From Candidatus Vogelbacteria bacterium (GTDB lineage Bacteria; Patescibacteriota; Minisyncoccia; Phycocordibacterales; XYD1-FULL-46-19): a stretch of 64,000 nucleotides of DNA. Location of the stretch: contig CAIRHC010000007.1 of the NCBI GenBank assembly GCA_903878275.1, positions 78,482 through 142,481 of the forward strand, in the 5' to 3' direction. This document shows, piece by piece, positions 1 to 64,000 of this stretch. The position numbers and the translations under genes are program-made. Numbering within the stretch: position 1 is the first letter of the stretch; each line of letters begins with the position of its first letter. Below the pieces are notes generated by a model, which saw nothing but the letters and a program-made list of their open reading frames with translations, did not search any database and was not told the origin of the DNA.

Positions 1-65
1 CCAAAGATACTTCTTCAAGTAAGAAATAACTTTTAACTCAAAAATTTCTAAACTAATAAACTAAA

Positions 66-434
66 ATGAAAGCCTTTCTTAAAAATTATCGTGAAGCTCC
101 CCGCAAAGTTCGACTTGTGGCTGGCTTGGTGAAAGGCAAACCTGTCTCTGTCGCTATTTCCGAATTAAGTTTTTTAAGCAAGAAAGCTTCGTTGCCAATT
201 AAGAAATTGATTGATTCCGCTGTTGCCAACGCCAAAAATAATTTCAAAGCCAACACCGAAGATCTTTTTATAAAAAATATCACAATCAACAAAGGTAATG
301 TTTTGAAACGAAGTATGCCAATGTCTCGCGGTCGGGCGTTTCCGATTCACAAGCATATGAGCCACATCGAAGTGACTTTGGAAGAGAAAAAAGGGGCGAG
401 CAAGAAAGTTAAGCAAATTACTAAAAAGTGGTAG
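66..434 (+). CDS. rplV: 50S ribosomal protein L22
   Basis: 122 aa; sequence recognisably L22; first gene of the L22-S3-L16-L29-S17 run. Confidence 0.9.
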   Translation: MKAFLKNYREAPRKVRLVAGLVKGKPVSVAISELSFLSKKASLPIKKLIDSAVANAKNNFKANTEDLFIKNITINKGNVLKRSMPMSRGRAFPIHKHMSHIEVTLEEKKGASKKVKQITKKW

Positions 435-452
435 AAATTTTTAAATAATATT

Positions 453-1118
453 ATGACCCATTGCGTCCATCCATATTCCCATAGATTAGGCATCATCCGA
501 GATTGGAAATCTCGCTGGTTTGGGGTGGGACGCAAATATCAAGAATTTTTAAAGACTGATATTTTGTTGCGAGAATTTTTGACCAAGCGTCTCCGCGGTT
601 TTTATGTGGATTCTCTCGAAATGGAACGCAGTCAAAATGCTTATAAAATTTTAATCAAGACTTCTCGCCCCGGTATGATTATCGGTCGCAACGGTGAAGG
701 TGTGACCAAACTTAAAGCTGATGTTTTGGCACAAATTCGAAAACTAAAAGTAGAATTGCCAAAAGAATTTCATATTGATATTGAAGAGGTGAAGGAGCCA
801 GAAGCTCACGCCGCCATCGTCGCCTATATGATTGCCGAGCAACTTGAAAAGCGTTTACCTTTCCGACGTGTTTTAAAGCAAACGGTTGAAAAAGTTTTGG
901 CGAGCCGAAGCGTCAAAGGAATCAAGATTGTTTTGTCCGGTCGTCTTGGTGGGGCTGATATGAGCCGAACTGAAATGCTTAAAAAAGGTCAAATTCCTTT
1001 GCAGACTTTCCGTGCTGATATTGATTTTGCCAAAGAAAAAGCCAATATGTATTACGGTGCCACTGGTATCAAGGTCTGGATTTACCGCGGAGAAATTTTT
1101 AATGAAAAAGCCAAATAA
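453..1118 (+). CDS. rpsC: 30S ribosomal protein S3
   Basis: 221 aa, KH-domain S3 (VHP..RLGI..DWKSRW); gene order. Confidence 0.92.
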   Translation: MTHCVHPYSHRLGIIRDWKSRWFGVGRKYQEFLKTDILLREFLTKRLRGFYVDSLEMERSQNAYKILIKTSRPGMIIGRNGEGVTKLKADVLAQIRKLKVELPKEFHIDIEEVKEPEAHAAIVAYMIAEQLEKRLPFRRVLKQTVEKVLASRSVKGIKIVLSGRLGGADMSRTEMLKKGQIPLQTFRADIDFAKEKANMYYGATGIKVWIYRGEIFNEKAK

Positions 1119-1124
1119 AATATT

Positions 1125-1541
1125 ATGTTACTCCCGAAAAAAGTAAAATTCAGAAAGTGGCAAACAGATCGTGTCAATCCTAAAAAGAATCGATCAGATA
1201 CTCGAGGTATTACCTTGGCTTTTGGTTCGTATGGTTTGAAAGCGGAAACGGCTGGTCGCGTTCGTTCAAATCAAATTGAAGCCGCTCGTAAGACGATTGC
1301 TCGTCAGATGGGTAAGACTGGCAAACTTTGGATTCGGATTTTTCCGGACCGTCCTTTTACTGCCAAAGCCGCTGAAGTGGGTATGGGTAAAGGTAAGGGT
1401 GATCCACAAGGTTATCAGTTTCAAGTTTTGCCTGGACGGATGATTTTTGAAGTGGATGGTTTGACTGATGCGATTGCCCGTGAAGCGATGCGTAAAGCTG
1501 GTGCGAAATTACCCGTTAAGACTCGTATTGTAAAAAGGTAA
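1125..1541 (+). CDS. rplP: 50S ribosomal protein L16
   Basis: 138 aa, [12 protein letters not shown]-terminus typical of L16. Confidence 0.93.
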
Positions 1542-1654
1542 TGAATAATACTTGTCCCGTTAAAATTTTACATTTAGTTAAATAAATGGTAGAAATGGAT
1601 GGCGGAAATTAGTTAAGAATAACCAAAAATATTAGAAAATAAAATTTTAATGGG

Positions 1655-1840
1655 ATGAAAAAAGTTAATTTTCAAGATAAAACCGAAAAAGAATTAATGA
1701 AATTGCTGAACGACAAGCGAGAGGCTTTTACAAAATTTAAATTTGGTATTTCTGGTAGTCGAACCAAAAATGTAAAAGAAGGTCGGACATTGCGTCGTGA
1801 AATGGCCTCGATTATTACCGCTCTTGGCAAAACCAAATAA
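1655..1840 (+). CDS. rpmC: 50S ribosomal protein L29
   Basis: 61 aa, KELRE..L..LR-like helical protein; position between L16 and S17. Confidence 0.85.
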
Positions 1841-1848
1841 TATATTTT

Positions 1849-2091
1849 ATGGAAAAAGTAACAAAAACAAAAATGTTGAAAGGGACGGTCGTTTCCGACA
1901 AGATGGACAAGACCGTCGTGGTTGCCGTCGAAGATTTTGTAAAACACCCAAAGTACGGTAAGTTTATGGTGCGCACTAAAAAATACAAAGCTCACGACCC
2001 AGAAAACAAGAGCAAGGTTGGAGCCGTTGTATTTATCAAAGAAGTCCGTCCAATTTCCAAAGACAAATGTTTTGAGGTCGTGTACAAATAA
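1849..2091 (+). CDS. rpsQ: 30S ribosomal protein S17
   Basis: 80 aa, [14 protein letters not shown] motif. Confidence 0.9.
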
Positions 2092-2106
2092 TTCAGATAA
2101 AATAAT

Positions 2107-2478
2107 ATGATTCAACCACAATCCATTGTTAAAATCGCAGACAATTCCGGCGCCAAAATCGGACGGGTTTTTAAGATTCCGGGCGGTTCCAAAAAGCGCT
2201 ATGCTCAAATTGGTGAGTTGGTCATTTTGTCAGTGCAAATTGCCGAACCGCGCAAAGCGGTGAAAAAGAAAGAAGTTTTACGAGCGGTGGTTGTTCGTCA
2301 GCGAGCACCATTTCGTCGTGCCGATGGATCATATCTTCGCTTTGATGAAAATGCGGTGGTGGTTTTAGAAAAAGGTAAAATGGAACCAAAAGGTGGACGT
2401 ATTTTTGGACCAATTCCACGAGAAATTGCCGAACGAGGTTATCAGAAAATTGCGTCCTTGGCTCCAGAGGTTGTTTAA
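2107..2478 (+). CDS. rplN: 50S ribosomal protein L14
   Basis: 123 aa, MIQ..S.L.VADNSGAK N-terminus. Confidence 0.93.
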   Translation: MIQPQSIVKIADNSGAKIGRVFKIPGGSKKRYAQIGELVILSVQIAEPRKAVKKKEVLRAVVVRQRAPFRRADGSYLRFDENAVVVLEKGKMEPKGGRIFGPIPREIAERGYQKIASLAPEVV

Positions 2479-2488
2479 TCCTACGAAT

Positions 2489-2794
2489 ATGAAAATCAAA
2501 AAGAACGACAATGTAATAATCATCACCGGCAAAGACAAAGGTCAAAAAGGCAAAGTCTTGAAGGTTTTTCGTGAGACGGAAAAAGTTTTGGTGGAAGGCG
2601 TCAATTTAAAAAAGAAACGACAACGCCCACGAAAACAAGGTGAAAAAGGTCAGACCATCGATATGCCACACCCAGTCAGTTTTTCGAATGTTGCCTTGTA
2701 TTGTTCGAGCTGTGGCAAAGGTGTCCGTGTCGGCTCGTCTTTAAACGGCAAGAAAAAAATTCGGGTTTGCAAAAAATGTGGCAAAGAAATATAA
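2489..2794 (+). CDS. rplX: 50S ribosomal protein L24, Cys4 (zinc-ribbon-like) C-terminal variant
   Basis: KOW motif IIITGKDKGQKGKV; start chosen at internal MKIKK (the ORF-track ORF from 2393 overlaps L14); C-terminus has CSSCGK...CKKCGK. Confidence 0.85.
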   Translation: MKIKKNDNVIIITGKDKGQKGKVLKVFRETEKVLVEGVNLKKKRQRPRKQGEKGQTIDMPHPVSFSNVALYCSSCGKGVRVGSSLNGKKKIRVCKKCGKEI

Positions 2795-2800
2795 AATCAT

Positions 2801-3349
2801 ATGAATACCTTAAAGCAGAAAATCGAAAAAATAATTCCGGAGCTTAAGAAAGAGCTTGGTGTTAAAAATGTTATGGCTGTACCACGAATTATGAAAGTGG
2901 TGGTCAATTCTGGTACCGGTAAGGCTAAAGATAAAAAAAGAAATGAATTGGTGGCGAATCGTCTGGCGAAAATCACTGGTCAAAAAGCTTCACCTCGTGG
3001 TTCTAAGCAATCTATCGCCAGCTTTAAAGTTCGTGAGGGAGATATCATCGGTTACTGTGTGACTTTGCGTGGTCAAAGAATGTACAGTTTTTTGGATATG
3101 CTTTTGAGTATCTCAATTCCTCGTATCCGTGACTTCAAAGGTTATGATGCTAAATGTATTGATGAAGTCGGCAATATGACCATCGGTATCAAAGAAAATG
3201 TTGTGTTTCCACAAACTGCCGACGAAGAACTAAAAGATGTTTTCGGTTTTTCCGTCACGATTGTGACCACCGCTAAAGACAAGAAGCAAGCCCTCGCATT
3301 TTTCAAAGCTATCGGTTTTCCTTTTAAGAAAGAGATTGCAAAGAAATAA
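2801..3349 (+). CDS. rplE: 50S ribosomal protein L5
   Basis: 182 aa; typical L5 N-terminus and position. Confidence 0.92.
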   Translation: MNTLKQKIEKIIPELKKELGVKNVMAVPRIMKVVVNSGTGKAKDKKRNELVANRLAKITGQKASPRGSKQSIASFKVREGDIIGYCVTLRGQRMYSFLDMLLSISIPRIRDFKGYDAKCIDEVGNMTIGIKENVVFPQTADEELKDVFGFSVTIVTTAKDKKQALAFFKAIGFPFKKEIAKK

Positions 3350-3360
3350 AATGAAAGACA

Positions 3361-3390
3361 AATACCGCCCGACTTTCCAGTCGGGCGGTA
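3361..3390 (+). terminator. GC hairpin ataccgcccgac-tttcca-gtcgggcggtat followed by T-rich tract
   Basis: perfect 12-bp stem read directly after the rplE stop. Confidence 0.5.
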
Positions 3391-3408
3391 TTTGGTTATA
3401 ATACTATT

Positions 3409-3945
3409 ATGAAAATCGCTATTATCTCCGACACTCACGATAACGAGCTTCACGTTCAAAAATTTTTGACTTGGGCAAATGCCAATCAAATTGAAGGCAT
3501 TATTCATTGTGGTGATATCGCTCGTTCGGACACGTTGCATCTTTTACTCGACAACTTTAAAGGTTTGATTAAAGTGGTTTTTGGTAATGCCGAGCTGGAC
3601 AAGGTCGAAATGCTTAAACTTCCAGCCAAGCATCTCAATCTCGAGATTCATTCCGAAGAGGGGGAATGGACGGTCGGTAAATGGCGCCTGTATTTCACTC
3701 ATAAACCAGATCAGATAAATTCACTAGCTGAAAGTAAAAAATATGATTTTATCTTCTATGGACATACTCACAAGCCGTGGATTACCGAAAAAGCGGGGGT
3801 CTGGTTGGTAAATCCTGGGACACTGTCTGGTGCTCTGGAGCATACCAGTTTTGCCGTTTGGGACAGCGAGACCGGTAAGGTGGAATTGAAGGTTTTGGAC
3901 CAGGTGGTGCCCACCCAAAATGAAATGAAGCCACCTCTTATTTAG
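3409..3945 (+). CDS. metallophosphoesterase (YfcE/MJ0936-like phosphodiesterase)
   Basis: IAIISDTHDN..GD, GNAE.D, GHTH motifs of the calcineurin-like phosphoesterase fold. Confidence 0.75.
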   Translation: MKIAIISDTHDNELHVQKFLTWANANQIEGIIHCGDIARSDTLHLLLDNFKGLIKVVFGNAELDKVEMLKLPAKHLNLEIHSEEGEWTVGKWRLYFTHKPDQINSLAESKKYDFIFYGHTHKPWITEKAGVWLVNPGTLSGALEHTSFAVWDSETGKVELKVLDQVVPTQNEMKPPLI

Positions 3946-4068
3946 GGGGTTTCGAGGCTGTCGAGCCGAGAATTTCAGGATTTTTTAAGCTTCGAAAAAT
4001 CTGTACCCTAAATAAGAGGGTGGCAAGTGAACATTTTGTGGCTGGGCACTAGATATTGCTAGTTTTCG

Positions 4069-4097
4069 TTGACAGGCAAGGCTCTTCTTGCTAGGAT
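4069..4097 (+). promoter_or_regulatory. sigma70-like promoter candidate (TTGACA-17 nt-TGcTAGGAT) upstream of rpsN
   Basis: hexamers and spacing read from sequence in the 155-bp gap after the inserted gene. Confidence 0.35.
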
Positions 4098-4132
4098 AGA
4101 AAGTGGCTCTTAGGAGCCTTATTAATTTATTT

Positions 4133-4318
4133 ATGGCTAAAAAATCCGTTATTGCCCGGGCTCAAAAGACCCCAAAATTTGCTTCGCGCGTCGTGCGCCG
4201 TTGCTTTAAATGTGGTCGCAAAAGAGCCTATATGCGAGATTTTGGCTTGTGTCGTATTTGTTTCCGAGAGTTAGCCAATGAGGGCAAAATTCCAGGAGTA
4301 AGAAAATCATCATGGTAA
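4133..4318 (+). CDS. rpsN: 30S ribosomal protein S14 type Z (zinc-binding)
   Basis: 61 aa from internal MAKKS start; CFKCGRK...CRIC Cys4. Confidence 0.88.
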
Positions 4319-4704
4319 CAGACCCAATCGCCGATTTTTTGGTTCAATTAAAAAACGCCAGTTCTGCCAAGAAAGAATATGTGGTGGCGCCTTTTTCTAA
4401 TGTTAAGATGGAAATCGCCAAGCTTTTAGAAAGAGAGGGTTATATTCAAAATGTTTCGCAAAAAGGGAAAAAAGTTAAAAAATATTTATACTGTGAATTG
4501 GTCTATGGCGAAAAAAGTCCAAAGATCAATGAATTCAAAAGAGTGTCCAAGACTTCCCGCCGAGTTTATGTCGGAGTTCACGATTTAAAACCAGTTCGAC
4601 AAGGTTTTGGTTTGGCGGTGGTTTCGACCTCAAAAGGTCTGATGACTTCCGGTGAAGCCCGAAGGGAAAAGATTGGTGGAGAATTAATGTTTAATCTTTG
4701 GTAA
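4312..4704 (+). CDS. rpsH: 30S ribosomal protein S8
   Basis: 130 aa, [12 protein letters not shown] typical S8. Confidence 0.92.
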
Positions 4705-4714
4705 AAATAATTTT

Positions 4715-5251
4715 ATGTCACGAATCGCCAAACAACAAATTACCTTGCCGGAAAATACCACTGCGACTATCGCTGATGGTACTTTTGCGGTAAAAGGGAA
4801 GCTTGGCGCATTGAGTCGTTTGTTTCGTCGTGAAGTAAAAATTTCTATCGAGGGTTCGGAAGTCAAAGTTGATCCAGTCGGCAAATCTATTACCGCCAAT
4901 GCGATGTCTGGCACGACGGCTTCTCATATTAAAAATATGATTGAAGGTGTGTCGAAAGGTTTTGAAAAGAAATTGATTATCGAGGGCGTCGGTCTTCGTT
5001 ATAATTTAAATGGTAATAAAATCAAATTAGATATTGGTTTTTCTCATCCGGTTGAAGTGGAGATTCCTGATGGTTTGAAAGTGGTGATTGAAAAAAGCAA
5101 TATGACCATTACCGGTTTTGACAAAGAGTTGGTCGGTAGTTTTGCCGCCAAGCTTCGTTCCCTGAAAAAAGCCGAACCATATAAAGGTAAAGGTATTCGT
5201 TATTCTGACGAGGTCGTTCGACGTAAACAAGGTAAGAAAGCCAGTGCCTAA
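4715..5251 (+). CDS. rplF: 50S ribosomal protein L6
   Basis: 178 aa, MSRIAKQQITLPE.. typical L6. Confidence 0.92.
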   Translation: MSRIAKQQITLPENTTATIADGTFAVKGKLGALSRLFRREVKISIEGSEVKVDPVGKSITANAMSGTTASHIKNMIEGVSKGFEKKLIIEGVGLRYNLNGNKIKLDIGFSHPVEVEIPDGLKVVIEKSNMTITGFDKELVGSFAAKLRSLKKAEPYKGKGIRYSDEVVRRKQGKKASA

Positions 5252-5259
5252 AAACTAAT

Positions 5260-5634
5260 ATGAAAGTCATCCGATTTAAAACTCAAAAAGAAAAAAACAC
5301 TCGTCGACATTTGCGTGTGCGAGCGAAAGTTTCTGGTACCGCGGAAAAGCCTCGCTTGTCGGTTTTTCGTTCCAATAAAAATGTTTTTGTTCAGCTGATC
5401 GATGACGCTTCTGGTAAGACCTTAGTTTCAGCCAGTAATACCGAATTGAAAGCCAAGAAAAGTGCCGATGCTTTTGTCAAAGTTTTTCAAGCCAATGAGG
5501 TTGGAAAATTGATTGCCGAAAAAGCGGTCGCCAAAAGTATTACCAAGGCTGTCTTTGATCGTGGCGGTTATCGTTTTTCCGGTCGGGTAAAAGCGGTGGC
5601 GGAGGGTGCTCGTGACGGCGGATTGACTATTTAA
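5260..5634 (+). CDS. rplR: 50S ribosomal protein L18
   Basis: 124 aa, RLSVFRSNK..VQLIDD motif. Confidence 0.9.
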   Translation: MKVIRFKTQKEKNTRRHLRVRAKVSGTAEKPRLSVFRSNKNVFVQLIDDASGKTLVSASNTELKAKKSADAFVKVFQANEVGKLIAEKAVAKSITKAVFDRGGYRFSGRVKAVAEGARDGGLTI

Positions 5635-5642
5635 AAAAAATT

Positions 5643-6212
5643 ATGGAAACCACTAAACCAACAACAACCAATAGACCACAGACCGGAGGTTTTGCTAGTC
5701 GCAAACCAGAAGGTTTTCGCCCGCGCCGATCTGGCGGTGATCGAAAATTTACCGAACGAGAAAAACCAGAATTTGACCATAAAGTCATCAATGTTCGTCG
5801 GGTGGCGCGTGTTGTCGCCGGCGGTCGTCGTTTTAGTTTCTCGGTCGTTGTTGTGGCTGGTGATCGTAAAGGGCGAGTTGGCGTTGGTATCGGCAAGGCT
5901 GGTGATACTTCGCTTGCCATTGAAAAAGCTCTAAACAAAGCGAAGAAAGAGATGATTCGCGTGCCTTTGACCGACAACAAATCAATTGCTCACGAAGTTG
6001 AAGCCAAATTTAAAGCCGCTCATATCATTATTCGTCCAGCCAAAGGACGAGGTTTGATTGCTGGTAGTTCGGTTCGCGTTTTGCTCAATTTGGCTGGCGT
6101 CAAAGATGTGAATGCAAAAATTTCTTCACGCAGTAAAGATAAATTAAATATTGCTCGGGCGACCATTATTGCTTTGTCTAGTTTGCCGAAGACCAATACA
6201 AAATCTGCCTAA
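5643..6212 (+). CDS. rpsE: 30S ribosomal protein S5 with ~45-aa Arg-rich N-terminal extension
   Basis: S5 dsRBD/core motifs (RVVAGGRRFSF.V..GD..GRVG.G.GKA). Confidence 0.9.
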   Translation: METTKPTTTNRPQTGGFASRKPEGFRPRRSGGDRKFTEREKPEFDHKVINVRRVARVVAGGRRFSFSVVVVAGDRKGRVGVGIGKAGDTSLAIEKALNKAKKEMIRVPLTDNKSIAHEVEAKFKAAHIIIRPAKGRGLIAGSSVRVLLNLAGVKDVNAKISSRSKDKLNIARATIIALSSLPKTNTKSA

Positions 6213-6232
6213 AGAAAAATAATTTTAATACT

Positions 6233-6664
6233 ATGCAACTACACGAATTAAAACGAAAAAATAAAAACAAGACCAAAAAAATAATTGGTCGTGGCGGTAA
6301 GCGTGGCACGACTTCTGGTCGGGGAACCAAGGGTCAGAAAGCTCGGGCTGGACGCAAGCTCCATCCGGAAATTCGTGATATGATTAAGAAGATTCCAAAA
6401 CTTCGAGGTTATCGTTTTGGGACCGTTGAGCCAAAAGCTTTTCCCTTAAATCTTTATATGATTGAGCGGACTTATTCGGCTGGTGAGACCGTTTCGCCTC
6501 AAACTTTGGTGCTCAAAAAAGTGATGACCAAAAGTGGCGGTAAATTCCCAGAAGTCAAAGTTCTCGGCTCTGGTAGTTTGACCAAAAAAATCATTGTGGC
6601 TGGTTGCGAAGTTTCGGCTTCGGCTCGGGAAAAAATCGAAAAAGTGGGCGGGGAAATAAAATAA
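6233..6664 (+). CDS. rplO: 50S ribosomal protein L15
   Basis: 143 aa, GRGGKRGTTSGRGTKGQK Gly/Arg-rich N-terminus. Confidence 0.9.
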   Translation: MQLHELKRKNKNKTKKIIGRGGKRGTTSGRGTKGQKARAGRKLHPEIRDMIKKIPKLRGYRFGTVEPKAFPLNLYMIERTYSAGETVSPQTLVLKKVMTKSGGKFPEVKVLGSGSLTKKIIVAGCEVSASAREKIEKVGGEIK

Positions 6665-6665
6665 T

Positions 6666-7937
6666 ATGTTGACAGCATTTTTTAATAAACTCAATTTAAT
6701 CTTAAGCGACAAAAGTTTAAGAGGCAGAATCCTGTTTATTGTTGGTGCTTTGGCTGTTTTTCGTTTTTGTGCCGCTATTCCAATTCCTGGTGTTAATGTT
6801 TTACAGCTTGAGAAATTTTTAAGCAACAACCAGTTTTTTGGTTTGTTGAATATTTTGTCTGGTGGTGGTTTGTCCAATCTTTCAATTATGATGCTTGGTG
6901 TCGGGCCGTTTATTACGGCGTCGATTATTATGCAACTTTTGACGATGGTTTCGCCGAAATTGAAGCAACTTTACCACGAAGAAGGACAAATGGGGCGACG
7001 TAAAATTGCCCAATACTCTCGTTTGCTGACTGTTCCGCTTGCTTTTTTGCAAGGTCTCGGTTACTTGGTCTTGCTCGAAAAACAAGGTATTTTGATGAAT
7101 CTAACTAGTTTTGAAAAATTAATAAACATTATCGTCATCGTCGCTGGCTCACTTTTGATTATGTGGATTGGTGAATTGATTACCGAATACGGTATTGGCA
7201 ACGGTGTCTCGATGATTATCTTCTCTGGTATCGTGTCTCGTTTGCCGTCGGCGATGTCTGAACTCGCCGTGACTTTTGAACCATCCCAAGCCCCAATGCT
7301 CCTTGGTTTTGGCGTGCTTATTGTGCTGGTCTTGGCGGGCATTGTTTTTATGACCGAAGCCGAGCGACCAATTCCGATTACTTATGCCAAGCGGGTGCGG
7401 GGGATGAAAGTTTATGGTGGCACTTCCACTTATTTACCGATTCGCGTCAATAATGCTGGTGTGATGCCGATTATCTTTGCTTTGTCGATTATTTTGTTCC
7501 CGCAAATGATTGCCAATTTTTTGGGTGCTTATGGTGGTGCCACCAAAACAGTTGCTGATTTTCTCAATGCCTTTTTTGCCAATCAATGGTTTTACGGCGC
7601 CTCTTATTTCTTGTTGGTCTTTGTCTTTACCTATTTTTATTCCGCGATTACTTTCGATCCAGAATCAATGGCGGTCAATTTGCAGAAAAATGGTGCTTTT
7701 ATCCCTGGTGTTCGTCCTGGTAAACCAACCGAAGAATATGTGACTAAGATTTTGACTCGTTTGACTTTGGTCGGCGCACTTTTCTTGGGTACGGTGGCGT
7801 TGTTGCCGATTATCCTCAAAGGTTTGACCGGTATTGCTACTCTGGCGATTGGCGGAACTAGTATTTTGATCGTCGTCTCGGTGGCGATTGAACTAGTGAA
7901 GCAGATCAATGCGCAGATTTCGATGAGAGAATATTAG
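6666..7937 (+). CDS. secY: preprotein translocase subunit SecY
   Basis: 423 aa multi-TM; position after rplO. Confidence 0.92.
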   Translation: MLTAFFNKLNLILSDKSLRGRILFIVGALAVFRFCAAIPIPGVNVLQLEKFLSNNQFFGLLNILSGGGLSNLSIMMLGVGPFITASIIMQLLTMVSPKLKQLYHEEGQMGRRKIAQYSRLLTVPLAFLQGLGYLVLLEKQGILMNLTSFEKLINIIVIVAGSLLIMWIGELITEYGIGNGVSMIIFSGIVSRLPSAMSELAVTFEPSQAPMLLGFGVLIVLVLAGIVFMTEAERPIPITYAKRVRGMKVYGGTSTYLPIRVNNAGVMPIIFALSIILFPQMIANFLGAYGGATKTVADFLNAFFANQWFYGASYFLLVFVFTYFYSAITFDPESMAVNLQKNGAFIPGVRPGKPTEEYVTKILTRLTLVGALFLGTVALLPIILKGLTGIATLAIGGTSILIVVSVAIELVKQINAQISMREY

Positions 7938-7947
7938 AGAGGGTAGG

Positions 7948-8112
7948 CATTTGAGTGTAACTTTTAAAACCACAGAAAAAGCCCCAGCGGGGCTTTTTCC
8001 TTTGCTTCAAGTCGCCATTTCGCCCTCGTTCGCCAAAGGCGAACAAAAACAAAGGGCGAAAACCATGCTGGCGATAATTCCGCAGAGGTTTTTAAAAGTT
8101 ACACTCAAATGC
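7948..8112. repeat. 25-bp inverted repeat (gcatttgagtgtaacttttaaaacc / ggtttttaaaagttacactcaaatgc) enclosing ~115 bp with nested hairpins
   Basis: arms read directly; the overlapping ORF 7951..8244 is probably spurious. Confidence 0.6.
7976..7998 (+). terminator. rho-independent terminator aaaaagccccagcggggcttttt after secY
   Basis: GC stem + T run. Confidence 0.6.
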
Positions 8113-8140
8113 CTTGTGGTGTGGGAAGGTTGGAGGCTAA

Positions 8141-8168
8141 AACCGCCCGAGGCAAGCCTCGGGCGGTT
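8141..8168. repeat. REP-like palindrome family 1 (aaccgcccgaggc-aa-gcctcgggcggtt)
   Basis: the same or near-identical palindrome recurs at 8879, 9763, 12655 and 19758; related ACCGCCC stems at 3361, 28789 and 39371. Confidence 0.6.
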
Positions 8169-8202
8169 TAGTTATCCACCGTTATCTTTCCAAAAATCTA
8201 GC

Positions 8203-8229
8203 GGGGGGGGGGGCTTTATTTGTTATACT
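8203..8229 (+). promoter_or_regulatory. poly-G(11) tract + extended -10 (TGtTATACT) promoter module
   Basis: G11 at 8203-8213; TATACT at 8224-8229; the module is conserved upstream of 9915 and 19947. Confidence 0.5.
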
Positions 8230-8294
8230 AAAATTAATTATTAGTTTTTTAACAATTAATCAGGTTGGTCTTTGAAAAGGCTGACCAAAAAATA

Positions 8295-8849
8295 ATGAAA
8301 AAATATCTTTTTGTCTCATTAGTTGTCGCTTCTTTTGTAATTTTGCCGGTGTTTGCCTCGGCACAAGCAGTTTCGTATCATCCAGCGGATACGAATAATA
8401 ATTATAAAATAGAGAAGGATGAATTGGTCTCATACGTTATCTCGTTTCTTTCGCCGACCGGTACCCTTGTTGGGGTGACTTTGTCTCAACTTGCACGAGT
8501 TGTTACTTTCTACAATGCTGGAGGTTATAAAGTTTATAATGGTACTAGCGATGGTTTTGCTCCTAGCCCAGCTTTTCACCCGGCTGATACCAATAAAAAC
8601 TATAAAATAGAATTATCCGAGCTGAATGCTTATCGAGAACTTTATAATCAAAAAATGATAACTTTAACTCAAGTATCAAGGGCAATTACTTTTTATAATG
8701 CCGGAGCTTATAAAGTTGATCCTAGTTCATCTGATGGGTTTGCTCCTCGACGAGTTGTGGTTAGCGAATCAGCCAATAGTGCTCAATTGGCAAGTATTGT
8801 GACCGCGCTGTCTTCTCTGTTGAATGAAATTAAGCAACTTGCAAAATAA
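8295..8849 (+). CDS. secreted protein with two ~65-aa tandem repeats (dockerin/EF-hand-like D.N.N.KIE..EL loops) and a conserved C-terminal amphipathic motif
   Basis: MKKYL signal peptide; repeats YHPADTNNNYKIEKDEL / FHPADTNKNYKIELSEL. Confidence 0.6.
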   Translation: MKKYLFVSLVVASFVILPVFASAQAVSYHPADTNNNYKIEKDELVSYVISFLSPTGTLVGVTLSQLARVVTFYNAGGYKVYNGTSDGFAPSPAFHPADTNKNYKIELSELNAYRELYNQKMITLTQVSRAITFYNAGAYKVDPSSSDGFAPRRVVVSESANSAQLASIVTALSSLLNEIKQLAK

Positions 8850-8878
8850 AACTAAATAAGATTAAGAAATGGAAAAAT

Positions 8879-8906
8879 AACCGCCCGAGGCAAGCCTCGG
8901 GCGGTT
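8879..8906. repeat. REP-like palindrome family 1 copy (likely terminator)
   Basis: aaccgcccgaggcaagcctcgggcggtt. Confidence 0.6.
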
Positions 8907-8940
8907 TGTGTTGCCAGAGCATTTTTTGTATACTAGAAAT

Positions 8941-9345
8941 ATGGAGATAACTCACCAACATAAGCTTGAAGTTGCTAAAATTGCCAAAAAATTCCAATTA
9001 AATCTAGTTGTTATTTTTGGTTCTTTTGCTAATGGAAAACAGCGAGAAGATAGCGATTTAGATATTGCCGTTTTGGGCGACAAAGAAATTTCTTTTAATG
9101 AGCAAATCGGCTTAATAAATGAATTATCTTTAATTTTTAATAAAAACATTGACTTGTCGGTGCTAAACCGAGCGAATCCACTACTACTTTTTCAAGTTAG
9201 CCAGAATTCGGTTATTATTTATGGCAGTCACGAAGAATTTTTGAAGTTTAAACTTTACGCTTTCAATGTCTACAATGATTATGCTCCCTATTTTGCGATG
9301 GAAAATAATTTGAATAAAAAAATAATCAATACTTATGCCAATTGA
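8941..9345 (+). CDS. minimal nucleotidyltransferase (MNT; MntA-like antitoxin)
   Basis: GSFANGK....DSDLD NTase motif. Confidence 0.75.
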   Translation: MEITHQHKLEVAKIAKKFQLNLVVIFGSFANGKQREDSDLDIAVLGDKEISFNEQIGLINELSLIFNKNIDLSVLNRANPLLLFQVSQNSVIIYGSHEEFLKFKLYAFNVYNDYAPYFAMENNLNKKIINTYAN

Positions 9346-9757
9346 TAAAAAACTTATAAGTCGAAAAATTACTTTGATCAACGGTGATTTAAAGAGTTTA
9401 AAAGGCTTAAACAAACTTTCACTCAAAATTTATTTAAGCAACGCGGAGTACGAAACACTGGCGGAAAGATATTTAGAAAGAATAATCGGGCGAATGATTG
9501 ATATTAATTATCATATTTTGTCAGAAAAAGAAAATGAAATGCCCACTGATTTTTACAGTTCTTTTGTTCTGTTGGGCAGAAAAAAGTATTTACCGATAAA
9601 ACTAGCTGAAACGATGGCTGGTTCGGCTGGGTTGCGGAATCGTTTGGCTCACGAGTATGATGAAATTGATGCTAAAAAAGTTTTCGGGGCGATCGATTCT
9701 TGCTTAAAAGATGTACCGAAATACCTAAAGAATATTGTTGCATCGCTGGGTTTGTAA
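9335..9757 (+). CDS. HEPN domain protein (DUF86/HepT-like toxin)
   Basis: RNRLAHEYDEID = HEPN R-x4-6-H motif; overlaps the MNT gene by 11 nt. Confidence 0.7.
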   Translation: MPIDKKLISRKITLINGDLKSLKGLNKLSLKIYLSNAEYETLAERYLERIIGRMIDINYHILSEKENEMPTDFYSSFVLLGRKKYLPIKLAETMAGSAGLRNRLAHEYDEIDAKKVFGAIDSCLKDVPKYLKNIVASLGL

Positions 9758-9762
9758 AAAAT

Positions 9763-9790
9763 AACCGCCCGAGGCTTGCCTCGGGCGGTT
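9763..9790. repeat. REP-like palindrome family 1 copy
   Basis: aaccgcccgaggcttgcctcgggcggtt. Confidence 0.6.
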
Positions 9791-9824
9791 TAGTTATCCA
9801 CCATTATTTCCCTAAAATCTATCA

Positions 9825-9851
9825 GGGGGGGGGGGCTTTATCTGATATACT
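9825..9851 (+). promoter_or_regulatory. poly-G(11) + TGaTATACT promoter module
   Basis: G11 at 9825-9835, then ctttatctgatatact. Confidence 0.5.
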
Positions 9852-9914
9852 GAATAAAATATTCGGCATTTTTAAGTTTTTAAAATTTATTATTAATAAC
9901 TAATTACAAAAATA

Positions 9915-12629
9915 ATGAAAAAATATCTTTTAGGTTTTTTACTCGTCGCTTCTTTGGTGGTGCTTCCGTCGGTGTCTCAAGCTGCTGAAGATTTAACGGT
10001 TACTTTGTATGGTTCGGGTTTGACGAAGGGTGTGGTCGGTGAGCCAGTGGTCCAAACCAGTTTTTCGGTCATGGTCACGCCAAACAACGGTGATGTTTAT
10101 TTGTATACGGGTGGGATATTAGGCATTCAACTTATTCAAGATGGAGGTCGCCCAATGCCCGATAATTGTACTTATAGCCAGAGCCTTACGGGGACATTGC
10201 CTATAGTTACGCATCCTCTAGGAAGCCAATATTATAAACTTGCCAGAGGCACCACTGCTCGTTTCAATGCATCTGTTTATTGTAAGATCAGTCAAATGCA
10301 TCCTGGTACTTATTATGGAAAACTTAGTCACGTAACATATAGCAAGACTGATCCTACGACAACAAACAGTTGGTATGATCAAAATATAGAAAACATCAGG
10401 ACACCAGCATCTATAAATATGTATGTTCTCGGCGAGACTGGTCCGTGGATTAGTTTGGCTGTGGCTAAGGCTGTTCAAGGTGGTTATGAGATTGTTTTAA
10501 CAGGAGAAAGATTGGGTCAGGTAAGAAGCGTGTTCCTGAACAACAAAACATACACTCCCTCAGCCAAACCTGGTGACTCTGTAAGTTTTTTTGCCAGTAT
10601 TGCTGATTTACCTGCCGGTAATTATCCTAGTTATGCTAATTTCTCTGGTGGTAAAAGTAATAATTTTTATCTGATGGTTGGAGGTAGTTCGATTGGAATT
10701 ATTTCACCCAATGGAGGGGAAAATTTAAATGAAGGTTTCGATTATCCTATAAGATGGACAAATTATAATATCACCTCGCCAACCGTTAACGTGGGAATTG
10801 AAAGATATGATAGTTCTGGGGCGTCTCAAGGTTCAACAAATATTATCACTGTCCCAACTACACAAAACAATTCCTATCTTTGGAGGGTTAATCCAAATTT
10901 AGCTTGGCAGGGAACACCGGTGAATCCTTCTTCTGGCCCTTTTAAGTATAAAATTTATGTTAATACTCCAGTCGGTGTTTCCCCAGTTGTTTCTGATTAT
11001 AGTGATAATTATTTTACTATAGCTGCATTAAATCCGACAGCCAAAGTCGCTGTCACCTCCCCAAAAGGAGGAGAGTCATTAGCTCAAGGCTCTACTTATA
11101 ATATTACGTGGAATGCTGCTAGTACTGTCACTAAAGTTGCCATCAGTCTTCTTAAGGGTGATATCGTTCGCTCTACTTCTATTATCAATCCGGTATCAGC
11201 TTCGGCGGGAACTTATGCTTGGAAAGTTGGAAACACCGCAGCGGGAATGATGGAGCCTGGGACTGATTATCGAATCAAAGTTTATGGTGTGACCGATGCC
11301 GGTGTCCCTATTGCGGATGCTAACAGTACCAGTAATTATTTCAGTATTGTGGTATCAGCACCAGCGACCGCTCCCACCATTAATAGTATTACTCCAAACA
11401 CCGCACCGATCGGAACTGCTTCTCGGGTAATCATCCGAGGCTTAAATTTCAGTATCGGTGATACTGTGTATCGTTTTGACGGAGAAATTCAAAGTCAACC
11501 ATTCTGTACTATCGGCGTTAACGCCAATGGGAACTACGACTGTCTTCCTGCTAAACTACCCGCTGGTGCGTACAAGCTTGCGGTGGTAAACTCTCGTGGG
11601 ACGAGCAATAAAGTGGATTTTACTTTTACTCCAGCTACGGCTATACCCACTCTTTCTGTGTCGCTAGATCCTTCTAACCCAACCAGACAAAACATCGGTG
11701 CGGGATCTATTGATCAAGTTTTTGTTAGAATTAAAGTTACCGCCGGATCGATGGATGTTAATAATCTTCAAGGAATCCAACTTGGTTCAGATTCTGCTAA
11801 TGCCAATGATTTTATAACCAACATAAAAGTTTTTGATGGGGCAAATCAGTTGGGTGGAACCATCTCTGGGTTGGACAATAATGGAAAAATTTTTTATAAA
11901 TGGACTTATCCTACTGGCGTAATGATTCCAGCTGGTACCTCTAAGATTCTGACCATTGTCGCCGAAGTGAAATCGACAGCTTCTAGCAATAGCAATTTTC
12001 GTTTAGGTATAACTGGCTGGAATTTTGTTTTTCCGGGGACTGCTGTGGAGCCGTTCGGGACACCGATATATGGTAATTATATGACGATAACGGCTTTGAC
12101 AGATCAGCCGACAATCACCGCAGTAGCAATGGCTTTACCAAATTGTTCTCTTGGTGCGATCAACTGTACTTGGCAGGCGGGGACAGATGGATATTATCTT
12201 TGGGGTTACCTTAATCCTAATACTCCGACCGGTAATACCGTCTCGGTTAGTCTTTGTGCCCCAGACGGAATAACCTGTACGATAGCAAAAGATGCTTCAC
12301 TTAAGGATCTCAACAAAGTACCGTCAAAAACTGGAACCGGATTAGGTAACCTGAATTCTGATAAGGCACCGCTTGGTCGTGGTGTTTTAACCAACCCAGA
12401 TCTGGTGGGAGGGAAGAATCCTGTTATCGTCAATAATCAGTCAACCTTAAAAATCTGCCCAACCAATGCCGACGGTTCGCCTGTGACTAGTGGTATTTGC
12501 AAGGTTAGTCCGGTTTTTACCATTACTCCGCCAGCTACCGCTAGTAATTCTCTGGTGAGTCGACAGTTGGCAAGTATTATTACAGTTTTGTCGGATTTAT
12601 TGGCGAAGATTCGGGGATTGGCTTGGTAA
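9915..12629 (+). CDS. large secreted multi-domain surface protein (Ig-like SPNGGE..W..ITW domains, IPT/TIG-like module)
   Basis: 904 aa, signal peptide MKKYLLGFLLVASLVVLPSVSQA; shares a ~260-nt module with the 19947 gene. Confidence 0.7.
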   Translation: MKKYLLGFLLVASLVVLPSVSQAAEDLTVTLYGSGLTKGVVGEPVVQTSFSVMVTPNNGDVYLYTGGILGIQLIQDGGRPMPDNCTYSQSLTGTLPIVTHPLGSQYYKLARGTTARFNASVYCKISQMHPGTYYGKLSHVTYSKTDPTTTNSWYDQNIENIRTPASINMYVLGETGPWISLAVAKAVQGGYEIVLTGERLGQVRSVFLNNKTYTPSAKPGDSVSFFASIADLPAGNYPSYANFSGGKSNNFYLMVGGSSIGIISPNGGENLNEGFDYPIRWTNYNITSPTVNVGIERYDSSGASQGSTNIITVPTTQNNSYLWRVNPNLAWQGTPVNPSSGPFKYKIYVNTPVGVSPVVSDYSDNYFTIAALNPTAKVAVTSPKGGESLAQGSTYNITWNAASTVTKVAISLLKGDIVRSTSIINPVSASAGTYAWKVGNTAAGMMEPGTDYRIKVYGVTDAGVPIADANSTSNYFSIVVSAPATAPTINSITPNTAPIGTASRVIIRGLNFSIGDTVYRFDGEIQSQPFCTIGVNANGNYDCLPAKLPAGAYKLAVVNSRGTSNKVDFTFTPATAIPTLSVSLDPSNPTRQNIGAGSIDQVFVRIKVTAGSMDVNNLQGIQLGSDSANANDFITNIKVFDGANQLGGTISGLDNNGKIFYKWTYPTGVMIPAGTSKILTIVAEVKSTASSNSNFRLGITGWNFVFPGTAVEPFGTPIYGNYMTITALTDQPTITAVAMALPNCSLGAINCTWQAGTDGYYLWGYLNPNTPTGNTVSVSLCAPDGITCTIAKDASLKDLNKVPSKTGTGLGNLNSDKAPLGRGVLTNPDLVGGKNPVIVNNQSTLKICPTNADGSPVTSGICKVSPVFTITPPATASNSLVSRQLASIITVLSDLLAKIRGLAW

Positions 12630-12654
12630 GAAAAATATAGATTAAGAAACGGGA

Positions 12655-12686
12655 AAACCCCGCCGAGGCAAGCCTCGGCGGGGTTT
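12655..12686. repeat. REP-like palindrome family 1 variant / terminator
   Basis: aaaaccccgccgaggcaagcctcggcggggtttt. Confidence 0.6.
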
Positions 12687-12720
12687 TGCTTTTTGGTTAT
12701 GTTGGCGTTATGATTAGGAA

Positions 12721-13326
12721 ATGGAAAATCTCAAAACCTTTATTTTTATTGGTCGGTCGGGAAGTGGCAAGGGCACTCAAGCCGAGCTTCTTGTAAATCA
12801 CTTCAAAGAAACCGGTGTGATCAATGACCAAAATCCACTTTTTTACCTAGAGACCGGTCATCAGTTTCGTGAATTTATTACCAGCACTAGTCATACTGGG
12901 CGCTTGGCAAAAGCCGTGATGGATAAGGCAGAGCGCCAGCCGGATTTTTTGGCAGTGTGGTTGTGGTCGCATATGTTTGTGGAAAATATTGTCGGTGATG
13001 AGCATTTGTTTTTGGATGGCACACCACGTTCACTTAATGAAGCGCGAACTCTCGACACAGCGATGACTTTTTATAGCCGAAAAAATATTTGTGTTGTTTA
13101 TTTGGACGTCTCACGTGAAGAATCAAAACGGCGAATGGAAGAGCGTAGTCGGGCTGATGATAAAAAAGTTTCGGATATTGAAACTCGCCTGAATTGGTTT
13201 GATACCGATGTCTTGCCGGCGGTAAAATTCTACGAAGATAATTCCCGTTATCATTTTTTGAAAATAAATGGCGAACAGACACGAGAGAAAATTCACGAAG
13301 ATATCGTTTCGGCGTTGCCAAAATAA
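12721..13326 (+). CDS. adk: adenylate kinase (short type)
   Basis: GRSGSGKGTQA P-loop, LDGTPR motif; the usual gene after secY. Confidence 0.7.
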   Translation: MENLKTFIFIGRSGSGKGTQAELLVNHFKETGVINDQNPLFYLETGHQFREFITSTSHTGRLAKAVMDKAERQPDFLAVWLWSHMFVENIVGDEHLFLDGTPRSLNEARTLDTAMTFYSRKNICVVYLDVSREESKRRMEERSRADDKKVSDIETRLNWFDTDVLPAVKFYEDNSRYHFLKINGEQTREKIHEDIVSALPK

Positions 13327-13331
13327 AATTT

Positions 13332-14096
13332 ATGATTAAATTAAAAACTCCCGAACAGATAGAAATTTTGCGGGCTGGAGGCGAAAGATTGGCTAAGATT
13401 TTGGCGACGGTGGCGCGCGAAGTCAAAGCTGGCGTGGAAACTCGAGCACTTGACGATTTGGCGCAAAAACTTATTTTGGCGGGAGGTGATAAGCCCGCTT
13501 TTTTGAATTACCGACCAGCTGGGTCACGTCTGGCCTATCCAGCCTCTCTTTGTGTTTCGATCAACGAAGAAATTGTTCACGGCATTCCGAGTAATCGGAA
13601 AATTGCCGACAGTGATGTGGTAAGTATCGACCTTGGTCTGATTCACAATGGAATGTACACCGATATGGCAGTGACAGTGGCTGTGGGCGAGGTAGATAAA
13701 ATAAAAAAGAAAATGATTGAAGTGGCGCGCGAGGCTCTGAACGTGGGAATTAAAGAGGCAAAAATTGGGGGACATATCGGTGATATTAGTCAGGCAATCG
13801 AAGATTTTATTATCGGTCAAGGTTTCGATGTTGTCTTAGACTTGGCTGGTCACGGTGTCGGTTTCCAAGCCCACGAAGATCCGTTTATTCCCAATTATGG
13901 TAAAAAAGGTAAAGGGGAAAAAATCGAAGAAGGTTTGGTTTTGGCGATTGAGCCGATGGTGACACTCGGTGATGGAAAAATAAAACTGGAAAAAGATGGT
14001 TTTACTTTTACGACTCGCAACAAAGAATGGTGCGCGCATTTTGAGCATACGATTGCTGTTACCAAAAATGGTCCAAAAATTTTAACAAAATTATAA
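13332..14096 (+). CDS. map: type I methionine aminopeptidase
   Basis: 254 aa; pita-bread fold motifs; position after adk. Confidence 0.88.
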   Translation: MIKLKTPEQIEILRAGGERLAKILATVAREVKAGVETRALDDLAQKLILAGGDKPAFLNYRPAGSRLAYPASLCVSINEEIVHGIPSNRKIADSDVVSIDLGLIHNGMYTDMAVTVAVGEVDKIKKKMIEVAREALNVGIKEAKIGGHIGDISQAIEDFIIGQGFDVVLDLAGHGVGFQAHEDPFIPNYGKKGKGEKIEEGLVLAIEPMVTLGDGKIKLEKDGFTFTTRNKEWCAHFEHTIAVTKNGPKILTKL

Positions 14097-14112
14097 GGAT
14101 TAAACTTGCTTA

Positions 14113-14140
14113 CCGGAATTTTGCCCAGGCAAAATTCCGG
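14113..14140. repeat. REP-like palindrome family 2 (ccggaattttgcc-cag-gcaaaattccgg)
   Basis: same palindrome family as six copies in the pilin locus. Confidence 0.6.
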
Positions 14141-14156
14141 CAGGTTAAATATTATT

Positions 14157-14714
14157 ATGATAAAAGAAGAACAAACACTGATTGTCGTCAAACCCGATGG
14201 CGTCAATCGTGGTCTGGTCGGGGAAATCATTGCTCGTTTTGAAAAAGCTAGGTTCAAAATTATAGCGTTGAAGATGGTCGAAGTCGAAAAAACTTTAGTG
14301 CAAAAACACTACAACCACGACGACGCTTGGATGGAAAAAGTCGGCGAGCGGACGCGGGAATTTTACGAAAAACATGGCGAAGACGAGGGTGAGAAAATTG
14401 GCAAGATGACAAATAAAGAAATTGGTAAGATGATTGAAGATTGGAGTTGCGACTATATGACAGACGGTCGAGTAGTAGCGGTGGTCTTGCAAGGTCACAA
14501 TGCCATTCAAACGGTCCGTAAAATGGTTGGCGCCACTTATCCGAGCGAAGCTTTGCCGGGAACCGTCCGTGGTGATTATTCAAACGAATCACCCCTCTCC
14601 GCCAACATCAACAAACGTTGTGCCCACAATATCATTCACGCCTCCGGCAATCCCGAAGAAGCCAAATTCGAAATTGACCTATGGTTTAAAAATGAAGAAA
14701 TTTGCCAGAAGTAA
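14157..14714 (+). CDS. ndk: nucleoside diphosphate kinase with ~45-aa internal insertion
   Basis: TLIVVKPDGV, NIIHAS motifs; start set after the palindrome. Confidence 0.75.
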   Translation: MIKEEQTLIVVKPDGVNRGLVGEIIARFEKARFKIIALKMVEVEKTLVQKHYNHDDAWMEKVGERTREFYEKHGEDEGEKIGKMTNKEIGKMIEDWSCDYMTDGRVVAVVLQGHNAIQTVRKMVGATYPSEALPGTVRGDYSNESPLSANINKRCAHNIIHASGNPEEAKFEIDLWFKNEEICQK

Positions 14715-14740
14715 AAGGTTTGAATTATAATAAAGGGTAG

Positions 14741-14872
14741 ATCGTTTGATATAGTATTTCTAGCACAAATCATTTTTAACGGGAGTTTAATTATTACGAC
14801 TGGCTTTGGTCATATCGTTTAGAACACCCACTTGGATTTCCTCTAGGAAATACTATTATCAAACGATCTAAC
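14741..14872. repeat. ~28-bp imperfect inverted repeat flanking ~75 bp (gtagatcgtttgatatagtatttctag ... ctaggaaatactattatcaaacgatctaac)
   Basis: read directly; possible structured RNA or miniature element. Confidence 0.55.
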
Positions 14873-14931
14873 AAAAAAGTCACTACGGTGGCTTTTTTGC
14901 TTCTTCGCTGGTTTTTCGTTAGACTTAATGT

Positions 14932-15372
14932 ATGATTTTGAAAGTTTTTATTGGTCTCGAAGCTGTTATTCTTCCGCTACTCGGTATTTTAAACTATCTG
15001 GCGTTTAAGAATTATTGGTATTGGCGCTTTCGCTGGTTTGATCAGCCGATGCATTTTCTTGGCGGGCTAGCCTTGGGGCTTTTTGGAATAATCATCTATT
15101 TGTATTTTTTCAGAAACAAAACCGGAACAAAAAAAATCGATTGGAAAATGTGGCTTGTTGGTTTGTTTCCCGTCGCGCTTGTTGGTATAATATGGGAAGG
15201 TCTGGAATTTAAAGCTGATAAAATTCATTTGGCGAATGTTTATTTTAAAACTTTCGGAATGGTTTATCACGGACTTGCCGAATCGCTAAAAGATCTCTTA
15301 TTTAATTTGATTGGGGCTTTAACGGCGATTCTATTATTTTTAATCATTACTTTATGCAAGAAAAAAAACTAA
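14932..15372 (+). CDS. hypothetical integral membrane protein
   Basis: 146 aa, 4 predicted TM helices. Confidence 0.5.
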   Translation: MILKVFIGLEAVILPLLGILNYLAFKNYWYWRFRWFDQPMHFLGGLALGLFGIIIYLYFFRNKTGTKKIDWKMWLVGLFPVALVGIIWEGLEFKADKIHLANVYFKTFGMVYHGLAESLKDLLFNLIGALTAILLFLIITLCKKKN

Positions 15373-16718
15373 AAATTACTTTTTGTGGTGGTGTCGGAGA
15401 GGTGACCGGCGCCAATTTTTTACTCGAAGCCGAAGGTCTACCCAAGATGCTTGTCGATTGTGGTTTGTTTCAGGCGGGCAAAACTTTTGAAGATAAAAAT
15501 AAAGATGATTTTTCGTATAATCCGTCAGAAGTGGAATATCTTTTTGTTACTCACGCGCACCTGGATCATATCGGGCGTATTCCGTTTTTAGTCCGCAAAG
15601 GCTTCCGCGGTAAAATTTACTCGACGCCACCGACCAGAGAGATCGCCGAATATGCCCTGATGGACAGCTTGCATTTGCTTCAAAAAGAAAACGATGGCGG
15701 GGAACCTTTTTTTGATGAAAAAGATGTAAAGCAGACAATGTCGCAATGGGAGACTGTCGGCTATCACGAGCCGATTAAAATTGGTGATTTGGTGGTTGTG
15801 ATGCGAGATGCCGGGCACATCTTAGGTTCGACAATGTATGAGTTTAATTTAAATGGTAAAAAATTAGTGTTTACTGGTGACCTCGGTAATTCACCTTCAC
15901 CGCTTTTGAAAGATACCGAACAAATTACCGACGCTGATTATCTGGTGATGGAAAGTGTCTATGGTGATCGCAATCACGAAGATCGCGCCCAACGCAAAAA
16001 TATTTTGGAAGATGTGATCGAAGATACTGTCCGTTCCAATGGTACCTTGATGATTCCGGCTTTTTCGATCGAGCGAACTCAAGAAATTTTATATGAAATC
16101 GAGGGGATGATGCAAAGCTCGCGGATTCCATTGGTGCCGGTCTTTCTTGATTCTCCTCTTGGTATCGAAATCACGGCGGTCTACAAAAAATACGCCGATT
16201 ACTTAAATGATGAGGTGCGAAAATTGATAAAAAGTGGTGATGAGATTTTCCAATTTCCGCAATTACACAAGACCTTAAGTACCGCCGAATCCAAAGCGAT
16301 TTTTAATGGCAACCCTAAAAAAATAATTATTGCTGGCTCGGGAATGTCCACTGGTGGGCGGATTTTGCACCACGAACGACATTATTTGGGTGACAAAAAT
16401 AGCACTTTACTTTTGATCGGTTATCAGGCGGTCGGTAGTTTGGGTCGAGTTATTCAAGATGGCGCCCGGACCGTGAAAATTATGGGCGAAGAGATCGCGG
16501 TTAATGCCAAAGTCGCAAACATTCACGGCTACTCGTCTCACAAAGATTCTGATCATTTGCTCGAATTTGTTCGCGACACCGCCGATACTGTGAAAAAAGT
16601 TTTTGTTTTAATGGGCGAACCGAAAGCGTCATTGTTTTTGGTTCAGCGTCTGCGAGATTATCTCGGAGTTGATAGCTTGGTGCCTGCCGAGGGGCAATCG
16701 ATCGAAATAAGTTTCTAA
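15354..16718 (+). CDS. MBL-fold beta-CASP ribonuclease (RNase J/CPSF-like)
   Basis: HAHLDH metallo-beta-lactamase motif; ~450-aa beta-CASP architecture. Confidence 0.75.
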   Translation: MQEKKLKITFCGGVGEVTGANFLLEAEGLPKMLVDCGLFQAGKTFEDKNKDDFSYNPSEVEYLFVTHAHLDHIGRIPFLVRKGFRGKIYSTPPTREIAEYALMDSLHLLQKENDGGEPFFDEKDVKQTMSQWETVGYHEPIKIGDLVVVMRDAGHILGSTMYEFNLNGKKLVFTGDLGNSPSPLLKDTEQITDADYLVMESVYGDRNHEDRAQRKNILEDVIEDTVRSNGTLMIPAFSIERTQEILYEIEGMMQSSRIPLVPVFLDSPLGIEITAVYKKYADYLNDEVRKLIKSGDEIFQFPQLHKTLSTAESKAIFNGNPKKIIIAGSGMSTGGRILHHERHYLGDKNSTLLLIGYQAVGSLGRVIQDGARTVKIMGEEIAVNAKVANIHGYSSHKDSDHLLEFVRDTADTVKKVFVLMGEPKASLFLVQRLRDYLGVDSLVPAEGQSIEISF

Positions 16719-16742
16719 ATAATGCAAAATTGAAAAATCAAA

Positions 16743-17135
16743 ATGGAAAATGACAAGGCAAAATGTCAAAATGATAAAGAAAAATTCAAAAACGAGTTTA
16801 AAAGAAGAATTTATAGTTGGGTATTGAGATTAATAAAGTTCATTGATTGCTTACCTAAGAATCAGAGCGCTAATGTCATAGGCAAACAATTGATAAGAAG
16901 TGGAACAAGTATTTTAGCTAATTACGTTTAGGCAAATTCTGCTAGCTCAAAGAAAGATTTTATAAATTTTTTTACTTACTCATTAAAATCAGCTAACGAA
17001 TCAAAAGTCTGGATATCCCTACTTAAAGATACTGGTCAAGGAGAGATAAATGAGTTAGAGTATTTATTGAAAGAGCTGGTTGAAATATCAAATGTGGTGG
17101 CGAGTAGCATATTAACAATGAAAGGGCGTAAGTAA
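16743..17135 (+). pseudogene. four-helix-bundle protein (23S rRNA IVS-protein family) interrupted by an in-frame TAG at 16929
   Basis: ..IGKQLIRSGTSILANYV-TAG-ANSASSKKDFINF..SANESKVWISLL matches the family across the stop. Confidence 0.6.
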
Positions 17136-17194
17136 TTTTATAATTTTGTAAATGTCATTTTTCATTTTGATTTTTACATTTTAAATTAATAAAT

Positions 17195-17800
17195 ATGAAT
17201 GATCTAAGAAACGAACATTTGAAAATAAAAATCTGTATTTCAGGTGCTGCCGACACAACCTTTTGTGGTGATGGTGCTTTGGAAATTGCCAAAGAGCTCG
17301 GTCGGGAGATTGCTCGGCAAGGGGCGACGATTGTGACCGGTGCCACGACTGGTTGGCCACTGTGGTCAGCAATGGGGGCTAAGGAAGAAGGGGGAATGTC
17401 TATTGGTTTGTCGCCCGCGGCGACCGAAAAAGAACACGTCGAGCAGTGGGGCTTACCGCTTGATTATCAAGATGTCATTATTTATACAGGGCAAGGCTTC
17501 CCCGGGCGAGATATTTTGCTGACTCGCACTTCCGATGCGGTGATTCTGGGTTGTGGTCGGATTGGCACGATTCACGAATTTACGGTGTCGTTTGAAGACG
17601 GCAAGCCGATCGGCATTTTGGAAGGTGCTTGGGAAATGGACGATACGTTAAAAGAAATTATTGCCCACGGTCATCGTCCAAATGATAAAATTATTTTTGA
17701 TAAAGATCCCAAAAAACTAGTGGAAAGAATTATCGAAATGGTTAAAAAAGACAAAGAGGCACTTGATAAAAAACCAGTTCAAACTTCAGCAGAAAAGTAA
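17195..17800 (+). CDS. LOG/TIGR00725-family Rossmann-fold protein
   Basis: ISGAAD..C....A.ELG..IA..G..IVTGATTG pattern. Confidence 0.6.
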   Translation: MNDLRNEHLKIKICISGAADTTFCGDGALEIAKELGREIARQGATIVTGATTGWPLWSAMGAKEEGGMSIGLSPAATEKEHVEQWGLPLDYQDVIIYTGQGFPGRDILLTRTSDAVILGCGRIGTIHEFTVSFEDGKPIGILEGAWEMDDTLKEIIAHGHRPNDKIIFDKDPKKLVERIIEMVKKDKEALDKKPVQTSAEK

Positions 17801-17883
17801 AGCTAACTAAATTTTACCTGTTGGTGGCGGTTGTGATATACTTAAACAAGTTTTTATTATCAATTATTAATTAATTTAAATAA

Positions 17884-19713
17884 ATGAAAAAATATCTCGT
17901 AGTTTTAATACTTGTCGGACTAATCATCTCGACTCCTTTGGCAACCCAAGCTTTTAGTGGAGGGGATCTCTCTTCGCTTATTACTAAAATAGAAAATCTT
18001 ATTGTTCAGTTGAAGCAAGTGCAACTGGCAGCGGTTTTTAGTAGAAACCGGGTAGTCAAAAAAGCCCCGACACCGACACCTACACCAGCCACGGGTACTT
18101 ATTATGTCGATTGTGCCAGTACTGCCAACGATAATAATGCTGGTACTAGTGCAACAAAGCCTTGGCATACCATCGGCCGTGCTTCTTGTATGAGTGATAA
18201 TCCGCAGTGTGGCTCTTTTAAACCTGGCGATACTATTTTGTTTAAACGGGGTTGTACCTGGACTGGCGAGCAATTAACCATCAACACGTCTGGCACTGCT
18301 GGTAAGCCAATTACTATCGCTGACTACGGCACTGGTAATTTGCCGATTATACAGGGCAGTGTCTCTGCTCCAGTTGGTGTTGGTAACGTAAGAGATATGA
18401 TTAATGTAAACGGCAAGAGCTATCTGACATTTCAAAATCTAGAAATAAGATATGCTGAAAATCCGGTGGTTGTAAATAATTCTAGCAATATTGTTTTAAA
18501 TAATCTTAATATTCATGACAATATCGGCTACGGTGCCATTCTTTTAACCGCTGATAGTCAGAGTACAACAAATAATACCGTAAGTAATACTACAATATAC
18601 AATACCAAAGCCAGTACCGAATCAGGACAGATTGGCGAAAATGGCGACCCCAATAGTCGTGGTCATGGAATTTTTATGTTTTCTAATTCAAGTCAGTCAT
18701 TGGTAAATAATAACATTTTTACCGGCAATACTATTTATAATAATGGTGAGTCTGGTATCGACATGATTTTGGGATCAAATAATCGCTTTAGTCAAAATAA
18801 AATTTATAACAATGGCAGTTCCGGCATTAGTTTGGTAAGTGTTAACGGTGAATCTAATGGTAATATTGTTGAGAACAATCTTGCTTACAATAATGGTCAA
18901 ACAACCGACGACGTTGCCGGTATCGATTTGCATCGTATCGGTAGTAATAATATTGTAAGGTATAATGCGGTTTATAATACAGTTGATGCTTTAATAGCGC
19001 CGACAATCCCAGCTCGTCCATGGAATAATGGTACAAAATACGGCAACGTTGGCATTAGATTTGATAGTAATACTGACCAGTCAGTACCGGTGATTGCTGC
19101 CACTGGTAATCAAGTTTATTACAATCTAATCGTTGGCGGCACTTATAATTTTATGAATATTCGCAATACCGGTCTATCATTCTTCAACAATATTCTACAT
19201 AACAGCTCATCGGATAATGTCCGAATTCATAACAGTAAAGATGTTCTTGATTTTGTTTTTAAGAATAATATTCTTACTCGTAATAGTAATAACGAAAACG
19301 TTTATTTTGTTCGCATTCAAGATGCTAAAAATGTTACTGATCCTGCTAAGTTCAACAATAATATGTATTATTCTTCGGTCGCTGGTGGCAAGTTCTGCGC
19401 GCTTACAGATAAAGATGCTTGGTGCTTAAATCCGGTTACGACGCTGGCTGATTGGCAAAGTCAAAGTGGCTTTGATAAAACAAATTCGTTAATAGCTAAT
19501 CCTCAATTTTCAGCAACTGCTCCGACAAGTGTTTCGGCAACTAATATTGAGAGCGCAGTCAGTAGCTTTAAACTAAACGCTACTTCACCAGCCTTGGATA
19601 AGGGTGCCACAGATGTGACTGCTGGGTTATCGTTAGCTCAAGATTATTTTAGTCAAAGCGTGCCGTACGGCAGTAGCTTACCAGATCTTGGCTTTAGCGA
19701 AATTGCTAAATAA
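17884..19713 (+). CDS. secreted right-handed beta-helix (pectate-lyase-fold) protein
   Basis: signal peptide; PTPTPTP linker; repeated NN..IxNN and IYNNG.SGI PbH1-like turns. Confidence 0.7.
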   Translation: MKKYLVVLILVGLIISTPLATQAFSGGDLSSLITKIENLIVQLKQVQLAAVFSRNRVVKKAPTPTPTPATGTYYVDCASTANDNNAGTSATKPWHTIGRASCMSDNPQCGSFKPGDTILFKRGCTWTGEQLTINTSGTAGKPITIADYGTGNLPIIQGSVSAPVGVGNVRDMINVNGKSYLTFQNLEIRYAENPVVVNNSSNIVLNNLNIHDNIGYGAILLTADSQSTTNNTVSNTTIYNTKASTESGQIGENGDPNSRGHGIFMFSNSSQSLVNNNIFTGNTIYNNGESGIDMILGSNNRFSQNKIYNNGSSGISLVSVNGESNGNIVENNLAYNNGQTTDDVAGIDLHRIGSNNIVRYNAVYNTVDALIAPTIPARPWNNGTKYGNVGIRFDSNTDQSVPVIAATGNQVYYNLIVGGTYNFMNIRNTGLSFFNNILHNSSSDNVRIHNSKDVLDFVFKNNILTRNSNNENVYFVRIQDAKNVTDPAKFNNNMYYSSVAGGKFCALTDKDAWCLNPVTTLADWQSQSGFDKTNSLIANPQFSATAPTSVSATNIESAVSSFKLNATSPALDKGATDVTAGLSLAQDYFSQSVPYGSSLPDLGFSEIAK

Positions 19714-19757
19714 TAATATTTAAATTTAGTTAAGATAAATAAAAGATTGTAAGAATA

Positions 19758-19791
19758 AATCCCGCCCGAGGCTAGTCCTCGGGCGGGATTT
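19758..19791. repeat. REP-like palindrome family 1 variant / terminator
   Basis: aaatcccgcccgaggctagtcctcgggcgggattt. Confidence 0.6.
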
Positions 19792-19875
19792 GCGGTGAAG
19801 CTAATTAGAATGGGGATAACCCGTGAGCCGTGCGAACGGAGCAGTCCCCCGAAGTGGGGATAACTAAATTATACT

Positions 19876-19901
19876 GGGGGGGGGGCTTTCTGTGATATAC
19901 T
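19876..19901 (+). promoter_or_regulatory. poly-G(10) + TGaTATACT promoter module
   Basis: G10 at 19876-19885, then ctttctgtgatatact. Confidence 0.5.
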
Positions 19902-19946
19902 TAAACAAGTTTTTATTATCAATTATTAGTTTAATTTATTTTATTT

Positions 19947-21779
19947 ATGAAAAAATATCTCGTAGCCTTGGCACTAGTCGGGCTAATCATCTCGACTCCT
20001 TTGGCAACCCAAGCTTTTAGTGGAGGGGATCTCTCTTCGCTTATTACTAAAATAGAAAACCTTATTACTCAATTAAAACAATTTCAATTGGGTGCGGTCG
20101 GAACTATCACTGGAGAATCAGCGATTTTAAGTGATTTTGTTTTTACTCCATCCTCACCGTTGGCGATCAACACTACTATCACTGGGAAAGTTAAAATTAC
20201 CAACAACGGCACTGTCGCTCTTCCTGGAGCTGGATATGGTTTGAGGGCGACAAATGTGACAGATTCTAAATTTCTATTTTCTGTTTTTGTGCCCACTATT
20301 CAGCCTGGAGCTTCGGTTGTTCTCCAAAATGGTATGACCTTCTCGTTCCCGACAGCTGGCTACAAAGATACTTTGTGGGAATTAATAAAGGTGGGCAGTA
20401 CTGTGCCTTTGACGACGACTCATCAATATCTCGTGGCGGGGGAAAGTGCCGGTCTTCTTTTTGATTCTTTCTCGCTGGCTTCTCCTGTTGCTCCAAATAC
20501 CAATGTCACCGCGAGTATCAAAGTGGTCAGTAATGGTACCGCTTTATCTGGCTATCAGCTCGTCGGAACGAGTGACACTGGTTTAGTTATCCCAACTATT
20601 ACTGATGTTTCTGTCCCCTCGGCTAGCCCGGCTGGTATTCAAATTAAAACTTTTACCACCCCACCATTTAATTCTGGTACATCCGGAAACTCGGTCATTA
20701 CTTGGAAATTAATTAAAGGCACTACGGTTTTGGGAAATGCGGTGACGGGGACTTTGATGGTGGGTCAAGCAACTCCTTCTATTGCTGTAATTTCCCCAAA
20801 TGGAGGAGAAAATTGGAAAGTGGGTGAAACACATAATATTACTTGGAAGACTAAAGACCTTCCGTCGTCAGATATAATTAATATTAATTTGTTACAGAAG
20901 AATAATGCAATGTTGTTTGTGGCCAATGCTATTAATTCCGGTTCTTATTCTTGGACGATCCCTGTTGAAATGCATGGTTTCAATTTAAATGAGGACGATA
21001 ATTATAAAATACAGCTTCTCGATAATAAGGCGCAACCTTCTTATTTTTCTGACTTGAGCGATACTTATTTTAGTATTTTGGAATCACCTACCACTCCCAC
21101 CGTCAATAGTATTACTCCAAACACCGCACCGATCGGAACTACTTCTCGAATAATAATCAGAGGTTTAAATTTCAGCATCGGTAGCACCATCTATACTTTT
21201 AATGGAGAGACGAAGGACAAACTGTTCTGTACTATCAGCGTCAACGCCAATGGGAACTATGATTGTCCTCTTCCTGCTACTTTTTCCGCTGGTGCATACA
21301 AACTTGCGGTGGTAAACTCTCGTGGGACGAGCAATAAGGTAGATTTTACGTTTACTTCTATTCCTGTTATTACTAATTTAACTGTGGCGTCTACCTCAGC
21401 TATTTTAGGTCAAGGTATTGGTAGTCCGGTCGATCGTTATCCTGTCACTTTTTCTTTTACTCTGGTTAATTCAGGCGATATTCCTTTGTATTTGTCGAAT
21501 AATCCTTCAATTGCATTTGCAACAGTGACATCTCCCGTAAATTCTCCATCTAGTGTTTCTTCTTTTCTTGCGTCTCTTTTACCGGGGGATTCACCTGGTG
21601 CATATGTTATACCGGCGAACGGACAGAGAAGATTCGTAGCTTCTGGACTGATTATGAGTTCTCTTCAAGGAGCAGGGTTACAAATTGTGAGTATATTTTA
21701 CGGTACTTCAGCCAGTGATTTGAGAGCCCTGAACATAGATGTTTCTCGTAAAGGTTTGGGTCAAATGGTGCTTAATTAG
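19947..21779 (+). CDS. secreted surface protein (paralogue of the 17884 N-terminus; Ig-like and IPT-like modules)
   Basis: first ~45 aa near-identical to the 17884 gene; IPT module ~85% nt identical to 11383-11640. Confidence 0.7.
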   Translation: MKKYLVALALVGLIISTPLATQAFSGGDLSSLITKIENLITQLKQFQLGAVGTITGESAILSDFVFTPSSPLAINTTITGKVKITNNGTVALPGAGYGLRATNVTDSKFLFSVFVPTIQPGASVVLQNGMTFSFPTAGYKDTLWELIKVGSTVPLTTTHQYLVAGESAGLLFDSFSLASPVAPNTNVTASIKVVSNGTALSGYQLVGTSDTGLVIPTITDVSVPSASPAGIQIKTFTTPPFNSGTSGNSVITWKLIKGTTVLGNAVTGTLMVGQATPSIAVISPNGGENWKVGETHNITWKTKDLPSSDIININLLQKNNAMLFVANAINSGSYSWTIPVEMHGFNLNEDDNYKIQLLDNKAQPSYFSDLSDTYFSILESPTTPTVNSITPNTAPIGTTSRIIIRGLNFSIGSTIYTFNGETKDKLFCTISVNANGNYDCPLPATFSAGAYKLAVVNSRGTSNKVDFTFTSIPVITNLTVASTSAILGQGIGSPVDRYPVTFSFTLVNSGDIPLYLSNNPSIAFATVTSPVNSPSSVSSFLASLLPGDSPGAYVIPANGQRRFVASGLIMSSLQGAGLQIVSIFYGTSASDLRALNIDVSRKGLGQMVLN

Positions 21780-21841
21780 GAGTGAGGTCGAACCTCACCT
21801 AGGGGATGTCGTTTGTGTTGTAATGTTTTATCTAAAAAATT

Positions 21842-22063
21842 ATGACTACTATCTCGGTACCGTTAAATGCTAAATTAGAAAAAGCTATTAACCATTTGAT
21901 TGAGTCTGGTTATGGCTCTAATAAAATCGAAGTTATTCATCGAGCTGTTATTAGCGCCTCAGAAGAAGAGGCTATCGGAATAGTTCTAAGAGCTAAAAAA
22001 GAGATATCTCTGGGGAGGGGCATAAAAGGTGGTTTAAAAGAATTGGTTAAAAAGTTTAAATAA
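21842..22063 (+). CDS. ribbon-helix-helix (CopG/ParD-like) small protein
   Basis: TISVPL beta-strand followed by two helices. Confidence 0.45.
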   Translation: MTTISVPLNAKLEKAINHLIESGYGSNKIEVIHRAVISASEEEAIGIVLRAKKEISLGRGIKGGLKELVKKFK

Positions 22064-22097
22064 CATTCTAACTCACCGAGAGGTGAATGATAAAACA

Positions 22098-22131
22098 AAA
22101 AAACGGAGAAGTTAAACTTCTCCGTTTTTTT
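22098..22131. terminator. bidirectional terminator aaaaaacggagaagttaaacttctccgttttttt
   Basis: hairpin between convergent genes. Confidence 0.65.
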
Positions 22132-22142
22132 TGTTTTTAAAT

Positions 22143-22490
22143 TTAAGCTTTAGCTTGGCTGACGACTTGGGCGTAAACTTCGGGGTTGTTTTCAGCTAAT
22201 TCAGCAAGCATTTTGCGGTTTAGTCCGATATTTTTCTTCTTTAACATTCCAATAAATTTGCTGTAAGAAAGCTCGAATTCGGCAAGGCTGGCGCCGATCT
22301 TGATATTCCACAAACGACGAAAATCATTTTTCTTATCTCGGCGGTGGGCAAAAGCGTTGACACCAGCTTTTCGGATAGCAACTTTAGCTTCTTTTTCTTT
22401 GGTGCTTCGTCCGAAGCGATAACCCTTGGCGTCTTTCAAGACGTTGCGGCGGTGCTTCATTGAAATTGTTCCTCGTTTTACTCGGGTCAT
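22143..22490 (-). CDS. rplT: 50S ribosomal protein L20
   Basis: 115 aa; sequence recognisably L20; infC-rpmI-rplT order. Confidence 0.92.
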   Translation of the reverse strand: MTRVKRGTISMKHRRNVLKDAKGYRFGRSTKEKEAKVAIRKAGVNAFAHRRDKKNDFRRLWNIKIGASLAEFELSYSKFIGMLKKKNIGLNRKMLAELAENNPEVYAQVVSQAKA

Positions 22491-22516
22491 AATATTTTAT
22501 TAAAAATTATAAATTT

Positions 22517-22711
22517 CTATCGATTTACGGCAAGTGGTAAATAACGACTAACATCCTTGTTTTTTAAAGTGATAACTCTCATTTTCTTGCCTTTCATTTG
22601 AGTGTTTCGGGATTCTTTGGCATTGAAGTGGTTTTTGCCCGCTTTGCGCGCTAAAATCTTCCCAGTTTTGGTGATCTTGAATCTTTTAGATAGTGATTTT
22701 TTGGTTTTCAT
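22517..22711 (-). CDS. rpmI: 50S ribosomal protein L35
   Basis: MKTKKSLSKRFKITKTGK; start set at the internal M of the longer ORF. Confidence 0.85.
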   Translation of the reverse strand: MKTKKSLSKRFKITKTGKILARKAGKNHFNAKESRNTQMKGKKMRVITLKNKDVSRYLPLAVNR

Positions 22712-22790
22712 AGTATTTTTGCCGTCTAACAAACAAAAGAACAGAACCCTGTTCTTACCAAATAAGTGTACTACAAACAGCTTTTTTTGT

Positions 22791-23369
22791 CTATTGTTTA
22801 GGCTCCAATGGCTCTTCTTGGGGTTTGGTCGCTGTTTTTGGTGCCTCTTTGGCTGGGCTCGATTCTTTGGCTCGCTCAATAGTGACCGACAGACCTTTGG
22901 GGCTTTTCTTTGGCTCCTCGGAAATTTTATGATTTTCGGTAATTAAATTCAAGATGCGATTTAGGCGTTCTTTCAAGAAATTGAAGTCGAAATACTTGGT
23001 TCGTCCGGGCAAAAATAGGTTGATTTTGACGCGGTGACCATCTTTAAGAAAAGCCGAGGCTTGCTTGGCTTTAAGCTCTAGATCGTGCTCGCCAGTGCCA
23101 ATTTTGATCTGTAGGGCTTTGGTTTCGGTCGAATGAGTCTTGGCAAGTTTTTGCTTTTTTTGCTCTAAATACTGAAATTTGCCGTACTCCATAATTTTGG
23201 CAACTGGGGGCATCGCTTGAGGTGAAACCTCAATTAAATCAAGCTCGCGCTCGCGGGCAACAGCCAAAGCTTCTTCGGTTTTGAGAACACCCAAATTATT
23301 GCCTTCTTCGTCGATAACTCGCAATTCGGCCGCGCGTATTTGGTTGTTTATTCTAATGAAAGACTTCAA
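22791..23369 (-). CDS. infC: translation initiation factor IF-3
   Basis: IF3 N and C domains; start uncertain (TTG at 23369 or the atypical ATT four codons downstream). Confidence 0.85.
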   Translation of the reverse strand: MKSFIRINNQIRAAELRVIDEEGNNLGVLKTEEALAVARERELDLIEVSPQAMPPVAKIMEYGKFQYLEQKKQKLAKTHSTETKALQIKIGTGEHDLELKAKQASAFLKDGHRVKINLFLPGRTKYFDFNFLKERLNRILNLITENHKISEEPKKSPKGLSVTIERAKESSPAKEAPKTATKPQEEPLEPKQ

Positions 23370-23438
23370 AATAGTGTTTATTTATACCAAAAGTCTAACC
23401 TTTTTAGCCTTTTTAGTCAAATATGGTAAGATTACAAG

Positions 23439-23894
23439 ATGGCGAATTTAGTCGAAAACAAAAAAATATTCCTTAATTATGAAGTGCTCGACGAATATGA
23501 AGCGGGCATTGAGCTTTTGGGGGCGGAGGTCAAAATGATCAAAAGTCATCACGGCTCACTTGAAGGTGCTCGAGTTTTGATTCGTGGAGCCGAAGCTTTT
23601 TTGGTCGGTTTTAATTTGCCAATTTATCAACCAAACAATCCCAGCTCGGCTTATGAATCCGAACGAACGCGAAAATTAATGTTGAAGAAAAAAGAAATCG
23701 CGGAGCTTGTCGGCAGAGGGGAACAGAAAGGATTGACAATCGTGCCAATTTCAATGTATAATAAAGGGAGGTTAATTAAGGTAAAAATCGCCGTGGTACG
23801 CGGGAAGAAAAAATTTGATAAACGCGAGAGCTTAAAGAAAAAAGAAGCCAAGCGTGACGTCGCTCGTGAGATGAAGGGCTCTTTGAAAAATTAA
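23439..23894 (+). CDS. smpB: SsrA-binding protein
   Basis: 151 aa; sequence recognisably SmpB. Confidence 0.9.
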   Translation: MANLVENKKIFLNYEVLDEYEAGIELLGAEVKMIKSHHGSLEGARVLIRGAEAFLVGFNLPIYQPNNPSSAYESERTRKLMLKKKEIAELVGRGEQKGLTIVPISMYNKGRLIKVKIAVVRGKKKFDKRESLKKKEAKRDVAREMKGSLKN

Positions 23895-23899
23895 TAAGG

Positions 23900-24166
23900 A
23901 TGAAACATACCGTTTATATTTTATTTAGCCATAAAGATAAAAAACTTTATGTTGGTTGTGCTAAAGATGTAATGGAAAGGCTGAAGAGACACAATGCAGG
24001 GTCGGTGCTTGCGACTAAAAATCGTAGACCTTTTTCTTTAATTTATACTGAAACTTTTACCGATAAAGCCGAAGCTTTTAATCGGGAAAGATTTTTGAAA
24101 AGTTTATGGGGCGCTAGATTAAAGAAAAAGGTCTTGGACGATTTTTTAAAGGCCAAGGCTAAATAA
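23900..24166 (+). CDS. GIY-YIG nuclease-superfamily small protein
   Basis: VYIL.S..DKKLYVG....ERL..HN. Confidence 0.7.
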   Translation: MKHTVYILFSHKDKKLYVGCAKDVMERLKRHNAGSVLATKNRRPFSLIYTETFTDKAEAFNRERFLKSLWGARLKKKVLDDFLKAKAK

Positions 24167-24248
24167 ATTTTGAAGTATGTTTTATGGCTAAAACATTTTT
24201 GCAAGCAAAAATGTTCGCCCGAACAAATTTCTTTGAAATTTGTTTTAG

Positions 24249-24652
24249 GGGGATGATCGGCTTCGACAGGTAGCCTTTCTCTAGTGTGTATGTGGAGACT
24301 CCGAATCCTCCTTAAACATCGGAAAAACAGTCAAATGCCAACGCATCTGACAAGGGACTTGTGGCTTCGCCATATTTCTCTCCAGCCTTGGCTTTAGCCT
24401 AACGCTGGTGCTGGCTTAAATCGCAGTCTGGATGATTTAAGTTGGTATAATAAATTCTGGACTAGCAATTAAACATTTCTCGGTTTAAAAGCGAAACAAA
24501 GAGAATCGACTAATTAAGGTTTTGTTTGTTTAACACTTAGTTAGTTTAAATCCGCTCGGCGATTAGCCGAGCGGGACATAAACAATCTACACATATAGAT
24601 TCACTAAAGTAACCTATTTGCACGGGGGTTCGATTCCCCCCATCTCCACCCA
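24249..24652 (+). ncRNA. ssrA: tmRNA (ssrA)
   Basis: 5' GGGGATGATCGGCTTCGACAGG; 3' tRNA-like GGGGGTTCGATTCCCCC T-arm + CATCTCCACC with a G3:U wobble; internal tag ORF ending ..PALALA-TAA at 24337-24402. Confidence 0.8.
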
Positions 24653-24761
24653 AAGTTGACAATTTGTGTCAAAAGCATAATATATTGGTATAACTATGGA
24701 AGAGACCCTTATGTAGATACGTCTGCATCGGGGGCTTTTTCTTTTTGATTGGGCTTAAAGT

Positions 24762-25247
24762 TTAAGATGATTTTTTAGAAAACTTGTGATAATGTTCGTT
24801 AAGAAAAGTAATTTCGGTATTTTTATTTCTTAACAAAATTGAGCACTTGTTTTCGTCAGGAGAAATAACTCGATCTAAAACAGAATTATTATCCAAAAAT
24901 TCCACCAAGCAACCAAAATCGCCATCACCAGAAACGAGAATACATTTATCAAACGCTTTGTTATAAAAGTCAGAGACAGTTTTTAAAACCAGTTCGGCAT
25001 CGCAATTACCCTTAATTACTCCTCCAACCGAAACGGTTTGTTTGAAAACTAAAATAAAACCACATTCTTGCAGATGCTCGTAAAATTTGGTTCTCGTTGG
25101 AACGAGACCGATAAAAAGGTAGATATTTGAAGTGTCATATTTTTGCCGAAGCCAACCATAAAATTTTTTGTAATCAATTCCAAAACCAAGTTCTTTGGCT
25201 CCGCGATATAAATTATTGCCGTCAATATAAATGTTGGTTCTAATCAC
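24762..25247 (-). CDS. NYN-domain (LabA/DUF88-like) protein
   Basis: IYIDG.N...LVSGDGDF pattern. Confidence 0.65.
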   Translation of the reverse strand: MIRTNIYIDGNNLYRGAKELGFGIDYKKFYGWLRQKYDTSNIYLFIGLVPTRTKFYEHLQECGFILVFKQTVSVGGVIKGNCDAELVLKTVSDFYNKAFDKCILVSGDGDFGCLVEFLDNNSVLDRVISPDENKCSILLRNKNTEITFLNEHYHKFSKKSS

Positions 25248-25788
25248 GAAATTATTTTAGTATAGTTTCATCAAAAGACTGCTAAATATCCATATTCCTC
25301 AATCAGTAAGCATTAAAGGGTTGCGCTTATTTAAATTTTATATTTTTTATAAAAATAGGATAAATTTTGTTTTAATTTATTAATTGCTACTATTCGGAAA
25401 CAAATGTTTAACGGCGACCAAAAGCATTGTTGTGACTTGGGTTATGGTGGCAAAGATAACAAGGTTAAAACTCCATTCTTCTAAGTGAAATTGCAGAAAT
25501 TTGAAACCTTGGAAAAAGGCGATGATAAAAATAATGACAGTCTCGGCGGTCAAAAGGTCAAAAAGTAAAGATAAGGTTGTGCCTTTTAAATTTATATTTT
25601 GTTCGAACGCTTGATTTTCTAGTTGCCCCTTTTTAATTTTTATTTGTTCGTCGATGCTTCGCGGAGTAATAATTGGGTAACGATTAATTTTCTGCGGTTC
25701 AACTGGTCTTTTGACTAAAATTTATCGGATCCGCTGTTTTTGGTCAGTGATAGTCTCAAGATTTTTTTCTTCGGGCGTCTGCATAGTG

Positions 25789-26325
25789 CTATTCTTTGAT
25801 TAGCTCTAGTTTTGTAAGTCTGATCGTCATAGCCAAAACTGAAACGTTGAATATTTTTGCACACTCTTCTATATTTTTTAATTCTTTCCAAGCTTTTGCG
25901 ACTTGGTTTTCTGGCATAATTAAGGCGGCGGCAAAATTGTTGGCTTCAATCTCGATGGAGGTAGCGACTTGGTCGTCCAGCCTAAACAATGTCCGCCCTT
26001 CAAGAGTGGCGTCGTCATCGACAATTGGTTCTTCTTCGGTGATGAGATTTTGGTGGAGAAAATAATGTCCTAGCTCGTGGGCAATCGTAAAATGTTGTCG
26101 GGTTTGCGGTTTGTTTATATTGATAATGATCGTGAACTCGGCATCGTTTTTGTTGTAGGTAATTGCGCCAGAGATATTGTTGTCTTCTTGATCCATTTCT
26201 ATCAAAACAATTTTCAGATTTTTTTTATCTGCTTCAATATTTTCGTACGGAAAAGGGGAAAGTCCGTCGGGGTTATAATCAGTGATAATTTTTTCCGCTA
26301 ATTCTCGGCATTTTTGCACGTTCAT
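25789..26325 (-). CDS. ImmA/IrrE-family zinc metallopeptidase (DUF955)
   Basis: HELGHYFLH HEXXH motif. Confidence 0.7.
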   Translation of the reverse strand: MNVQKCRELAEKIITDYNPDGLSPFPYENIEADKKNLKIVLIEMDQEDNNISGAITYNKNDAEFTIIININKPQTRQHFTIAHELGHYFLHQNLITEEEPIVDDDATLEGRTLFRLDDQVATSIEIEANNFAAALIMPENQVAKAWKELKNIEECAKIFNVSVLAMTIRLTKLELIKE

Positions 26326-26442
26326 TGGTAATATTATTATACTATGTTTGATATAAAATCAATATTTTGTTTAAAAATAATGCCCGTTTTTTCTTGCGAG
26401 AAAAAACGGGCAGGTTTTTGGCTACTATTTTATTTTACCGAA

Positions 26443-27624
26443 TTACTCAACCGCGGATACAAATTTCGGGTTGATGCCGTTGAAAACTTTGCGGTCTTGA
26501 TAAAGGACGCGACCAACACCGGCGAGATCGACTTCGTTGAGCTGGGCACCAGCTGCTAATTTTGCCCAAACGTGGGGAATCGCAAATCTGGTGGCGTGGC
26601 CGCCGAGTTTGATTTCGGTCAGCATATCGCCGTCGCTTTGAGGAACGAAAACATCGCAGATATTGTCTGTCCCGATTTGGATGGGCACTTTTTGTTTGAT
26701 CAGCTCCAAAACTCGAGCGATACTGTTGTGCGTCGGCGAAAGATTTGGTCGGAGTTGACGCATTGAGATTGCCGCCGTCGGGCAAATGATGACCCCGATG
26801 TGATATTCCAAGAGGGAATTGATCAATCGAGCAAAACGCTCTTCGTTGTAGCACGACGGCGAGATCATATGGATTACCCAAATGGTCGGTCCGGGGTGAT
26901 TGGGAATTTTGGGCTGGTCAAACCAACGCAAACCCTCAATCAATTTTTCCGTGCCATTTTCCCTTGGATCGTTGGCTTGATCTAAGTGAATATGAACCTC
27001 TTTTTTTAGGTCGCAACCAAGCTCAATGACTTTACGTAAATGTCGACAGAAACCGATTTTGCCGTGACGCAGACTAGTATCAGTGTAGTCATCTTTTTCT
27101 GGTAACACTGAAAGAAAGTCGGCGTGTTTAGCGGCTTCGGCAAATATTTCCCAACGCCCACTGTCTTCTTTGAAACCAAATATCGGATTGGGAGCAATTT
27201 GGATCGTGATATCTTCGGCAAATTGGGCTTTAATTTCCATTGCGACACGCAAGGCGAGTAGTCCGTTTTCGCCAATATCTCCGGTCGTGTCGATGCAGGT
27301 GGCGAGCCGGGTGGTGCCGTAGCCAATCATTCTTTCTACTACACTGGTCATTCGTGTGCGCAAGTCGGCTTCAGAGTAAGCCAAACCGCGATGCAAATCG
27401 CCAGTTAAGCTTTGTTTGACCGACAAGGGCAAACTGCTGGCTTCTAGTGGGGTAGTGTTTATGTGACGCAGGTATTCGTCTGCCAATGTGTCCGCTCGAT
27501 CCAAATGAGCGTGGGCATTGTTGAATCCACCGTGAGCGCGCACGGCTTCCAAGAGTATTTTGTCGTACGGCGACAATGATCTCGGAACGAGCAATTCCTT
27601 TTTTAAAGGTGCTTTATTAAACAT
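26443..27624 (-). CDS. amidohydrolase-superfamily protein (cytosine-deaminase-like)
   Basis: HAHLD metal-binding motif; start set at the internal ATG preceded by AAGGAG; locally GC-richer. Confidence 0.6.
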   Translation of the reverse strand: MFNKAPLKKELLVPRSLSPYDKILLEAVRAHGGFNNAHAHLDRADTLADEYLRHINTTPLEASSLPLSVKQSLTGDLHRGLAYSEADLRTRMTSVVERMIGYGTTRLATCIDTTGDIGENGLLALRVAMEIKAQFAEDITIQIAPNPIFGFKEDSGRWEIFAEAAKHADFLSVLPEKDDYTDTSLRHGKIGFCRHLRKVIELGCDLKKEVHIHLDQANDPRENGTEKLIEGLRWFDQPKIPNHPGPTIWVIHMISPSCYNEERFARLINSLLEYHIGVIICPTAAISMRQLRPNLSPTHNSIARVLELIKQKVPIQIGTDNICDVFVPQSDGDMLTEIKLGGHATRFAIPHVWAKLAAGAQLNEVDLAGVGRVLYQDRKVFNGINPKFVSAVE

Positions 27625-27848
27625 CAGAAATCTCCTTTTCTGTTTATGGTTAAGGTTCCACGGTAATTGTGGCACCGTACAAAAGAGGTGTCAATTAATT
27701 TTTTAAACCCGCCATTTTCTGGAAAACCTGTGGAAAACTTGTTGGTAACTCGGGATAAGTTTTGTCTGGTTTTTTATTTCGTCCGGTTTATAATGGTCAC
27801 ATTACTAGATAATTAAAAATAATCGATTATTAATTAACTTAAATAAAT

Positions 27849-28766
27849 ATGAATAAAATAAAAATATTATTGCTGGTCTTTGTTTTGCTTGGGGTTAGTC
27901 AGGTGGCTTTGGCTGAAGATACTTCGGTTGTGCCGCCAGCAATGCCTGAAGTGGTGGTGCCACAAGTGGCAAATGAAATCGTGCCAGCTGGTTTGGATAA
28001 AGAAAATCGTTTGGAAAAAATTAAAATTGTTGGTGCTCGTTTGATTGCTGATCGCGTCAATGAGTTGAATAAGTTGGCAAATAAAATTAAAAAAGATAAG
28101 AGCGCTGTGGCAGCAAGTTCGACTTTGGTTGCTCGAATTGAAACCCAAAAAACTAGCTTGGTCGCTTTGGGTGATCAAATTAAGGCGGGGACCGAAGCTA
28201 GCTCGACCAAAGCTTTGGTCAAAACTATTTTAACTGATTATCGAATCTTTGCTGTGTTTATTCCGCAAGTTCATTATTTGAGAGCGATTGATACTCTGAC
28301 GAATCACATAAACAATTTGACTGGAAAATTTGTTAAAGTTCAAACGAATATTGATGCCGCGAAGGCTAAGGGTCAAGATGTCACTGCTCGACAAGCCTCT
28401 TTAGACAAAGCCAAGACAGCTTTGGTGGAAGTTAATGCTAGTTTGGTGGCTTTACGAGCAAAAGCTGATGGTCTTAAACCAGCTGATTATCCGGTGACAA
28501 GCAAAGCGGTTTTTGTGGAATTAAAAGCGGGGATTAAAGATGTGCAGGTTAAAATAAAGACTGTTCGGCAGTCTATCTGGCCAAGTCTTATCGCTAAAGT
28601 AAAAGCGGAAATTAAATTAGAAAACAAGGTAGAAAAGAAAGAGGCAAAAAAGATTGAAAGAGAAAACGCTAGTACGACCGGGACGACGACCGGATTGTCG
28701 AGCCCCTTAAAACAAAAAGAAGAGAAGAAAAATGGTAGTCCTTTGATGCGTCTGTTTGGACGATAG
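27849..28766 (+). CDS. secreted alpha-helical/coiled-coil protein of unknown function
   Basis: signal peptide; Lys/Ala-rich. Confidence 0.5.
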   Translation: MNKIKILLLVFVLLGVSQVALAEDTSVVPPAMPEVVVPQVANEIVPAGLDKENRLEKIKIVGARLIADRVNELNKLANKIKKDKSAVAASSTLVARIETQKTSLVALGDQIKAGTEASSTKALVKTILTDYRIFAVFIPQVHYLRAIDTLTNHINNLTGKFVKVQTNIDAAKAKGQDVTARQASLDKAKTALVEVNASLVALRAKADGLKPADYPVTSKAVFVELKAGIKDVQVKIKTVRQSIWPSLIAKVKAEIKLENKVEKKEAKKIERENASTTGTTTGLSSPLKQKEEKKNGSPLMRLFGR

Positions 28767-28785
28767 AAGATAATTGATAGGATAA

Positions 28786-28815
28786 AAAATACCGCCCCGC
28801 TTGTAGCGGGGCGGT
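28786..28815. terminator. bidirectional terminator taccgccccgc-ttgt-agcggggcggta
   Basis: ACCGCCC-type stem between convergent genes. Confidence 0.65.
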
Positions 28816-28833
28816 ATTTTATTTCTAAATTTT

Positions 28834-30540
28834 TTAATCAAAAACGCAATTTTTGTCGGTCAGTTTTTTGCCCAGCAGTTCATAAGTTTTTTGGCACAGA
28901 CTAATTAAGCTTGTTTTCTTGTGAAAGACGTGATCTTCGCCTGGATATTTAATTAGTTGGATATCTTGATCTTTACCTTTTGTTCGTAGCTCTTTAAATA
29001 AATAGTCCGCTTGGCTTGGTGAAACCGTCTTGTCTGCCTCGGCTTGGGCGATCATTATTTTTTGAGTCGTTAAGTTTTTGATTCGTTCATCGATAGCTGC
29101 TTGATAAAAGAGGTCGCTGTTTTCTTCTTGTACTGTTCCGCCAAATTGGACATTAAAAATAGAATTTTCCAGTTTGTTTAAAAGAACGTCCCAAGCGGTG
29201 ACACCGTTTATCGACAAAGCTCCACCAAAAGATTTCGGTTCTTCGACAATGGTTCGCAGGGCGAGATAACCACCATAACTATTACCCGATAAATAAGTTT
29301 GGCTGATTGAGTACTTTGATTTCAAAGTTTTTTGAGCTTCTAGCACGTCAGCGACATCACCTTTGCCGACATTTTTTGTAATTGATTCGGCGAAAGCTCG
29401 TCCGAAACCATAACTGCCACGATAATCAAGTTTGAGCACCGTCACGCCACTTTTGACCAAATCGTTAAGCATCCAATCATAAACCGCATAACTCAAATAC
29501 GAATGATAAAGCCAGCTGGCTTGGCGGTATGGTCCGCCGTGAAGCCAAATCAAAAGCGGTTGTTTGGCGGTTTTGGCAAATTTACTGGAACGCAAAACTA
29601 CGCCGTGTAAATTGCCCGTAGTAAATAAAGTGCTGGTCACCTCTGAATCTTTTGATGGATTGGCGACAATGTCTTTGAAATATTTTAATTTACCAGATGG
29701 CATGTTATAGATGACTGGGACAACCGAGTTGTTAATTATTTTAAGGTAAATTAAGTTGCCACTTTCTTTTTTTACTCTTTGATTGTAAGACAGATCGTCG
29801 TCAATCTTGGTTAATTTTTTTGTCACAAGATTAAATTTGTATAATGAAAAACGGTAAGGGTTGTCACGATTTGCGACAAAGACGATATTGTCATCATCTA
29901 AAAATTGAAAATCAGCCACCGAATAATTTTTGGCAAATAATTTTGTCCCGGGTAATGGTTTTTTGCTAAGCGGATCTAAATTGACTAGGTACAAAGTCGG
30001 GTAATTATCTTTGTCGTCCAAATAAAGTAAACGTTTTTCGTTTGGTGAAAAATCAAATAAACGTAATTCTTCGGTCAACAAATCCCAGTAGGCGGTTTTG
30101 GCGCTCAAACTGTATTTTTTTGGTGGGTCGGTTTTTAAATCAAGAAGAACGTGAGTTCTGGTCGTGGTTTTTCCGATGGTCGCTGGTTCGTAATAGGCGA
30201 GAAATTTTTTATGCAGAGACAGTGTCAATCTGGTGGCATTGCTTCGGTCGAAGTTTATGTCGCTAATTTTTTCGGTTAACGGTATATCTTTGTCGTTGAA
30301 AAAACTGGAAATTTCTTTTGGCGTCGCCACACCGAGGTTTTGGCAACTTAAACTAAAAGTATCACACAGGTAATTTGAAGAAATTTCTAGCCCACCATAT
30401 TGAACCAAGACCGAGCGGTTTCGGACTTCTAAAATTTTGGCGTATTTTAGCTCGGCGCCAAAAACATTTTGGTGAGGAATTAAAAATAATATTAATAAAA
30501 AAAACGACAAATAAAAAAAGCGAGATTTAAATTTAAACAT
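28834..30540 (-). CDS. S9-family serine peptidase (prolyl oligopeptidase/DPP-like) with N-terminal signal peptide
   Basis: GNSYGGY nucleophile elbow; alpha/beta-hydrolase C-domain. Confidence 0.75.
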   Translation of the reverse strand: MFKFKSRFFYLSFFLLILFLIPHQNVFGAELKYAKILEVRNRSVLVQYGGLEISSNYLCDTFSLSCQNLGVATPKEISSFFNDKDIPLTEKISDINFDRSNATRLTLSLHKKFLAYYEPATIGKTTTRTHVLLDLKTDPPKKYSLSAKTAYWDLLTEELRLFDFSPNEKRLLYLDDKDNYPTLYLVNLDPLSKKPLPGTKLFAKNYSVADFQFLDDDNIVFVANRDNPYRFSLYKFNLVTKKLTKIDDDLSYNQRVKKESGNLIYLKIINNSVVPVIYNMPSGKLKYFKDIVANPSKDSEVTSTLFTTGNLHGVVLRSSKFAKTAKQPLLIWLHGGPYRQASWLYHSYLSYAVYDWMLNDLVKSGVTVLKLDYRGSYGFGRAFAESITKNVGKGDVADVLEAQKTLKSKYSISQTYLSGNSYGGYLALRTIVEEPKSFGGALSINGVTAWDVLLNKLENSIFNVQFGGTVQEENSDLFYQAAIDERIKNLTTQKIMIAQAEADKTVSPSQADYLFKELRTKGKDQDIQLIKYPGEDHVFHKKTSLISLCQKTYELLGKKLTDKNCVFD

Positions 30541-30761
30541 AATTAGATTTTAACACTTTTAAGTGGCGAGAAAAACTATTTATCCTTGGGCGAACTTTTT
30601 TGTTGAAGGCAAAAAAGTTTTAGTCCTTTTTCTTGATGTATTCTTTGTAGTACCAGTAAGGGAAAGTAATGATGAAGATAAACTTATGCCAGTCCATATT
30701 TTTAAGTATAGCAAATTTATCAGAGCTTTCAAAAGTAAATAGTAAGTGGTAAATTTAAGTA

Positions 30762-31244
30762 ATGACAAAGATCGTAAAAATTGAGCCCTGTCTTTTTGAT
30801 ACCTATTTGCAGGTGATAAAAAATAGTGTGGGCTCGAAAATGTTTCGAAATTTTTATGCCAAAGTAAATGGTAAGAAAAAAGATGTTTTGAATGATGGCG
30901 ATTTAGCCTGTGCTTTTTACGTCTCATCGATTTTGGTGCAGTTTGGTTTGATAAAAAAAGTTCACTGCACGGTCGGTGGTACTGTTTTTGATTTAGAACA
31001 AAGCGGTTGGCGGAAAATAACTAAACCAAAAGTCGGAGCGGTGTTGGTCTGGGCGGAAAAATTTGGCACAGACGGTGAAGTGCACAAGCACATCGGTTTT
31101 TATTTGGGCAACAGTGAAGCGGTGAGTAACGATTCAAAAAAACGTCAGATTGCCAAGCATCATTTTACTTATGGCGAGCCGGGGAGTCGGCAGTTTCGAC
31201 TGATTTTAGAAATTTGGGAAAATCCGAATTTTGTGTTAAAATAA
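30762..31244 (+). CDS. hypothetical protein, possible NlpC/P60-like papain-fold hydrolase
   Basis: Cys (DLACAFY) followed by His (HIGFYLGN) in NlpC/P60-like spacing; weak. Confidence 0.4.
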   Translation: MTKIVKIEPCLFDTYLQVIKNSVGSKMFRNFYAKVNGKKKDVLNDGDLACAFYVSSILVQFGLIKKVHCTVGGTVFDLEQSGWRKITKPKVGAVLVWAEKFGTDGEVHKHIGFYLGNSEAVSNDSKKRQIAKHHFTYGEPGSRQFRLILEIWENPNFVLK

Positions 31245-31277
31245 CTCTCGTTAAGTTGGTTACTTTTTCTCAATAAT

Positions 31278-33236
31278 ATGGCGAAAAATAAAGATAAAAA
31301 AGAGCCGAAATTACCTTTCGGTCAAAATAAGATTGTTCGACAATTTGGCAGCCAGATTTTGCTGGCGGTTTTGATTTTGATGATTTTTGTTGGACTTTAT
31401 TCTTTGGCGACGGAAAAGAAAGACAACACGCCAATCGTGCCTTTGTCGCAAGTGGCGAGCGAGGTGATAAGTGGTCAGGTGGCGAAAATCAGTGTTCAAG
31501 GTGAAGATTTGACCGTTACGTTGAAAGATAAAAAAATACAAAACGCGAAAAAGGAAGTCGAAAATTCTTTGTCGCAATCTTTGGTCAACTATGGCGTGAC
31601 ACCAGAAAAATTGAGTGCGGTGTCGATTGAAATTTCCAATTCTTATGGTGCGAGTTTTTGGCTATTAAATATTTTGCCGATTCTCTTGCCGATTATTTTC
31701 GTCTTATTTTTATTTTGGTATATTTCGCGTCAGGTCAAAGGGGCGAGCGTGCAAGCTTTTACTTTTGGACAATCTCGAGCCCGTTTGATTGATCCGAACG
31801 ATACGAAGCAACGAGTGACCTTTAAAGATGTCGCCGGTGTCAAAGAAGCCAAAGAAGAATTGACCGAGATTGTAGATTTCTTAAAAAATCCCAAAAAGTT
31901 TTTAGATATCGGTGCGCGAATTCCCAAAGGTGTGCTGCTGATGGGAGCGCCGGGTACTGGCAAGACCTTGTTGGCTCGGGCGGTGGCTGGTGAAGCGCAA
32001 GTGCCGTTTATGTATTTGTCGGGTTCAGAATTTGTTGAAATGTTTGTCGGTGTCGGTGCTTCTCGGGTGCGTGATTTATTTAATATGGCAAAAAAATCGG
32101 CACCATCAATTATTTTTATTGATGAGATCGACGCAATCGGTCGCCATCGTGGTTCGGGTATGGGTGGTGGCAACGACGAGCGCGAACAAACTCTCAATCA
32201 GATTTTAGTGGAAATGGATGGTTTTGAACCGTCAGAAAAAGTGATTATTATGGCGGCGACCAATCGACCGGACGTGCTTGATCCGGCGCTTCTTCGACCC
32301 GGCCGTTTTGATCGTCGCGTGATGCTTGATCAGCCCGACAAAAAAGATCGCGAAGAAATTTTAAATATTCATTCTGGTAAAAAACCACTTGGTCCGGATG
32401 TAAATATGACCGTCATTGCCGAACGCACTCCCGGTTTTTCTGGTGCTGATTTGGCAAATTTAATGAACGAAGCGGCGATTCTGGCGGCGCGCGAAAATCG
32501 TACCGAGCTGACACAATACGATTTGTTGCGTTCGGTGGAAAAAGTAATGCTCGGACCAGAACGAAAAAGTCACATTCTTTCGACTCGCGAGAAAAAAATT
32601 ACCGCTTATCACGAAATGGGTCACGCCCTCGTGTCGTCACTGCTTGAATTTGCCGATCCGGTACATAAAGTTTCTATTATTGCTCGTGGTAACGCTGCTG
32701 GTTATACTTTGAAACTGCCCTTTGAAGATCGTCGTTTGCAGTCGCGTCGAGAATTTTTGGCAGATCTGGCGATGTCACTCGGTGGTTATGTCGCCGAAAA
32801 AATGATTTTCAATGATGTGACGACTGGTGCCTCAAATGATATCCAAGTGTCCACGGCTCTGGCACGTGATATGGTGACAAAATATGGAATGAGTGAAGAA
32901 ATTGGTCCGGTGGCACTCGATGGCACGTCGCGCGTCAATATTATGACTGGTGTGATGAGCGAACACGGCATTTCCGAAAAAACCTCATCGATTGTCGACG
33001 AAGAAGTGGCGAAACTTTTGACCGGCGCCTTAAATCAAGCTGAAGAATTATTGAAAGCTCATAAACCGGCACTTGATAAAATGACCGAAGAATTGGTAAA
33101 AGTGGAAACGCTCGAACGTGAAGATTTCGAAAAACTTTTGATTTTAAATGGCATCAAGCCAAAAGTAAAACCGGAGTTGGTTGGAAAAGAAGGTGGTATT
33201 TTTGCCCCGGGTTTAGATGGGGTGGAGGTGGTTTAA
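31278..33236 (+). CDS. ftsH: ATP-dependent zinc metalloprotease FtsH
   Basis: GAPGTGKT Walker A, HEMGHA zinc motif. Confidence 0.92.
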
Positions 33237-33302
33237 AACACAAATTATTTATTTTAACTTTGTGGGCAGGTTGTTTTTCAGATATTTACAACAACACTCC
33301 AT

Positions 33303-33343
33303 AATAATACTGCCGGCTTTTTAGACAAAAAAGCCGGCAGTAT
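33303..33343. terminator. bidirectional terminator aatactgccggcttttt..aaaaagccggcagtatt
   Basis: hairpin between convergent genes. Confidence 0.65.
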
Positions 33344-33360
33344 TATTGCTAATGAAACTT

Positions 33361-34689
33361 CTAGATATTTGGATTGTAACAAAACGGTGCACCATTTGGG
33401 CTATTTTTACAAATATCAGTTCCCCGGCAACAAAAATTATCCCCAGTATATTCTCCGGTGCCTGAACAAAAAACTGGTGCATCAACTGGACAAAACTCTT
33501 TTTTGGGTGGTGAACAGTAAATGGCTTCTGTTTTCGCTTTCTTATCTATCTTACAGCCATCTTTCGTCGGACAACAAACCGCTGTGCCATTATTTTTTCC
33601 GCAAATAACGTTATTTGGTGGTGCGCATGGTGGCGAGCAAACACCCATCGTGTATGGGAAAAGAACGGGCCAAACCCCAACCTCAAACGTTTTTATCGAA
33701 CAGATGTCACCCTTGTGACAACAAATCGCTCGGTCAGTATCCTTACCACACAGTTCTTCGTCCGGTAAACATTGTTTGTTGTTACACCGAAAGGTGCACG
33801 CCCCAAAGTTCTTTACCTCTTGATAAGGTTTCGGTCGACAGCAAAAACCATTTTTTTTAGGATCAGTTTCAGATTCAACATAATTACCAGGGCAACGTCC
33901 TGATTTGTTGGCATTATTTATGCCACGCCAAGCAGTATTGAGTACCCCTGAAGGATAGCCACCTATTTTGTCTGATGAGGCAACTTGAAGTGACGAACCA
34001 TTATTTGAATTGACAGTACAAACTGGAAAGACACAGGAACGTCTTCCCGTAGAAGCGTTTGGTAGACATTTGCCTCCAACACTTCTGATTACTCCACCAG
34101 CAGAGAGTGGCCCGGTATATTGACACTCTTTGTTGGTCACACATTCAGAACAACCACCATCGACACAGTATGGACTAGAACCTCCACAAGTCTTCACTGT
34201 TCCTGCGGGCAAAACACTGTCGTAAGCTGTGTAGTTGGCAAATGTTTTTTTCACTATTTTTCCTCTTGGATCCGTTGCGGTTATGGTGGTATTCCTACAC
34301 TGTAAGTAGATACCTGTACCACCACCGGAGTCACCGTTCATTGTCTCCCAGCAAGACGTCTTATCTCCACCGGGATAGGGAGACGGACCTTGCACTTCGG
34401 AAACCAATCGATAAAAATCTCCGTTTGGGGAACCCGTAAAGACCGAATATTCTAGTGTTTCGGGTTGATTCAGTGTGGGGTCTGGCCAGGCTTCTCTATC
34501 TACCAAACAAGGACAACCAACTAGGTTTTTTTGATAACTTGGGTCTTTGTATTCAAAACTGTTACGAGGACAGGATCTTAACGGCGGTGATATTGTAGAA
34601 GCATTTACTGATGATAGATTTGGAAGCCAGAAAGAGAGAAATAGAAAACTTAGCAAAAAATACAAGTGAAAAGTTTTTTTATTAGCCAT
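33361..34689 (-). CDS. secreted cysteine-rich protein
   Basis: signal peptide; C-terminal half with >40 Cys in CC/CxxC patterns. Confidence 0.6.
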   Translation of the reverse strand: MANKKTFHLYFLLSFLFLSFWLPNLSSVNASTISPPLRSCPRNSFEYKDPSYQKNLVGCPCLVDREAWPDPTLNQPETLEYSVFTGSPNGDFYRLVSEVQGPSPYPGGDKTSCWETMNGDSGGGTGIYLQCRNTTITATDPRGKIVKKTFANYTAYDSVLPAGTVKTCGGSSPYCVDGGCSECVTNKECQYTGPLSAGGVIRSVGGKCLPNASTGRRSCVFPVCTVNSNNGSSLQVASSDKIGGYPSGVLNTAWRGINNANKSGRCPGNYVESETDPKKNGFCCRPKPYQEVKNFGACTFRCNNKQCLPDEELCGKDTDRAICCHKGDICSIKTFEVGVWPVLFPYTMGVCSPPCAPPNNVICGKNNGTAVCCPTKDGCKIDKKAKTEAIYCSPPKKEFCPVDAPVFCSGTGEYTGDNFCCRGTDICKNSPNGAPFCYNPNI

Positions 34690-34697
34690 AATTAACA

Positions 34698-36653
34698 TTA
34701 TTTTTTAACTGATGGTACAATCGAGCAAACCGGTGTGCCATGATTTTTTTCGACGACGATCTTACTATTAACACCTTGGATACTTGGCAAAATGAAATTT
34801 TCTGGTGGCGTGGTAAAAACATTTTGCTGGTTGTATTGCTCAATTGACGAAAATAGTAATCGATTGCTGTTATCGTAAACTGAAATGTAATAATAATCTT
34901 CCCCGATCGTAGGTAGGGGGGAATTTTTCTGATCAATGAAAATTGGTAGCTCCGTCTCTGTCGTTGCCGGCTGAATCAAGGCCGAATCACAAGTTATTTT
35001 CGGGTTGCCATCTGTATCGTAAGTATAGGTTGTTTGAAAATATACTTTATTAGTGCGAGAAATTCCCGACGAGTCCTCGTATAAATTAACTGTCATCGGG
35101 TTTGAAGCGCAAATGTTTTGATCGCTGGCCAAGCAGATTTTTAATTGGTATTGTCCGGCGGGGATTGCTTTGTCGGTGATTTGTTCCCCGTAATTCTCTT
35201 TATTTCTGATAAAAACATTAATTGCCGTATTGTTAGAAGTTAAGGCGTCAACGTTTTTTATTGTGGTAGCCATTATGTTTTTGGCAATTACGTAGTCTTG
35301 GTTACCGTTATTTAAAATCAGTTTATAATGATTGAAAGAATCTAATCCGGTAGTTTCCCATTCAAGACTAAATGGTTGCCAGCGCTCAAAAGAATTGGCG
35401 CCACTGATGGCTGTCAACTTGGTAATTTTAATTTTAGGGACGATACTCCATCTGTCGTAAGTGCCCGAGAAGTCATTAAGGTTTCGATAGCTAATGTTGT
35501 TGTGATAAGGAGCATTGCCGACTACAAAATTATTTCTTTTACTAGTCCAAAACCCGCCGTTGCGACTATCTAAGAAAGAATAAGCTTGCCATGGGTGAAA
35601 GAAGCCACTAATTTCGCTAGTGTTTATGGTGGTATTTTCTGGAATCAAATTATCATTTCTTGTCCATGGAGACGAAACGCCTTTTACTGTGCTTTGGACA
35701 AAGACGGTGGCAGCTGGGGAATTTGGGAAATAACCCCAAAGATAAGATTTATAATTGGGAAATTCATTTGCTGGTTGGTTGATGTTTGGGTAGATAATGT
35801 TTTGTCCGGCGGTCGGGACAAAATTTGGGGGGACTTGATTGTTAGCAACGAGATTGCTGGTGCGGTTGATCCACGTCGGTGGAGTAGTGACAGGGTTGTA
35901 GATAAATACTGTTAAATTATTATTTCTGGTGTCAGTTCCCCAGAGGTGGATGCGATAATTTTTTAGGTCGTTGCTTAGCAGGACATAGTAGCCCGTGATT
36001 GGACGAAACCATTCTGGAATGCCAGGACCATCATAATTACCAAGAGTATTGCCGTAGTCGACGGTAGTTTGTGTCTGATTAACCCATTTGTTTAAGCCGG
36101 AATTAAAATTGAACAAACGCAAATTGTTTCCAACATCATATCCCCACAATTGGACAATGTATTTACTAATGTCTGTATCGCTAAATGCCGGCCAATAATA
36201 AGCGGTGAGTGGTTTAATATTTGCCGGGAGTAATCCGCTGGTGTTTGGCTGATCGGCACTTATGGCTGGGCCGAGCGAAGAGGTCTCATTACACCATTGT
36301 TTACTTTTTGTTGAATAAGTGAAGAAACTTAATACCGACGAACTATTGGCGTAACCCCAATACCAGAGTTTATAATGGTGATCGTTTATCTCACTACTAC
36401 TGTCTGGGCCATCAGGGATTAGGACGCTCGCTTTTATTTCAAAAACGCTGGGCAATTCGGATGAACACGTGGGTGCTTTTAGCGGAGCTTTTGCGACGAC
36501 GACAATTCCGACTGCCGCGAGTTGTTGTGTTGCCCAATTTGTAACCGAAGGTAAAGCAAGAGAAATCGACAAAGAAAAAAATACAACGACAAAACAAGCT
36601 AAAAGAATAAAGTAAGATTTACTAAAACGTTCCCAGCTTAAATTTTGTTTCAT
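34698..36653 (-). CDS. secreted protein with four Y(K/R)x.LWGY..N repeats
   Basis: 651 aa, N-terminal TM/signal; co-directional with the downstream Cys-rich gene. Confidence 0.6.
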   Translation of the reverse strand: MKQNLSWERFSKSYFILLACFVVVFFSLSISLALPSVTNWATQQLAAVGIVVVAKAPLKAPTCSSELPSVFEIKASVLIPDGPDSSSEINDHHYKLWYWGYANSSSVLSFFTYSTKSKQWCNETSSLGPAISADQPNTSGLLPANIKPLTAYYWPAFSDTDISKYIVQLWGYDVGNNLRLFNFNSGLNKWVNQTQTTVDYGNTLGNYDGPGIPEWFRPITGYYVLLSNDLKNYRIHLWGTDTRNNNLTVFIYNPVTTPPTWINRTSNLVANNQVPPNFVPTAGQNIIYPNINQPANEFPNYKSYLWGYFPNSPAATVFVQSTVKGVSSPWTRNDNLIPENTTINTSEISGFFHPWQAYSFLDSRNGGFWTSKRNNFVVGNAPYHNNISYRNLNDFSGTYDRWSIVPKIKITKLTAISGANSFERWQPFSLEWETTGLDSFNHYKLILNNGNQDYVIAKNIMATTIKNVDALTSNNTAINVFIRNKENYGEQITDKAIPAGQYQLKICLASDQNICASNPMTVNLYEDSSGISRTNKVYFQTTYTYDTDGNPKITCDSALIQPATTETELPIFIDQKNSPLPTIGEDYYYISVYDNSNRLLFSSIEQYNQQNVFTTPPENFILPSIQGVNSKIVVEKNHGTPVCSIVPSVKK

Positions 36654-36799
36654 AAATAATATTTGTTGAGGTTTTAGCTTGATCTAATTTTATACCTGAT
36701 CGTGACTAAAAGCAAAAATATTTTTTGACAATGATCGGTGTATAAGTTAAAAATAAAGTGGAATTTGAGATATTTGGTTTAAACGGAAAGGAGAGCGGA

Positions 36800-36904
36800 A
36801 ATGTTGTCGTATTTTGTGGTTGCCGTTTCGTGTTTTGTCGGCGGTTTTATTCTTGGCATTTTAGCTACGCTGTTGGTTATTGCGGCCGAAAGTGATAGCT
36901 AAAA
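36800..36904 (+). CDS. small hydrophobic peptide (~34 aa)
   Basis: AAAGGAGAG RBS 7 nt upstream; single TM; followed by terminator hairpin agtttgggcga..tcgcccaaactgctttttt. Confidence 0.4.
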
Positions 36905-37009
36905 TAATTGTGTTTAGCAGTTTGGGCGAAGTGTCGCCCAAACTGCTTTTTTGCAAAAAATTTAAATTGAAAAACTTAGTTTTTTAGGTTATATTTAATT
37001 ACGGTCGTT

Positions 37010-37082
37010 GCGCCTGTAGCTCAGTTGGTAGAGCGACGAGCTTATACCTCGTTGGTCCTAGGTTCGAGTCCTAGCAGGCGCA
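37010..37082 (+). tRNA. tRNA-Ile with anticodon UAU
   Basis: cloverleaf parsed by hand: acceptor gcgcctg/caggcgc, T-arm ctagg-ttcgagt-cctag, anticodon stem acgag/ctcgt, loop cttatac. Confidence 0.75.
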
Positions 37083-37090
37083 CACAAAGT

Positions 37091-39346
37091 TTATTCCCAA
37101 TGCGTCTCCTGTTTTTTGCTCGCCAACTTTTCGTTGAATTGCGGATAAGTTTTTAATTCGGGATCTTGGTCGATTATTTTTTCGGCTTCGGTTCTTGCCG
37201 CTTCAACCATTTTTAAATTTTTGATGGCTTCCATCCCGATGTCGGAAATGCCCCATTGTTTTTCTCCGGAGATGGTGCCGGAACCACGAAGAGCGAGATC
37301 GTGCTCGGCGAGCTCGAAACCGTTTTTGGCACTGACCAGAGCTTTTAATCGGCTCATCGATTTTTCATTTTTGGTTTCCGAAAAAATATAACAATAAGCT
37401 TGGTGATTGGAGCGAATGACGCGACCACGGAGCTGGTGAAGTTGTGCCAAGCCAAAACGTTCGGCACCTTCGATAATTATGATGGTGGCATTTGGTACAT
37501 TGACGCCGACTTCAATGACCGAGGTGGAGACGAGAATATTTATCTCGCCATCGGTAAATTGTTGCATCGTGTCCTCCTTGTCTTTTGGTTTTAATTTGCT
37601 GTGCATTACTTCAACCACGAATTCGGGAAAAACTTTATCTTGCAGGCGAATCGTCTCGGCTTTGGCGGATTTGGCTTGAACTGCCATTTCTTTTTCGGGG
37701 TCTGGTTCGTCAATGCGAGGGCAAATGACATAAGCTTGGCGACCAGCTTTTAATTCGGTGCGAATGTGCTCATAAGCTTCGTCGCGTTTGTCTGGCGGTA
37801 TAATTTTAGTAATGACGGGTTTTCGTCCGGCGGGCATTTGATCAAGTAAGGTCAAATCAAGGTCGCCAAAAACGGTGAGGGCGAGAGTGCGCGGAATTGG
37901 AGTGGCGGTCATCGAAAGTAGGTGAGGGAGTGGCTCCGGTTTGTTTTTGCCTGCACGAACGCCACTGGCGGGCGGGTCGCTGGTTCGACGGACAAGTTTG
38001 GCTCTCTGCATTACACCGAATCTGTGCTGTTCGTCGATAATTGCCAGACCGAGTTTTTTGAATTTAACCTTTTTTTGAATGAGCGCGTGGGTGCCGACGA
38101 GAATAGGGATTTCACCATTGGCGACCCATTTTAATAATGTGGTGCGAGAAATGTGGGTGGAATCGTGCGGGTCGATTTTTGAAGGAAATTTTTTACATTC
38201 TTTGCCGGTGATTAGCCCGATTTGAATATTCATATGCTCGAAATATTTTATAAATGATTCAAAATGTTGACGGGCGAGAATTTCGGTCGGTGCCATATAT
38301 GAGACTTCCAGACCGGCTTTGACCATCGCAAAAGTGGTGGCGGCGGCGACCATCGTCTTGCCCGAGCCGACATCGCCTTCGAGGAGGCGAACCATTGGTT
38401 TGTCGTCGGCAAAATCGGCTAAAATAATATCAATGGCTTTGGTTTGGGCGTCGGTCGGTTTAAAGGGAAAGCGATCAAGAAATTCTTTTAAATCTTTGCG
38501 ACCTAGTTTGGTTTTGAAGCTTGGGTTGCTTTGATAAATTTTCTTGTCCCGCAAACGAGCGAGTTGGATAAAAAAAACTTCTTCAAAAGCGAAACGTTTG
38601 CGAGCGGAAATAGAATCTTCTACTTTTTTTGGCAAATGAATCCAAACCAGCGCGGTTTTTAGCGACGGCAAATTATATTTTTTTAAAATTTCAGGTGGAA
38701 TCGGGTCAGTTATTTTGTCGTGCAGGTTGTTGCTAATTAATTTTTTGATGTGATAGTAAAACCAACCAGAAGAAATGCCTCGGGTTTCGGGATAGACTGG
38801 GATTAAAAAATTGTCGAGGTTGTTGCCGGAATCGCCTTCATAAAAAAGTGATTCTTTTTGGGCTTGCCAGCCAAGCGTGTCGCGGACTTCGGGGTTGGTG
38901 ATGTAGAGCTCGCCAGTTGGTGAAGACTTGGATGGCTCGCTGGTGCCCGCCGGCGACTTGTCGCCGGCGGGATGGTTCTTTCTTTTTTGCGACACTTTTC
39001 CGCGAAACTCGGCAAATTGTCCCTCGGCAATTTTTTTGGCGAGATATGGTTGATGAAACCAAACGATTTTTATTCGTCCGGTTTCATCTTCGACCACGGC
39101 TTCACCCATTGGAATTTTACTGCGGAAGCCTTTTTTGGTTTGAGCAGAAATAACTTTGCCGTAAATTACCACTTCATCGCCAGCTTTTAGGTCGGCAATT
39201 TTTTGGCGGTTGCCACTTTGTTCGTAACGGCTCGGCAAACACAAAAGCAAATCAGCCAAAGTTTCAACCTTTAGTTTTTTTAAGGCAACTTTTTGCAGGG
39301 GATTAAGTCGGAAGACTCGATCGATGTTGTCTTGAAGTTCCATCAA
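37091..39346 (-). CDS. recG: ATP-dependent DNA helicase RecG
   Basis: GDVGSGKT, DEQHRFG helicase motifs; N-terminal wedge domain. Confidence 0.88.
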   Translation of the reverse strand: MMELQDNIDRVFRLNPLQKVALKKLKVETLADLLLCLPSRYEQSGNRQKIADLKAGDEVVIYGKVISAQTKKGFRSKIPMGEAVVEDETGRIKIVWFHQPYLAKKIAEGQFAEFRGKVSQKRKNHPAGDKSPAGTSEPSKSSPTGELYITNPEVRDTLGWQAQKESLFYEGDSGNNLDNFLIPVYPETRGISSGWFYYHIKKLISNNLHDKITDPIPPEILKKYNLPSLKTALVWIHLPKKVEDSISARKRFAFEEVFFIQLARLRDKKIYQSNPSFKTKLGRKDLKEFLDRFPFKPTDAQTKAIDIILADFADDKPMVRLLEGDVGSGKTMVAAATTFAMVKAGLEVSYMAPTEILARQHFESFIKYFEHMNIQIGLITGKECKKFPSKIDPHDSTHISRTTLLKWVANGEIPILVGTHALIQKKVKFKKLGLAIIDEQHRFGVMQRAKLVRRTSDPPASGVRAGKNKPEPLPHLLSMTATPIPRTLALTVFGDLDLTLLDQMPAGRKPVITKIIPPDKRDEAYEHIRTELKAGRQAYVICPRIDEPDPEKEMAVQAKSAKAETIRLQDKVFPEFVVEVMHSKLKPKDKEDTMQQFTDGEINILVSTSVIEVGVNVPNATIIIIEGAERFGLAQLHQLRGRVIRSNHQAYCYIFSETKNEKSMSRLKALVSAKNGFELAEHDLALRGSGTISGEKQWGISDIGMEAIKNLKMVEAARTEAEKIIDQDPELKTYPQFNEKLASKKQETHWE

Positions 39347-39365
39347 AACATTATAGCAAAACAGA

Positions 39366-39400
39366 AAAAAACCGCCCCGTCCTTTGGCGGGGCGGTTTTT
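39366..39400. terminator. bidirectional terminator aaaaccgccccgtc-cttt-ggcggggcggttttt
   Basis: ACCGCCC-type stem. Confidence 0.65.
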
Positions 39401-39406
39401 AAAGTT

Positions 39407-39598
39407 TTAGCCTCCAACCTCGTTACTTATTGACGTGCCAGCGGGAATGTTTGGTTCACCCGTCGGGACAACCGTGGTTGTGGTAGGAATGATCGCTGGA
39501 GCTTCTGGAGCTTGAGCCGTATTTTTACTTGCAAAAAACCAAACTCCACTTGCGATAATAATGATAACGATAATTCCAATGATGTAGTTCTTATTCAT
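39407..39598 (-). CDS. small membrane-anchored protein (63 aa)
   Basis: N-terminal TM then Pro/Thr-rich tail; a second ~47-aa TM peptide is readable on the - strand at ~39630-39773. Confidence 0.4.
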   Translation of the reverse strand: MNKNYIIGIIVIIIIASGVWFFASKNTAQAPEAPAIIPTTTTVVPTGEPNIPAGTSISNEVGG

Positions 39599-39799
39599 AA
39601 TGTTTTATTTTAATAATATTTTTTTTAAATTTATTGTGGCTGACCAGGTCTTTCATTACATGGCCATAGCCCATTACAATCCTGTGCTCTTTTTGTTTTG
39701 ACAAAAAATAATACTGCGAAGGTCGATACTAGTAAAATAATAACAATTGCAATAATTAAATAAATTCTTTTCATATCTTCTAAATTTGTTTTGTTGTCG

Positions 39800-40003
39800 T
39801 TGTTGGGCAGGGATTTACCCTAAAGGGTATGAACTTCTCATCTCCGGCCTTCCGAGCAGAAGCCCAAAATTTGATAAAGAATTATCAAATTTTAAATTTT
39901 GCGGAGAGGCAGGGATTTACCCTAAAGGGTATAAACTTCTCATCTCCAGCCTTCCGTGCAGAAATTTAAAATCCGATACAAAAGTATCAAATTTTAAATT
40001 TTG
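39800..40003. repeat. two ~100-bp tandem direct repeats, each beginning with a copy of the tRNA-Ser 3' end (ttttgcggagaggcagggatt)
   Basis: read directly; the overlapping ORF 39786..40049 is a translation artefact. Confidence 0.6.
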
Positions 40004-40092
40004 CGGAGAGGCAGGGATTCGAACCCTGGAACCGATTTTACTCGGTTAACACATTAGCAGTGTGCCCCTTTCGGCCACTCAGGCACCTCTCC
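40004..40092 (-). tRNA. tRNA-Ser (anticodon GCU), class II long variable arm
   Basis: acceptor ggagagg/cctctcc, T-arm cagggttcgaatccctg, anticodon loop ctgctaa. Confidence 0.7.
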
Positions 40093-40179
40093 GTGATTAT
40101 TTAATTCTAGTCTAACCTTTAGACTTTATCACAATTTTGTATCTATGCCAAATGAGATTTTGGTGGTATATTTTAAACA

Positions 40180-40713
40180 ATGAATCAGAAAAATATTATT
40201 TTTAGCTTTATTATTTTGTCGCTTATTTTGATGGTAAGCTTTTTGGCCCTTAAATTTATTTCCCCTGCTTCACCTGTTGGTTTACCAAATCCCGCTTCGG
40301 TCAATTGTGAAGAAGTCGGTGGGACATTGGAAATTCGCACCGATTCAAATGGCGGGCAAACCGGCTATTGCACTTTGCCCGATAAAACTGTTTGTGAAGA
40401 ATGGGCGCTTTTGCGGAATGAATGTCGTCCTGCAAAGTGTGTTGATTGTGGCGTAGGTGGTTGGCAAAAAATGAGCGAAGTCTGTGTCCAACCTGTCCCT
40501 ACTAAAAACGACGCCAGAGGTTGTTTTATTAATTTTAGTTGGTCATCCGTTACCTCAACCACAAACATTGATGAAATAAAAGACGGATATATTGAAATAG
40601 GTGGCTTGGAAGTTCTTAAAAATCCAACCATCAAATCAATAAAAGTTTTTATTTATCATCAATGGGCGATTGACGAAGAAGGGAACCTGTATCTGTTGGG
40701 ACAGTTGGGATAG
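40180..40713 (+). CDS. DUF333 (putative-hemolysin-like) domain protein, membrane-anchored
   Basis: GLPNPASVNCEE.GG ... CEEWA..R.EC signature. Confidence 0.65.
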   Translation: MNQKNIIFSFIILSLILMVSFLALKFISPASPVGLPNPASVNCEEVGGTLEIRTDSNGGQTGYCTLPDKTVCEEWALLRNECRPAKCVDCGVGGWQKMSEVCVQPVPTKNDARGCFINFSWSSVTSTTNIDEIKDGYIEIGGLEVLKNPTIKSIKVFIYHQWAIDEEGNLYLLGQLG

Positions 40714-40847
40714 AAGATAAAAATTTGAAATCAAATTGGGTATAATTAATCAATGCGAAATTAAAAGAAAGAGGATCGCCCTTGTATTCAGCTGATTATT
40801 AAAAAATTAGGTTTGGTTTCGATATCTTATTTGTTATTATTTAGTGG

Positions 40848-42194
40848 ATGGATAAAAACAATAAAATGGTCGCTTGGTTTTTGTTGCTTGGTGTCAACAG
40901 CTTGCCTTTGTTGATCTGGCTTTTTATGGCACCTTGGTCAGAGCGGTTTGGTGGCTTCTGGCAAATTTTGACGAGCCTAGGGCAAATCTCGGCTTTGCTT
41001 GGTTTTTCTTTGATGGCGACGACGATAATTTTGACGGCACGTTTTCGCTGGCTGGAAAAAAATCTGCGTGGTTTGAATCGGGTTTTTATCAATCATCATT
41101 TGCTTGGCTCACTGTCTTTTATTTTGTTACTGTTTCATCCGCTGGTTTTGGCGATTCGTTATTTGTCGCTATCTATTAATAGTGCCGCGATTTTCCTTTT
41201 GCCAAGTTTAATTTTTTGGCAACGGACTCTCGGTACAATATCGCTTGCCATAATGATACTTCTGCTCATTATTACTTTTTATCTTGGCTGGCGTTATCAC
41301 CTTTGGAAATTTTCGCATCGTTTTTTGGTCTTGGCTTTTTTGATTGGCTTTTTACATACGGCTTTTATCGAAAGTGATGTTTCGCGAAATTTATTTTTGC
41401 GGTTTTATCTATTATCGCTTGGCGGTATTACTTTGATTGCCTATGCTTGGCGTTTGGCGGTGGAATTTGGCGGAATTGGCAAGAAAAAATATGTCATTTC
41501 AAATTTGCAGGAGGTTATCACGAATGTTTGGGAAGTGAGTTTGCGACCAAAAGGTGAAATTCTAAACTATCAAGCTGGTCAATTTGCTTTTTTATCGTTC
41601 ATTCAAGCGGGAATAAAAAGCGAAGAACATCCTTTTTCTTTCACTTCGGCGCCGGGTGAGTCGGAATTAAAATTTGTTATTAAAAATTTGGGGGATTTTA
41701 CTAGTCGATTAGGTGAATTAAAAGTGGGCGCCGAAGTTTTGGTGGAGGGTCCTTATGGTGTTTTTGGGCAGAGATTGGAAGATGCCGGCAGAATTTCTGC
41801 CGAAGCAGAAATTCTGCCGGCGGGTCAAACCTCCGAAATCTGGATCGCTGGCGGAGTTGGCATCACACCATTTATCAGTCTGGCGAAAGATTTAAAAAAC
41901 AATAATCGCCAGGTAGATTTGTATGTTGTTGCGAGATCAGAGAAAGAGGCGATTGGCATTGTCGAACTTAAACAAATTGCTCAAATGGCACCAAATCTCA
42001 AACTAATTCCGTATTATGATGATAGCGGTCAAGGTTTTTTGTCGGCTGATAAGGTTGAACAATTAAGTGGTTCGCCGCTTGGTCGCCAAATTTATATTTG
42101 TGGTCCGGCGCCAATGATGCGCTCACTTAAAACCCAATTTATTAATAAAGGTGTTGATACTAAAAATATTCATACCGAAGAATTTAGCTTGTAA
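40848..42194 (+). CDS. NOX/ferric-reductase-like flavocytochrome (TM heme domain + FAD/NAD-binding domain)
   Basis: 6 TM helices with His pairs; HPFSFTS FAD motif; GGVGITP NAD motif. Confidence 0.7.
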   Translation: MDKNNKMVAWFLLLGVNSLPLLIWLFMAPWSERFGGFWQILTSLGQISALLGFSLMATTIILTARFRWLEKNLRGLNRVFINHHLLGSLSFILLLFHPLVLAIRYLSLSINSAAIFLLPSLIFWQRTLGTISLAIMILLLIITFYLGWRYHLWKFSHRFLVLAFLIGFLHTAFIESDVSRNLFLRFYLLSLGGITLIAYAWRLAVEFGGIGKKKYVISNLQEVITNVWEVSLRPKGEILNYQAGQFAFLSFIQAGIKSEEHPFSFTSAPGESELKFVIKNLGDFTSRLGELKVGAEVLVEGPYGVFGQRLEDAGRISAEAEILPAGQTSEIWIAGGVGITPFISLAKDLKNNNRQVDLYVVARSEKEAIGIVELKQIAQMAPNLKLIPYYDDSGQGFLSADKVEQLSGSPLGRQIYICGPAPMMRSLKTQFINKGVDTKNIHTEEFSL

Positions 42195-42199
42195 CCAAT

Positions 42200-42739
42200 A
42201 TGAAAAAATATATTTCTATTTCTTTATTTGTATTTTTTTTAATTATTACCGTAATTTTGGTTTGTGGATTAGTTTTTAACGGACAAACTGGTCAAAATGT
42301 TCAATATACAGCGACAAGTTCGGTTTCGGTGGCTACCCCTTCAGCTGTGTCTGGCGGCACACCAGCCAATCCGACAATCAAACCGACAACAAAAGTTTTA
42401 GATATGAACGAAGTGGCGAAACACAATCAGGCTTCAGATTGTTGGCAGGTGATTGGTGGTAATGTCTATGATTTCTCGCCTTACTTAGCACAACATCCGG
42501 GCGGTGAGCGAGCGATGGTTCCATATTGTGGTCAAGAGGCGACACAAGCTTATGATTCAAAGGGCGGGCGAGGGCAAGGTCATTCGTCTCGAGCCAAAAG
42601 TGAATTGTCCAGCTTTCTTGTTGGTCCGCTTGGTCAAACGGTTTCCGTTTCGCAAAATCCAGTTGCCCCGGTGGTTTCACCGCAAGTCCAAAACTCAAAT
42701 ACCAGCAGTAGATTTTTCGGAAATAGGGAAGACGACTAG
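42200..42739 (+). CDS. membrane-anchored cytochrome b5-like heme-binding domain protein
   Basis: H.....D.W....G.VYD.S.Y...HPGG motif. Confidence 0.7.
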   Translation: MKKYISISLFVFFLIITVILVCGLVFNGQTGQNVQYTATSSVSVATPSAVSGGTPANPTIKPTTKVLDMNEVAKHNQASDCWQVIGGNVYDFSPYLAQHPGGERAMVPYCGQEATQAYDSKGGRGQGHSSRAKSELSSFLVGPLGQTVSVSQNPVAPVVSPQVQNSNTSSRFFGNREDD

Positions 42740-42740
42740 A

Positions 42741-43445
42741 TTAGCCATGCGCCCAAGTGAGACCAAAAACTTGCTTCGCGCCGGATTTTTTCAATACTTT
42801 GCGAATTTCTTCGATGGTCGCACCAGTGGTGCAAATGTCGTCGATAACAATTATGGTTTTGTTTTTAAGGCGCTTTTTGTGCTGGGCACAAAAAGCGCCT
42901 TTTAAATTATCTAAACGCTCGCGACGGTTTCGCATTGACACTTGTGGCGGTGTCTCTTTTGTTTTTACCACCAAATTTGTTTCTAAACTAAAATTTTTTG
43001 GATCAAAATCTGTAAAATGCCTAGCAATTTCTTCGGCCTGATTAAAACCGCGTTGGTGTAAACGTTTTTTCGCTAGCGGTGCTGGTATCACCAAGATTTT
43101 TTCTTTATTTTGATTAAACAAAACTTCGTCGGCAAGCTCATTTAGCGCCAATTCGTACATCGGACGTGCCATTATTTGTGCCAGATCTTTAATGCCACGA
43201 TATTTTAACAACCAAACCACTTGTTTGGTTGTCGGATTTTTGTAATTAAATACCGAAAAAATTTCGTCAGAAATTTTTTCGGTATTAATTGGTAAACTTG
43301 CCAAACAATTATCACACAAAAAAGTTTCAGCTTGTTTACAACCAGCACAATGAGGTAAAAAAATCAGCGTAATTAGTTTGCGAAAGAAAACAAAAATAAA
43401 AAAATTTTGCCAGAAATCTTTTTGTGGATAAGTCGTCTTTTTCAT
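42741..43445 (-). CDS. comFC: ComF-family competence protein (phosphoribosyltransferase domain)
   Basis: N-terminal Cys4 + C-terminal VIDDICTTGAT PRTase motif. Confidence 0.75.
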   Translation of the reverse strand: MKKTTYPQKDFWQNFFIFVFFRKLITLIFLPHCAGCKQAETFLCDNCLASLPINTEKISDEIFSVFNYKNPTTKQVVWLLKYRGIKDLAQIMARPMYELALNELADEVLFNQNKEKILVIPAPLAKKRLHQRGFNQAEEIARHFTDFDPKNFSLETNLVVKTKETPPQVSMRNRRERLDNLKGAFCAQHKKRLKNKTIIVIDDICTTGATIEEIRKVLKKSGAKQVFGLTWAHG

Positions 43446-43515
43446 TTGCTATTTTTTAATCTACATATGATATAATAAAAGTTGAATTAAATTAAGTTTT
43501 CAAACTTAAATATTT

Positions 43516-44673
43516 ATGAGTATTCTCGATAGCGTATCAAAAATAGTCAAAGACAATTTTGGCAAAAAAGAAAAAAGCGTTGTCGCCATTGACTTCGGTA
43601 TTTCTTCGGTGAAAGTTATTCAACTTCGAAATGAAAAAGGTTTAGCGGTTTTGGAGACTTACGGCGAGTTGGCTTGTGGTCCATATGGCGATTTGGCTGT
43701 CGGGCAATCTTCAAATTTACCACCAGAAAAAATATTTGAGCTGGTCAGTGATTTATTTCGCGAGGCAAATATTACCGCCAAGGTTGGAGCGATTGCGGTG
43801 CCTTCGCGTACGAGCCTGATTGTCTCAATTGGAATTCCGGAAATGGAAGAAAGCAAATTGGCAGAAGTTGTCCCGATTGAAGCCCGAAAATATATTCCGG
43901 TACCAATTTCGGAAGTGATTCTTGATTGGTGGGTTGTTCCGAAAAATGCTCAAGAAAACGAAGCCGAAAAAAATCGAAAAGTTGAAGCTGGCGGTCAAGA
44001 CGGCACTAGTGCCGACCAAAAATATGGCAAAAAAGTTGAGGTCTTGATCGCGTCGATTCACAAAGATGTTATCCGCGCTTATCAAGATTTGAGTACTAAG
44101 CTCGGTTTGGAAGTTGATTCGTTTGAAATTGAGACCTTCAGTGCCATCCGGGCGGTCATGCCAAATGATCTTTCTGCGACCGTGATCTTTGATATTGGTG
44201 CTGGTACTTCAAAAATTTCTATCGTCGACTATGGTATTGTTCGACTTTCTCACACGATCAACAAAGGCTCACAAGATATTACGGTTTCTATTTCAAAATC
44301 CCTAAATATTCCGTTTGGCAAAGCCGAAGAAATAAAACGTCGTTACGGCTTAGTGGGAGATATTGAAAAAGGCGATCTGGTAGAGTCGATCAGTCCGACC
44401 GTAGAGTATATTTTTGCAGAAGCAAACAAAGTGATGCTGACTTACCAGAGAGAGCGAAGCCGAGCCGTGGACAAAATGATTCTGATCGGTGGCGGAGCGT
44501 TGCTCAAGGGTATTTTAGAAACAGCGAAAAGTATCGTGTCAGTGCCGGTCGTGGTCGGATTACCTTTTGATAAGGTAGAAACCCCGGCGTTTCTTAATAG
44601 TGTATTAAAAGAATCTGGGCCAGAATTTGCAGTGGCAATTGGTCTGGCTTTGCGAAAATTAGAAGACTTATAG
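43516..44673 (+). CDS. pilM: type IV pilus assembly protein PilM
   Basis: actin-like ATPase fold; AIDFG.SS.KV.QL N-terminus. Confidence 0.8.
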   Translation: MSILDSVSKIVKDNFGKKEKSVVAIDFGISSVKVIQLRNEKGLAVLETYGELACGPYGDLAVGQSSNLPPEKIFELVSDLFREANITAKVGAIAVPSRTSLIVSIGIPEMEESKLAEVVPIEARKYIPVPISEVILDWWVVPKNAQENEAEKNRKVEAGGQDGTSADQKYGKKVEVLIASIHKDVIRAYQDLSTKLGLEVDSFEIETFSAIRAVMPNDLSATVIFDIGAGTSKISIVDYGIVRLSHTINKGSQDITVSISKSLNIPFGKAEEIKRRYGLVGDIEKGDLVESISPTVEYIFAEANKVMLTYQRERSRAVDKMILIGGGALLKGILETAKSIVSVPVVVGLPFDKVETPAFLNSVLKESGPEFAVAIGLALRKLEDL

Positions 44674-44697
44674 GTCGAAAATATAAGAAAATTTTTT

Positions 44698-45315
44698 ATG
44701 GAAAATAACTCATTTAAATCATTTATACCAAAACAAGCAATCGGCGATTCTCTAAAAAAGAAAAAACCGCCCATTGATTTGATCACTTACTCGGTCGTTA
44801 TTGTGTTTGTTTTATCGTTTGCGTATTTTGCGGGAATGTATGCCTATCGTTTTTATCTTTATGACAATATTAATCGTTCTTGTCCTGACAATAGTGCCTC
44901 CGTCGCTTCTTGTGGTTTGCTCGCGACACTAGAAAAAGAAAAACAGAATTTCAATTACGATGAAATGGCACACTTGAAGCGGATGGATACAAAATTAAAA
45001 GGCGGGGTCAGTATTCTAAATAACCACCAGACTTTGTTGCCATTTTTCTCGGCACTCGGAAAAATGACTTTAGCTAGCGTTCAGTACACCAGTTTTACTT
45101 TTGACAAAAATGGCATTACGCTCGAGGGTATCGCTCCAAATTATGAAGCTATTGCCAACCAGCAAAAAGTTTTTTCCGAGCAACAAAGTCAATACAAATT
45201 TGCCAGCTTTGTTTTCTCTGATTTCAAAATAAATCAAAACAATAAAGTCGCGTTTAAACTGGCTTTATCGGTCGACAAATCGTTATTATCATATACAAAT
45301 AACCAAGCCCAATAA
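44698..45315 (+). CDS. pilN: PilN-like membrane protein
   Basis: short cytoplasmic N-terminus, single TM, position after pilM. Confidence 0.55.
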   Translation: MENNSFKSFIPKQAIGDSLKKKKPPIDLITYSVVIVFVLSFAYFAGMYAYRFYLYDNINRSCPDNSASVASCGLLATLEKEKQNFNYDEMAHLKRMDTKLKGGVSILNNHQTLLPFFSALGKMTLASVQYTSFTFDKNGITLEGIAPNYEAIANQQKVFSEQQSQYKFASFVFSDFKINQNNKVAFKLALSVDKSLLSYTNNQAQ

Positions 45316-45316
45316 T

Positions 45317-45919
45317 ATGACAAGATTATTCGTATCAATATTTCTCCTTATTACTTCTTTATCTCTCGTCTTTTATTTTGGAGCGATAATTAAAAATGGT
45401 AGTACCGATGCTTGGGCGCAGGGTTATCTTCTAAACAATTCCGACAAAGGCATCACTGGTTTGAAAGCCCAAGAGTTAGGCTTAAACGAAGCTTTAGGCA
45501 ATGCTCGAACCTTAAAAACAAAAATAAACGAATTGTCCAAGATCGAGCAAGCTATTCCCCAGCTTGATCGAGACAGGTTAGACAAGTTCATCCCTGACAG
45601 TATCGAAAACATCAATTTAATTATTGATATCAATACCATTGCGGTAAAGAATGGAATGATCATAAAAGATGTCCAATTCAAATCGACCGGCAATGAAAAA
45701 GCCGTCAGTGATGCGGCCGCCAAAGCGACAAATAGCGTCAAAATCGCCGAAACCGCCATTTCTTTTTCCGTGACTGGTGGCTATAAATCTTTTGCCGAAT
45801 TTCTAAAAGGTCTGTCTGATAGTATCCGCGTCACTGATGTTTCATCTTTGTCATTTAAGGTCGATGACAAAGGGCTAAATCAATACAATTTCGAGGTTAA
45901 AACTTACTGGGTAAAATAA
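45317..45919 (+). CDS. pilO: PilO-like membrane protein
   Basis: N-terminal TM + coiled-coil; position. Confidence 0.5.
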   Translation: MTRLFVSIFLLITSLSLVFYFGAIIKNGSTDAWAQGYLLNNSDKGITGLKAQELGLNEALGNARTLKTKINELSKIEQAIPQLDRDRLDKFIPDSIENINLIIDINTIAVKNGMIIKDVQFKSTGNEKAVSDAAAKATNSVKIAETAISFSVTGGYKSFAEFLKGLSDSIRVTDVSSLSFKVDDKGLNQYNFEVKTYWVK

Positions 45920-45924
45920 AAAAT

Positions 45925-46362
45925 ATGGATTCAAAAAATATAAAAATAGGAGTGGTAGCAATTCTTCTTTTGGTCGTAGCTTATTTTGCTTATGGTTATA
46001 TTACTGGCGATTCGATTCCACCACCAGCTGGCGGGGTGACGGTTACTAGTGGCGAGGGGGCAAGTGTGGCTCAAGCTTCTGGTATTGATGATCCATTTTT
46101 TGATTTACTGTTGGGCTTAAACACTGTCACTTTGTCAGAAAAATCTCTTTTGTCTGATCCGATTTTCAAAGATAAAATGCAAGATTTTAGCCAACCTTTG
46201 CCAACACCGGAAATTGGTCGAGCCAATCCATTTTTACCGGTTGGTTCAACTACCTCGGCAACTGATGGCTATGGTTTCAATAATAACACCGCCACCACCA
46301 CTATCTCCACAATAAATACTAGTAGTACGACCAGTAGCACGACAAAACCATCGGGAATTTAG
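45925..46362 (+). CDS. hypothetical TM protein with Ser/Thr-rich C-terminus (PilP-position)
   Basis: position in the pilMNO cluster. Confidence 0.4.
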   Translation: MDSKNIKIGVVAILLLVVAYFAYGYITGDSIPPPAGGVTVTSGEGASVAQASGIDDPFFDLLLGLNTVTLSEKSLLSDPIFKDKMQDFSQPLPTPEIGRANPFLPVGSTTSATDGYGFNNNTATTTISTINTSSTTSSTTKPSGI

Positions 46363-46403
46363 TTGAAAAAGTTTAAAAGTTTTTAGCGGACAAATTATTT
46401 CTT

Positions 46404-47975
46404 ATGGATGATTATGGTGATGTTCCTATAAAAAAACTAGACGACCAAAAGATCGCTTTTGAGGTTCTAAAATATATTCCTTCCGAATCCGCGATTTATT
46501 ATCAGCTGGTGCCTTTTGCTGTCCAAGATGGTGTGTTGGAGGTCGGAATGGTCAACCCAGATGACGCCGAAGCTCGCGATGCTTTGCAATTCATTGCATC
46601 TAAGACTGGTGCACCGTTCAAAATTTATCTCATATCAAAAAAAGATTTCGATGTTGCCATAAAAAGTTATGAAGGTTTGGCTGGTGCCAATATGGGTACG
46701 ACCGGCAACATCCAAACTGAAATTCAAGCGGCGGAATCCGCCGTGTCCAAATTTACTGGTGGTCGCGGTGAAAAAACTCCGACCGCGACGATCGTCGAAG
46801 ATGCCCCGGTGACAAAAGTTGTCTCGGTTATTATTCAAAACGCTTTGTCTGGCAATGCTTCTGATATTCACATTGAGCCGACCGCCGAAAATTTACAAGT
46901 TCGTTTTCGTGTTGACGGTATTTTGCACACCAGCTTGACGCCACCAATGACAGTCCACGAAGCGATTGTCGCGCGCATAAAAATTTTATGCAATTTAAAA
47001 CTAGACGAAAAACGTAAACCACAAGATGGTCGTTTTTCTTACGAGTTTGAAATGCGTAAGGTTGATTTTCGTGTCTCGACTTTTCCGACCGTTTGGGGGG
47101 AAAAGGTGGTGATGCGTATTCTTGATCCAACGAAAAAAGATGTCAATTTGAAATCGATTGGTCTGTCCGAAGAACAGCAACAAATCATCAAGGAAGCCCT
47201 AAACAAGCCCTATGGCCTAATCTTGCTCACTGGTCCGACTGGTTCTGGTAAGACGACGACTCTTTACGCAATGTTAAACGAGCTCGATAAAATAAAATAC
47301 AATATTGTCAGTCTTGAAGATCCGGTCGAGTACGATATTCCTGGTATTAGTCAGTCGCAAGTGCGACCAGAAATTGATTATACTTTTGCCAACGGTCTTC
47401 GCAGTATTTTGCGTCAGGATCCGGATATCATTATGGTTGGAGAAATGCGTGACGCCGAGACCGCCAAGCTCGCGATCCAGGCGTCACTCACTGGTCACTT
47501 AGTTTTGTCCACGCTACACACCAACAATTGCATCGGTGTTGTCCCTCGTCTGATCGATATGGGTATCGAGCCATATCTTATTCCGCCGACCTTGATTTTA
47601 TCGATTGGACAAAGACTTGCTCCGATTATTTGCGATGACGCCAAACGCTCCGAACCAATTGAAGAAAGTTTGAAAGTGATGATGGATCAAGAGTTTGCTG
47701 ATTTGCCCGAAGAGTTTCGTGCTAAGCTTCCTTCGTTTGACAATGTCTATCACGCGGAAAGTACGACCACTTGCCCGAGTGGCACCAAAGGGCGAATTGG
47801 CGTCTTTGAATTTTTGAGCATGGATACCGATCTTGAGCGGTTGATTTTAGATCGTCCGGGTGAAAATGAAATTTATAAGTATGCTCGGTCAAAAGGTTTT
47901 ATCTCAATGAAAGAAGATGCGATCTTGAAATCTTTCCAAGGTGTTATTTCTTTTGAAGAGGTAAACAAACTATGA
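46404..47975 (+). CDS. pilB: type IV pilus assembly ATPase PilB (GspE family)
   Basis: GPTGSGKTTT Walker A; Asp/His boxes; N-terminal GSPII_E_N-like domain. Confidence 0.88.
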   Translation: MDDYGDVPIKKLDDQKIAFEVLKYIPSESAIYYQLVPFAVQDGVLEVGMVNPDDAEARDALQFIASKTGAPFKIYLISKKDFDVAIKSYEGLAGANMGTTGNIQTEIQAAESAVSKFTGGRGEKTPTATIVEDAPVTKVVSVIIQNALSGNASDIHIEPTAENLQVRFRVDGILHTSLTPPMTVHEAIVARIKILCNLKLDEKRKPQDGRFSYEFEMRKVDFRVSTFPTVWGEKVVMRILDPTKKDVNLKSIGLSEEQQQIIKEALNKPYGLILLTGPTGSGKTTTLYAMLNELDKIKYNIVSLEDPVEYDIPGISQSQVRPEIDYTFANGLRSILRQDPDIIMVGEMRDAETAKLAIQASLTGHLVLSTLHTNNCIGVVPRLIDMGIEPYLIPPTLILSIGQRLAPIICDDAKRSEPIEESLKVMMDQEFADLPEEFRAKLPSFDNVYHAESTTTCPSGTKGRIGVFEFLSMDTDLERLILDRPGENEIYKYARSKGFISMKEDAILKSFQGVISFEEVNKL

Positions 47976-48136
47976 TATAATTTTGTTATAATATTTACAT
48001 ACTTGTCCGGTTGGATAATTTCAGATTGGGATGTTTTTTATAAAATAGTTTATAATAAAAAGGTCATAATAAATTTTAATTAAAAATTTTAGAATCACGA
48101 TAGCAATAAAAAACGATCTGAAATTTTTACAACGGG

Positions 48137-48532
48137 ATGGAAAATAACAACAATAAAAAAACTATTTTGATTATCGATGATGATAAGTTTTTGCTCGATA
48201 TGTATTCGATTAAGTTTAATGAAAGTGGTTTTAGTGTGGAGATGGCTTCCGGTGGTCCCGATGCCTTACGAAAATTAGAAGAAGGGCTTGATCCAGATAT
48301 TTTTTTAGTGGACATCGTGATGCCGGCAATGGACGGCTTCGAGCTAATGCAAGATCTTGCCGAAAAATTTAAAACCAAAAATAAAGTATTGATTTTCTTA
48401 TCAAATCTTGGTCAGAAAGAAGATGTCGAGCGAGGATTGGGGATTGGAGCTGACGGTTATATTGTCAAAGCCAGCACGACGCCGACCGAAGTGGTCAATA
48501 AAGTTTTAGAAATTGCGGGAAATAAAAGATAA
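48137..48532 (+). CDS. stand-alone response-regulator receiver domain (CheY/PilH-like)
   Basis: ILIIDDD...LVDIVMP..DG REC motifs. Confidence 0.75.
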   Translation: MENNNNKKTILIIDDDKFLLDMYSIKFNESGFSVEMASGGPDALRKLEEGLDPDIFLVDIVMPAMDGFELMQDLAEKFKTKNKVLIFLSNLGQKEDVERGLGIGADGYIVKASTTPTEVVNKVLEIAGNKR

Positions 48533-48544
48533 ATTTTAAAAAAG

Positions 48545-49609
48545 ATGAAAGATTATCGTAAAGAAATTGAAGAGTTGGTTTTGATTGTCGCCAAAGAAGG
48601 CGCTTCGGATTTGCATTTGTCGGCTGGTCGTCACCCGACGATTCGGGTTTCTGGCGATTTGGTGCCGATTGTTAAGAAGCCAGTTTTGACACCAGAAGAT
48701 ACTTTAGGTATTGCAATGGAGATTTTAAACGATGAAAACAAAAAAATCTTTCTCGAACAAAGAGAAGTTGATTTTTCTTATACCCCGACCGCCAATGTCC
48801 GTTTTCGTGGCAATGCTTTTTTCCAACGTGGCTTAGTCGGTATTGCTTTGCGTTTAATTCCGATGAATGTGCGGACATTGAAAGAATTAAATTTACCAGA
48901 TCGCCTGCTCGATTTCACCTTGAAAAAACAAGGCTTCTTTTTAGTTGTCGGACCGGTCGGTCAAGGTAAATCGACCACGCTCGCGGCAATGGTCCAAGTG
49001 ATCAACCAGCAACGTGCCGAGCATATTATCACGATCGAAGATCCGGTTGAGTATCTTTTTACCAGCGAACGTTCGATTATTGATCAACGAGAAGTGCGTT
49101 TTGATACTAAAAACTTTTTCACTGCTCTTCGCTCGATGTTTCGTGAAGATGTCAATGTGGCAATGATTGGAGAAATGCGTAATCCAGAGACAATCAGTAT
49201 GGCAGTCACCGCCGCGGAAACGGGGCACCTCATTTTATCGACTTTGCATACCAATAGCGCCGCTCAAACTATCGACCGTATTATTGACTCATTCCCTGGG
49301 GCTCAACAACACCAGATTATGACCCAGCTTGCCGGTTCGTTGCTCGGTATATTTTCCCAACGTCTGATTCCGCGTGTTTCTGGCGGTTTGATTCCAGCTT
49401 ACGAATTACTGGTCAATAATTCAGCTGTATCCAATCTTATCCGCGAAGGTCGCACCGCGGAAATCGACGTGATGATCGAAACCGGTAGTTCCGAAGGAAT
49501 GGTTGATCTAAATCGCGTGCTGGCCGAGCTCGTTCGGAGTGGTGAGATTTCCGCCGACAACGCTTTTCGTTATGCCATCAATCCAGAAAGTTTAACCAAA
49601 CTTATTTAA
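48545..49609 (+). CDS. pilT: twitching-motility ATPase PilT
   Basis: GPVGQGKSTT Walker A; 354 aa. Confidence 0.88.
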   Translation: MKDYRKEIEELVLIVAKEGASDLHLSAGRHPTIRVSGDLVPIVKKPVLTPEDTLGIAMEILNDENKKIFLEQREVDFSYTPTANVRFRGNAFFQRGLVGIALRLIPMNVRTLKELNLPDRLLDFTLKKQGFFLVVGPVGQGKSTTLAAMVQVINQQRAEHIITIEDPVEYLFTSERSIIDQREVRFDTKNFFTALRSMFREDVNVAMIGEMRNPETISMAVTAAETGHLILSTLHTNSAAQTIDRIIDSFPGAQQHQIMTQLAGSLLGIFSQRLIPRVSGGLIPAYELLVNNSAVSNLIREGRTAEIDVMIETGSSEGMVDLNRVLAELVRSGEISADNAFRYAINPESLTKLI

Positions 49610-49632
49610 ATTAGAAATAACCAAATAATACT

Positions 49633-50841
49633 ATGCTCTTTATTTACAAAACATTAGACAAGGCGGGGACAGAACAATCTGGCAGTATCGAAGCGCCCAA
49701 TATTGACTTGGCGATTAGTTCTCTTCAGCGACGAGGTTTGGTGATCGTCTCGGTCAAGCCAGAAGAAGTGGCTGGGCAGAATTTTTTGAGTCGCTTCAGT
49801 ATCTTTCAGCGTATTTCAAATAAAGACGTCGTGATGCTTTCCCGGCAAATTGCGACAATGTTCGAAGCCAAAGTTTCCGTGATGGCATCTTTTCGTTTGC
49901 TGGCAAATGAGAGTGAAAATCCGATTTTGCGAATGGCTTTGACCGATATCACCGATGACATCAAAGGCGGTATTCCAGTCTCGGCCGCCCTTGCCAAGCA
50001 TCCCAATATTTTCTCTGATTTTTATGTCAATATGGTCCGGGCCGGTGAAGAAACCGGAAAAATGTCTGAAGCGTTTTCTTATTTAGCCGATCACCTTGAT
50101 CGATCCTACGCTTTGTCGTCGCGAGCAAAAAATGCTCTGATTTATCCGGCGTTCGTGGTCGCCTCGTTCGTGGTGGTGATGGTTGTAATGATTATCTTTA
50201 TTATCCCACGCCTATCGGCGGTTTTGATGGAAACGGGTCAAGATTTGCCGATTTATACCAAAGTCGTCATCGGAATTAGTAATTTTGCTTCAAGCTACTG
50301 GCTTCTTTTCTTGGTAGCGTTTGGGGCGATTGGTTTTTATCTTTATCAATATACTTCTACCATAAAAGGCAAAGAAGCCCTGGCACGATTAAAAATCTCT
50401 ATCCCATATGTTGGTAGTTTGTATCGCAAGCTTTATTTAGCCCGTATTGCCGACAACATCAACACGATGCTTTCTAGTGGTATTTCAATGGTGCGGGCTT
50501 TGGAAATTACCGGTGCGGTGGTGGGTAATGAAGTGTACAAAAATATTTTACTCGAATCAGCCGAATCAATTAAGTCGGGAAGTACCGTTTCCGATATTTT
50601 TTCGCGTTATCCAGAAATTCCGGGGGTGATGGTGCAGATGATTAAAGTCGGAGAGGAGACTGGTAAGGTTGGTTTTACTTTGGAGAAATTATCGGTTTTT
50701 TATGAAAGAGAAGTAAATAATGAGGTGGATACTTTGGTGGGCTTGATTGAGCCGGTGATGATCGTGGTCTTGGGCGTCGGCGTGGGTTTACTTTTGACCT
50801 CGGTACTCGTGCCAATTTACAACTTGGCTTCAGCGATGTAG
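49633..50841 (+). CDS. pilC: type IV pilus platform protein PilC (GspF family)
   Basis: 402 aa, two GspF repeats, 3 TM. Confidence 0.85.
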   Translation: MLFIYKTLDKAGTEQSGSIEAPNIDLAISSLQRRGLVIVSVKPEEVAGQNFLSRFSIFQRISNKDVVMLSRQIATMFEAKVSVMASFRLLANESENPILRMALTDITDDIKGGIPVSAALAKHPNIFSDFYVNMVRAGEETGKMSEAFSYLADHLDRSYALSSRAKNALIYPAFVVASFVVVMVVMIIFIIPRLSAVLMETGQDLPIYTKVVIGISNFASSYWLLFLVAFGAIGFYLYQYTSTIKGKEALARLKISIPYVGSLYRKLYLARIADNINTMLSSGISMVRALEITGAVVGNEVYKNILLESAESIKSGSTVSDIFSRYPEIPGVMVQMIKVGEETGKVGFTLEKLSVFYEREVNNEVDTLVGLIEPVMIVVLGVGVGLLLTSVLVPIYNLASAM

Positions 50842-50848
50842 GTGAGAA

Positions 50849-50884
50849 CCCCCAGAATTTGCCAAGGCAAATTCTGGGGGTTCT
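50849..50884 (+). terminator. terminator cccccagaatttgcc-aa-ggcaaattctggggg + T-run
   Basis: perfect 15-bp stem. Confidence 0.7.
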
Positions 50885-50994
50885 GGTTTCCGAGGTCGAA
50901 CCTTAAATCCCCAAAAAGTTTACCCTGTAGTGAAAAATTCTCGTTTTTCTACTACCGGGGGTTCGACTTCAAATTTAAAAAACAAAAAATAATT

Positions 50995-51369
50995 ATGGTC
51001 AAAAAAGAAATAAAATCAAAAGTTACTCTAGAAAGTCTGAATCAGACGGTTGAAAATTTGGCGACCATCACCAATCGTCGTTTTGATGATACTCATAAAT
51101 TGATAGAAAATTTGGCTACCACTATGGCCAAGGGTTTTTCGAATACCAATGAACTGATAGAAAATCTCGCAATTAGCACCAAGGCTGGTTTTGATAAGGT
51201 AGATGAAAGATTAGATAAAGTTGAATCAGATATTACCGTCATAAAATCAGACATTACCGGCATCAAACAACGCCTGACCAGCCTAGACAACCGCCTAGAT
51301 ACGTTTGTCGATCACGAAAAGCGTTTGACCAAAGTGGAGTCCACCTTGAAAATCAGGGTCAAACATTAA
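50995..51369 (+). CDS. coiled-coil protein, paralogue 1 of 3
   Basis: MVKKEIKSKVTLESLNQTVENLA...; C-terminal 30 aa identical to the 55833 copy. Confidence 0.55.
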   Translation: MVKKEIKSKVTLESLNQTVENLATITNRRFDDTHKLIENLATTMAKGFSNTNELIENLAISTKAGFDKVDERLDKVESDITVIKSDITGIKQRLTSLDNRLDTFVDHEKRLTKVESTLKIRVKH

Positions 51370-51621
51370 AATAGCGGGGAATTATCCACCGTTTACTCTT
51401 AAACCTCCTAGGCATTGCAATCTCTCGGTGCTATAATTAAAAAATTAAAAACAACATTATTATTTAATAATCAATTATTTCCGGAAAATTTTGCCAAGCA
51501 AAATTTTCCGGTCAACAAATAAGCTTCCCCGAGGTCGAGTCGTTTCTCGGAGGTCGAACCTTAAATCCCCAAAAAGGTTTGACCTCGGATAATTCGACCT
51601 CGGGGAAACAAAAACATTTCT

Positions 51622-52131
51622 ATGAAAAAATATTTAAATAAATCTAGTGGTTTTACTCTTATTGAACTCCTGGTCGTCATCGCCATCATCGGTATCCTGG
51701 CGGGGATTGTGCTTACTTCGCTATCGAGCGCTAGAAATAAAGCCAATGATGCTAAAATTATTTCACAACTTGGTCAGATCCGTTCAGCTGCCGAATTAAA
51801 TTTTAACCCCAATGATGGTCAAGGCGGCTGGGGCCAGGCAAGCTCTACCCAGACCTGTGGCAATGCGGCCGCACCTACAACACCCCCCACCGTAGCCCCA
51901 CTTTTTAAAAAGCCAGAGTTAGTCAAATTAATTTCTAGTACCGCAGCCCTCTCTAGTGGTGGGACATATTGTAACGTGATCCCTGCCTCGGGTACCGCCC
52001 GAGCTTCTTGGTTATTCGGAGCAACACTTGTTTCAGATACTAGTAAGACCTGGTGCGTTGATTCTTCGGGCAATTCAAAACTAATTACGCCAGGAACAAT
52101 CTTCAACACTGCAATGACTGTTTGCCCATAA
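51622..52131 (+). CDS. type IV pilin (prepilin, class III signal)
   Basis: MKKYLNKSSG|FTLIELLVVIAIIGILAGIV. Confidence 0.88.
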   Translation: MKKYLNKSSGFTLIELLVVIAIIGILAGIVLTSLSSARNKANDAKIISQLGQIRSAAELNFNPNDGQGGWGQASSTQTCGNAAAPTTPPTVAPLFKKPELVKLISSTAALSSGGTYCNVIPASGTARASWLFGATLVSDTSKTWCVDSSGNSKLITPGTIFNTAMTVCP

Positions 52132-52170
52132 ATATAATTTAAAATTATTAACTAACATAATTCAAAATTC

Positions 52171-52671
52171 ATGATTCATAATTCATCTAAAAAAGGTTTC
52201 ACCTTGATCGAGCTTCTTGTTGTCATCGCCATTATCGGTATTTTAGCCGGCATTGTGCTGACTTCACTTAGCACAGCTAGGACCAAGGCTCAAGATGCGC
52301 AGGTTATTTCACAATTAGGTCAAATGCGTTCAGCTGCCGAAATTTATTATTCAGGTACTGGTGGAGGTACGTATGGCGTAGTCGCAAACACTTGCTCGAC
52401 AGGCAGTTCTTTGTTTCTTGATGATACTACTGGTATGGGTAAATTAATTACTTCTACTCTTGCGATTGCTATCGCTGCTAATGTCGATTGTGGTGTTCTT
52501 GCTGGAGGTTCTGCGTGGTCTGTCGCCGCAAAATTGCCCGGCGGTTTATGGTATTGTGTTGACAGTACTGGTGTCTCAAGAGGGAGCACTGCTGCTGGGG
52601 CTGCTTACACTGCTTTGACTGGTGCTGCTAGTGCTGCACATATTTCTGCTGGCGGTTCTGCTTGTAATTAA
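52171..52671 (+). CDS. type IV pilin
   Basis: KKG|FTLIELLVVIAIIGILAGIV; C-terminal Cys pair. Confidence 0.88.
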   Translation: MIHNSSKKGFTLIELLVVIAIIGILAGIVLTSLSTARTKAQDAQVISQLGQMRSAAEIYYSGTGGGTYGVVANTCSTGSSLFLDDTTGMGKLITSTLAIAIAANVDCGVLAGGSAWSVAAKLPGGLWYCVDSTGVSRGSTAAGAAYTALTGAASAAHISAGGSACN

Positions 52672-53547
52672 AGCTGGAGGAGGCTTCGCCTCCTCTCAAA
52701 AACAAGGTGAAACAAGGTGAGGCAAAAACAAGGGGAGGTTGAAACAAGGGGAGGTTGAAACAAGGGGAGGTTGAGCCTCCCCTTTGGCGTTGGTTGTGTT
52801 ATAATATAATCAATGTCTCGTAATATTGAATTAGCGATTGATGAATATTATCACATCTTTAATCATGGCAACGGTGACCGACTAATTTTTATTGACGAAA
52901 AAGATAAAGAGCGATTTGTTAAACTACTCTTTTTAGCTAATGGTTGTAACTCTTTTGATTTTGAAGATCTTTCTTCTGGTCAAGAATTCTCTTTTGATCG
53001 TGGTGAGACACTCGTCGCCATTGGCACGTGGTGTTTAATGGATAATCATTATCATCTATTAATTAAAGAAACCACCGATGGTGGAATTAGTCAGTTTATG
53101 CATCGTCTAGCAACTAGCTATACAATGTATTTCAATCGTCGTCATAGAAAAAGGGGAAGTTTGTTTGAGGGACGGTTTCGAGCAAAACACTTAGGTCAGG
53201 ATGAATATTTAAGACATATCTTTGCTTACACCCATCTCAATCCCGTGAAAATGATTGAGCCAAAATGGAAAGAGGTTGGGTTGAAGAATTTGCCGACAGT
53301 CACTAAATTTTTAAAAGAGTATAGATTTTCTAGCTATCTTGATTATCTCGGCGTTGAGCGAAAAGAAAATAAAATTCTTGATAGAGGAGCTTTTCCGCAA
53401 TACTTTTCAAACCCGGAAGAGATCGAGGTTGAAATGATGGACTGGCTAGATTTCGGTAATTTTTATTAGGGTTAATTTTGGGGTGGGGGTCATCAATATT
53501 ATAACACAAATGATACCCCTAGGGGAGGCTCAACCTCCCGACGGGCA
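52672..53547 (+). mobile_element. IS200/RAYT-like element: HUH Y1 transposase gene flanked by inverted hairpin termini (ggggaggttgagcctcccc ... ttgtgttataatat)
   Basis: left end 52765-52806 and right end 53489-53541 are reverse complements of each other; stuttered partial repeats (aacaaggggaggttga x3) at the left end. Confidence 0.65.
52813..53469 (+). CDS. HUH-superfamily Y1 transposase (IS200-like / REP-associated tyrosine transposase-like)
   Basis: NHYHLL (HxH) and YTHLNPVK (Tyr + NPVK) motifs. Confidence 0.7.
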   Translation: MSRNIELAIDEYYHIFNHGNGDRLIFIDEKDKERFVKLLFLANGCNSFDFEDLSSGQEFSFDRGETLVAIGTWCLMDNHYHLLIKETTDGGISQFMHRLATSYTMYFNRRHRKRGSLFEGRFRAKHLGQDEYLRHIFAYTHLNPVKMIEPKWKEVGLKNLPTVTKFLKEYRFSSYLDYLGVERKENKILDRGAFPQYFSNPEEIEVEMMDWLDFGNFY

Positions 53548-53833
53548 TCAGCGGTAGGGAAGTAGCAAAAAAGCAAAAAGGGGATAACTACTTTTTCTCG
53601 GTTTATTTTTTTGTGGTATCATGCTTAAAGTAATATCAAATTTATTAAAATTATTAGCTTTTAAGAGATGTCCAGAAAATTTTGCTTGGCAAAATTTTCC
53701 GGAAAAGGCTAAAACATCAAAAGACGTTCGCCTAAACAAAAAAAATATGAAAAAAATTAAAGAACTAACCGGAAAAATTTTTTCAGGAAAAAATTTTTCC
53801 GGTCAAGTCCAAAATAATAAAGCCTGCCCCGTA

Positions 53834-54298
53834 GTGAAAAATTCTCGTTTTTCTACTACTGGGGGCTTCACTTTAATCGAATTATTAGTCGTCATTGCCA
53901 TTATCGGTATTTTAGCCGGCATTATTTTGGTTTCCCTAAGTAGCGCCAGGACCAAAGCCAAGACCACTGCCACCTTTGCTTCACTGAATGGTTTAAGACC
54001 AGCGATCGCGATGTGTTGCGGGAATGGGAGTGACTTGGTTGGGGCTGGAACACCACCAGAAACACAAATACCAGCTGTCGGCGGAACAGACATCTGTGAT
54101 GCGGCTAATCCTGTCGGTGTCAATTTACCGACCGCTGCCCAACTTGGGGTTAATATTGTAGAATATACTGCGACGAAAGGTTGTTCTGATCCCGAACCAT
54201 ATTTTTCTGTTCAAACCTCTGGTTCTTCTAATCCTCTTTGTGATAGTGCCGGCACATACACCATCGGTGTCTCAACTTCGTCGTCTCCGTGCAACTAA
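53834..54298 (+). CDS. type IV pilin; GTG start at 53834 preferred, alternative ATG at 53747 would give a 40-aa leader
   Basis: ..KNSRFSTTGG|FTLIELLVVIAIIGILAGII; the sequence between 53747 and 53834 contains a REP-like palindrome. Confidence 0.7.
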   Translation: MKNSRFSTTGGFTLIELLVVIAIIGILAGIILVSLSSARTKAKTTATFASLNGLRPAIAMCCGNGSDLVGAGTPPETQIPAVGGTDICDAANPVGVNLPTAAQLGVNIVEYTATKGCSDPEPYFSVQTSGSSNPLCDSAGTYTIGVSTSSSPCN

Positions 54299-54584
54299 CA
54301 TTAATTAGTAGCGAAGAATTTTATTTTTACCTCAAATTCTTAAGGTTGTGAAAAAGAATAAAGAACTAACCGGAAAAATTTTTTCAGGAAAAAATTTTTC
54401 CGGCCAACCTCATCACCAAAAAGCCTACCCTGATTTCTCGGAGGTCGAACCTTAAATCCCCAAAAAGTTTACCCCGTAGTGAAAAATTCTTATTTTTCTA
54501 CTACTGGGGTTCGACCTCGGAGAATACAACCTCGGGAAAACAGGCTAAAACATCAAAGATGTTCGCCTAAACAAAAACATTTTT

Positions 54585-55163
54585 ATGAAAAAATATTTAC
54601 AACCCACAACCCAGAAACTACAACTTAGCCGTGGCTTCACCTTAATAGAGCTTCTGGTTGTCATCGCCATTATCGGTATTTTGGCGGGCATTGTCCTGAC
54701 TTCGCTTTCTAGCGCTCGAGCAAAAGCCAAAGATTCCGCCCTTATCTCTGGCTTGTCTGGTTTAAGATCGCAGATTGAGACGGTGGCTAGTGATAATTAT
54801 GGACCAATAGTTGGAGCTTGGGGAGTTAAATCGGACGGCACAGGGACAACTGGTTCTAAGGGTGTAACGGATTCGTCTGTTTGTTCTACTTATGCTAGTA
54901 CTGATGGTGGCGTAGTTTATAAAATGATGAAAGATCTAGCCAAACAATCTGGTAATAACGTCGTTTGTGCGGTGGGAGTTGGTGGAAGAACCTGGGTAAT
55001 TTTTGGAGTTTTGCCTAGTACCGCTAATCCTAATGACCCTACTACTGCTGATTATTATTGTTATGATAGTTCTGGTGGTTCTAAAAAACAGGTCGGTTTC
55101 CCGGTGAATGTAGTTGGTGCTGGAGTGGAAAATGTCAATCTTGATGTAAAATGTCAGTCATAG
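54585..55163 (+). CDS. type IV pilin
   Basis: ..LQLSRG|FTLIELLVVIAIIGILAGIV. Confidence 0.88.
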   Translation: MKKYLQPTTQKLQLSRGFTLIELLVVIAIIGILAGIVLTSLSSARAKAKDSALISGLSGLRSQIETVASDNYGPIVGAWGVKSDGTGTTGSKGVTDSSVCSTYASTDGGVVYKMMKDLAKQSGNNVVCAVGVGGRTWVIFGVLPSTANPNDPTTADYYCYDSSGGSKKQVGFPVNVVGAGVENVNLDVKCQS

Positions 55164-55412
55164 ACATTATTTAAATTTAAAAAAATTATCCCCGGAATTT
55201 TTGCTAGCAAAAATTCCGGGGATAATTCTCAAAACTAAATTTCCTGAAAATTTTAAAAATCGGCTGGCGCAACCGCTCGGATTTGCCAGGGCAAATCCGA
55301 GCGGTTGCCACTTTTCCTCTCTGCGAACCTCCAAACCAGTGGATAACTCCGTATGTAATCTTTTTTTTATATGTTATTATTTAGACAATGGTGAAAAAGA
55401 GAAATCATAATT

Positions 55413-55754
55413 ATGATTAAAAAAGAAATAAAACCAAAAGTTACTCTAGAAAGTATTAATAATACGATTGAGCACTTGGCTATAAGTGTGGCAAATGGTT
55501 TTGCTGCCGTCGATGAAAGATTTAATAAGGTAGATGAAAGATTTGAGCAGGTAGATAAAAGATTCGATAAGGTTGAAAACGATATTGTCGTGATAAAAAA
55601 AGACTTAAATATCGTCAAGACCGATGTCGCTGTCCTAAAGACCGACTTGCGAAAATTAGACCACAAGATTGGTCTGGTAGATAAAAGAAATCGCGAAGAT
55701 ATCGACGCTCTCGCTTCCGATATGGTGTTGGTCAAGAAAAAAGTGTCTTTATGA
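55413..55754 (+). CDS. coiled-coil protein, paralogue 2
   Basis: MIKKEIKPKVTLE..; FNKVDERFEQVDKRFDKVE heptads. Confidence 0.55.
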   Translation: MIKKEIKPKVTLESINNTIEHLAISVANGFAAVDERFNKVDERFEQVDKRFDKVENDIVVIKKDLNIVKTDVAVLKTDLRKLDHKIGLVDKRNREDIDALASDMVLVKKKVSL

Positions 55755-55832
55755 GTTTGAACCTTACCGGAAATTTTGACTAGTCAAAATTTCCGGTAAG
55801 GTTCCCCAAACATTTTTAAAATAAACATAATT

Positions 55833-56174
55833 ATGATTAAAAAAGAAATAAAACCAAAAGTTACCTTGGAAGGTCTGAACCAGACGGTTGAGAAATTGGC
55901 TACTAGTATGATCAAGGGTTTTGCTCATACTCACGAGCTGATCGAAAATCTGGCGATCAGCACCAAGGCTGGTTTTGATAAAGTAGACGAAAGATTTGAT
56001 AAAGTGGATGAAAGATTAGATAAAGTGGAGGGGAGATTAGGTAAGGTTGAAAACGACATCACTGGCATCAAACAACGCCTGACCAGCCTAGACAACCGTC
56101 TAGACACTTTTGTCGATCACGAAAAGCGTTTGACCAAAGTCGAATCAGCCTTGAAAATTAGAGTCAAACATTAA
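55833..56174 (+). CDS. coiled-coil protein, paralogue 3
   Basis: MIKKEIKPKVTLE..; C-terminus identical to paralogue 1. Confidence 0.55.
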   Translation: MIKKEIKPKVTLEGLNQTVEKLATSMIKGFAHTHELIENLAISTKAGFDKVDERFDKVDERLDKVEGRLGKVENDITGIKQRLTSLDNRLDTFVDHEKRLTKVESALKIRVKH

Positions 56175-56340
56175 CAAAATTCCCCGAGGTCGAACCTTTT
56201 TGGGGATTTAAGGTTCGACCTCGGCAAGATCCCCCAATATTTTTAATAAAAAATAACCATTTTAAAAATTAATTTCAAGGCTAAAACATTTCAACCCAAA
56301 ACGATTCTCGTTTGACTACGAAATGTTCGCCTAAATCAAG

Positions 56341-58110
56341 ATGAAAAAACAAATCATAATCATCGCCTCCATTTTTATCGCCATTTTTGCTCTAGCCTCC
56401 GCCTACCTCCCCGGCGTGCTAAGTAGTTCGTCAAAAAAAGCCGAAGCCGATACCGCCTCGACAGTTGACAGCCGTCTCTTGGGGTACATCTGGAGTTCAA
56501 ATATTGGTTGGGTCAAGTTAGATCCCAGCACTCCAGCTCCAAAATTTGAAGACGAAAAAAATAATGTCCGGATTATGTCCGATGGCACTGTCGTGGGCTA
56601 TGCGTGGAGCTCAAACATTGGCTGGATTAGATTTGATCCGGTTGTTGATCTTGCTATCCCCACCGCAACTCCCCCGTCTTATTCACCGATAGATGTTTAC
56701 AGTAGTAATACTTCAGTTCGGTACGACAAAGCTGCGAATAAATTTTCTGGTTGGGCAAGAGTTTGTTCGGTTTTTGTCGGTGATACTTGTGCCGGGGCAT
56801 TAAAAGACGACGTAGTCAGAGGTGGCTGGGACGGCTGGGTCCAAATGCGAAATGTAAGTATCGACTTGTCTGGGACAGAGACTGGCCAAGTAGGTTCTCT
56901 GGTTGGCTGGGCGTGGGGCGATCTAAATATCGGTTGGCTTAAATTTGACTGGAAACATATTCCTCCTGGCGGATGTACTCCAGATCCCGCCAATTGCGGT
57001 TGTTGCCCTGGTATTTCCTGTTCTTGTCCTCCACCTATTCCGACTCCGCCCAACGCCCTCTGTGTCGCCGAAGGAGGCATAAATGTGCTCGATGCGAGCG
57101 GTAATGTTGTCGGTGTTAATTTCCCTTTGAATACTCCACCAACCCCTATTGACCTTAAAGTTGGTTCTTTGTCTGGAGGAAACGGTAGTTTTGCTTATGA
57201 ATGGACACAAGACGTTGGAAATTTATCTCCCCTGATCGGAAGTTTTGATTCCGCTGTTCCCACTACGACTTTCCAGGTCTTTTATGGTACTGTCGGTGTT
57301 TACAATCCAAAAATCAAGATCACCAGCGGTGGGGCTTCAAATGAAATTGAGTGTTCTGCAAGCGGAATCACTGTTGATAATTTTTATACCTTTAATTGCG
57401 AAAACGGAATGATCACCGCCAACAGTACAACTTATTGTAATCACGAAACAGCGACGACAACACTGGCTAGTGTATTCCAAGGAGCTTCGGACTTTGCCTT
57501 TACGGCTGTTCCAGATACTGGGTATAAACTTGATGCTTGGGGAGGTTCTCTTTGTAATGGATCAGCTGCCGGCTCTAATTGTACGGACAATAACCACAAC
57601 GGTTCTTCTCAAACCATCACTGCTAGTTTTGTACCGGACACTGCAGATAGTTGTGGATTTAGTTTTAGTGATCCCAATGCCCTTGATATAAGTCTCTCTT
57701 TTGGCAACAGTCCGACGATTGGTTATTTTTATCCAAGTTCTCCTAGCAATTCTGCCACTATCATTTTCACCCCGGGTGACCCGAACTGTACAGGAGGAGT
57801 TAATTTGACAAGTAGTAATTACCCCGCTAATCCTAGCCTCGATGAACCTTTTTACGAATCACAAATGGTCTGTGCCAAGAAGGTGGGTTCCGGTTATTCA
57901 TCTTTTACGGTGGCTAATTGTACCGGTCTAAACGATGGTGGTAAGGTTGGGGTTTCAGCCAGAAGCACGGCTGATCTACAAGCTGATCTCGGTACCGCTT
58001 CGCCAATGATTAATTGTAAAATGGTAAAGATAAAAAATAAAGCGGCTGCTCCAGTTGCTGTAACCGAACAGGAAGTAAAGGTTTGTATTAACGATATAGT
58101 AATTAACTAA
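56341..58110 (+). CDS. large secreted/membrane-anchored protein with three (L/V)xG(Y/W)xWSSNIGW(V/I)(K/R)(L/F)D repeats and a Cys-rich segment
   Basis: 589 aa; N-terminal TM; lies between the pilins and pilD. Confidence 0.6.
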   Translation: MKKQIIIIASIFIAIFALASAYLPGVLSSSSKKAEADTASTVDSRLLGYIWSSNIGWVKLDPSTPAPKFEDEKNNVRIMSDGTVVGYAWSSNIGWIRFDPVVDLAIPTATPPSYSPIDVYSSNTSVRYDKAANKFSGWARVCSVFVGDTCAGALKDDVVRGGWDGWVQMRNVSIDLSGTETGQVGSLVGWAWGDLNIGWLKFDWKHIPPGGCTPDPANCGCCPGISCSCPPPIPTPPNALCVAEGGINVLDASGNVVGVNFPLNTPPTPIDLKVGSLSGGNGSFAYEWTQDVGNLSPLIGSFDSAVPTTTFQVFYGTVGVYNPKIKITSGGASNEIECSASGITVDNFYTFNCENGMITANSTTYCNHETATTTLASVFQGASDFAFTAVPDTGYKLDAWGGSLCNGSAAGSNCTDNNHNGSSQTITASFVPDTADSCGFSFSDPNALDISLSFGNSPTIGYFYPSSPSNSATIIFTPGDPNCTGGVNLTSSNYPANPSLDEPFYESQMVCAKKVGSGYSSFTVANCTGLNDGGKVGVSARSTADLQADLGTASPMINCKMVKIKNKAAAPVAVTEQEVKVCINDIVIN

Positions 58111-58115
58111 TTAAG

Positions 58116-58871
58116 ATGCTCGAGACAACCGTTCTTCTCGTTCTTGGTCTACTTATCGGCAGTTTCCTAAATGTCGTGATTCTAAGATACAACACGGGTC
58201 GCTCGCTTGGCGGGCGATCGGGTTGTCTCTCTTGCAATAAGCGTCTTCACTGGTACGAGCTTTTGCCGGTCTTTAGTTACTTGGCACAAAAAGGGAAGTG
58301 TCGTGGTTGTGCTAGTAAAATATCTATTCAATATCCGCTAGTGGAAGTTTCTACCGCAATCCTGTTTGCCTTGGTGGCGTGGCGTTTTGCCGACGATCTG
58401 GTCAATCTGATTTTCTTTTTGCTCGTGATACCAGTACTCGTGGTCTTGGTCGCTTACGACACCAAGCACAAAATCATTCCCAATTTTTTTGTTTATTTTT
58501 TTATTTTTCTGGCTTTAGTGAAAGTCTTATTGATTAGCCCGGGCTGGGATGGCTGGCTCGGGGGCTTGGTCTTGGCTGGTTTTCTTGGTTTTCTTTGGCT
58601 TGTGTCGAGCGGTCGCTGGCTCGGTTTTGGTGACGTAAAATTGGTTCTTGGTATCGGTCTGATTCTGGGCTGGCGAGGTGGCTTGTCGGCGTTGTGTCTT
58701 TCTGTCTGGATTGGTGCCGCAGTCGGTCTTATTTTAATTTTTATTGGTCGGGCGAAGTTGTTTCGTTTTCAAAAATATATTACAATGAAGAGTGAATTAC
58801 CATTTGCTCCATTTTTAGTGTTAGGATTTTTATTAAATCTTTTGTTCTCAATCAATGTTTTGCCTTTTTAA
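58116..58871 (+). CDS. pilD: prepilin peptidase (A24 family)
   Basis: N-terminal CxxC..CxxC zinc knuckle, polytopic; LGLLIGSFLNVVI. Confidence 0.85.
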   Translation: MLETTVLLVLGLLIGSFLNVVILRYNTGRSLGGRSGCLSCNKRLHWYELLPVFSYLAQKGKCRGCASKISIQYPLVEVSTAILFALVAWRFADDLVNLIFFLLVIPVLVVLVAYDTKHKIIPNFFVYFFIFLALVKVLLISPGWDGWLGGLVLAGFLGFLWLVSSGRWLGFGDVKLVLGIGLILGWRGGLSALCLSVWIGAAVGLILIFIGRAKLFRFQKYITMKSELPFAPFLVLGFLLNLLFSINVLPF

Positions 58872-58938
58872 CAAAAAAATAAAGTTGAACTTTGCAAAAA
58901 AACTTGCTTCCTATGAAGGTTCGGCGGTTTACCGGGTA

Positions 58939-59553
58939 GTGAAAAATTCTCATTTTTCTACTGCCCGGCGGGGATTCACGGTCATCGAATTGGTCGTGGT
59001 CATCGCTATTTTTATTATTATCACCGGTATTGTCGTGGCTGATATTCCATCTTTTCAAAATAAAAGTTCGTTGGATCTGACGGTCAGTGAAGTCGCCACT
59101 TATATCCGTGGAGCGCAGGTTTATGGAGCTGTGCAAAAGGATACACCATCAGGAGTAGGAAAATCTGTTTATGGAATTAGCTTAACGCAAGGAGCTTCTG
59201 AATTTTATTTATTTCAGAATGATAAAGCACCTCTTCCGCACAAGGAAAACTACGTCATCAAAGGTTTTGATATAGCTAAGATTTGCCAGAAATCTACTGG
59301 TGGGACTGTTGATTCTTCTGCTTCTAGTTTAGACATAGTCTATACTCCAAGTAATTACGAAGTGAACATCGGGACAGCCGTCGGGGCAATTTTTTATTCT
59401 AATTTTGACGCCGATAACCCTGACGACAATAAAATGTCCGGTATCGAATATGTCGATATAAAAATTAGCAACAAAAGAAATCCCACCCTACCGGGTTGTG
59501 TGCGAGTTTATTCCAACGGGCAGGTGGCTATTACTAATTGTGATGGTTGCTAA
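58939..59553 (+). CDS. minor pilin/pseudopilin (GTG start)
   Basis: (M)KNSHFSTARRG|FTVIELVVVIAIF. Confidence 0.6.
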   Translation: MKNSHFSTARRGFTVIELVVVIAIFIIITGIVVADIPSFQNKSSLDLTVSEVATYIRGAQVYGAVQKDTPSGVGKSVYGISLTQGASEFYLFQNDKAPLPHKENYVIKGFDIAKICQKSTGGTVDSSASSLDIVYTPSNYEVNIGTAVGAIFYSNFDADNPDDNKMSGIEYVDIKISNKRNPTLPGCVRVYSNGQVAITNCDGC

Positions 59554-59569
59554 AAAAAGATTTTTAAAA

Positions 59570-60175
59570 ATGTTTAATAAAATAAAAATTAACAAAGCTG
59601 ATCGGGGAGCGGAAAAATCGGGTCTTTCTGCCGTCCGCGGTTTTACGCTTGTCGAAATGATGGTTTCGGTATCTATTTTTGTCATCGTCGCTTTTATTGT
59701 GGTCTCTACTCTTCTTACGATGTCCGCCGCTTATCGTAAAGCCCAAGCAATGCGCCTGCTTCTGGATAATTTCAACTTCGTTATTCAGTCGATGTCACTT
59801 GGTATCCGAGAGGGGGTTAATTATCGTCAGGGTAGTTTGTGTTCCACGGCAGATAGTTGCATTCAGTTTTTACCGATTGATGCTTGGATGGCAAGTCCTA
59901 TGGGGGATCCTGTCTGCTATGATTATATTTCTCCTACAATATACAAATGTACAGCTTGTCCTTGCTCTGATGTGAACACCAGAACCCAAATCGTTTCTGG
60001 CGATATCATCGTTGATAAATTACAATTTGATATTTTTAACCTTGGAGTTCCCAATAAAAAGAAATTGGTTAAGATTCGGATTGGTGGAAAAACCGGGAAG
60101 ACGTCAAAAGATCTAAGCAGCTTTTTTATCCAAAACTCTGTTTCGCAAAGAAACAAGGATGTTGCGATTCCCTAA
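59570..60175 (+). CDS. minor pilin
   Basis: ..SAVRG|FTLVEMMVSVSIFVIV. Confidence 0.65.
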   Translation: MFNKIKINKADRGAEKSGLSAVRGFTLVEMMVSVSIFVIVAFIVVSTLLTMSAAYRKAQAMRLLLDNFNFVIQSMSLGIREGVNYRQGSLCSTADSCIQFLPIDAWMASPMGDPVCYDYISPTIYKCTACPCSDVNTRTQIVSGDIIVDKLQFDIFNLGVPNKKKLVKIRIGGKTGKTSKDLSSFFIQNSVSQRNKDVAIP

Positions 60176-60177
60176 AA

Positions 60178-60699
60178 ATGGCAAAAAATTATAAAAACAA
60201 AAAAAGAGGATTTACGTTGATCGAGACTTTTGTGGCGATTACGATTTTAATGATCGCCGTTCTTGGTCCGTTATCCTTACTATCTAGTGCTCTTAAAAAT
60301 GCTAGTTATGTGCAAAATGAGATTATTGCTACTTATTTGGCTCAAGAAGGTCTCGAGCTGGTGCTCGACTTAAGAAACAACGGACCGCTTTCGTATGATG
60401 GTGCCTCCGGTTATTTGAATGGGGTATTAATTAGTTTCACTACTCAAAAAGTCACCGACTATACGGGCAATATTTGTCTTAATTCCATTAGTGGTTACTA
60501 TACAGTAGCCGATGCTAATCTCTGTAATAGTGGTGACAAATCAACGATTTTTAAAAGGACAGTTACTATCCATCAGACGGTTTATGATGGCTCTCCATCA
60601 GACGGTCAATTTTGGATTTCTTCATATGTAGATATCGGTAGCCCAGCTCGAAGAGTCCAAACAAGTAATCGAATTTTTATAAATCCACCAACATCTTAA
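60178..60699 (+). CDS. minor pilin (PilV-like)
   Basis: KKRG|FTLIETFVAITILMIAV. Confidence 0.65.
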   Translation: MAKNYKNKKRGFTLIETFVAITILMIAVLGPLSLLSSALKNASYVQNEIIATYLAQEGLELVLDLRNNGPLSYDGASGYLNGVLISFTTQKVTDYTGNICLNSISGYYTVADANLCNSGDKSTIFKRTVTIHQTVYDGSPSDGQFWISSYVDIGSPARRVQTSNRIFINPPTS

Positions 60700-61298
60700 T
60701 GAAACATAATTATTTTAAAAAACAAGGATTTGCCTTACTCTATGCTATTTTGATCAGCGGTGTTATTGCTATTGTGGGTATTATTTTGGTAAACATAACT
60801 ACCAAGCAAATAGTTTTTTCTTCTCTTTCTCGTAATTCTGAAATTTCTTATTATTATTTAGCTAATTCGGCACGAGAATGTTTAGAGCACTATGTTGCGC
60901 TTAACCCAGGTTATATGTTTTATAATAAGGACTGGATTGATCCTTCGAATCACCCACTTGGAACGAGAGTCATTTTTACCGACACCACATCGGCACCCTT
61001 AAAATTAAGTTGTTTTGGAACAAAATATGATGTTGAGTTATTTCTGAATAGCGCCGACCCGAACTATCCAATTTATCGCACCAATGGTAATGTCACGATC
61101 AATGATGTAGCAGGCTCTCGACAAGTAAATTTATCGGTTCAGTTTAATAGTGATTGCGTCTTAAACTTGGGTCATTGTCCAAATTCAACAGGCACCTCTT
61201 TAATTACAAAAAATAGAGCGGTCATAACAACCTATGGCCAAAACCCATCGACTGGTTCCCAAGTGACAAGGAGAACGGCCGTGGCCGCTTTTAATTAG
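60699..61298 (+). CDS. minor pilin (PilX-like)
   Basis: KKQG|FALLYAILISGVIAIVG. Confidence 0.55.
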   Translation: MKHNYFKKQGFALLYAILISGVIAIVGIILVNITTKQIVFSSLSRNSEISYYYLANSARECLEHYVALNPGYMFYNKDWIDPSNHPLGTRVIFTDTTSAPLKLSCFGTKYDVELFLNSADPNYPIYRTNGNVTINDVAGSRQVNLSVQFNSDCVLNLGHCPNSTGTSLITKNRAVITTYGQNPSTGSQVTRRTAVAAFN

Positions 61299-61306
61299 AG
61301 GCAAAT

Positions 61307-61530
61307 AAGAAAAAGGCAAGGTTCAAAAAGGCAAGGTTCAACCTTACCTCTGGGTACCATTTGTGTTGTAATATTTTTAAGCTTAACGGGTATAAAAAAA
61401 GGCAAGGTTCAACCTTACCTCTGGGTACCATTTGTGTTGTAATATTTAAAACTGTTTCGAAGGTAGGAAAAAGGCAAGGTTCAACCTTACCTCTGGGTAC
61501 CATTTGTGTTGTAATATTTTTAAGCTTAAC
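61307..61530. repeat. tandem array of three ~52-bp units (aaaaaggcaaggttcaaccttacctctgggtaccatttgtgttgtaatattt), period ~77 bp
   Basis: three identical copies read directly; each is a hairpin plus a TTGTGTTGTAAT tail like the RAYT element termini. Confidence 0.7.
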
Positions 61531-61768
61531 GGGTATAAAAAATCTTTTTCAATTTGTCATCGCTAAAACATCTCTCCAGTGAACGTAAAATAGATTTTAG
61601 CGTTCCTCGATCAAGCTCTTCGTGCAGGGGAATAGTTATGAAATAAGCCACTTTACCGACTTTCATTACTAATCTGGCGTGGCTACCTTTTTGTCTAATT
61701 TTCAAAAAACCTTCGGCGAGAAGAATTTGCAATAGGTTTTTACCAGAAATTCTGCGAAGTTTAGGCAT
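61526..61768 (-). CDS. hicA: HicA-family mRNA interferase toxin
   Basis: MPKLRRISGK.L..IL...GF...RQKGSHARL. Confidence 0.8.
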   Translation of the reverse strand: MPKLRRISGKNLLQILLAEGFLKIRQKGSHARLVMKVGKVAYFITIPLHEELDRGTLKSILRSLERCFSDDKLKKIFYTR

Positions 61769-61988
61769 GAGCGATTTCCGAAAAATCCATATTCATCATC
61801 ACTGGTGGAAAAGCATTTTTGATGTTTTTACCAGAAAAATCGTCAAGGCTGATTTCGATTGCCTCACGAATATTATTAAGAAGATCTTCAAAAGTTTTCC
61901 CTTGCGTAATTATTGCCAGACTATCTGCCGATGCAACGTAAAAACCATCTTCTCCTTTTGAAATTTGAAAGGTAACAATCTTGTTCAT
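61761..61988 (-). CDS. hicB: HicB-family antitoxin
   Basis: small protein overlapping hicA by 8 nt; the upstream gene of the hicBA pair. Confidence 0.65.
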   Translation of the reverse strand: MNKIVTFQISKGEDGFYVASADSLAIITQGKTFEDLLNNIREAIEISLDDFSGKNIKNAFPPVMMNMDFSEIAHA

Positions 61989-62086
61989 AAGATGTATATT
62001 ATCACACAAAAGTAAGGTAAATCAAGCTAGCTTAACTACGTATTTGCAAATTTCCTATTTTTTCTTGTTTTCTCTATAATTAGCAG

Positions 62087-64000
62087 ATGGTAGGAGATGT
62101 TTATAAAAAAGCTAAAGCACGGGCGGAAAAGCTCCGGGAGATTTTAAACCATCACCGGCATCTTTATCACGTGGAGGATAAGCCGGAAATTTCTGATCAA
62201 GCTTATGATTCAATGGAGGAGGAGCTCCGGCTTTTGGAAGAGCGGTTTCCGGATTTGGTGACGCCGGATTCACCGACCCAACGCGTGTCTGGCAAACCAC
62301 TAGATAAATTTGAAAAAATTACGCACACTGTGGCGCAATGGTCTTTTAATGATGCTTTTACGCCGGATGATTTGCGCGATTTTGACAAACGGGTGAAGAG
62401 GATGCTGGGGACGCCGGCATTTTTGCCGGGGGCAAAAATGCCGGCCGAACCGACTTATGTTTGCGAATTAAAAATTGACGGTTTGCACACCGTTCTAACT
62501 TACAAAAATGGTTTGCTGGAAACGGCGGCGACTCGCGGTGATGGCGTGGTGGGAGAAAATGTGACCGCCAACGTCCGGACTATCGAAAGTGTCCCGCTTC
62601 GTTTGAAAGAACCGGTCTCGATTGTTGCCGAAGGTGAGATTTGGCTAGGCTTGGATCAAATGCAAAAAATAAATGCCGAGCGGAAAAAAAATGGCGAACC
62701 AGAATTTGCTAATCCACGTAATGCCGCCGCCGGCACAATCCGTCAACTTGATTCGCGGGTTGTCGCGGGGCGCAAACTCGATACTTTTATTTATGATCTG
62801 TCGGCTGGTGAAAATCCCGACACGCAAGTCGCCGAGCTGAAGCGTCTTGAAAAGTTGGGTTTTAAGGTGAACAAAGAATTTGCCGAATGCAAAAATATTG
62901 AAGAGGCAATTAAGTTTTGGCAAAAATGGCAAAAGAAAAAAGATACGCAAGATTTTTTGATTGACGGTATTGTGGTCAAGGTCAACGAAAGATATTTTCA
63001 GGAAAAATTGGGTTATACCGGCAAAGCGCCGAGATTTGCCATTGCTTTTAAATTTCCTGCCGAACAGGCGACGACCGTGGTGGAAAGTATTGTGTTGCAA
63101 GTCGGTCGGCAGGGAAATATCACACCAGTCGCCAATCTTCGCCCAGTTTTACTTGCTGGCTCGACGGTCTCGCGGGCGACCTTGCATAATGAAGATGAAA
63201 TAAAACGACTTGATGTCCGTGTCGGCGATACGGTGATTTTGCAAAAAGCGGGCGATGTAATTCCCGACATTGTGCAAGTCTTGCCAGAGCTTCGTACCGG
63301 TAAAGAAAAAGTTTTTAAATGGCCAGATCAGCTTGAAGCTTGCTTGCCCGTCGGAGTTTCGACGAATAGGGGCGGTGGGGCGATCGAAAGAATTACCGGA
63401 CAGTCGGCGTGGCGTTGTGTTAATAAAAATTCTTTTGCGCAACAAAAACGAAAGTTTTATCATTTTGCTTCGAAGGGTGCGTTTAATATTGAAAAGCTCG
63501 GTCCGAAAATTATTGATGTGTTACTGGAAAATAAATTGCTATCTAGTTATGAAGATATTTTTAGTTTAAAAAAAGGGGATTTGCTGGCTTTGCCAAGATT
63601 TGCGGAAAAATCGGTGGAAAATTTGCTCGGGGCGATAGAAGAACGACGAGAAATTACTTTGCCGAGATTTATTGTGGCGATGTCAATTCCCAATGTTGGC
63701 GAAGAAACCGCCGAAGATTTAGCGGAGCATTTTGAGACACTAGAAAAAATTGCCGAAGCGAAACTTGAAGAATTGCAAGCGATCGAAGGTATCGGTGGTG
63801 TTGTTGCCCAGTCGGTTTTTGATTGGTTTCGTCAAAAAGAAAATAAAAAACTAGTGTCTAATTTACTAAACAAAATAAAGCTCATTTTCCCCGAAACTAA
63901 GTTTCGGGGAAAGGGGAAACTGGCTGGACAGACTTTTGTTCTGACTGGCACATTACCAACTTTATCTCGTGATGAAGCAAAAGAATTAATCAGGAAAAAT
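62087..64000 (+). CDS. ligA: NAD-dependent DNA ligase LigA (5' partial, runs off the window)
   Basis: open frame from ATG 62087 to the window end; CELKIDGL adenylation-site lysine motif. Confidence 0.85.
   Translation, partial: MVGDVYKKAKARAEKLREILNHHRHLYHVEDKPEISDQAYDSMEEELRLLEERFPDLVTPDSPTQRVSGKPLDKFEKITHTVAQWSFNDAFTPDDLRDFDKRVKRMLGTPAFLPGAKMPAEPTYVCELKIDGLHTVLTYKNGLLETAATRGDGVVGENVTANVRTIESVPLRLKEPVSIVAEGEIWLGLDQMQKINAERKKNGEPEFANPRNAAAGTIRQLDSRVVAGRKLDTFIYDLSAGENPDTQVAELKRLEKLGFKVNKEFAECKNIEEAIKFWQKWQKKKDTQDFLIDGIVVKVNERYFQEKLGYTGKAPRFAIAFKFPAEQATTVVESIVLQVGRQGNITPVANLRPVLLAGSTVSRATLHNEDEIKRLDVRVGDTVILQKAGDVIPDIVQVLPELRTGKEKVFKWPDQLEACLPVGVSTNRGGGAIERITGQSAWRCVNKNSFAQQKRKFYHFASKGAFNIEKLGPKIIDVLLENKLLSSYEDIFSLKKGDLLALPRFAEKSVENLLGAIEERREITLPRFIVAMSIPNVGEETAEDLAEHFETLEKIAEAKLEELQAIEGIGGVVAQSVFDWFRQKENKKLVSNLLNKIKLIFPETKFRGKGKLAGQTFVLTGTLPTLSRDEAKELIRKN

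Follow-up and report, generated by a model that had tools for sequence, protein, structure and literature searches.

The locus described here raises the question of how genes for surface proteins come to share short, almost identical modules while their remaining parts are unrelated or far diverged, and whether this mosaic structure is a means of varying the cell surface. Within the window, by which we mean the whole 64,000-nucleotide stretch of DNA analysed, four genes for putatively secreted cell-surface proteins lie in two islands of a Parcubacteria chromosome. At a probability of roughly 65%, we consider that they form a lineage-specific modular family, best explained jointly by copying of modules between its members and by variation of G tracts in its promoters. 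The host is an uncultivated Parcubacteria bacterium of the candidate phyla radiation, placed in the Paceibacteria near Vogelbacteria.

All four genes lie on the plus strand, as do the features below unless stated otherwise. A first-pass annotation of this DNA had recognised three of them and missed the fourth (8295-8849; 184 aa from its ATG, in a reading frame that opens at TTG 8265), which joins the family through the common promoter, signal peptide, terminal helix and terminator. Its product starts with an MKKYL signal peptide (8295-8369), continues as two repeats of about 66 aa with EF-hand-like loops and ends in a helix motif (8778-8846). The second gene (9915-12629, 904 aa) encodes a signal peptide (9915-9983), two Kre9_KNH-like domains (10686-11024 and 11058-11294), a TIG domain (11373-11627) and again a C-terminal helix motif (12558-12626). 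In the third (17884-19713, 609 aa), signal peptide and helix motif are followed by a Pro/Thr linker and a right-handed beta-helix (18388-18909; PF13229 at 8e-10), and in the fourth (19947-21779, 610 aa) by Kre9_KNH (20793-21038) and TIG (21096-21353) domains and, at the C-terminus, a beta domain with a relationship to P0034, a protein from the relative L004. The Kre9_KNH (PF10342), TIG (PF01833) and Beta_helix (PF13229) matches all exceed their Pfam thresholds. Domain composition and signal peptide are those of other Patescibacteria Kre9_KNH/TIG repeat proteins, and the Kre9-then-TIG order recurs in P0050 and P0010; many of these relatives, however, carry PG_binding_1 after the N-terminal helix, which the family lacks, and close orthologues among these Ig-like proteins are missing too. 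In a search of 5.8 billion sequences the family proteins had no close homologue, the best being 31-37% identical over part of the length.

The earlier annotation had rightly pointed to a common N-terminal module and a TIG cassette but overlooked the terminal helix motif, which comprises about 20 residues in three heptads with the 3-4-3-4 hydrophobic spacing of coiled coils and either follows the signal peptide directly or closes the protein at its extreme C-terminus. In a six-frame translation of the window it is confined to the four family genes, and outside it is likewise terminal, at the N- or C-end, in other Parcubacteria Kre9_KNH proteins (it is present in P0007, P0010, P0017, P0029, P0034, P0038 and a protein of L001). 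A structure model of the 19947 protein, helical at residues 28-50 and poorly modelled between the helix and Kre9_KNH, suggests that the motif is indeed helical, and it may serve docking or oligomerisation.

Upstream, the genes share a 5' cassette that runs from a terminator hairpin through a G10-11 tract, a TGnTATACT promoter and an AT-rich leader to the MKKYL signal peptide, which lacks cysteine and has a cleavage site of the AxA type. The cassettes of the first two genes (8141-8338 and 9763-9958) are 77% identical. That of the 17884 gene (17804-18036) has a decayed G tract (TGTTGGTGGCGG), followed by its promoter (TG 17834-17835, TATACT 17837-17842), leader, signal peptide (17884-17952) and helix motif (17959-18036); its counterpart at 19861-20099 comprises promoter, leader, signal peptide (19947-20015) and helix motif (20022-20099). 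The palindromic, terminator-like hairpin with the core CCGCCCGAGGCAAGCCTCGGGCGG (8140-8169, no strand assigned) recurs at 8879-8906 and, with inverted loop, at 9763-9790; these three exact-core copies are the sole matches in the window, where none is expected by chance, and diverged variants lie at 12654-12687 and 19758-19792. The 3' UTR and terminator of the 9915 gene (12633-12687) are homologous to 8854-8907 (84%). Each gene is thus a self-contained unit of extended -10 promoter, leader, signal peptide, helix, variable passenger domains and hairpin terminator, the passengers being Ig-like domains of the Kre9_KNH and TIG types, EF-hand-like repeats or a beta-helix.

The location of these units, whose island nature had gone unnoticed, bears on their origin. 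Island 1 (8138-12700) separates secY (6666-7937) from adk (12721-13326) as a 4.6-kb insertion that contains two family genes and a toxin-antitoxin pair, consisting of an MNT-type nucleotidyltransferase (8908-9345; PF18765 at 1e-20) and a HepT ribonuclease (9335-9757; PF01934 at 1e-18) and bracketed (8908-9757) by two hairpin copies. The secY-adk gap of 4783 nt compares with 382 nt in L006, whose SecY is 87% identical and whose homology stops at about 8137, and with 82-112 nt in L008 and L010. Island 2 (17801-22090) is a 4.3-kb insertion between a SLOG gene (17195-17800) and rplT (22143-22490, minus strand), with a 73-aa ORF without Pfam match at its distal end (21842-22062); here 4342 nt compare with 60-67 nt in L008 and L010. 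Taken together, the two junctions span 60-382 nt in four relatives and are empty wherever gene order matches, and judged by these comparisons both clusters are insertions into an otherwise conserved housekeeping gene order. In L004, a different tandem pair of MKKYL genes lies directly upstream of rplT on the opposite strand, seen from the rplT side only as the contig ends before the upstream neighbour. One product of L004, P0034, can be aligned with the 19947 protein both before and after the TIG domain but has another domain in the TIG slot.

It seemed conceivable that the islands were acquired horizontally as ready-made mosaics, for instance by natural transformation, so that the similarity reflects the history of a donor lineage. 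The insertions themselves, the accompanying toxin-antitoxin pair, the type IV pilus and ComF-like functions encoded in the genome and the lack of close homologues would all fit. The islands, however, have the GC content of the rest of the window (0.37-0.42), the AT-rich leader is also found at another secreted-protein gene (27849), and the MKKYL start and the leader motif ATTATCAA recur in the L004 pair; because of the common leader and the L004 motifs, the family seems to be native to this lineage. Were the quite improbable scenario of ready-made islands true, it would still move the recombination to another genome and not remove it.

Both repeat pairs lie where they had been reported and are far beyond chance, although their dimensions needed revision. 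In the N-terminal pair, 17804-18035 and 19861-20098 are 85% identical over 239 nt (E 1e-71). The shared 5' coding sequence, previously put at about 100 nt, extends over 152-153 nt at 88% with 46 of 51 amino acids identical, and the shared upstream sequence covers about 80 rather than 60 nt, including a perfect 38-nt non-coding block (17832-17869 = 19891-19928). A perfect 77-nt coding block (17920-17996 = 19983-20059) contains no synonymous change and stands out from 75% identity beyond it. As claimed, the bodies are unrelated: similarity ends sharply after codon 51, the next 60 codons match at random level, and a beta-helix (PF13229) is found in one protein, Ig-like domains (PF10342 and PF01833) in the other. 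The TIG cassette (11333-11645, common to 21062-21371), described as about 260 nt at 85%, is real but slightly less similar, with 81% identity over 302 nt and one 3-nt indel (11333-11630 against 21062-21356; E 2e-76). Its two perfect blocks of 36 nt (11382-11417 = 21105-21140) and 35 nt (11577-11611 = 21303-21337) also exist, but they are the least-diverged patches of the cassette and do not lie at its ends, so that the view of them as segment ends or recombination anchors falls.

What sets the modules apart are their silent sites. Among codons for identical amino acids, 36 of 45 in the N-terminal module (17.5 expected) and 56 of 72 in TIG (29.8 expected) are identical as codons, that is 78-80% against an expected 39-41%. 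The corresponding figure for the preceding Kre9_KNH domain is 14 of 27 (10.6 expected; Fisher p = 0.024 for TIG against Kre9); although the 9915 and 19947 proteins are homologous over 214 aa (49% identity), this domain is only roughly 30% identical, estimated by eye from protein alignments, and its similarity is undetectable at the DNA level. Both dS and dN rise, from 0.54 and 0.14 in TIG to 1.7 and 0.9 in the adjacent Kre9 domain, and the shared modules abut unrelated or silent-site-saturated sequence. The perfect patches (77, 38, 36 and 35 nt in a background of about 75% identity) are longer than shuffling gives, P lying between about 1e-5 and 0.02 according to the test. For the 77-nt block, P is about 1e-5 when nucleotides are shuffled, 1e-4 when codons are shuffled and 2e-3 when third positions alone are considered; for the two TIG blocks it is about 1e-3 with shuffled codons, 0.014 with synonymous changes alone and 0.023 with third positions. 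Among 1.84 billion representative proteins, the 19947 TIG has its best non-self match in the 9915 protein (77%), and no other exceeds 43%. The silent-site excess, and the fact that the modules are each other's closest relatives in the library, show that their common ancestry is more recent than that of their flanks.

Could these nevertheless be ordinary old paralogues, kept similar solely by strong purifying selection and never recombined between genes? The limits of the shared segments do coincide with domain or module limits, dN/dS is low (0.25 for TIG, 0.18 for the N-terminal module), and in the L004 tandem genes a shared C-terminal module at 62% amino-acid identity has silent sites near chance. 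Selection on the protein does not, however, explain the silent-site identity observed here; the perfect 38-nt non-coding and 77-nt coding blocks and an adjacent Kre9 domain at background would be left unexplained, as would the distance to the closest TIG outside this genome, and we regard this reading as improbable. The silent-site excess, the perfect patches and the isolation of the TIG pair instead support copying of modules between paralogues, by segmental copying and short-tract gene conversion. The route was most probably non-allelic homologous recombination, with partial duplication and then short-tract gene conversion, which swapped the promoter-signal-peptide-helix cassette between the tandem genes 17884 and 19947 and the TIG domain between 9915 and 19947, 9.7 kb apart. 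As each module exists in only two copies, constraint at the nucleotide level, for instance from an mRNA element, might also account for a short perfect patch. In L004, 36 of 81 codons of the shared module are identical, without silent-site excess when read against the window's codon-usage expectation of 39-41% rather than an L004-specific one, and recent conversion is therefore not general in the family.

The first-pass annotation had tentatively linked this mosaic to antigenic or attachment variation. Its shuffling and gene conversion stand as far as mosaic paralogues and a recent common ancestry of segments are concerned, but not as a working variation mechanism. Gene conversion drives antigenic variation in Neisseria pilE/pilS, Borrelia vlsE and Mycoplasma genitalium MgPa, which resemble the present case in that short tracts pass segmentally and non-reciprocally from one paralogous surface sequence to another and identity is mosaic. 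A programmed system of this type, with the conserved blocks as anchors for frequent exchange, would accord with perfect patches of 35-77 nt that could support RecA-dependent exchange, with genes for surface proteins in variable islands and with RecG being encoded in the window. Unlike the known systems, however, there is no expression site with an archive of silent cassettes: each module has two copies within these 64 kb of a 150-kb contig, which may hold distant donors, and both copies belong to intact genes that have promoters and terminators of their own; the window contains no promoterless or truncated donors, promoter-flanking inverted repeats, invertase or site-specific recombinase that we could find. 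Divergence is also much higher, with dS of 0.4-0.5 and 12-19% nucleotide difference, far above active systems. We therefore consider programmed switching very unlikely. Because overall dS of the shared modules is 0.39-0.54, exchange has not been frequent, and most of each module has apparently not been homogenised recently. Where the known systems switch, module copying here would amount to evolutionary shuffling, probably episodic and yielding new domain combinations.

A diversity-generating retroelement had already been correctly excluded for want of a reverse transcriptase and of adenine bias. None was found among window ORFs of at least 300 aa, by Pfam scan or recognition by eye (by eye only for three pilus genes and a ligase), and the 37 transitions and 16 transversions are spread over all bases; silent copies are likewise absent, and overall dS is 0.4-0.5.

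A more plausible device for fast variation, missed before, lies in the promoters. G11 tracts precede the 8295 gene (8203-8213, ending 10 nt upstream of the -10 hexamer; TG 8221-8222, TATACT 8224-8229) and the 9915 gene (9825-9835; TG 9843-9844, TATACT 9846-9851), and a G10 tract precedes the 19947 gene (19876-19885; TG 19893-19894, TATACT 19896-19901). They are the only G/C runs of at least 8 nt in the 64 kb, whereas chance would produce a run of such length about once in 220 kb. Two other Parcubacteria, L005 (P0029) and L013 (P0017), have independent G9 and G8 tracts, inside 17-nt spacers between TTGACA and TATTCT or TATTAT, upstream of helix-motif surface genes whose promoters share no homology with the window promoters; in the relatives L004, L012 and L014 no tract was found.

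It is possible, if rather unlikely, that the tracts have no part in variation and are instead usual components of a promoter, structural elements or neutral leftovers from a promoter duplication. The three are homologous copies of one promoter module, a recognisable -35 with the tract between it and the -10 was not found in the window promoters, and the only variation seen in this single assembly is between G10 and G11 in paralogous promoters. Since these promoters seem not to depend on a -35, it is uncertain how tract length would act on transcription. Against inert tracts speak their chance rarity and otherwise complete absence, the intact G10-11 runs next to 30 nt of downstream sequence at 67-73% and upstream sequence at 27-60% ungapped identity, the visible decay of one copy, and the independent recurrence of tracts at similar genes of two further organisms, within spacers of the optimal 17 nt. 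We infer that rapid, reversible variation is more likely to come from the G10-11 tracts of three genes than from module exchange. If the tracts grew or shrank by slipped-strand events, promoter geometry would shift and with it the amount of each surface protein, while the 17884 gene, with its decayed tract, would be expressed at a fixed level.

A close parallel is the variable surface-protein family Vlp of Mycoplasma hyorhinis, reportedly described by Rosengarten and Wise in 1990/1991 (listed among the references of PMC11868660), together with similar families in other mycoplasmas. In both cases a small-genome, host-dependent bacterium encodes its surface proteins in several paralogous genes that have individual promoters, a highly conserved 5' region (promoter and signal peptide) before divergent mature regions, and a homopolymer tract in the promoter region, here in three of four genes with the fourth decayed. 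There is, however, no sequence homology; Vlps are lipoproteins with a lipobox cysteine and tandem-repeat mature regions, whereas our signal peptides end in AxA and precede folded Ig-like or beta-helix domains, and the Vlp tract is a poly(A) between -35 and -10 rather than a poly(G) upstream of an extended -10. G/C tracts of at least 9 nt in or beside the core promoters of surface-protein genes are shared with the promoter contingency loci of Neisseria (poly-G/C spacers of porA and opc) and Bordetella (the C-stretch of fim), and the position inside a 17-nt spacer links porA to L005 and L013. Those loci switch and belong to mucosal pathogens, whereas our tracts are candidates for switching in an uncultivated environmental bacterium, and in the window they take the place of the -35 region at extended -10 promoters. 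Homopolymer contingency in promoters is a general principle (PMC5084427, PMC1891110), repeat tracts altering promoter efficiency via the spacing of elements (PMC5084427).

Signal peptides and a surface location are predicted for all four proteins, which may mediate attachment or surface interactions of a probably episymbiotic cell. In other bacteria, G runs of this kind in promoters turn the production of surface proteins on or off randomly.

Sequence signatures at the surface-protein genes in this chromosomal stretch of a Parcubacteria/Paceibacteria bacterium raise the possibility that poly-G promoter tracts serve as contingency loci for a modular, island-borne surface-protein family in a member of the candidate phyla radiation. 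The family comprises four genes for secreted proteins, referred to here by their start coordinates (8295-8849, 9915-12629, 17884-19713 and 19947-21779). All four proteins begin with MKKYL and a hydrophobic signal peptide with an AxA-type end, all four genes lie downstream of an extended -10 promoter (TGnTATACT), and each protein carries a motif of about 20 residues, [QD]L[AS]S[IL][IV]T..[LI]..L[LI]..[IL], with a hydrophobic spacing of 3-4-3-4, which a six-frame translation of the window did not yield outside these genes. This motif, predicted to be helical in the AlphaFold model of the 19947 protein (residues 28-50), directly follows the signal peptide in the 17884 and 19947 proteins and forms the final 23 residues of the 8295 and 9915 proteins. 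The 8295 and 9915 genes have in common a 5' cassette composed of hairpin, G tract, promoter, leader and signal peptide (77% identical over 202 nt) and a 3' cassette composed of helix motif, 3' UTR and terminator (84% over the 56 nt of the UTR-terminator portion); their 3' ends align throughout, and their interiors are unrelated. The hairpin is a palindrome with the core CCGCCCGAGGCAAGCCTCGGGCGG, present in three copies in the family region only, with diverged versions 3' of the 9915 and 17884 genes. When looked up in a collection of 5.8 billion proteins, the 9915, 17884 and 19947 proteins proved to be singletons from one 149,994-bp NCBI/ENA contig, and a search of genome contigs with the 19947 protein returned only distant Kre9 relatives.

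The first-pass annotation had described a beta-helix body for the 17884 protein and an Ig-like one for the 19947 protein, and the Pfam matches bear this out. The 17884 protein contains a right-handed beta-helix (PF13229; 39 bits, gathering cut-off 25.9), and the 9915 and 19947 proteins contain a Kre9_KNH Ig-like domain (PF10342; 34.1 and 29.9 bits, cut-off 24.6) together with a TIG/IPT domain whose matches are marginal yet full-length (PF01833, profile positions 1-84; 23.8 and 21.5 bits, cut-off 20.9). The Kre9_KNH domain is modelled at pLDDT 87-93, and the model of the 19947 protein is poor outside its Kre9 and TIG domains (mean pLDDT 57). NCBIfam produced only sub-threshold 'choice-of-anchor' matches, and the helix motif matches no Pfam or NCBIfam model. 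Inspection of homologues of the family proteins, by which the spread of the N-terminal module was judged, located the motif at either terminus, or at both, of other Parcubacteria proteins with Kre9_KNH repeats (P0007, P0010, P0017, P0029, P0034, P0038 and a 733-aa protein from locus L001), indicating that it is a lineage-wide terminal module. The 8295 protein, the smallest of the four, is built from two repeats of about 66 aa (HPADTN.NYKIE..EL..Y ... TFYNAG.YKV ... SDGFAP) that bear the signatures of a calcium loop of EF-hand or dockerin type; its EF-hand matches in Pfam are sub-threshold, and dockerin or EF-hand matches also occur in the related P0017 and L011.

Both gene pairs sit within otherwise conserved surroundings. 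The ribosomal-protein operon ends with SecY (6666-7937) and is followed by adk, map, ndk and the genes for a beta-CASP metallo-beta-lactamase and a SLOG protein, with rplT/infC on the opposite strand; a tmRNA, type IV pilus genes and pilins lie elsewhere in the window. Relatives of the methionine aminopeptidase are labelled Candidatus Vogelbacteria, Paceibacterota or Patescibacteria, the closest being 83% identical. In the related loci L008, L009 and L010 (SecY about 71%, L20 77-79% identical) the gene order is exactly that of the window, but the secY-adk gap measures 82-112 nt, compared to 382 nt in the locus L006 (SecY 87%) and 4783 nt in the window, and the SLOG-rplT gap measures 60-67 nt, compared to 4342 nt in the window. 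Homology with L006 extends to about position 8137 and is lost at the first hairpin. The short gaps and the break in homology indicate that both clusters are insertions into conserved synteny: island 1 (8138-12700), which holds the 8295 and 9915 genes and includes an MNT/HepT toxin-antitoxin pair between hairpin copies, and island 2 (17801-22090), which holds the 17884 and 19947 genes. In L004 (L20 74% identical), whose contig stops short of the neighbour on the far side, the stretch adjoining rplT on its upstream side holds two different tandem MKKYL genes on the opposite strand, as in island 2. The first of them encodes P0034, whose alignment with the 19947 protein takes in the Kre9 and C-terminal domains and which has another Ig-like domain in the slot of the TIG. 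What stands upstream of rplT thus varies from relative to relative, and this is the comparison between genomes that the first-pass annotation had proposed.

Rfam gave no match in the island and surface-gene region, and several further repeat-like features were seen in the window. Directly 3' of secY lies an element of about 170 nt (7945-8114; counterparts at L006 5317-5512 and L007 33-228) whose ends (GAGTGTAACTTTTAAAACC ... GGTTTTTAAAAGTTACACTC) are inverted over a long range and which has a hairpin resembling a terminator inside it (7975-7999). Its conservation in the close relative L006/L007 is 95%; L008 and L010 have too little room for it between secY and adk, and Rfam does not match it. 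It may represent either a MITE-like insertion or a structured RNA that lacks annotation. A 476-nt insert (16719-17194) separates the metallo-beta-lactamase gene from the SLOG gene, where relatives have a gap of about 30 nt; it ends in 36-nt inverted repeats (16720-16755 and 17153-17188) and, judged by eye, seems to enclose a stop-interrupted remnant of a small helical-protein ORF. The motif of its terminal repeats, GAAAAATCAAAATGGAAAATGACA, is found between genes in L006, L007, L008 and L010 as well, and thus behaves as a repeat of REP or MITE type that is spread through the lineage. Three pilin genes (51622-52131, 52171-52671 and 54585-55163) form a second paralogous surface family in which a 5' module is conserved: they have the near-identical N-terminal segment GFTLIELLVVIAIIGILAGIVLTSLS in common and differ beyond it, and a gene for an IS200-like Y1 transposase (52813-53469) sits among them.

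The shared segments on which the first-pass annotation had based its proposal of a mosaic family were confirmed and delimited. The common 5' region of the 17884 and 19947 genes extends over 239 nt (17804-18035 and 19861-20098, 85% identical), with 46 of 51 residues identical before similarity stops, and the TIG segment of the 9915 and 19947 genes extends over 302 nt (11333-11630 and 21062-21356, 81%) and does contain two perfect blocks, of 36 nt (11382-11417) and 35 nt (11577-11611). Perfect blocks are also found in the leader cassette, one of 38 nt covering promoter and 5' UTR (17832-17869) and one of 77 nt in the coding sequence (17920-17996). Such identity may stem from conservation or from recombination, and we used synonymous divergence, silent-site identity and nearest relatives to set the two apart. 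The TIG segment has a dS of 0.54 and a dN of 0.14, compared to 1.7 and 0.9 in the adjoining Kre9 domain; for the N-terminal module the values are 0.39 and 0.07, and the 60 codons that follow it are at random level. Among codons for identical amino acids, 56 of 72 are also codon-identical in the TIG, where codon usage predicts 29.8, compared to 14 of 27 in Kre9 (10.6 expected; Fisher p = 0.024), and the N-terminal module has 36 of 45 (17.5 expected). In a full HMMER pass over 1.84 billion representative proteins, the TIG of the 19947 protein retrieved itself, then the 9915 protein (77%), and all others at no more than 43%. Taken together, these three results indicate that the shared modules have a far more recent coalescence than the adjacent sequence, and within this lineage. 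The identity is, moreover, unevenly distributed: the 77-nt block has a probability of about 1e-5 when nucleotides are shuffled, 1e-4 when codons are and 2e-3 for third positions only, the rest of the module being 75% identical, and for the two TIG blocks the corresponding values are about 1e-3 (codon shuffle), 0.014 (only synonymous changes shuffled) and 0.023 (third positions). Partial duplication and subsequent gene conversion over short tracts would be expected to leave such patchiness. Assembly chimerism was rejected, since the repeat copies have diverged by 12-19% and an assembler cannot have collapsed them. The module that the two tandem L004 genes have in common (62% amino acid identity) has 36 of 81 codons identical, no silent-site excess, although an expectation was computed only for the window pairs; it is old and lacks the recent conversion of the window.

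Whether such exchange could amount to a variation mechanism can be judged against known systems. Those of the pilE/pilS or vlsE type combine one expression site with multiple silent, promoterless donors and have near-identical segments flanking variable ones, whereas self-comparison of the window reveals exactly two copies of each module, both within complete genes with promoters, and the modules are 81-88% identical with perfect patches of only 35-77 nt. Mycoplasma Vlp-type families have a lipobox cysteine, in contrast to the signal peptides here, which end in ASAQA, VSQA or ATQA without a cysteine. A diversity-generating retroelement, which the first-pass annotation had deemed unlikely, was likewise rejected: the mismatches are spread over all four bases, mostly as transitions, and are not adenine-specific, and no RVT family matched the window ORFs scanned against Pfam, the other ORFs of at least 300 aa (three type IV pilus genes and a ligase) having been identified by eye only. 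An invertible promoter of the fimS or Bacteroides type was rejected too: none of the four promoters lies between a pair of inverted repeats, and no invertase or recombinase domain was found. With two copies per module in the window, both in complete, independently transcribed genes, a divergence of 12-19% and the result for L004, the pattern is best read as episodic evolutionary shuffling rather than a programmed cassette switch. Gene conversion and domain shuffling, as suggested by the first-pass annotation, are therefore supported as history, on the strength of the three tests and the identity patches, but not as a recombination-based mechanism of variation, given the copy number and divergence of the modules.

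A different source of variation is suggested by the promoters. The only G or C runs of at least 8 nt in the 64 kb are a G11 (8203-8213), a second G11 (9825-9835) and a G10 (19876-19885), all three on the sense strand of a family gene, whose -10 hexamer follows the tract end at a distance of 10 nt. Between the tract copies, the 30 nt downstream are 67-73% and the 30 nt upstream 27-60% identical, with the tracts themselves intact; the 17884 gene has a decayed tract, TGTTGGTGGCGG, at the homologous position. The sole difference in tract length seen is that of G10 and G11 between paralogues. Promoter homopolymer tracts are an established cause of phase variation, acting through altered spacing of promoter elements (PMC5084427; reviewed in PMC11868660 and PMC1891110); our literature search found no paper tying them to phase variation in Patescibacteria or Parcubacteria. 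If a homopolymer of at least about 8-9 nt, placed in the promoter or 5' coding region of a gene related to the surface, marks a candidate contingency locus, then three window genes (8295, 9915 and 19947) and two loci from relatives, L005 and L013, have one. The latter belong to six further surface-protein genes of Parcubacteria-type relatives, fetched for reasons other than homopolymers, two of which thus have tracts of their own, in promoters not homologous to those of the window. In L005 (2682-2690), from sequencing run SRR34332553, the arrangement is TTGACA-tcggcga-G9-t-TATTCT, with its end 8 nt ahead of the P0029 start codon, ATG. In L013 (3593-3600), from JGI 3300035208, it is TTGACA-gtgtttctt-G8-TATTAT, and the real start of P0017 lies downstream of it. 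Both are helix-motif genes, and both tracts lie within spacers of exactly 17 nt between TTGACA and the -10 element. No other run of at least 8 nt occurs in the approximately 156 kb of fetched loci, apart from L003, which was chosen by its tract pattern. The window promoters are of the extended -10 type and have no recognisable -35 hexamer. Because the window tract stands in place of the -35 region, outside the spacer, its effect on transcription is one that we infer from sequence.

L003 was the single match to the promoter pattern G8-CTTTNTNTGNTATACT in a metagenome scan. On its minus strand (11036-11061), G10-CTTTCTTTGTTATACT lies about 110 nt upstream of the gene for a secreted repeat protein of 682 aa that has a membrane anchor at its C-terminus, in an unrelated organism of apparently higher GC, as judged by eye. 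Since this locus was found by the pattern itself, with about 0.5 chance matches expected, it may be a chance hit and was left out of the evidence; even so, the position and orientation of its tract are suggestive. A stretch that closely precedes the G10 tract before the 19947 gene (19811-19866) contains the direct repeat GGGGATAAC (19812-19820 and 19857-19865), which could serve as a binding site for a regulator. Genes of the sigma-70 family with r2 and r4 domains lie within about 2 kb of helix-motif surface genes in L005 (566-1072), L012 (6382-7170) and L014 (5039-5536), the short ones of L005 and L014 looking ECF-like, a hint that transcription is under dedicated control in some lineages; no such gene was found near the window islands. 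The AT-rich leader ATTATTAATTAAYTTAAATAAATATGAA recurs at 27819-27860, 86% identical to 17856-17894, before a secreted-protein gene (27849-28766) that has no Pfam match, no G tract and no helix motif, and it may be a common translation-initiation or leader element for exported proteins of this genome.

The boldest reading, to which we give a probability of roughly 40% on the sequence features described, is that surface variation in Parcubacteria may have two tiers: poly-G promoter tracts would switch or tune individual members of the modular terminal-helix surface-protein family, and their leader and Ig-like modules would be reshuffled among paralogues by gene conversion over short tracts. Two-tier surface variation is known from mycoplasmas and mucosal pathogens, and is here proposed for uncultivated, environmental, ultra-small bacteria; a literature search found no published report of it in such bacteria. 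If the G tracts prove stable, what remains is ordinary domain shuffling among bacterial surface proteins. The terminal heptad helix of about 20 residues may be a lineage-wide docking or assembly signal and is worth defining. Attachment to other microbes is the way of life of cultivated bacteria of the candidate phyla radiation, and the means by which they recognise hosts and keep hold of them are, to our knowledge, little understood. A surface-protein family that is inserted in islands, exchanges modules and is perhaps switched by hypermutable tracts would make a concrete candidate for bet-hedging on host range, or for escape from phages, in these organisms.

Follow-up and report, generated by a model that had tools for sequence, protein, structure and literature searches.

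Can a promoter whose regulatory motif points the opposite way from the motif of its paralogues be switched by DNA inversion, or does it record a rearrangement that became fixed in the past? The question is raised by positions 19758-19946 of the window (the whole stretch of DNA that was analysed, 64 kb in length), which form the intergenic control region of the secreted-protein gene 19947. The first-pass annotation recognized in this region a third copy of a poly-G promoter, in which the segment that carries GTTATCC in the other copies is replaced by one that carries its reverse complement, GGATAAC, and proposed an invertible or rearranged regulatory segment in addition to the G tract. The SecY protein encoded in the window is 72-73% identical to that of Candidatus Vogelbacteria genomes, which places the organism in the Paceibacteria (Patescibacteria/CPR). 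Most Patescibacteria/CPR are not yet genetically tractable and their gene regulation is almost uncharted.

Architecture of the poly-G promoters

The features of the four promoter copies, of the genes that follow them and of a related promoter lacking a G run are collected in Table 1.

Table 1. Coordinates of the promoter elements and genes, and distances of the box centres from the transcription starts predicted from the -10 elements
Feature	Position	Strand	Remarks
Copy 1	8140-8229	+	hairpin 8140-8169, forward box GTTATCCACC 8171-8180, 22 nt, G11 8203-8213, 10 nt, TGtTATACT 8221-8229
Gene 8295	8295-8849	+	secreted, 184 aa, downstream of copy 1
Copy 2	9765-9851	+	hairpin 9765-9788, forward box GTTATCCACC 9793-9802, 22 nt, G11 9825-9835, TGaTATACT 9843-9851
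Gene 9915	9915-12629	+	secreted, 904 aa, downstream of copy 2
Copy 4	17804-17842	+	upstream of 17884-19713; box remnant TAACTAAATT only, -35 TTTACC, 18-nt spacer, TGaTATACT
Copy 3, hairpin	19757-19791		15-bp perfect, GC-rich, terminator-like; after the stop codon of 17884-19713; from fold and repeat comparison
Copy 3, distal box	19811-19820	-	TGGGGATAAC (TTATCCCCA on the - strand); centre at about -93 from predicted transcription start
Copy 3, spacer	19821-19854		34 nt, GC-rich, with small CCGT-GCGA-ACGG hairpin; between both boxes
Copy 3, proximal box	19854-19868	-	GTGGGGATAACTAAA (TTTAGTTATCCCCAC on the - strand); 11-12 nt 5' of the G run; centre at about -49
Copy 3, -35-like hexamer	19870-19875	+	TATACT; aligns with the TTTACC -35 of copy 4 (17813-17818)
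Copy 3, G10 tract	19876-19885	+	homopolymeric; -35/spacer zone, about -32 to -23
Copy 3, extended -10	19893-19901	+	TGaTATACT; TGnTATACT element present in all four copies
Copy 3, leader	19902-19946	+	AT-rich, 45 nt, no Shine-Dalgarno; 90-100% identical to the 17884 leader
Gene 19947	19947-21779	+	610-aa secreted protein, signal peptide, Kre9_KNH Ig-like and IPT/TIG domains
Pilin promoter	51382-51437	+	box TTATCCACC 51382-51390 (about -58) and promoter without G run, TAGGCA-17-TGcTATAAT; drives type IV pilin cluster at 51622
Box centre, copies 1 and 2	-60		relative to predicted start
Box centre, copy 3	-49 and -93		relative to predicted start
Box centre, L009	-51		relative to predicted start
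Box centre, L110	-50		relative to predicted start
Box centre, L106	-56		relative to predicted start

Copies 1 and 2 have a single layout, in which a shared hairpin is followed by TTTA, the box GTTATCCACC, 22 nt, G11, 10 nt and TGnTATACT. A good -35 is not conserved before their G runs, so these promoters appear to rely on the extended -10. The G run precedes TGnTATACT by 10 nt in three window copies; the G10 of copy 3, before TGaTATACT, and the two G11 tracts alike are the kind of mononucleotide run, of at least 8-9 nt in or beside the core promoter, expected of a phase-variable promoter. Runs of at least eight G are found only three times in the 64 kb, namely in copies 1, 2 and 3, and all of them lie on the + strand. 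Counted as overlapping matches, G8 occurs 11 times against 1.2 expected, a number reached in none of 100 shuffles of the 64-kb window.

The boxes of copy 3 are opposite to those of copies 1 and 2, and copy 4 is degenerate. The GGATAAC/GTTATCC reversal is real, since TGGGGATAAC of copy 3 is the reverse complement of GTTATCCACC of copies 1 and 2, and the inverted match is even longer than first claimed: the 11-mer TTTAGTTATCC is common to 8167 (+), 9789 (+) and 19858-19868 (-). The description of a segment replaced in copy 3 holds only roughly, because the hairpin and the G run are 84 nt apart, versus 36 nt in copies 1 and 2, and about 60 nt (19792-19854) resemble nothing else in the window or the fetched loci. 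Within this longer interval TGGGGATAAC occurs twice, as a 10-nt direct repeat with a 44-nt spacing (19811-19820 and 19855-19864). The first unit begins 19 nt after the hairpin and the second runs on as ...TAAATTATACT. The 34-nt spacer between the boxes has a GC content of about 68%, versus 41% for the window, and is likewise found nowhere else in the window, nor at any of the fetched loci. Downstream, CTTTCTGTGA separates G10 from TATACT (19896-19901), and the spacer from the -35-like hexamer to the -10 amounts to 20 nt including G10.

The 9-mer GGGGATAAC is present at 19812-19820 and 19856-19864 and a third time at 53580 (3 matches against 0.29 expected, with 3 reached in 0 of 100 shuffles). 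The 7-mer GTTATCC alone is not enriched, with 11 matches against 7 expected.

In copy 4 the G run has decayed to GTTGGTGGCGG, and TTTACC-18 nt-TGaTATACT is a regular promoter. According to the alignment, the homology of copies 3 and 4 begins inside the proximal box, and a stretch of about 245 bp, from TAACTAAATT through codon ~52, is about 90% identical between 17884 and 19947; the first ~50 residues are common to their products.

The hairpin CCGCCCGAGG-n4/5-CCTCGGGCGG is used four times in the window, each time after a different gene (8143-8166, 8881-8904, 9765-9788 and 19762-19786). The remaining terminators of the window are unrelated to it in sequence and, consequently, the CCGCCCGAGG/CCTCGGGCGG hairpins constitute a small repeat family.

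The box motif and its conservation

The motif upstream of the G tracts can be written TTAGTTATCC[A/C]C[A/C]C. Its core differs by at most one mismatch from TTATCCACA, which is the DnaA-box consensus, a likeness that was recognised after the fact. A survey of 778 kb in 44 loci (the window and related Paceibacteria) found a 9-mer with at most one mismatch from TTATCCACA 12-24 nt 5' of each of the six runs of at least ten G, four times in forward and twice in reverse orientation. A single run would have such a 9-mer within 70 nt by chance with a probability of about 0.02, or about 4e-9 over the five independent loci. Copy 3 carries a second box, 56 nt from the G run. The seven box instances, all within one mismatch of TTATCCACA, comprise TTATCCACC (8172, 9794 and L110), TTATCCCCA (19811, 19855 and L009) and the perfect TTATCCACA (L106). 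In about 700 kb (the window and L002-L039) there are just three exact copies of the 10-mer GTTATCCCCA, and all of them adjoin a G10.

Three related loci carry the pair outside the window. At L009 (Candidatus Nomurabacteria, SecY 63% identical) the order is hairpin-c-GTTATCCCCACC-22 nt-G10-TATACT-7 nt-ATG, and the gene that follows (6538) encodes a secreted Lcl_C-domain protein inserted between rplE and rpsN. At L110 (LOG 82% identical), in a position homologous to that of copy 4, TTAGTTTATCCACC-14 nt-G10-CTTTAGTGTTATCAT with the box GTTTATCCACC precedes the gene of a membrane-anchored protein of 413-424 aa (10741). The layout of the box is forward at both loci. The closest relative, L106 (Candidatus Vogelbacteria, LOG 89% identical), has hairpin-10 nt-GTGGATAAC-19 nt-G10-10 nt-TACAAT, with a perfect TTATCCACA that is reversed as in copy 3. 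The L106 element was considered as an orthologue of copy 3 and rejected, given that the alignment recovers shared short features only.

The proximal box centres fall between -49 and -60 from transcription starts that are predicted from the -10 boxes, so their position is steadier relative to the promoter than to the G run. Box and G tract are thus a recurrent pair in this lineage, in either orientation, 49-60 nt upstream of the predicted start. The claim that the reversed elements are a conserved motif stands, as all six runs of at least ten G are paired with it, related genomes included, and the motif is of the kind that a regulator would be expected to bind.

The assembled tract lengths are narrow, with G10 or G11 in the six elements and G9-G11 among paralogues and orthologues; those of this genome come from one assembly, and the related G-run loci are single contigs. 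The genome appears once in the protein collection and has no close strain there. The tract of copy 4 is decayed, versus G10 at the homologous site of L110, and the G9 run of L111 has no box. In several related species the syntenic 20 kb are entirely free of G runs. Further relatives of the LOG gene (P0086 with ten strains, P0075, P0093 and P0066) keep the synteny and contain no runs of at least nine G. Homologues of the 19947 protein are remote relatives only, with no orthologous promoter among them. Strain variants of L106 were sought through its BRO protein, and the exact protein was found on one contig only.

The box is not restricted to promoters with a G tract. It also stands before the type IV pilin cluster (Table 1) and, in a weaker form, before the secreted-protein gene 27849. 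Besides the match to the consensus within one mismatch, its placement is non-random: seven of the window's 23 boxes fall between genes, although intergenic sequence makes up only about 13% of the total. It is nevertheless doubtful, although worth considering, that TTATCC[A/C]C[A/C] is a genuine DnaA box and that DnaA together with the G10-11 tract would co-regulate the surface-protein cassettes and the pilin operon.

DnaA-box-like motifs beside G runs were also observed in viruses. In IMG/VR viral contigs (L082-L105), tandem perfect boxes of the form GTTATCCACA(A/G)GTTATCCACA are followed 9-25 nt later by G9-G14. These tandem boxes are found in several unrelated high-GC contigs, e.g. L092 5473-5510, and some are placed at contig ends. 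Ten of the 11 independent GTTATCCAC matches in the viral contigs run on with A. The contexts differ, as they include the space between an HNH endonuclease and the large terminase (L092), the vicinity of a primase/helicase (L105) and that of a ParB-like methyltransferase (L094). If the DnaA reading were true, the recurrence of box and G9-14 in phages would point to a more general functional coupling.

A scan for G8-CTTT-N3-TG-N-TATAMT gave no match in genome contigs, none in viral contigs and one in metagenome contigs. The single match (L001 11036-11061, - strand, metagenome contig Ga0209737_10000093) reads G10-CTTTCTTTGTTATACT, agrees with copy 1 at 25 of 26 positions and precedes the gene of a 682-aa secreted PD40/Listeria-Bacteroides-repeat protein. 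The contig belongs to a non-CPR bacterium with ilvD, ilvA and glmU-type genes, and no DnaA-box-like motif accompanies the element; the match may be due to convergence or chance.

Genes under the promoters and their genomic setting

The products of the three G-run genes and of 17884 all begin with MKKYL..., carry a signal peptide and are secreted proteins of the beta-helix or Ig-like/TIG type. A signal peptide or N-terminal anchor is present on all readable products downstream of G runs (8295, 9915, 19947, L009 6538 and L110 10741), as expected for surface genes. The surrounding order secY-adk-map-ndk-DUF2238-betaCASP-LOG-rplT/rpmI/infC-smpB is kept in the relatives. The surface-protein genes are variable inserts at conserved junctions, in the ribosomal-protein/secY-adk cluster and at LOG|rplT, and their content differs in every species examined. 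The insert regions correspond to 7938-12720 and 17801-22142 in the window, 6431-7523 in L009, 10649-12062 in L110, and 1992-5880 and 11819-14728 in L111.

Other elements are found in and around these inserts. An MNT/HEPN toxin-antitoxin pair (8908-9757) is among the inserts of the window. A MITE-like element (7945-8114), in which 120 bp are bounded by perfect terminal inverted repeats of 25 bp (AGGCATTTGAGTGTAACTTTTAAAA and its complement), sits between the stop codon of secY and the first hairpin/poly-G promoter. In one relative (L124), a large serine recombinase (12678-14240; Resolvase, Recombinase and Zn_ribbon_recom domains, 520 aa) adjoins smpB/tmRNA, a typical integration hotspot; the counterpart of this site in the window (23900-26325) contains GIY-YIG, NYN and ImmA-like genes.

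An IS200-like Y1 transposase (52813-53469; Pfam Y1_Tnp, E = 9.7e-9) lies between perfect inverted hairpin repeats of 19 bp (52765-83 and 53521-39), with a 14-bp inverted repeat likewise on its flanks and tandem repeats of 16 nt, AACAAGGGGAGGTTGA, ahead of it (52708-52775). The stretch 52700-53600 resembles a RAYT (REP-associated tyrosine transposase)/REP arrangement. The third GGGGATAACTA (53580) is located 40 nt beyond the right hairpin of this transposase. A link between the transposase/REP arrangement and the promoter copies was considered and discarded, because the hairpin that borders the transposase, GGGAGGTTGAGCCTCCCC, is not a member of the CCGCCCGAGG family.

A probable tract promoter with an upstream operator

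The region 19758-19946 is rather likely to be a homopolymeric-tract promoter with an upstream operator, the expression of which would be tuned or switched by the tract. A sequence-specific DNA-binding protein, for which DnaA would be the obvious candidate, would occupy the motif and help or hinder the RNA polymerase, the promoter having no good -35. Slipped-strand mispairing in the G tract would then shift the length of the spacer or the phasing of the operator and, consequently, tune or switch expression. The tract probably tunes or phase-varies expression. The 20-nt spacer of copy 3, compared with the 18-nt spacer of copy 4, would fit a length-dependent expression, although this is only suggestive.

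Three points have to be set beside this explanation. Since copies 1 and 2 lack a good -35 before the run, the effect that a change in length would have on them is not obvious. A fixed structural role of the tract would agree as well with the narrow lengths (10-11) and with the lack of a credible -35 in copies 1 and 2. Copy 4 looks like a working promoter without a box.

The reversed orientation of copy 3 is best explained by a fixed evolutionary rearrangement, that is, a duplication or insertion that left the 10-bp direct repeat around a foreign, GC-rich 34-nt piece.

Alternative explanations

The loss of the box in copy 4, which keeps a good promoter, also suits the idea that the upstream part of copy 3 is a neutral scar: the GGGGATAAC pair and the 34-nt piece would be the by-product of a duplication or insertion, and only the G run and the -10 would matter. 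The 34-nt spacer is unique and GC-rich, and the homology of copies 3 and 4 starts within the proximal box. However, 11-15 nt of this box agree with the motif seen across the lineage, its centre is at -49, close to those of L009 (-51) and L110 (-50), and the association of boxes with G10-11 runs in six of six cases is far beyond chance. A mere scar is thus unlikely.

The genomic setting would also fit the idea that hairpin, motif and G run mark the 5' edge of mobile surface-protein cassettes, the motif being a site of recombination or insertion and not a transcriptional operator. The variable genes that bear the module lie at the conserved junctions secY|adk, LOG|rplT and, in L009, rplE|rpsN, the module is duplicated before unrelated genes, and the breakpoint of the homology between copies 3 and 4 is in the motif. 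Against this, none of the elements has a linked recombinase, no matching site is seen at the 3' end of the inserted genes, and the motif recurs at the promoter of the pilin genes, which belong to a conserved pilus operon. A cassette boundary of this kind seems quite improbable.

For an invertible switch, a site-specific recombinase would flip about 19796-19875, or the 713 bp of 19869-20581, and thereby change the orientation of promoter and operator. The motif of copy 3 is indeed opposite to that of copies 1 and 2, and perfect inverted repeats of 10 bp (19723-32/19861-70) and 12 bp (19857-68/20582-93) are present, the latter enclosing the promoter and the first 212 codons. Both repeats are, however, AT-rich and at chance level (blast E = 11 for the 10-mer and 0.69 for the 12-mer, with a 233-nt query against 64 kb). 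The 10-mer repeat leaves the -10 outside, and flipping 19733-19860 would not restore the layout of copies 1 and 2. A further inverted repeat, a 14-mer at 86% identity (19862/19928), encloses only 52 bp. The 64-kb window contains no resolvase, invertase or integrase, but only the Y1 (IS200-like) transposase, 33 kb off. Neither the inverted repeats beyond chance nor the nearby recombinase that characterize invertons are therefore found in the window. The GGGGATAAC copies are direct repeats, which favours deletion or duplication and not inversion. Furthermore, another species (L106) has the reverse layout as a fixed state; as some loci and species are fixed for the forward layout and others for the reverse one, the differences in orientation need no switch. 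Of the proposal of an invertible or rearranged segment, the second half is borne out, as copy 3 is rearranged relative to its paralogues, and the first is not supported, given the chance-level repeats, the lack of an invertase in the window and the layout of L106. Active DNA inversion is not supported for copy 3, and a switch of this type is highly improbable.

The 13-mer GGTTTAGTTATCC in the coding region of 19947 (20580-20592, codons G-L-V-I-P) is the sequence that follows the hairpins of copies 1 and 2, and with the proximal box (19857-19868) it makes up the 12-bp perfect inverted repeat. It was considered as an inversion partner and rejected, given that a 12-13-mer match is expected about 0.7 times and this one is probably due to chance.

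It is also scarcely probable that a divergent small RNA of about 105 nt is transcribed from the - strand through both GUUAUCCCCA repeats to end at the hairpin 19791-19757: the - strand does offer ATCACA-17 nt (with C10)-TATAAT at 19896-19868, the best promoter-like match (10/12) in a 5.5-kb scan, and the symmetric hairpin has a U-rich stretch after it on that strand. However, the - strand fold of the part outside the terminator does not surpass that of shuffled sequences (z = -0.5 to -0.7), L106 has not kept the - strand -10 despite the same reverse layout, and the 60-nt body has no homologue in any locus. A structured RNA in general was set aside as well, since the region has no Rfam match (two sub-threshold chance hits, of 24 and 16 bits versus a gathering threshold of 60) and its fold is weak without the terminator hairpin; the fold z-scores were -2.5 on the + and -0.7 on the - strand.

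Significance and comparison with known systems

The inverted motif is real, yet there is no sign of an inversion switch. The module composed of operator motif, G10-11 and extended -10 marks variable surface-protein genes in several genera. As it is short and recognisable, it can serve as a signature for contingency genes in metagenome-assembled genomes. It also provides a testable prediction, namely classes of G-tract length, and a candidate operator for a retained DNA-binding protein. Reduced genomes retain few such proteins, and the motif would be the candidate operator of one of them. If DnaA were the binder, the replication or energy state would be tied to a portable promoter module in tiny-genome bacteria of the episymbiont type, and this would be the first repeat-mediated phase variation and DnaA-centred surface regulon in the candidate phyla radiation. 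In full-text literature searches, no paper turned up that treats phase variation or homopolymeric promoters in Patescibacteria, or that connects DnaA boxes with poly-G tracts. The design, in which an operator, a homopolymer and a -10 precede surface-protein genes, is already known from other bacteria and is not previously described in this lineage.

Invertible promoters are represented by E. coli fimS and by the invertons of Bacteroides and Clostridioides. The promoters described here share with them a regulatory motif in two orientations before surface-protein genes. Unlike invertons, they have no significant flanking repeats and no recombinase in the window, and the orientation differs between loci and not within one.

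DnaA boxes serve as transcriptional operators, e.g. in the dnaA and nrdAB promoters, and function in either orientation. The motif found here is similar in that its 9-mer core, with at most one mismatch, occurs in either orientation. It differs from DnaA boxes in being longer (TTAGTTATCC.C.C), and its commonest variants, TTATCCACC and TTATCCCCA, are not classic.

In Bordetella pertussis fim2/fim3, a poly-C tract lies between the BvgA site and the -10, and its slippage changes the register between activator and polymerase. The order of (putative) activator site, homopolymer and -10 is the same in the promoters of the window and its relatives, whereas here the spacing between motif and tract varies (11-24 nt).

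In Neisseria meningitidis, a poly-G tract is placed between the -35 and the -10 of porA, and a poly-C tract over the -35 of opc (PMC7864442). The present promoters resemble both in having a homopolymer of 9-11 nt in the -35/spacer zone of a surface gene, and the spacers of copies 3 and 4 (20 and 18 nt) fit the logic of spacer length. Unlike porA and opc, copies 1 and 2 have no recognisable -35, and a conserved upstream motif accompanies the tract.

In Treponema pallidum, the promoters of tprE/G/J, tprF/I, tprL and tp0126 contain poly-G tracts of 7-11 G in vivo and are transcribed only at certain lengths, and the tract length acts together with an upstream CRP-type site (CRP homologue Tp0262) (PMC7864442). 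The promoters of the Paceibacteria (CPR) belong to a different phylum, their partner motif is DnaA-box-like and not of the CRP type, occurring in both orientations, and their tract lies 9-10 nt 5' of an extended -10. As in T. pallidum, on the other hand, a G tract is found in the promoters of genes for surface or outer-membrane proteins, an upstream site accompanies it, and several paralogues carry the module.

Follow-up and report, generated by a model that had tools for sequence, protein, structure and literature searches.

The gene described here raises the question of how its host reads the codon AUA. Nearly all bacteria read AUA via lysidine, and tRNAIle(UAU) has been described as limited to 'rare cases' (bioRxiv 10.64898/2026.02.03.703510); ~98% of the bacterial genomes with an annotation contain tilS (PMC12514573). 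Counts of tRNAIle(UAU) in bacteria have found it in 9 species lacking tilS (PMC3575796), in 19 species (tRNADB-CE) and in 17 genomes from Bifidobacterium, Mycoplasma and Neorickettsia (PMC8450103), and 371 unique metagenomic sequences of tDNA-Ile(TAT) are on record with no origin assigned. We analyzed a stretch of 64,000 nucleotides, called the window below, that carries a tRNA-Ile gene with the anticodon UAU. We asked whether this gene encodes a working tRNA, what AUA means in its lineage, and whether the tRNA stands in for the lysidine system. Our favored answer, which we hold to be likely, is that the gene encodes a dedicated AUA decoder, functional and vertically inherited, that serves in place of tRNAIle2(CAU) and TilS in the host.

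The tRNA gene, its surroundings and its host

ARAGORN predicts a tRNA-Ile with anticodon (tat) at 37010-37083 on the forward strand, and the Rfam model RF00005 matches 37010-37082 over its full length with 75.2 bits (gathering score 29, E 1e-14) and no non-canonical pairs flagged. Together with an alignment of homologues, these calls define a forward-strand gene of 73 nt at 37010-37082, with the discriminator A73 at 37082 and no encoded CCA. Divided into its elements, the gene reads GCGCCTG TA GCTC AGTTGGTA GAGC G ACGAG CTTATAC CTCGT TGGTC CTAGG TTCGAGT CCTAG CAGGCGC A. Direct reading thus gives the acceptor stem GCGCCTG/CAGGCGC, the D arm GCTC-AGTTGGTA-GAGC, the anticodon stem ACGAG/CTCGT and the T arm CTAGG-TTCGAGT-CCTAG. 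The anticodon loop CTTATAC (37041-37047, +) has 7 nt, namely C32, U33, U34, A35, U36, A37 and C38, with the anticodon TAT at 37043-37045 (+). The coordinates, loop sequence and UAU anticodon given in a preliminary description of this DNA are exact according to ARAGORN, the Rfam match and direct reading.

The gene thus has a canonical cloverleaf, on the evidence of Rfam, ARAGORN and covariation, and UAU at positions 34-36 of a 7-nt loop with U33 and A37. The class label for such a tRNA in tRNAscan-SE is tRNAIle3. We take A73, U12-A23, C4-G69 and A37 to be sequence elements of E. coli tRNAIle. In an alignment of 33 tRNAs that is described below, A73 is invariant, U12-A23 is present in 32/33 and C4-G69 in 27/33, and A37 is kept. 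The deviations from the elements that we assume for E. coli are position 38, which is C and not A, and the pair 29-41, which is G-C and not C-G.

The tRNA gene looks like its own transcription unit, given a promoter-like site and a terminator-like hairpin that precede it. The former, TTGAAA-17-TATATT (36967-36995, +), has 10/12 matches in a scan with the sigma-70 consensus and ends 14 nt before the 5' end of the tRNA; as a pattern match, it is a putative promoter. The hairpin (36916-36947, +) has 14 pairs, is GC-rich, is followed by a T-run and closes an upstream small ORF. This ORF, which lies just 5' of the hairpin (36801-36902, +), encodes 33 aa of a very hydrophobic peptide, MLSYFVVAVSCFVGGFILGILATLLVIAAESDS.

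Further upstream is ftsH (31278-33236, +; Pfam Peptidase_M41 and AAA), which is kept as the upstream neighbor of the tRNA in the lineage. The interval between ftsH and the tRNA is occupied by two hypothetical genes of 445 and 651 aa (33361-36653, −) that have no Pfam matches. According to tblastx synteny, both genes are missing from the equivalent site in the relative L003, where the order is ftsH, 158 nt, tRNA-Ile(UAU) and recG. The 651-aa protein has a hydrophobic N-terminal segment and repeated 'LWGY'-like motifs. On the other side, recG (37091-39346, −; Pfam RecG_wedge/DEAD/Helicase_C/RecG_dom3_C) is convergent with the tRNA; its stop lies 8 nt past the tRNA's end, and it is also a neighbor in the close relatives L002 and L003. 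Beyond recG lies a tRNA-Ser(GCU) (40003-40092, −; ARAGORN/Rfam), which recurs further downstream in 13 related loci.

The window has a GC content of ~40% throughout, and that of the tRNA is the same as in its surroundings. The genome is therefore only moderately AT-rich, and the preliminary description overstated the case in calling it AT-rich. When FtsH was compared with one genome per GTDB species, the nearest relatives were MAGs of Candidatus Paceibacterota with at most 80% identity, followed by Campbell-, Kaiser-, Taylor-, Nomura-, Azam- and Vogelbacteria and members of the 'Parcubacteria/Patescibacteria group'. In the window's ribosomal-protein genes (5643-6664, +), uS5 is directly followed by uL15, with no uL30 between them, and this arrangement is a hallmark of the CPR. 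These sequence signs place the host among the Paceibacteria (Parcubacteria), inside the CPR.

The window also contains part of a ribosomal-protein operon, secY, adk, map, ndk, infC, smpB, a tmRNA and a type IV pilus cluster. Several features of this gene content and of the related loci are recorded here as observations in their own right. A Metallophos_2 phosphoesterase gene (3409-3945, +) is located in the ribosomal-protein operon between uL5 and uS8, and a nucleotidyltransferase/HepT (MNT-HEPN) toxin-antitoxin-like pair follows secY (8908-9757, +). In 66 long ORFs, the stop codons are TAA 46 times, TAG 17 times and TGA 3 times; these ORFs are intact under table 11, so nothing points to a recoding of TGA in frame. 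The window's tmRNA has 402 nt (24249-24650) and those of other relatives ~390-420 nt, while that of L017 has 514 nt (6803-7316, −), perhaps owing to an insertion or an intron; Patescibacteria tmRNAs that contain group I introns have been listed (PMC13011429). In L015, ARAGORN predicts a tRNA-Ser with the anticodon ACT, i.e., with A34, at 16703-16790 (−) beside a tRNA-Ser(GCT); Ser anticodons starting with A are very rare in bacteria (tRNADB-CE).

Conservation of the tRNA and the meaning of AUA

A tRNA scan found tRNA-Ile(tat) in 32/41 CPR-type ftsH loci. We assessed synteny in 37 sources, i.e., the window and the 36 loci with a complete ftsH 3' end. In 33 of these 37, tRNA-Ile(TAT) is located at most 4.2 kb downstream of ftsH; it is within 300 nt of ftsH in 15 sources and on the same strand in 26. 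The sources that have it include Campbell-, Kaiser-, Taylor-, Nomura- and Azambacteria. It was not found near ftsH in four loci, which are L001 (the closest relative), L017, L032 and L049.

We then aligned the window's tRNA with 32 homologues and scored these 33 tRNAs against the cloverleaf. Fully 99.9% of alignment cells are paired, compared with ~40% in slid controls. Changes on both sides occur at 16 of the 21 pairs, and compensatory changes are present in all four stems. The covariation score is 0.707 versus 0.178 in shuffles, and none of 500 shuffles reaches the observed values. Since the 32 homologues keep the cloverleaf by way of compensatory changes, the structure is far beyond chance. 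The positions U8, A14, G18, G19, C32, U33, U34, A35, U36, A37, G53, C56, C61 and A73 are invariant, and position 38 is C in 30 of the 33 tRNAs, U in 2 and A in 1. The pairing and the invariant positions argue for purifying selection on a working tRNA, and against a pseudogene or a recent import. On this comparative evidence, tRNA-Ile(UAU) is a functional, vertically inherited and lineage-wide gene in the Paceibacteria.

Genes of this type also occur outside cellular genomes. A tRNA-Ile(TAT) whose D arm follows the same pattern is found on at least 120 IMG/VR contigs (L055-L174), in several cases within large tRNA arrays, which indicates that UAU-type Ile tRNAs are common in phage genomes. The idea that such tRNAs are found only in a few reduced genomes, such as that of Mycoplasma mobile, which the preliminary description had adopted, is thus outdated in view of 33/37 Paceibacteria sources and at least 120 viral-contig genes.

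The meaning of AUA was investigated by aligning 36 CPR ftsH genes with 10 Clostridia FtsH proteins and counting the residues opposite each codon. Opposite CPR AUA codons, the residues are I in 43%, V in 17% and L in 15% of cases, and Met is outside the seven commonest residues. The corresponding values are I 46%, V 18% and L 16% for AUU, and I 43%, V 21% and L 11% for AUC, while CPR AUG codons are opposite M in 36% of cases. Because the alignment profile of AUA is the same as those of AUU and AUC, we conclude that AUA means isoleucine and not methionine. The codon is in regular use: the window has it at 10.25 per 1000 codons, where it makes up 13.5% of the codons for Ile, with 3.9 per 1000 in ten ribosomal-protein genes versus 9.6 per 1000 in sixteen other genes. 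The ribosomal-protein genes that contain AUA are uL22, uL24, uL5 and uL15. Given that AUA is used even in ribosomal-protein genes, a decoder of AUA is indispensable. The earlier proposal that the UAU tRNA-Ile decodes AUA therefore stands, in that the tRNA is genuine and should read AUA as Ile; that it is a functional AUA-decoding tRNA-Ile(UAU) is the claim in which our confidence is very high.

TilS, CAU tRNAs and published tRNA counts

Position 34 of the gene is T, as it is in 32/32 homologues, and is thus not the C34 of the canonical system. With T rather than C as the first anticodon base, lysidine is neither needed nor possible on tRNA-Ile(UAU). It might nevertheless be made elsewhere in the genome, on a separate CAU tRNA. 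We searched for both the enzyme and its substrate. The usual place of tilS in many bacteria is just upstream of (hpt-)ftsH.

Reference TilS sequences were taken from a metagenome scan for CAU tRNAs with C38, where C38 was imposed by the search pattern; the loci returned are not demonstrably from the CPR. The scan found 101 CAU tRNAs with C38, and TilS follows immediately in 19 of the 62 that have enough downstream sequence. Among the TilS proteins that were checked against Pfam, PF01171 is present in 10/10 and TilS_C also in 6/10. The CAU tRNA is 6-455 nt upstream of tilS and on the same strand (L182, L198, L207, L211, L248, L261, L271, L278, L283 and others), and 13 of the loci returned have an ftsH homologue. 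Since the CAU tRNA adjoins tilS and ftsH is often next, the candidate substrate tRNA is clustered with the enzyme that would modify it and with ftsH. A descent of the UAU tRNA, in place, from such a CAU tRNA was considered in view of the shared C38, but this C38 was required by the pattern, and the two tRNAs stand on different sides of ftsH.

We constructed an HMM from 18 of these environmental TilS sequences, including the 10 that were Pfam-checked, and searched ORFs of at least 80 aa. Neither the window nor any of 54 related ftsH loci, ~0.8 Mb in all, yielded a TilS; the best HMM match had an E-value of 0.43, and tblastn was also negative. A scan for the PP-loop motif gave one irrelevant match only. 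Neither tilS nor hpt is present 5' of the window's ftsH, as the 160-aa ORF and the S9 peptidase gene located there do not correspond to TilS or Hpt. In ten related loci, the ORFs directly 5' of ftsH are RNase J-like, patatin, HtrA, radical SAM or unknown proteins, and none is TilS. The Clostridia loci examined also have no TilS within 10 kb of ftsH. ARAGORN found no CAU tRNA in the 64-kb window, nor is there one in the 54 related ftsH loci. In the literature that we searched, no paper joins the CPR, Patescibacteria or Parcubacteria with tilS or lysidine.

Published tRNA counts extend this comparison to whole genomes. Table S2 of one study gives ARAGORN and tRNAscan-SE tRNA counts for 95 complete Patescibacteria genomes (PMC13011429). 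Because ARAGORN labels all CAU tRNAs as Met, the canonical system appears as Ile=1/Met=3 and the UAU type as Ile=2/Met=2. It is important to emphasize that these counts are by amino acid and not by anticodon, so that the reading of the extra Ile tRNA as UAU is inferred; this reading agrees with the 32 UAU genes that we observed directly. In 20 Paceibacteria genomes, the Ile/Met counts are 2/2 in 11, 3/2 in 2, 1/3 in 5, 2/3 in 1 and 1/2 in 1 (PMC13011429). The Dojkabacteria have 2/2 in 7/7 genomes, all 12 of 12 Microgenomatia have 2-3 Ile-anticodon tRNAs and 1-2 CAU tRNAs, ABY1 has 2/2 in 2 genomes and 2/3 in 2, and the WWE3, UBA1384 and Doudnabacteria genomes are all 2/2 (PMC13011429). The canonical 1/3 is found almost always in Saccharimonadia, and also in JAEDAM01, Kazan-3B-28 and 3/5 Gracilibacteria, with a few genomes that have an extra tRNA (PMC13011429). 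The split between the Ile/Met counts was left without comment in that paper (PMC13011429).

This split is class-specific, and its two states rarely overlap. Such near-exclusive states argue that the UAU tRNA replaces the CAU tRNA and TilS rather than coexisting with them. By the same counts, tRNA-Ile(UAU) is probably also present in most other CPR classes. For the host itself, we infer a genome-wide loss of tilS and tRNAIle2(CAU), and we consider it quite likely that tRNA-Ile(UAU) replaces the lysidine system in this genome. The independence from tilS that had been suggested for this locus is thus probably right, considering that TilS and CAU tRNAs are lacking from the window and the 54 loci and that counts of Ile=2 pair with Met=2.

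Decoding of AUA, alternative explanations and wider significance

Given this tentative replacement, we propose the following route from gene to codon. The tRNA would be transcribed from its own promoter, and CCA would be added after transcription, since none is encoded. Charging with Ile would then fall to the host's IleRS, probably an enzyme of the eukaryote-like type 2, as in the relative L006. On the ribosome, the A of AUA would be the partner of U34, and misreading of AUG would have to be held low by a weak U34-G interaction, by the loop context (C32 and C38), by competition from tRNA-Met, or by some combination of these. Such a low level of misreading would resemble the measurements for the M. 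mobile tRNA and the B. subtilis suppressor tRNA.

There is no IleRS gene in the window, and our view of charging therefore draws on L006, whose FtsH is 70% identical, which has the UAU tRNA and which is the one relative where we found IleRS2. Its IleRS matches TIGR00392 with 830 bits, scores ~705 bits with PDB entries 8c8w and 1ile versus 300 bits with the IleRS1 1ffy, and has a C-terminal DUF5915. Charging of tRNA-Ile(UAU) with Ile by the host's IleRS is thus a prediction from sequence. An enzyme that accepts the UAU anticodon would be either an IleRS1 with Arg at the site of E. coli W905 or an IleRS2 of the eukaryote type. The L006 enzyme (18033-21710, +; 1225 aa) has a His_Phos_1 domain at residues 563-731 inside the catalytic domain, splitting tRNA-synt_1; this is an unusual architecture, for which an in-frame domain insertion and an assembly or ORF artefact are both possible. 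A eukaryote-type IleRS is known from tilS-less Bifidobacterium and Neorickettsia, and in eukaryotes this enzyme charges tRNAIle(PsiAPsi) (PMC3575796). Among lysidine-using bacteria, too, IleRS2 is common (bioRxiv 10.64898/2026.02.03.703510), so it is permissive of the UAU system and not diagnostic of it.

As to the discrimination between AUA and AUG, it is known that the way in which U34 reads codons is tuned by the 32-38 pair. A role of C38 is therefore a reasonable hypothesis, drawn by analogy. Position 38 is A or U in the other CPR tRNAs of the same loci and C in none of them, and, among the matches listed, it is A 67 times, T 20 times and C 18 times in 106 viral tRNA-Ile(TAT) genes that have the same D arm. 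The tuning of U34 reading by positions 32 and 38 has been cited for tRNAGly (PMC3919564). In M. mobile and in a suppressor of a B. subtilis tilS deletion, U34 is unmodified, and AUA is bound well and AUG weakly, an effect that depends on the tRNA and the ribosome context (PMC3575796; PMC3919564).

Several alternatives to a functional replacement must be considered. One is that the gene is not a working cellular tRNA-Ile, being a pseudogene, a recent import from a phage or mobile element, or a tRNA that receives an amino acid other than Ile, such as Met after reassignment of AUA. The abundance of tRNA-Ile(TAT) on viral contigs and the two hypothetical genes that are inserted just upstream relative to L003 might seem to favor an import. 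However, synteny with ftsH and recG is kept across many Paceibacteria, every stem has compensatory substitutions, the gene does not stand out from its surroundings in GC content, and it is preceded by a promoter-like site; the retained ftsH synteny and the compensatory changes rule out both a pseudogene and a phage import. Reassignment is ruled out by the alignment of AUA to I/V/L, where Met is not among the top seven residues. We therefore regard this family of explanations as extremely improbable. Another is a redundant system. The host might keep tilS and tRNAIle2(CAU) elsewhere, with the UAU tRNA as a second decoder. Both systems are documented side by side in Lactobacillus plantarum and L. 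casei (PMC3575796), one complete Paceibacteria genome with Ile=2/Met=3 could carry both systems, and the window covers only ~10% of a typical CPR genome. Yet 13 Paceibacteria genomes have 2-3 Ile tRNAs with two CAU tRNAs and 5 have one with three, against 1 that is possibly mixed, and TilS was not found in ~0.8 Mb of the window and related loci. Moreover, a spare tRNA is not expected to keep an invariant anticodon loop throughout a class. Redundancy thus appears unlikely.

A further alternative concerns the mechanism only and leaves the identity of the gene untouched, namely that a modified U34, e.g., pseudouridine, provides the preference for AUA over AUG. Eukaryotic PsiAPsi works with the same type of IleRS (PMC3575796), and L006 has IleRS2. 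Most bacterial U34 nucleotides in split codon boxes are modified. Against this, the two bacterial tRNAIle(UAU) cases studied by experiment (M. mobile and the B. subtilis suppressor) both have an unmodified U34, CPR genomes are reduced, and the window revealed no candidate for a modifying enzyme. We view a modified U34 as doubtful.

The closest parallels are Bifidobacterium adolescentis and Neorickettsia sennetsu, which likewise have an encoded UAU for AUA and an inferred absence of tilS and tRNAIle2(CAU) (PMC3575796; PMC8450103). Their IleRS is of the eukaryote-like type 2, which on the Paceibacteria side was seen in L006. Unlike these cases, the present one belongs to another phylum (CPR/Paceibacteria) and is apparently class-wide or wider, instead of being confined to a few species. 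The tRNAIle2(UAU) of M. mobile shares the anticodon, A37 (the t6A site), the reading of AUA without lysidine and a reduced genome (PMC3575796). That organism, however, uses an IleRS1 with a Trp-to-Arg change (Arg865), its ribosome helps to reject AUG and its U34 was shown to be unmodified (PMC3575796), whereas the L006 relative has IleRS2. L. plantarum and L. casei also have a tRNAIle(TAT) gene, but they have kept tilS (PMC3575796), while the Paceibacteria counts favor replacement.

The canonical tRNAIle2(CAU) with TilS performs the same task as an AUA-specific minor Ile tRNA, and the genes of both systems tend to adjoin ftsH. In the metagenomic loci, the canonical order is tRNA(CAU)-tilS-ftsH, with the tRNA upstream, whereas the UAU tRNA described here is downstream of ftsH and has no TilS beside it. 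Outside the bacteria, Nanoarchaeum equitans and Korarchaeum cryptofilum similarly read AUA with UAU and without a C34-modifying enzyme, in a lineage that is ultra-small or reduced in the case of Nanoarchaeum (PMC8450103; PMC3919564). Archaea and eukaryotes are of course other domains; the enzyme lost in the archaea is TiaS and not TilS, and eukaryotes convert both U nucleotides to pseudouridine.

Bacterial tRNAIle(UAU) as a kind is therefore already known, and the locus by itself is ordinary, in that nearly every sampled relative has tRNA-Ile(UAU). What may be new is the scale, which extends to an entire class and probably to the greater part of the CPR, and the wide phylogenetic spread of this tRNA seems to be under-reported. 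Our tentative extrapolation, which we put forward as possible and somewhat short of an even chance, is that the UAU replacement is ancestral to, or pervasive in, much of the CPR, with Saccharimonadia and Absconditabacteria-like exceptions, and with C32/C38 possibly acting as an anti-AUG device. The classes concerned may be most Paceibacteria and, by counts, Microgenomatia, ABY1, Dojkabacteria, WWE3 and others.

If this is true, tilS would no longer be near-universal when uncultured diversity is taken into account. CPR genomes would be mis-scored by annotation pipelines, and by sets of 'essential genes' or completeness markers, that expect TilS and tRNAIle2. Hundreds of divergent tRNAs with an invariant loop would form a natural data set on how U34 discriminates A from G, and cultured Paceibacteria, e.g., Minisyncoccus, would make this discrimination directly testable. 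The lineage-wide UAU pattern contradicts a commonly repeated generalization: in a sizeable part of bacterial diversity, decoding of AUA without lysidine would be the norm, and not a curiosity of ~17 genomes.

Follow-up and report, generated by a model that had tools for sequence, protein, structure and literature searches.

A tandem array behind a tRNA-Ser(GCU) gene of a Vogelbacteria bacterium and its likeness to the RtT repeats of E. coli

The 64,000-nt stretch of Candidatus Vogelbacteria DNA analysed here (the window; GC content about 40%) carries a tandem array behind a tRNA-Ser(GCU) gene, in which a complete 102-nt unit is followed by a second one that is truncated at its 3' end. We propose that this array is an RtT-like, tRNA-linked repeat and not an integration scar, a reading to which we assign a probability of roughly 0.55. 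An earlier note on this DNA had taken the repeats for the footprint of site-specific integration; part of that account stands, in that the repeats do duplicate the 3' end of the tRNA, from a start in the T loop, while their identification as an attL/attR scar is not supported.

Duplicated tRNA tails are routinely taken for traces of integration and serve to mark the limits of genomic islands. RtT-like repeats would be a second recurrent source of such duplicates, one that would mislead both island finders and the annotation of tRNAs in CPR bacteria. The comparison made here also ties a 45-year-old E. coli curiosity, the 178-bp repeats of tyrT and their rtT RNA, to a much larger set of examples, which lie behind every kind of tRNA as well as tmRNA in bacteria with minimal genomes. 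The covariation, junction rules and arrays described below make the origin and role of tRNA-linked repeats testable.

Position, copies and reality of the array

The features to which we refer are as follows, all on the minus strand, which is the strand of the tRNA.

40004..40092, minus strand: tRNA-Ser(GCU) gene (ARAGORN; Rfam RF00005, 54.7 bits)
39962..40001, minus strand: hairpin H of the proximal unit, an 18-bp AT-rich stem (inverted repeat and fold)
39942..39956, minus strand: X' of the proximal unit, CGGAAGGCTGGAGAT, degenerate antisense of the tRNA 3' end
39919..39930, minus strand: mini-hairpin ACCCTTTAGGGT at the centre of the proximal unit, 12 nt (predicted fold)
39902..39917, minus strand: X2 of the proximal unit, identical to the 3'-terminal 16 nt of the tRNA
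39866..39893, minus strand: hairpin H of the distal unit, a 12-bp perfect stem (inverted repeat and fold)
39840..39854, minus strand: X' of the distal unit, CGGAAGGCCGGAGAT (unit-to-unit alignment)
39806..39828, minus strand: mini-hairpin and shortened X2 of the distal unit, AGGGTAAATCCCTGCC, then unrelated CAACAA
39407..39774, minus strand: two small ORFs of 47 and 63 aa, immediately downstream of the array, with hydrophobic N-termini

The tRNA gene does not encode CCA. Its 3'-terminal 16 nt (40004-40019; in tRNA orientation AATCCCTGCCTCTCCG) constitute the first tail copy, X1. From 39806 to 40019 Tandem Repeats Finder (TRF) reports a period of 102 with 2.1 copies and 89% matches, and a direct-repeat search aligns 39806-39907 with 39908-40009 at 88% identity, which bears out the direct repeats of about 100 bp described in the earlier note. 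Its estimate of some 80 bp between the copies is likewise accurate, as 82 nt of non-coding DNA lie between the tail copies. The claim that the 21-nt tail recurs twice more holds in part: the 10-mer GGCAGGGATT is present three times (39806, 39908 and 40010), against an expectation of 0.10 and with three copies in 0 of 100 shuffles, whereas the 21-mer TTTTGCGGAGAGGCAGGGATT is found only twice, at 39897 and 39999, even with up to three mismatches tolerated. The leftmost copy retains GGCAGGGATTT, which is the T-stem portion only, the acceptor part being missing. Similarity to the tRNA nevertheless exceeds 21 nt, with AGGGT--AAATCCCTGCCTCTCCG agreeing with the whole T arm and the 3' strand of the acceptor at 22 of 24 positions. 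Moreover, the repetition runs beyond the end of the tRNA and across the entire spacer, such that the full 102-nt unit is duplicated.

The repeat downstream of tRNA-Ser(GCU) is real DNA. An identical and complete array is present in the metagenome contig L004 (sample ERZ18632576), in L001 (ERZ18632216) the proximal unit recurs, as does the diagnostic end of its distal neighbour, and further contigs of the same organism end precisely at the repeat. As independent metagenome contigs span the array, it is not an assembly artefact, the eventuality that the earlier note had named as undermining its reading.

Anatomy and predicted fold of the unit

On the tRNA strand, the unit begins with the AT-rich hairpin H, which is followed by the antisense tail copy X', a 12-nt hairpin and the sense copy X2. 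The last of these corresponds to the T arm and the 3' strand of the acceptor and finishes at the discriminator; the module stops at precisely the point at which the tRNA does. The proximal unit spans 40002 down to 39902. Its H hairpin has two U:G pairs, a UUUU loop, and runs of A and of U on its flanks; the AT-rich H hairpins received no terminator call in a scan that requires GC. Proximal X' matches the tRNA antisense at 15 of 21 aligned columns, with two gaps, a similarity that is marginal when taken alone (shuffle p of about 0.04-0.05). The mini-hairpin ACCCTTTAGGGT occupies the place that is taken by a three-way-junction core in the Paceibacteria relatives described below. X2, together with the preceding AGGGTA, gives a T-arm-like hairpin with a 5-nt loop, in which the copy of the T loop is shortened from TTCGAAT to TAAAT; the same 2-nt deletion is found in both units.

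The minimum free energy fold of the proximal unit (-35.6 kcal/mol, z = -5.4) comprises H and a stem of X' with X2 that encloses the mini-hairpin. In this model, the X':X2 pairing would create a long stem imitating the stack of acceptor and T stem in the unit's own tRNA. In the distal unit, H differs from its proximal counterpart by a compensatory change of A:T to C:G at the top of the stem, and the sense copy breaks off after ...CCCTGCC; since the acceptor part has been lost, the distal outer stem cannot form. Between the two units there are 12-13 substitutions. The shared 2-nt deletion in the T loop and the common internal hairpin imply that both units derive from one by tandem duplication. 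Judged by these sequence characters, the second unit is a duplicate of the first, made after the T-loop deletion, and not the product of a second integration. The repeated integration and excision envisaged in the earlier note thus give way to the duplication of a single unit that already carried this derived deletion.

Neighbourhood and transcript context

The two small ORFs that follow the array probably encode membrane proteins, as suggested by their hydrophobic N-termini. Neither has a Pfam match; the 63-aa protein was found again in other samples, and an exact-sequence look-up of recG and of the 47-aa ORF gave no match. A strong intrinsic terminator is located at 39367-39400, past both small ORFs and ahead of recG, and it is the only strong one downstream of the tRNA. 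Because this is the first strong terminator, the array and the small ORFs are probably carried on the tRNA transcript; that is, the sequence would place the repeats within one transcript extending from the promoter of the tRNA across the small ORFs.

The RecG protein encoded in the window shares 78% identity with its counterpart in an uncultured Patescibacteria MAG and 54-67% with those of Paceibacterota, Vogelbacteria, Nomurabacteria and Yonathbacteria genomes, which places the window within the Paceibacteria group of the CPR. In the closest relatives (L007-L010 and L067) the tRNA is in the opposite orientation and the repeat is absent, so that they do not give a clean orthologous comparison. 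A Pfam scan of 30 window ORFs found ribosomal, Sec, FtsH, RNase J-like and type IV pilus genes.

A tRNA trailer family in Paceibacteria

Modules with the same order of parts as the window unit recur in the clade to which the window belongs. We examined 68 RecG-syntenic loci from GTDB species genomes, with 104 tRNA genes, and for 15 of the 104 an extra copy of the last 18 nt (at most two mismatches) is present elsewhere in the locus. These extra copies mostly lie 40-530 nt downstream on the same strand; inverted copies are seen in L016 and in the reciprocal tRNA-Ser pair of L061. Two classes can be distinguished. In the first, a module of about 170 nt stands behind tRNA-Ser(GCU), tRNA-Ser(ACU) and some tRNA-Ile(UAU) genes, and consists of a terminator-like hairpin, an antisense tail that includes the T loop, a conserved core and an exact sense tail, the core having the form AGGCGGAG-hairpin-GAGCCGGGGTCG-hairpin-CGTGACCGA. 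In the second, many tRNA-Ile(UAU) genes precede a copy of their 3' 41 nt, which begins in the anticodon loop.

A metagenome scan with a strict core pattern returned at least 120 stretches, and 80 loci were read. Among the matches listed, these 80 loci hold 82 cores, and for 61 of these a tRNA on the same strand ends 20-100 nt upstream; essentially all tRNA identities are represented among these upstream genes, again for the 80 loci among the matches listed, and several of the remaining cores stand behind tmRNA genes. In the loci examined, a copy of the last 16 nt (at most one mismatch, within 900 nt downstream, same strand) accompanies 53 of 230 tRNA and tmRNA genes. The spacing of the tail copies is mostly 130-210 nt, sometimes with two in tandem, and the 102 nt of the window is the shortest. 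Of 55 identity blocks, 33 begin at C56 and 11 at A58, the position also seen in the window, and their other end falls 0-3 nt beyond the tRNA; CCA is included where the gene encodes it. Tandem arrays of the module occur in L014, L026, L031, L115, L118 and L121.

The window unit thus shares with the Paceibacteria module its part order, its clade and the formation of tandem arrays. It differs in having no core and the shortest spacing, and in the centre of the palindrome, which is the T stem in the window unit and the T loop in the Paceibacteria module. The covariance model R1, which describes the core, found no match at the window repeat; its best match in the window has an E value of 0.65, at 62377-62453. 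On this sequence comparison, the window unit would be a core-less miniature of the Paceibacteria frame, to which its link is architectural.

The trailer family is apparently undescribed. Rfam 15 contains no family for the repeats or for the core, cmscan having returned only tRNA and tmRNA in the window region (38500-41500, E <= 10) and in six family loci (E <= 1). A linked protein gene was considered and rejected: among 543 ORFs within 3 kb of 80 cores there is no recurrent recombinase, reverse transcriptase or other linked gene, and clustering these ORFs gave housekeeping families and an HTH protein confined to five loci.

Structure and behaviour of the three-way-junction core

The core, which is about 90-105 nt long, is a genuine structured element with very strong covariation. 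From nine cores, RNAalifold derives a predicted structure of 25 pairs, with compensatory changes at 20. The R1 model retrieves 25 cores from the RecG-syntenic set and 104 from the metagenome loci, and in the alignment of these 104, 94% of cells are paired, against 28-50% when the partners are slid. Double changes are observed at 24 of the 25 pairs, with the observed values reached in 0 of 500 shuffles, and one G:U pair (on the tRNA strand) is preserved in 95 of 103 core sequences. The outer stem behaves differently. Across the family its mismatches comprise 88 G:U and 100 A:C, and as they show no bias towards G:U, the outer stem is not clearly under selection at the RNA level; this comparison leaves the hypothesis of such selection unsupported.

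Compared by tRNA type, cores show similarities of 0.47 against 0.455 (p = 0.27) and do not cluster, which does not support vertical co-inheritance of core and tRNA type, and cores that are 87-97% identical stand beside different genes, in the pairs Ser(GCU)/Ala(GGC), Ser(UGA)/tmRNA and Val(CAC)/Val(UAC). In these near-identical pairs the similarity is limited to ..TCGA|AAGRCGG...GTGACCGA|AT.., and the antisense and sense flanks track the local tRNA. The left junction of the core is always antisense of the local T-loop variant, and several distinct core types fill the same frame. Core identity is 0.44 within contigs and 0.44 between contigs, and a recent intragenomic burst is rejected on the basis of this equality.

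A phage or viral origin is also rejected: in 2.9 M viral contigs of IMG/VR the core pattern gave a single chance match, inside a high-GC ORF, and matches to the 17-mer of the tail are mostly tRNA-Ser genes of other hosts. Nor is the element a T-loop intron of a functional gene, since its in-silico removal from 13 loci without an upstream tRNA call restored no tRNA, save for one isolated prediction among about 29,000 variants. Intron-containing tRNAs have been described (PMC13011429), and these 13 loci contain tmRNA genes or perhaps tRNAs of that kind. Taken together, the facts of the family are in keeping with a frame built out of the tail of the tRNA itself, with a discrete non-coding unit that can be placed in its centre.

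Comparison with the E. coli RtT repeats

At the tyrT locus of E. coli, a 178-bp unit is repeated 3.14 times, each copy ending in the tail of tRNA-Tyr. In our analysis of E. coli K-12, the array after tyrV has a period of 178, 3.1 copies and 95% identity and overlaps the tRNA tail, and the Rfam family RtT (RF00391) has four matches in E. coli at 133-137 bits. The outer stem of the RtT consensus, GgGaaGG:CCuuCcC, is formed by the antisense and sense tails of tRNA-Tyr, and its terminus is ...CCACCA. A passage in PMC3318445 that cites Bosl and Kersten 1991 describes rtT RNA as the product of one repeat unit of the tyrT operon, and rtT RNA has been linked to the processing of the tyrT transcript and possibly to the stringent response (bioRxiv 10.1101/2024.07.17.603846).

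The likeness of the window array to RtT extends over several features. Both lie directly 3' of a tRNA gene on the same strand, and both consist of tandem units (178 bp in 3.1 copies in E. coli, 102 bp in 2.1 copies in the window). In each, the unit closes with an exact copy of the tRNA tail that starts at A58, and an upstream antisense copy pairs with this tail in an outer stem, which in the window is predicted and restricted to the proximal unit. The junction letters of RtT, GGAUGAGAAG... and ...G(A/G)GUAAUCC, are also similar to those of the window, a similarity that we regard as no more than a lead; within the CPR family, GATGAGA is found only rarely as a junction variant.

There are differences as well. 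The internal part of the unit is 12 nt in the window, as compared with about 90 nt and several hairpins in E. coli; the window copy lacks CCA, because the tRNA-Ser(GCU) gene does not encode it; there is no tpr-like ORF of similar length in the window, just an 8-codon AUG-AGA-AGU... frame; and the host is a CPR bacterium rather than an enterobacterium. RF00391 has no match in the window at 38500-41500 with E <= 10, the threshold of the family being 45 bits. As neither RF00391 nor R1 matches, the link of the window to RtT and to the R1 family is architectural. The R1 core and E. coli RtT share an apical UCGAGCGnCnGCGAGA motif (E = 0.2-0.4), and as this motif alone is common to them, homology between the two is rejected.

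Alternative explanations

Integration into tRNA genes is a known source of duplicated tails. Tyrosine integrases can cross over in the T loop, as at the attP and attB sites of Ms6 (PMC1762012); in tDNA islands the integrase splits the tRNA gene and the displaced 3' fragment remains (PMC4383910); and in Dehalococcoides, tandem islands are bounded by repeats of the ssrA tail (PMC3146451). Like tDNA islands and prophage att sites, the window has a displaced tRNA 3' fragment downstream of the gene, in direct orientation and with its start in the T loop, while it differs from them in the absence of integrase, cargo and unrelated flanks, in the repetition of the spacer and in the presence of an antisense copy. 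A true integrase case with the same 17-mer is provided by L076, where a tRNA-Ser(GGA) gene adjoins a PF00589 integrase (6.3e-28) and a second copy of the 17-mer follows 13.4 kb away, with cargo between, in a host of 61-65% GC; in comparison with this provirus, the window again lacks integrase, cargo and unrelated flanks. The 17-mer is present in 22 viral contigs, mostly within tRNA-Ser genes of unrelated hosts. The CIMEs of streptococci are att-flanked, integrase-less and cis-mobilisable elements, kilobases long and derived from ICEs. The window array resembles them in having gene-poor DNA between att-like repeats, movable in principle by an integrase acting in trans, and differs in that it shows no sign of an ICE or an integrase.

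It could therefore be argued that the tail copies are att-type duplicates made by crossover in the T loop, with the interior since deleted, or that the 102-nt unit is a gene-less, CIME-like mini-element mobilised in trans. The extent of the copies, from the T loop to the tRNA end, is that of displaced tDNA fragments, AGGG-TAAAT-CCCT resembles an inverted repeat of the core type, the 17-mer does border a real provirus in another host, the ssrA-bounded islands are a precedent for tandem arrangement, and the near-identical family cores beside different tRNAs, with their sharp boundaries at the T loop, look like insertions. However, we consider this explanation unlikely, and a gene-less mini-element, though possible, is unsupported. 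An attL/attR pair, the signature invoked in the earlier note, would be a repeated core with unrelated flanks, whereas here the entire unit is duplicated at 88-89%; the common 2-nt loop deletion indicates duplication after decay; and the antisense tail copy in each unit is left unexplained. The earlier note's proposal to look for integrases led to none: PF00589 is absent, at E <= 1e-4, from the 30 ORFs scanned, which include every window ORF of integrase-like size (several have no Pfam match of any kind), and no recombinase recurs near the 80 family members. The same layout stands behind dozens of tRNA and tmRNA genes with no integrase nearby, the family core is absent from the viral contigs apart from the one chance match, and a circle of 82-102 bp would be implausibly small for integrase synapsis.

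The array could also have arisen by neutral tandem duplication, through slippage involving the tRNA tail and a downstream copy of it that was fortuitous or a relic, leaving functionless units in decay. The truncation of the distal unit and its 12-13 substitutions relative to the proximal one, the lack of the conserved core in the window unit and the neutral appearance of outer-stem mismatches in the family would all agree with such an origin, which we nonetheless hold to be distinctly unlikely, given that numerous independent tRNA and tmRNA genes, and the E. coli locus, show the same modular layout, that hairpin H has been kept in both units with a compensatory change, and that the array is identical across separate samples. 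Finally, the palindrome of X' and X2 may be a landing pad, that is, the target of a mobile three-way-junction core that the window copy has lost or never received. This would account for near-identical cores with sharp limits beside different tRNAs and tmRNA and with flanks matching the local tRNA, for the constant antisense nature of the left junction and for the variety of core types in one frame. We regard it as very improbable for the window array: a mobilising gene was not found, the RAYT-like gene of the window being associated with different hairpins; cores within a contig are no more alike than those of different contigs (0.44 in both); and there is no second core-less frame among the 230 tRNA and tmRNA genes.

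Origin and possible role of the repeat

If the array is an RtT-like repeat, as we prefer to read it, the module would have been derived from the 3' end of the tRNA through local duplication in inverted and direct orientation; template switching at the trailer hairpin and the self-complementary T arm is one way in which this could happen. The array may then have grown by slippage or by unequal exchange between tail copies of 16-21 nt. Transcribed together with the tRNA and the two small downstream ORFs, the module could be cleaved at its tRNA-like end by tRNA-processing enzymes and, by analogy with the release of rtT RNA from the tyrT transcript, might act as a processing or punctuation element.

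A broader proposal, which we put forward tentatively and hold at somewhat less than even odds, is that a large, undescribed CPR superfamily, based at the T loop and the 3' terminus of tRNA and tmRNA genes, has its smallest members in the window units and is a distant cousin of E. coli RtT. Its core would be either a new non-coding mobile element that targets the T loop (single-stranded, hairpin-dependent and itself gene-less) or an RNA of a new class that mimics tRNA and is excised by the tRNA-processing machinery. If either is true, the core would represent a new class of RNA or DNA element in a major and poorly known branch of bacteria. If the core is mobile, a precise empty site would have the form ...GGGATTCGA|ATCCC....

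Other elements in the window and in the family

The window encodes a RAYT-like Y1 transposase (ORF 52813-53469) that is bordered by inverted hairpins of its own. The flanking hairpin, GGGAGGTTGAGCCTCCC, is found at 52765 and 53523 only and is absent from the 102-nt repeat, and the RAYT homologue of L144 has a different hairpin again. Mobilisation of the repeat by RAYT, as a REP or REPIN, is rejected on the grounds that the RAYT-flanking hairpins are unrelated to it. Among the family loci, L170 is a circular-looking contig of 3,073 bp that carries a core, with a DUF3800 gene as its sole gene.

A shared core behind tRNA and tmRNA genes

In Paceibacteria, a conserved core that forms a three-way junction and spans about 105 nt (described here by the covariance model R1) recurs 20–100 nt downstream of tRNA genes of all identities and of tmRNA genes. 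Covariation in this core is very strong, one G:U pair is near-invariant, and Rfam 15 holds no family for it. A strict core pattern matched at least 120 stretches in metagenomes, and in the 80 metagenome loci that were read R1 found 104 cores.

Loci with the R1 core:
Compared genomes: L014, L015, L016, L018, L021, L024–L026, L030–L032, L035, L047, L051, L057
Metagenome loci: L098–L177

The window carries a tmRNA gene of its own:
24249–24650 and 24651–25000, tmRNA gene (tag ANASDKGLVASPYFSPALALA) lacking a trailer module
A trailer module was looked for behind this gene and none was found, in contrast to the tmRNA genes of four metagenome loci (L106, L129, L135, L160), which do have one.

Some cores lie apart from any recognized tRNA gene. 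Besides a DUF3800 gene and small ORFs, the 3200-bp metagenome contig L170 (JACCDH011157894.1) has a canonical core, and it lacks a tRNA; its ends overlap by 127 nt, implying either a 3,073-bp circle or a tandem repeat. In two further metagenome loci (L143, L157), tRNA-like 3' ends missed by ARAGORN are situated upstream of the cores. These may be tRNA genes whose anticodon loop is interrupted by a group I intron, an arrangement described for Patescibacteria (PMC13011429).

Repeats of tRNA 3' ends and gene orientation

In the loci listed below, the tRNA-Ile(UAU) gene next to recG has its 3' 41 nt, beginning exactly at the anticodon, repeated one to three times downstream, at a distance of 17–45 nt from the gene.

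tRNA-Ile(UAU) with 3' 41-nt copies, adjoining recG:
L013, L029, L030, L032, L034, L051, L057, L062, L073

Between L062 and L073 the acceptor variants are swapped, such that the downstream half in each is the variant of the other locus.

In many Paceibacteria loci, tRNA-Ser(GCU) is adjoined by a tRNA with anticodon ACU, called as tRNA-Ser by ARAGORN; a serine tRNA with A34 is unusual.

ACU-anticodon tRNA beside tRNA-Ser(GCU):
L014, L015, L017, L021, L027, L028, L042, L043, L061

In one of these loci (L017, 339–959), an exact copy of the last 17–19 nt of tRNA-Ser(GCU) lies 529 nt downstream of the gene, with one small ORF of about 125 aa in between: this is a one-gene cassette with tRNA tail repeats at both borders.

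The direction of both tRNA-Ser(GCU) and tRNA-Ile(UAU) relative to recG reverses among related genomes. The window tRNA-Ser (40004–40092) is co-oriented with recG, while in its closest relatives (L007–L010, L067) the two are divergent. Between L026 and L031, tRNA-Ile is inverted together with a hairpin (131 nt, 97.7% identity).

Comparison with E. coli RtT

In E. coli K-12 (L218, 1287087–1287176), the tpr ORF starts with AUGAGAAGC, directly after the antisense tail copy of the tRNA-linked repeat RtT. The window unit (39918–39944) has AUGAGAAGU in the corresponding position, but there the frame is open for 8 codons only.

A RAYT-like transposase

Within a type IV pilus gene cluster, the window encodes a RAYT-like transposase, whose match to NF047646 (4.5e-11) is under the cut-off:
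52813–53469, +, RAYT-like Y1 (HUH) transposase gene (PF01797, 9.7e-9; HYH and Y..HLNP motifs)
52765–52781 and 53523–53539, bordering hairpins, inverted copies of GGGAGGTTGAGCCTCCC
about 52690–52765, short tandem repeats (AAACAAGGGGAGGTTG) ahead of the gene
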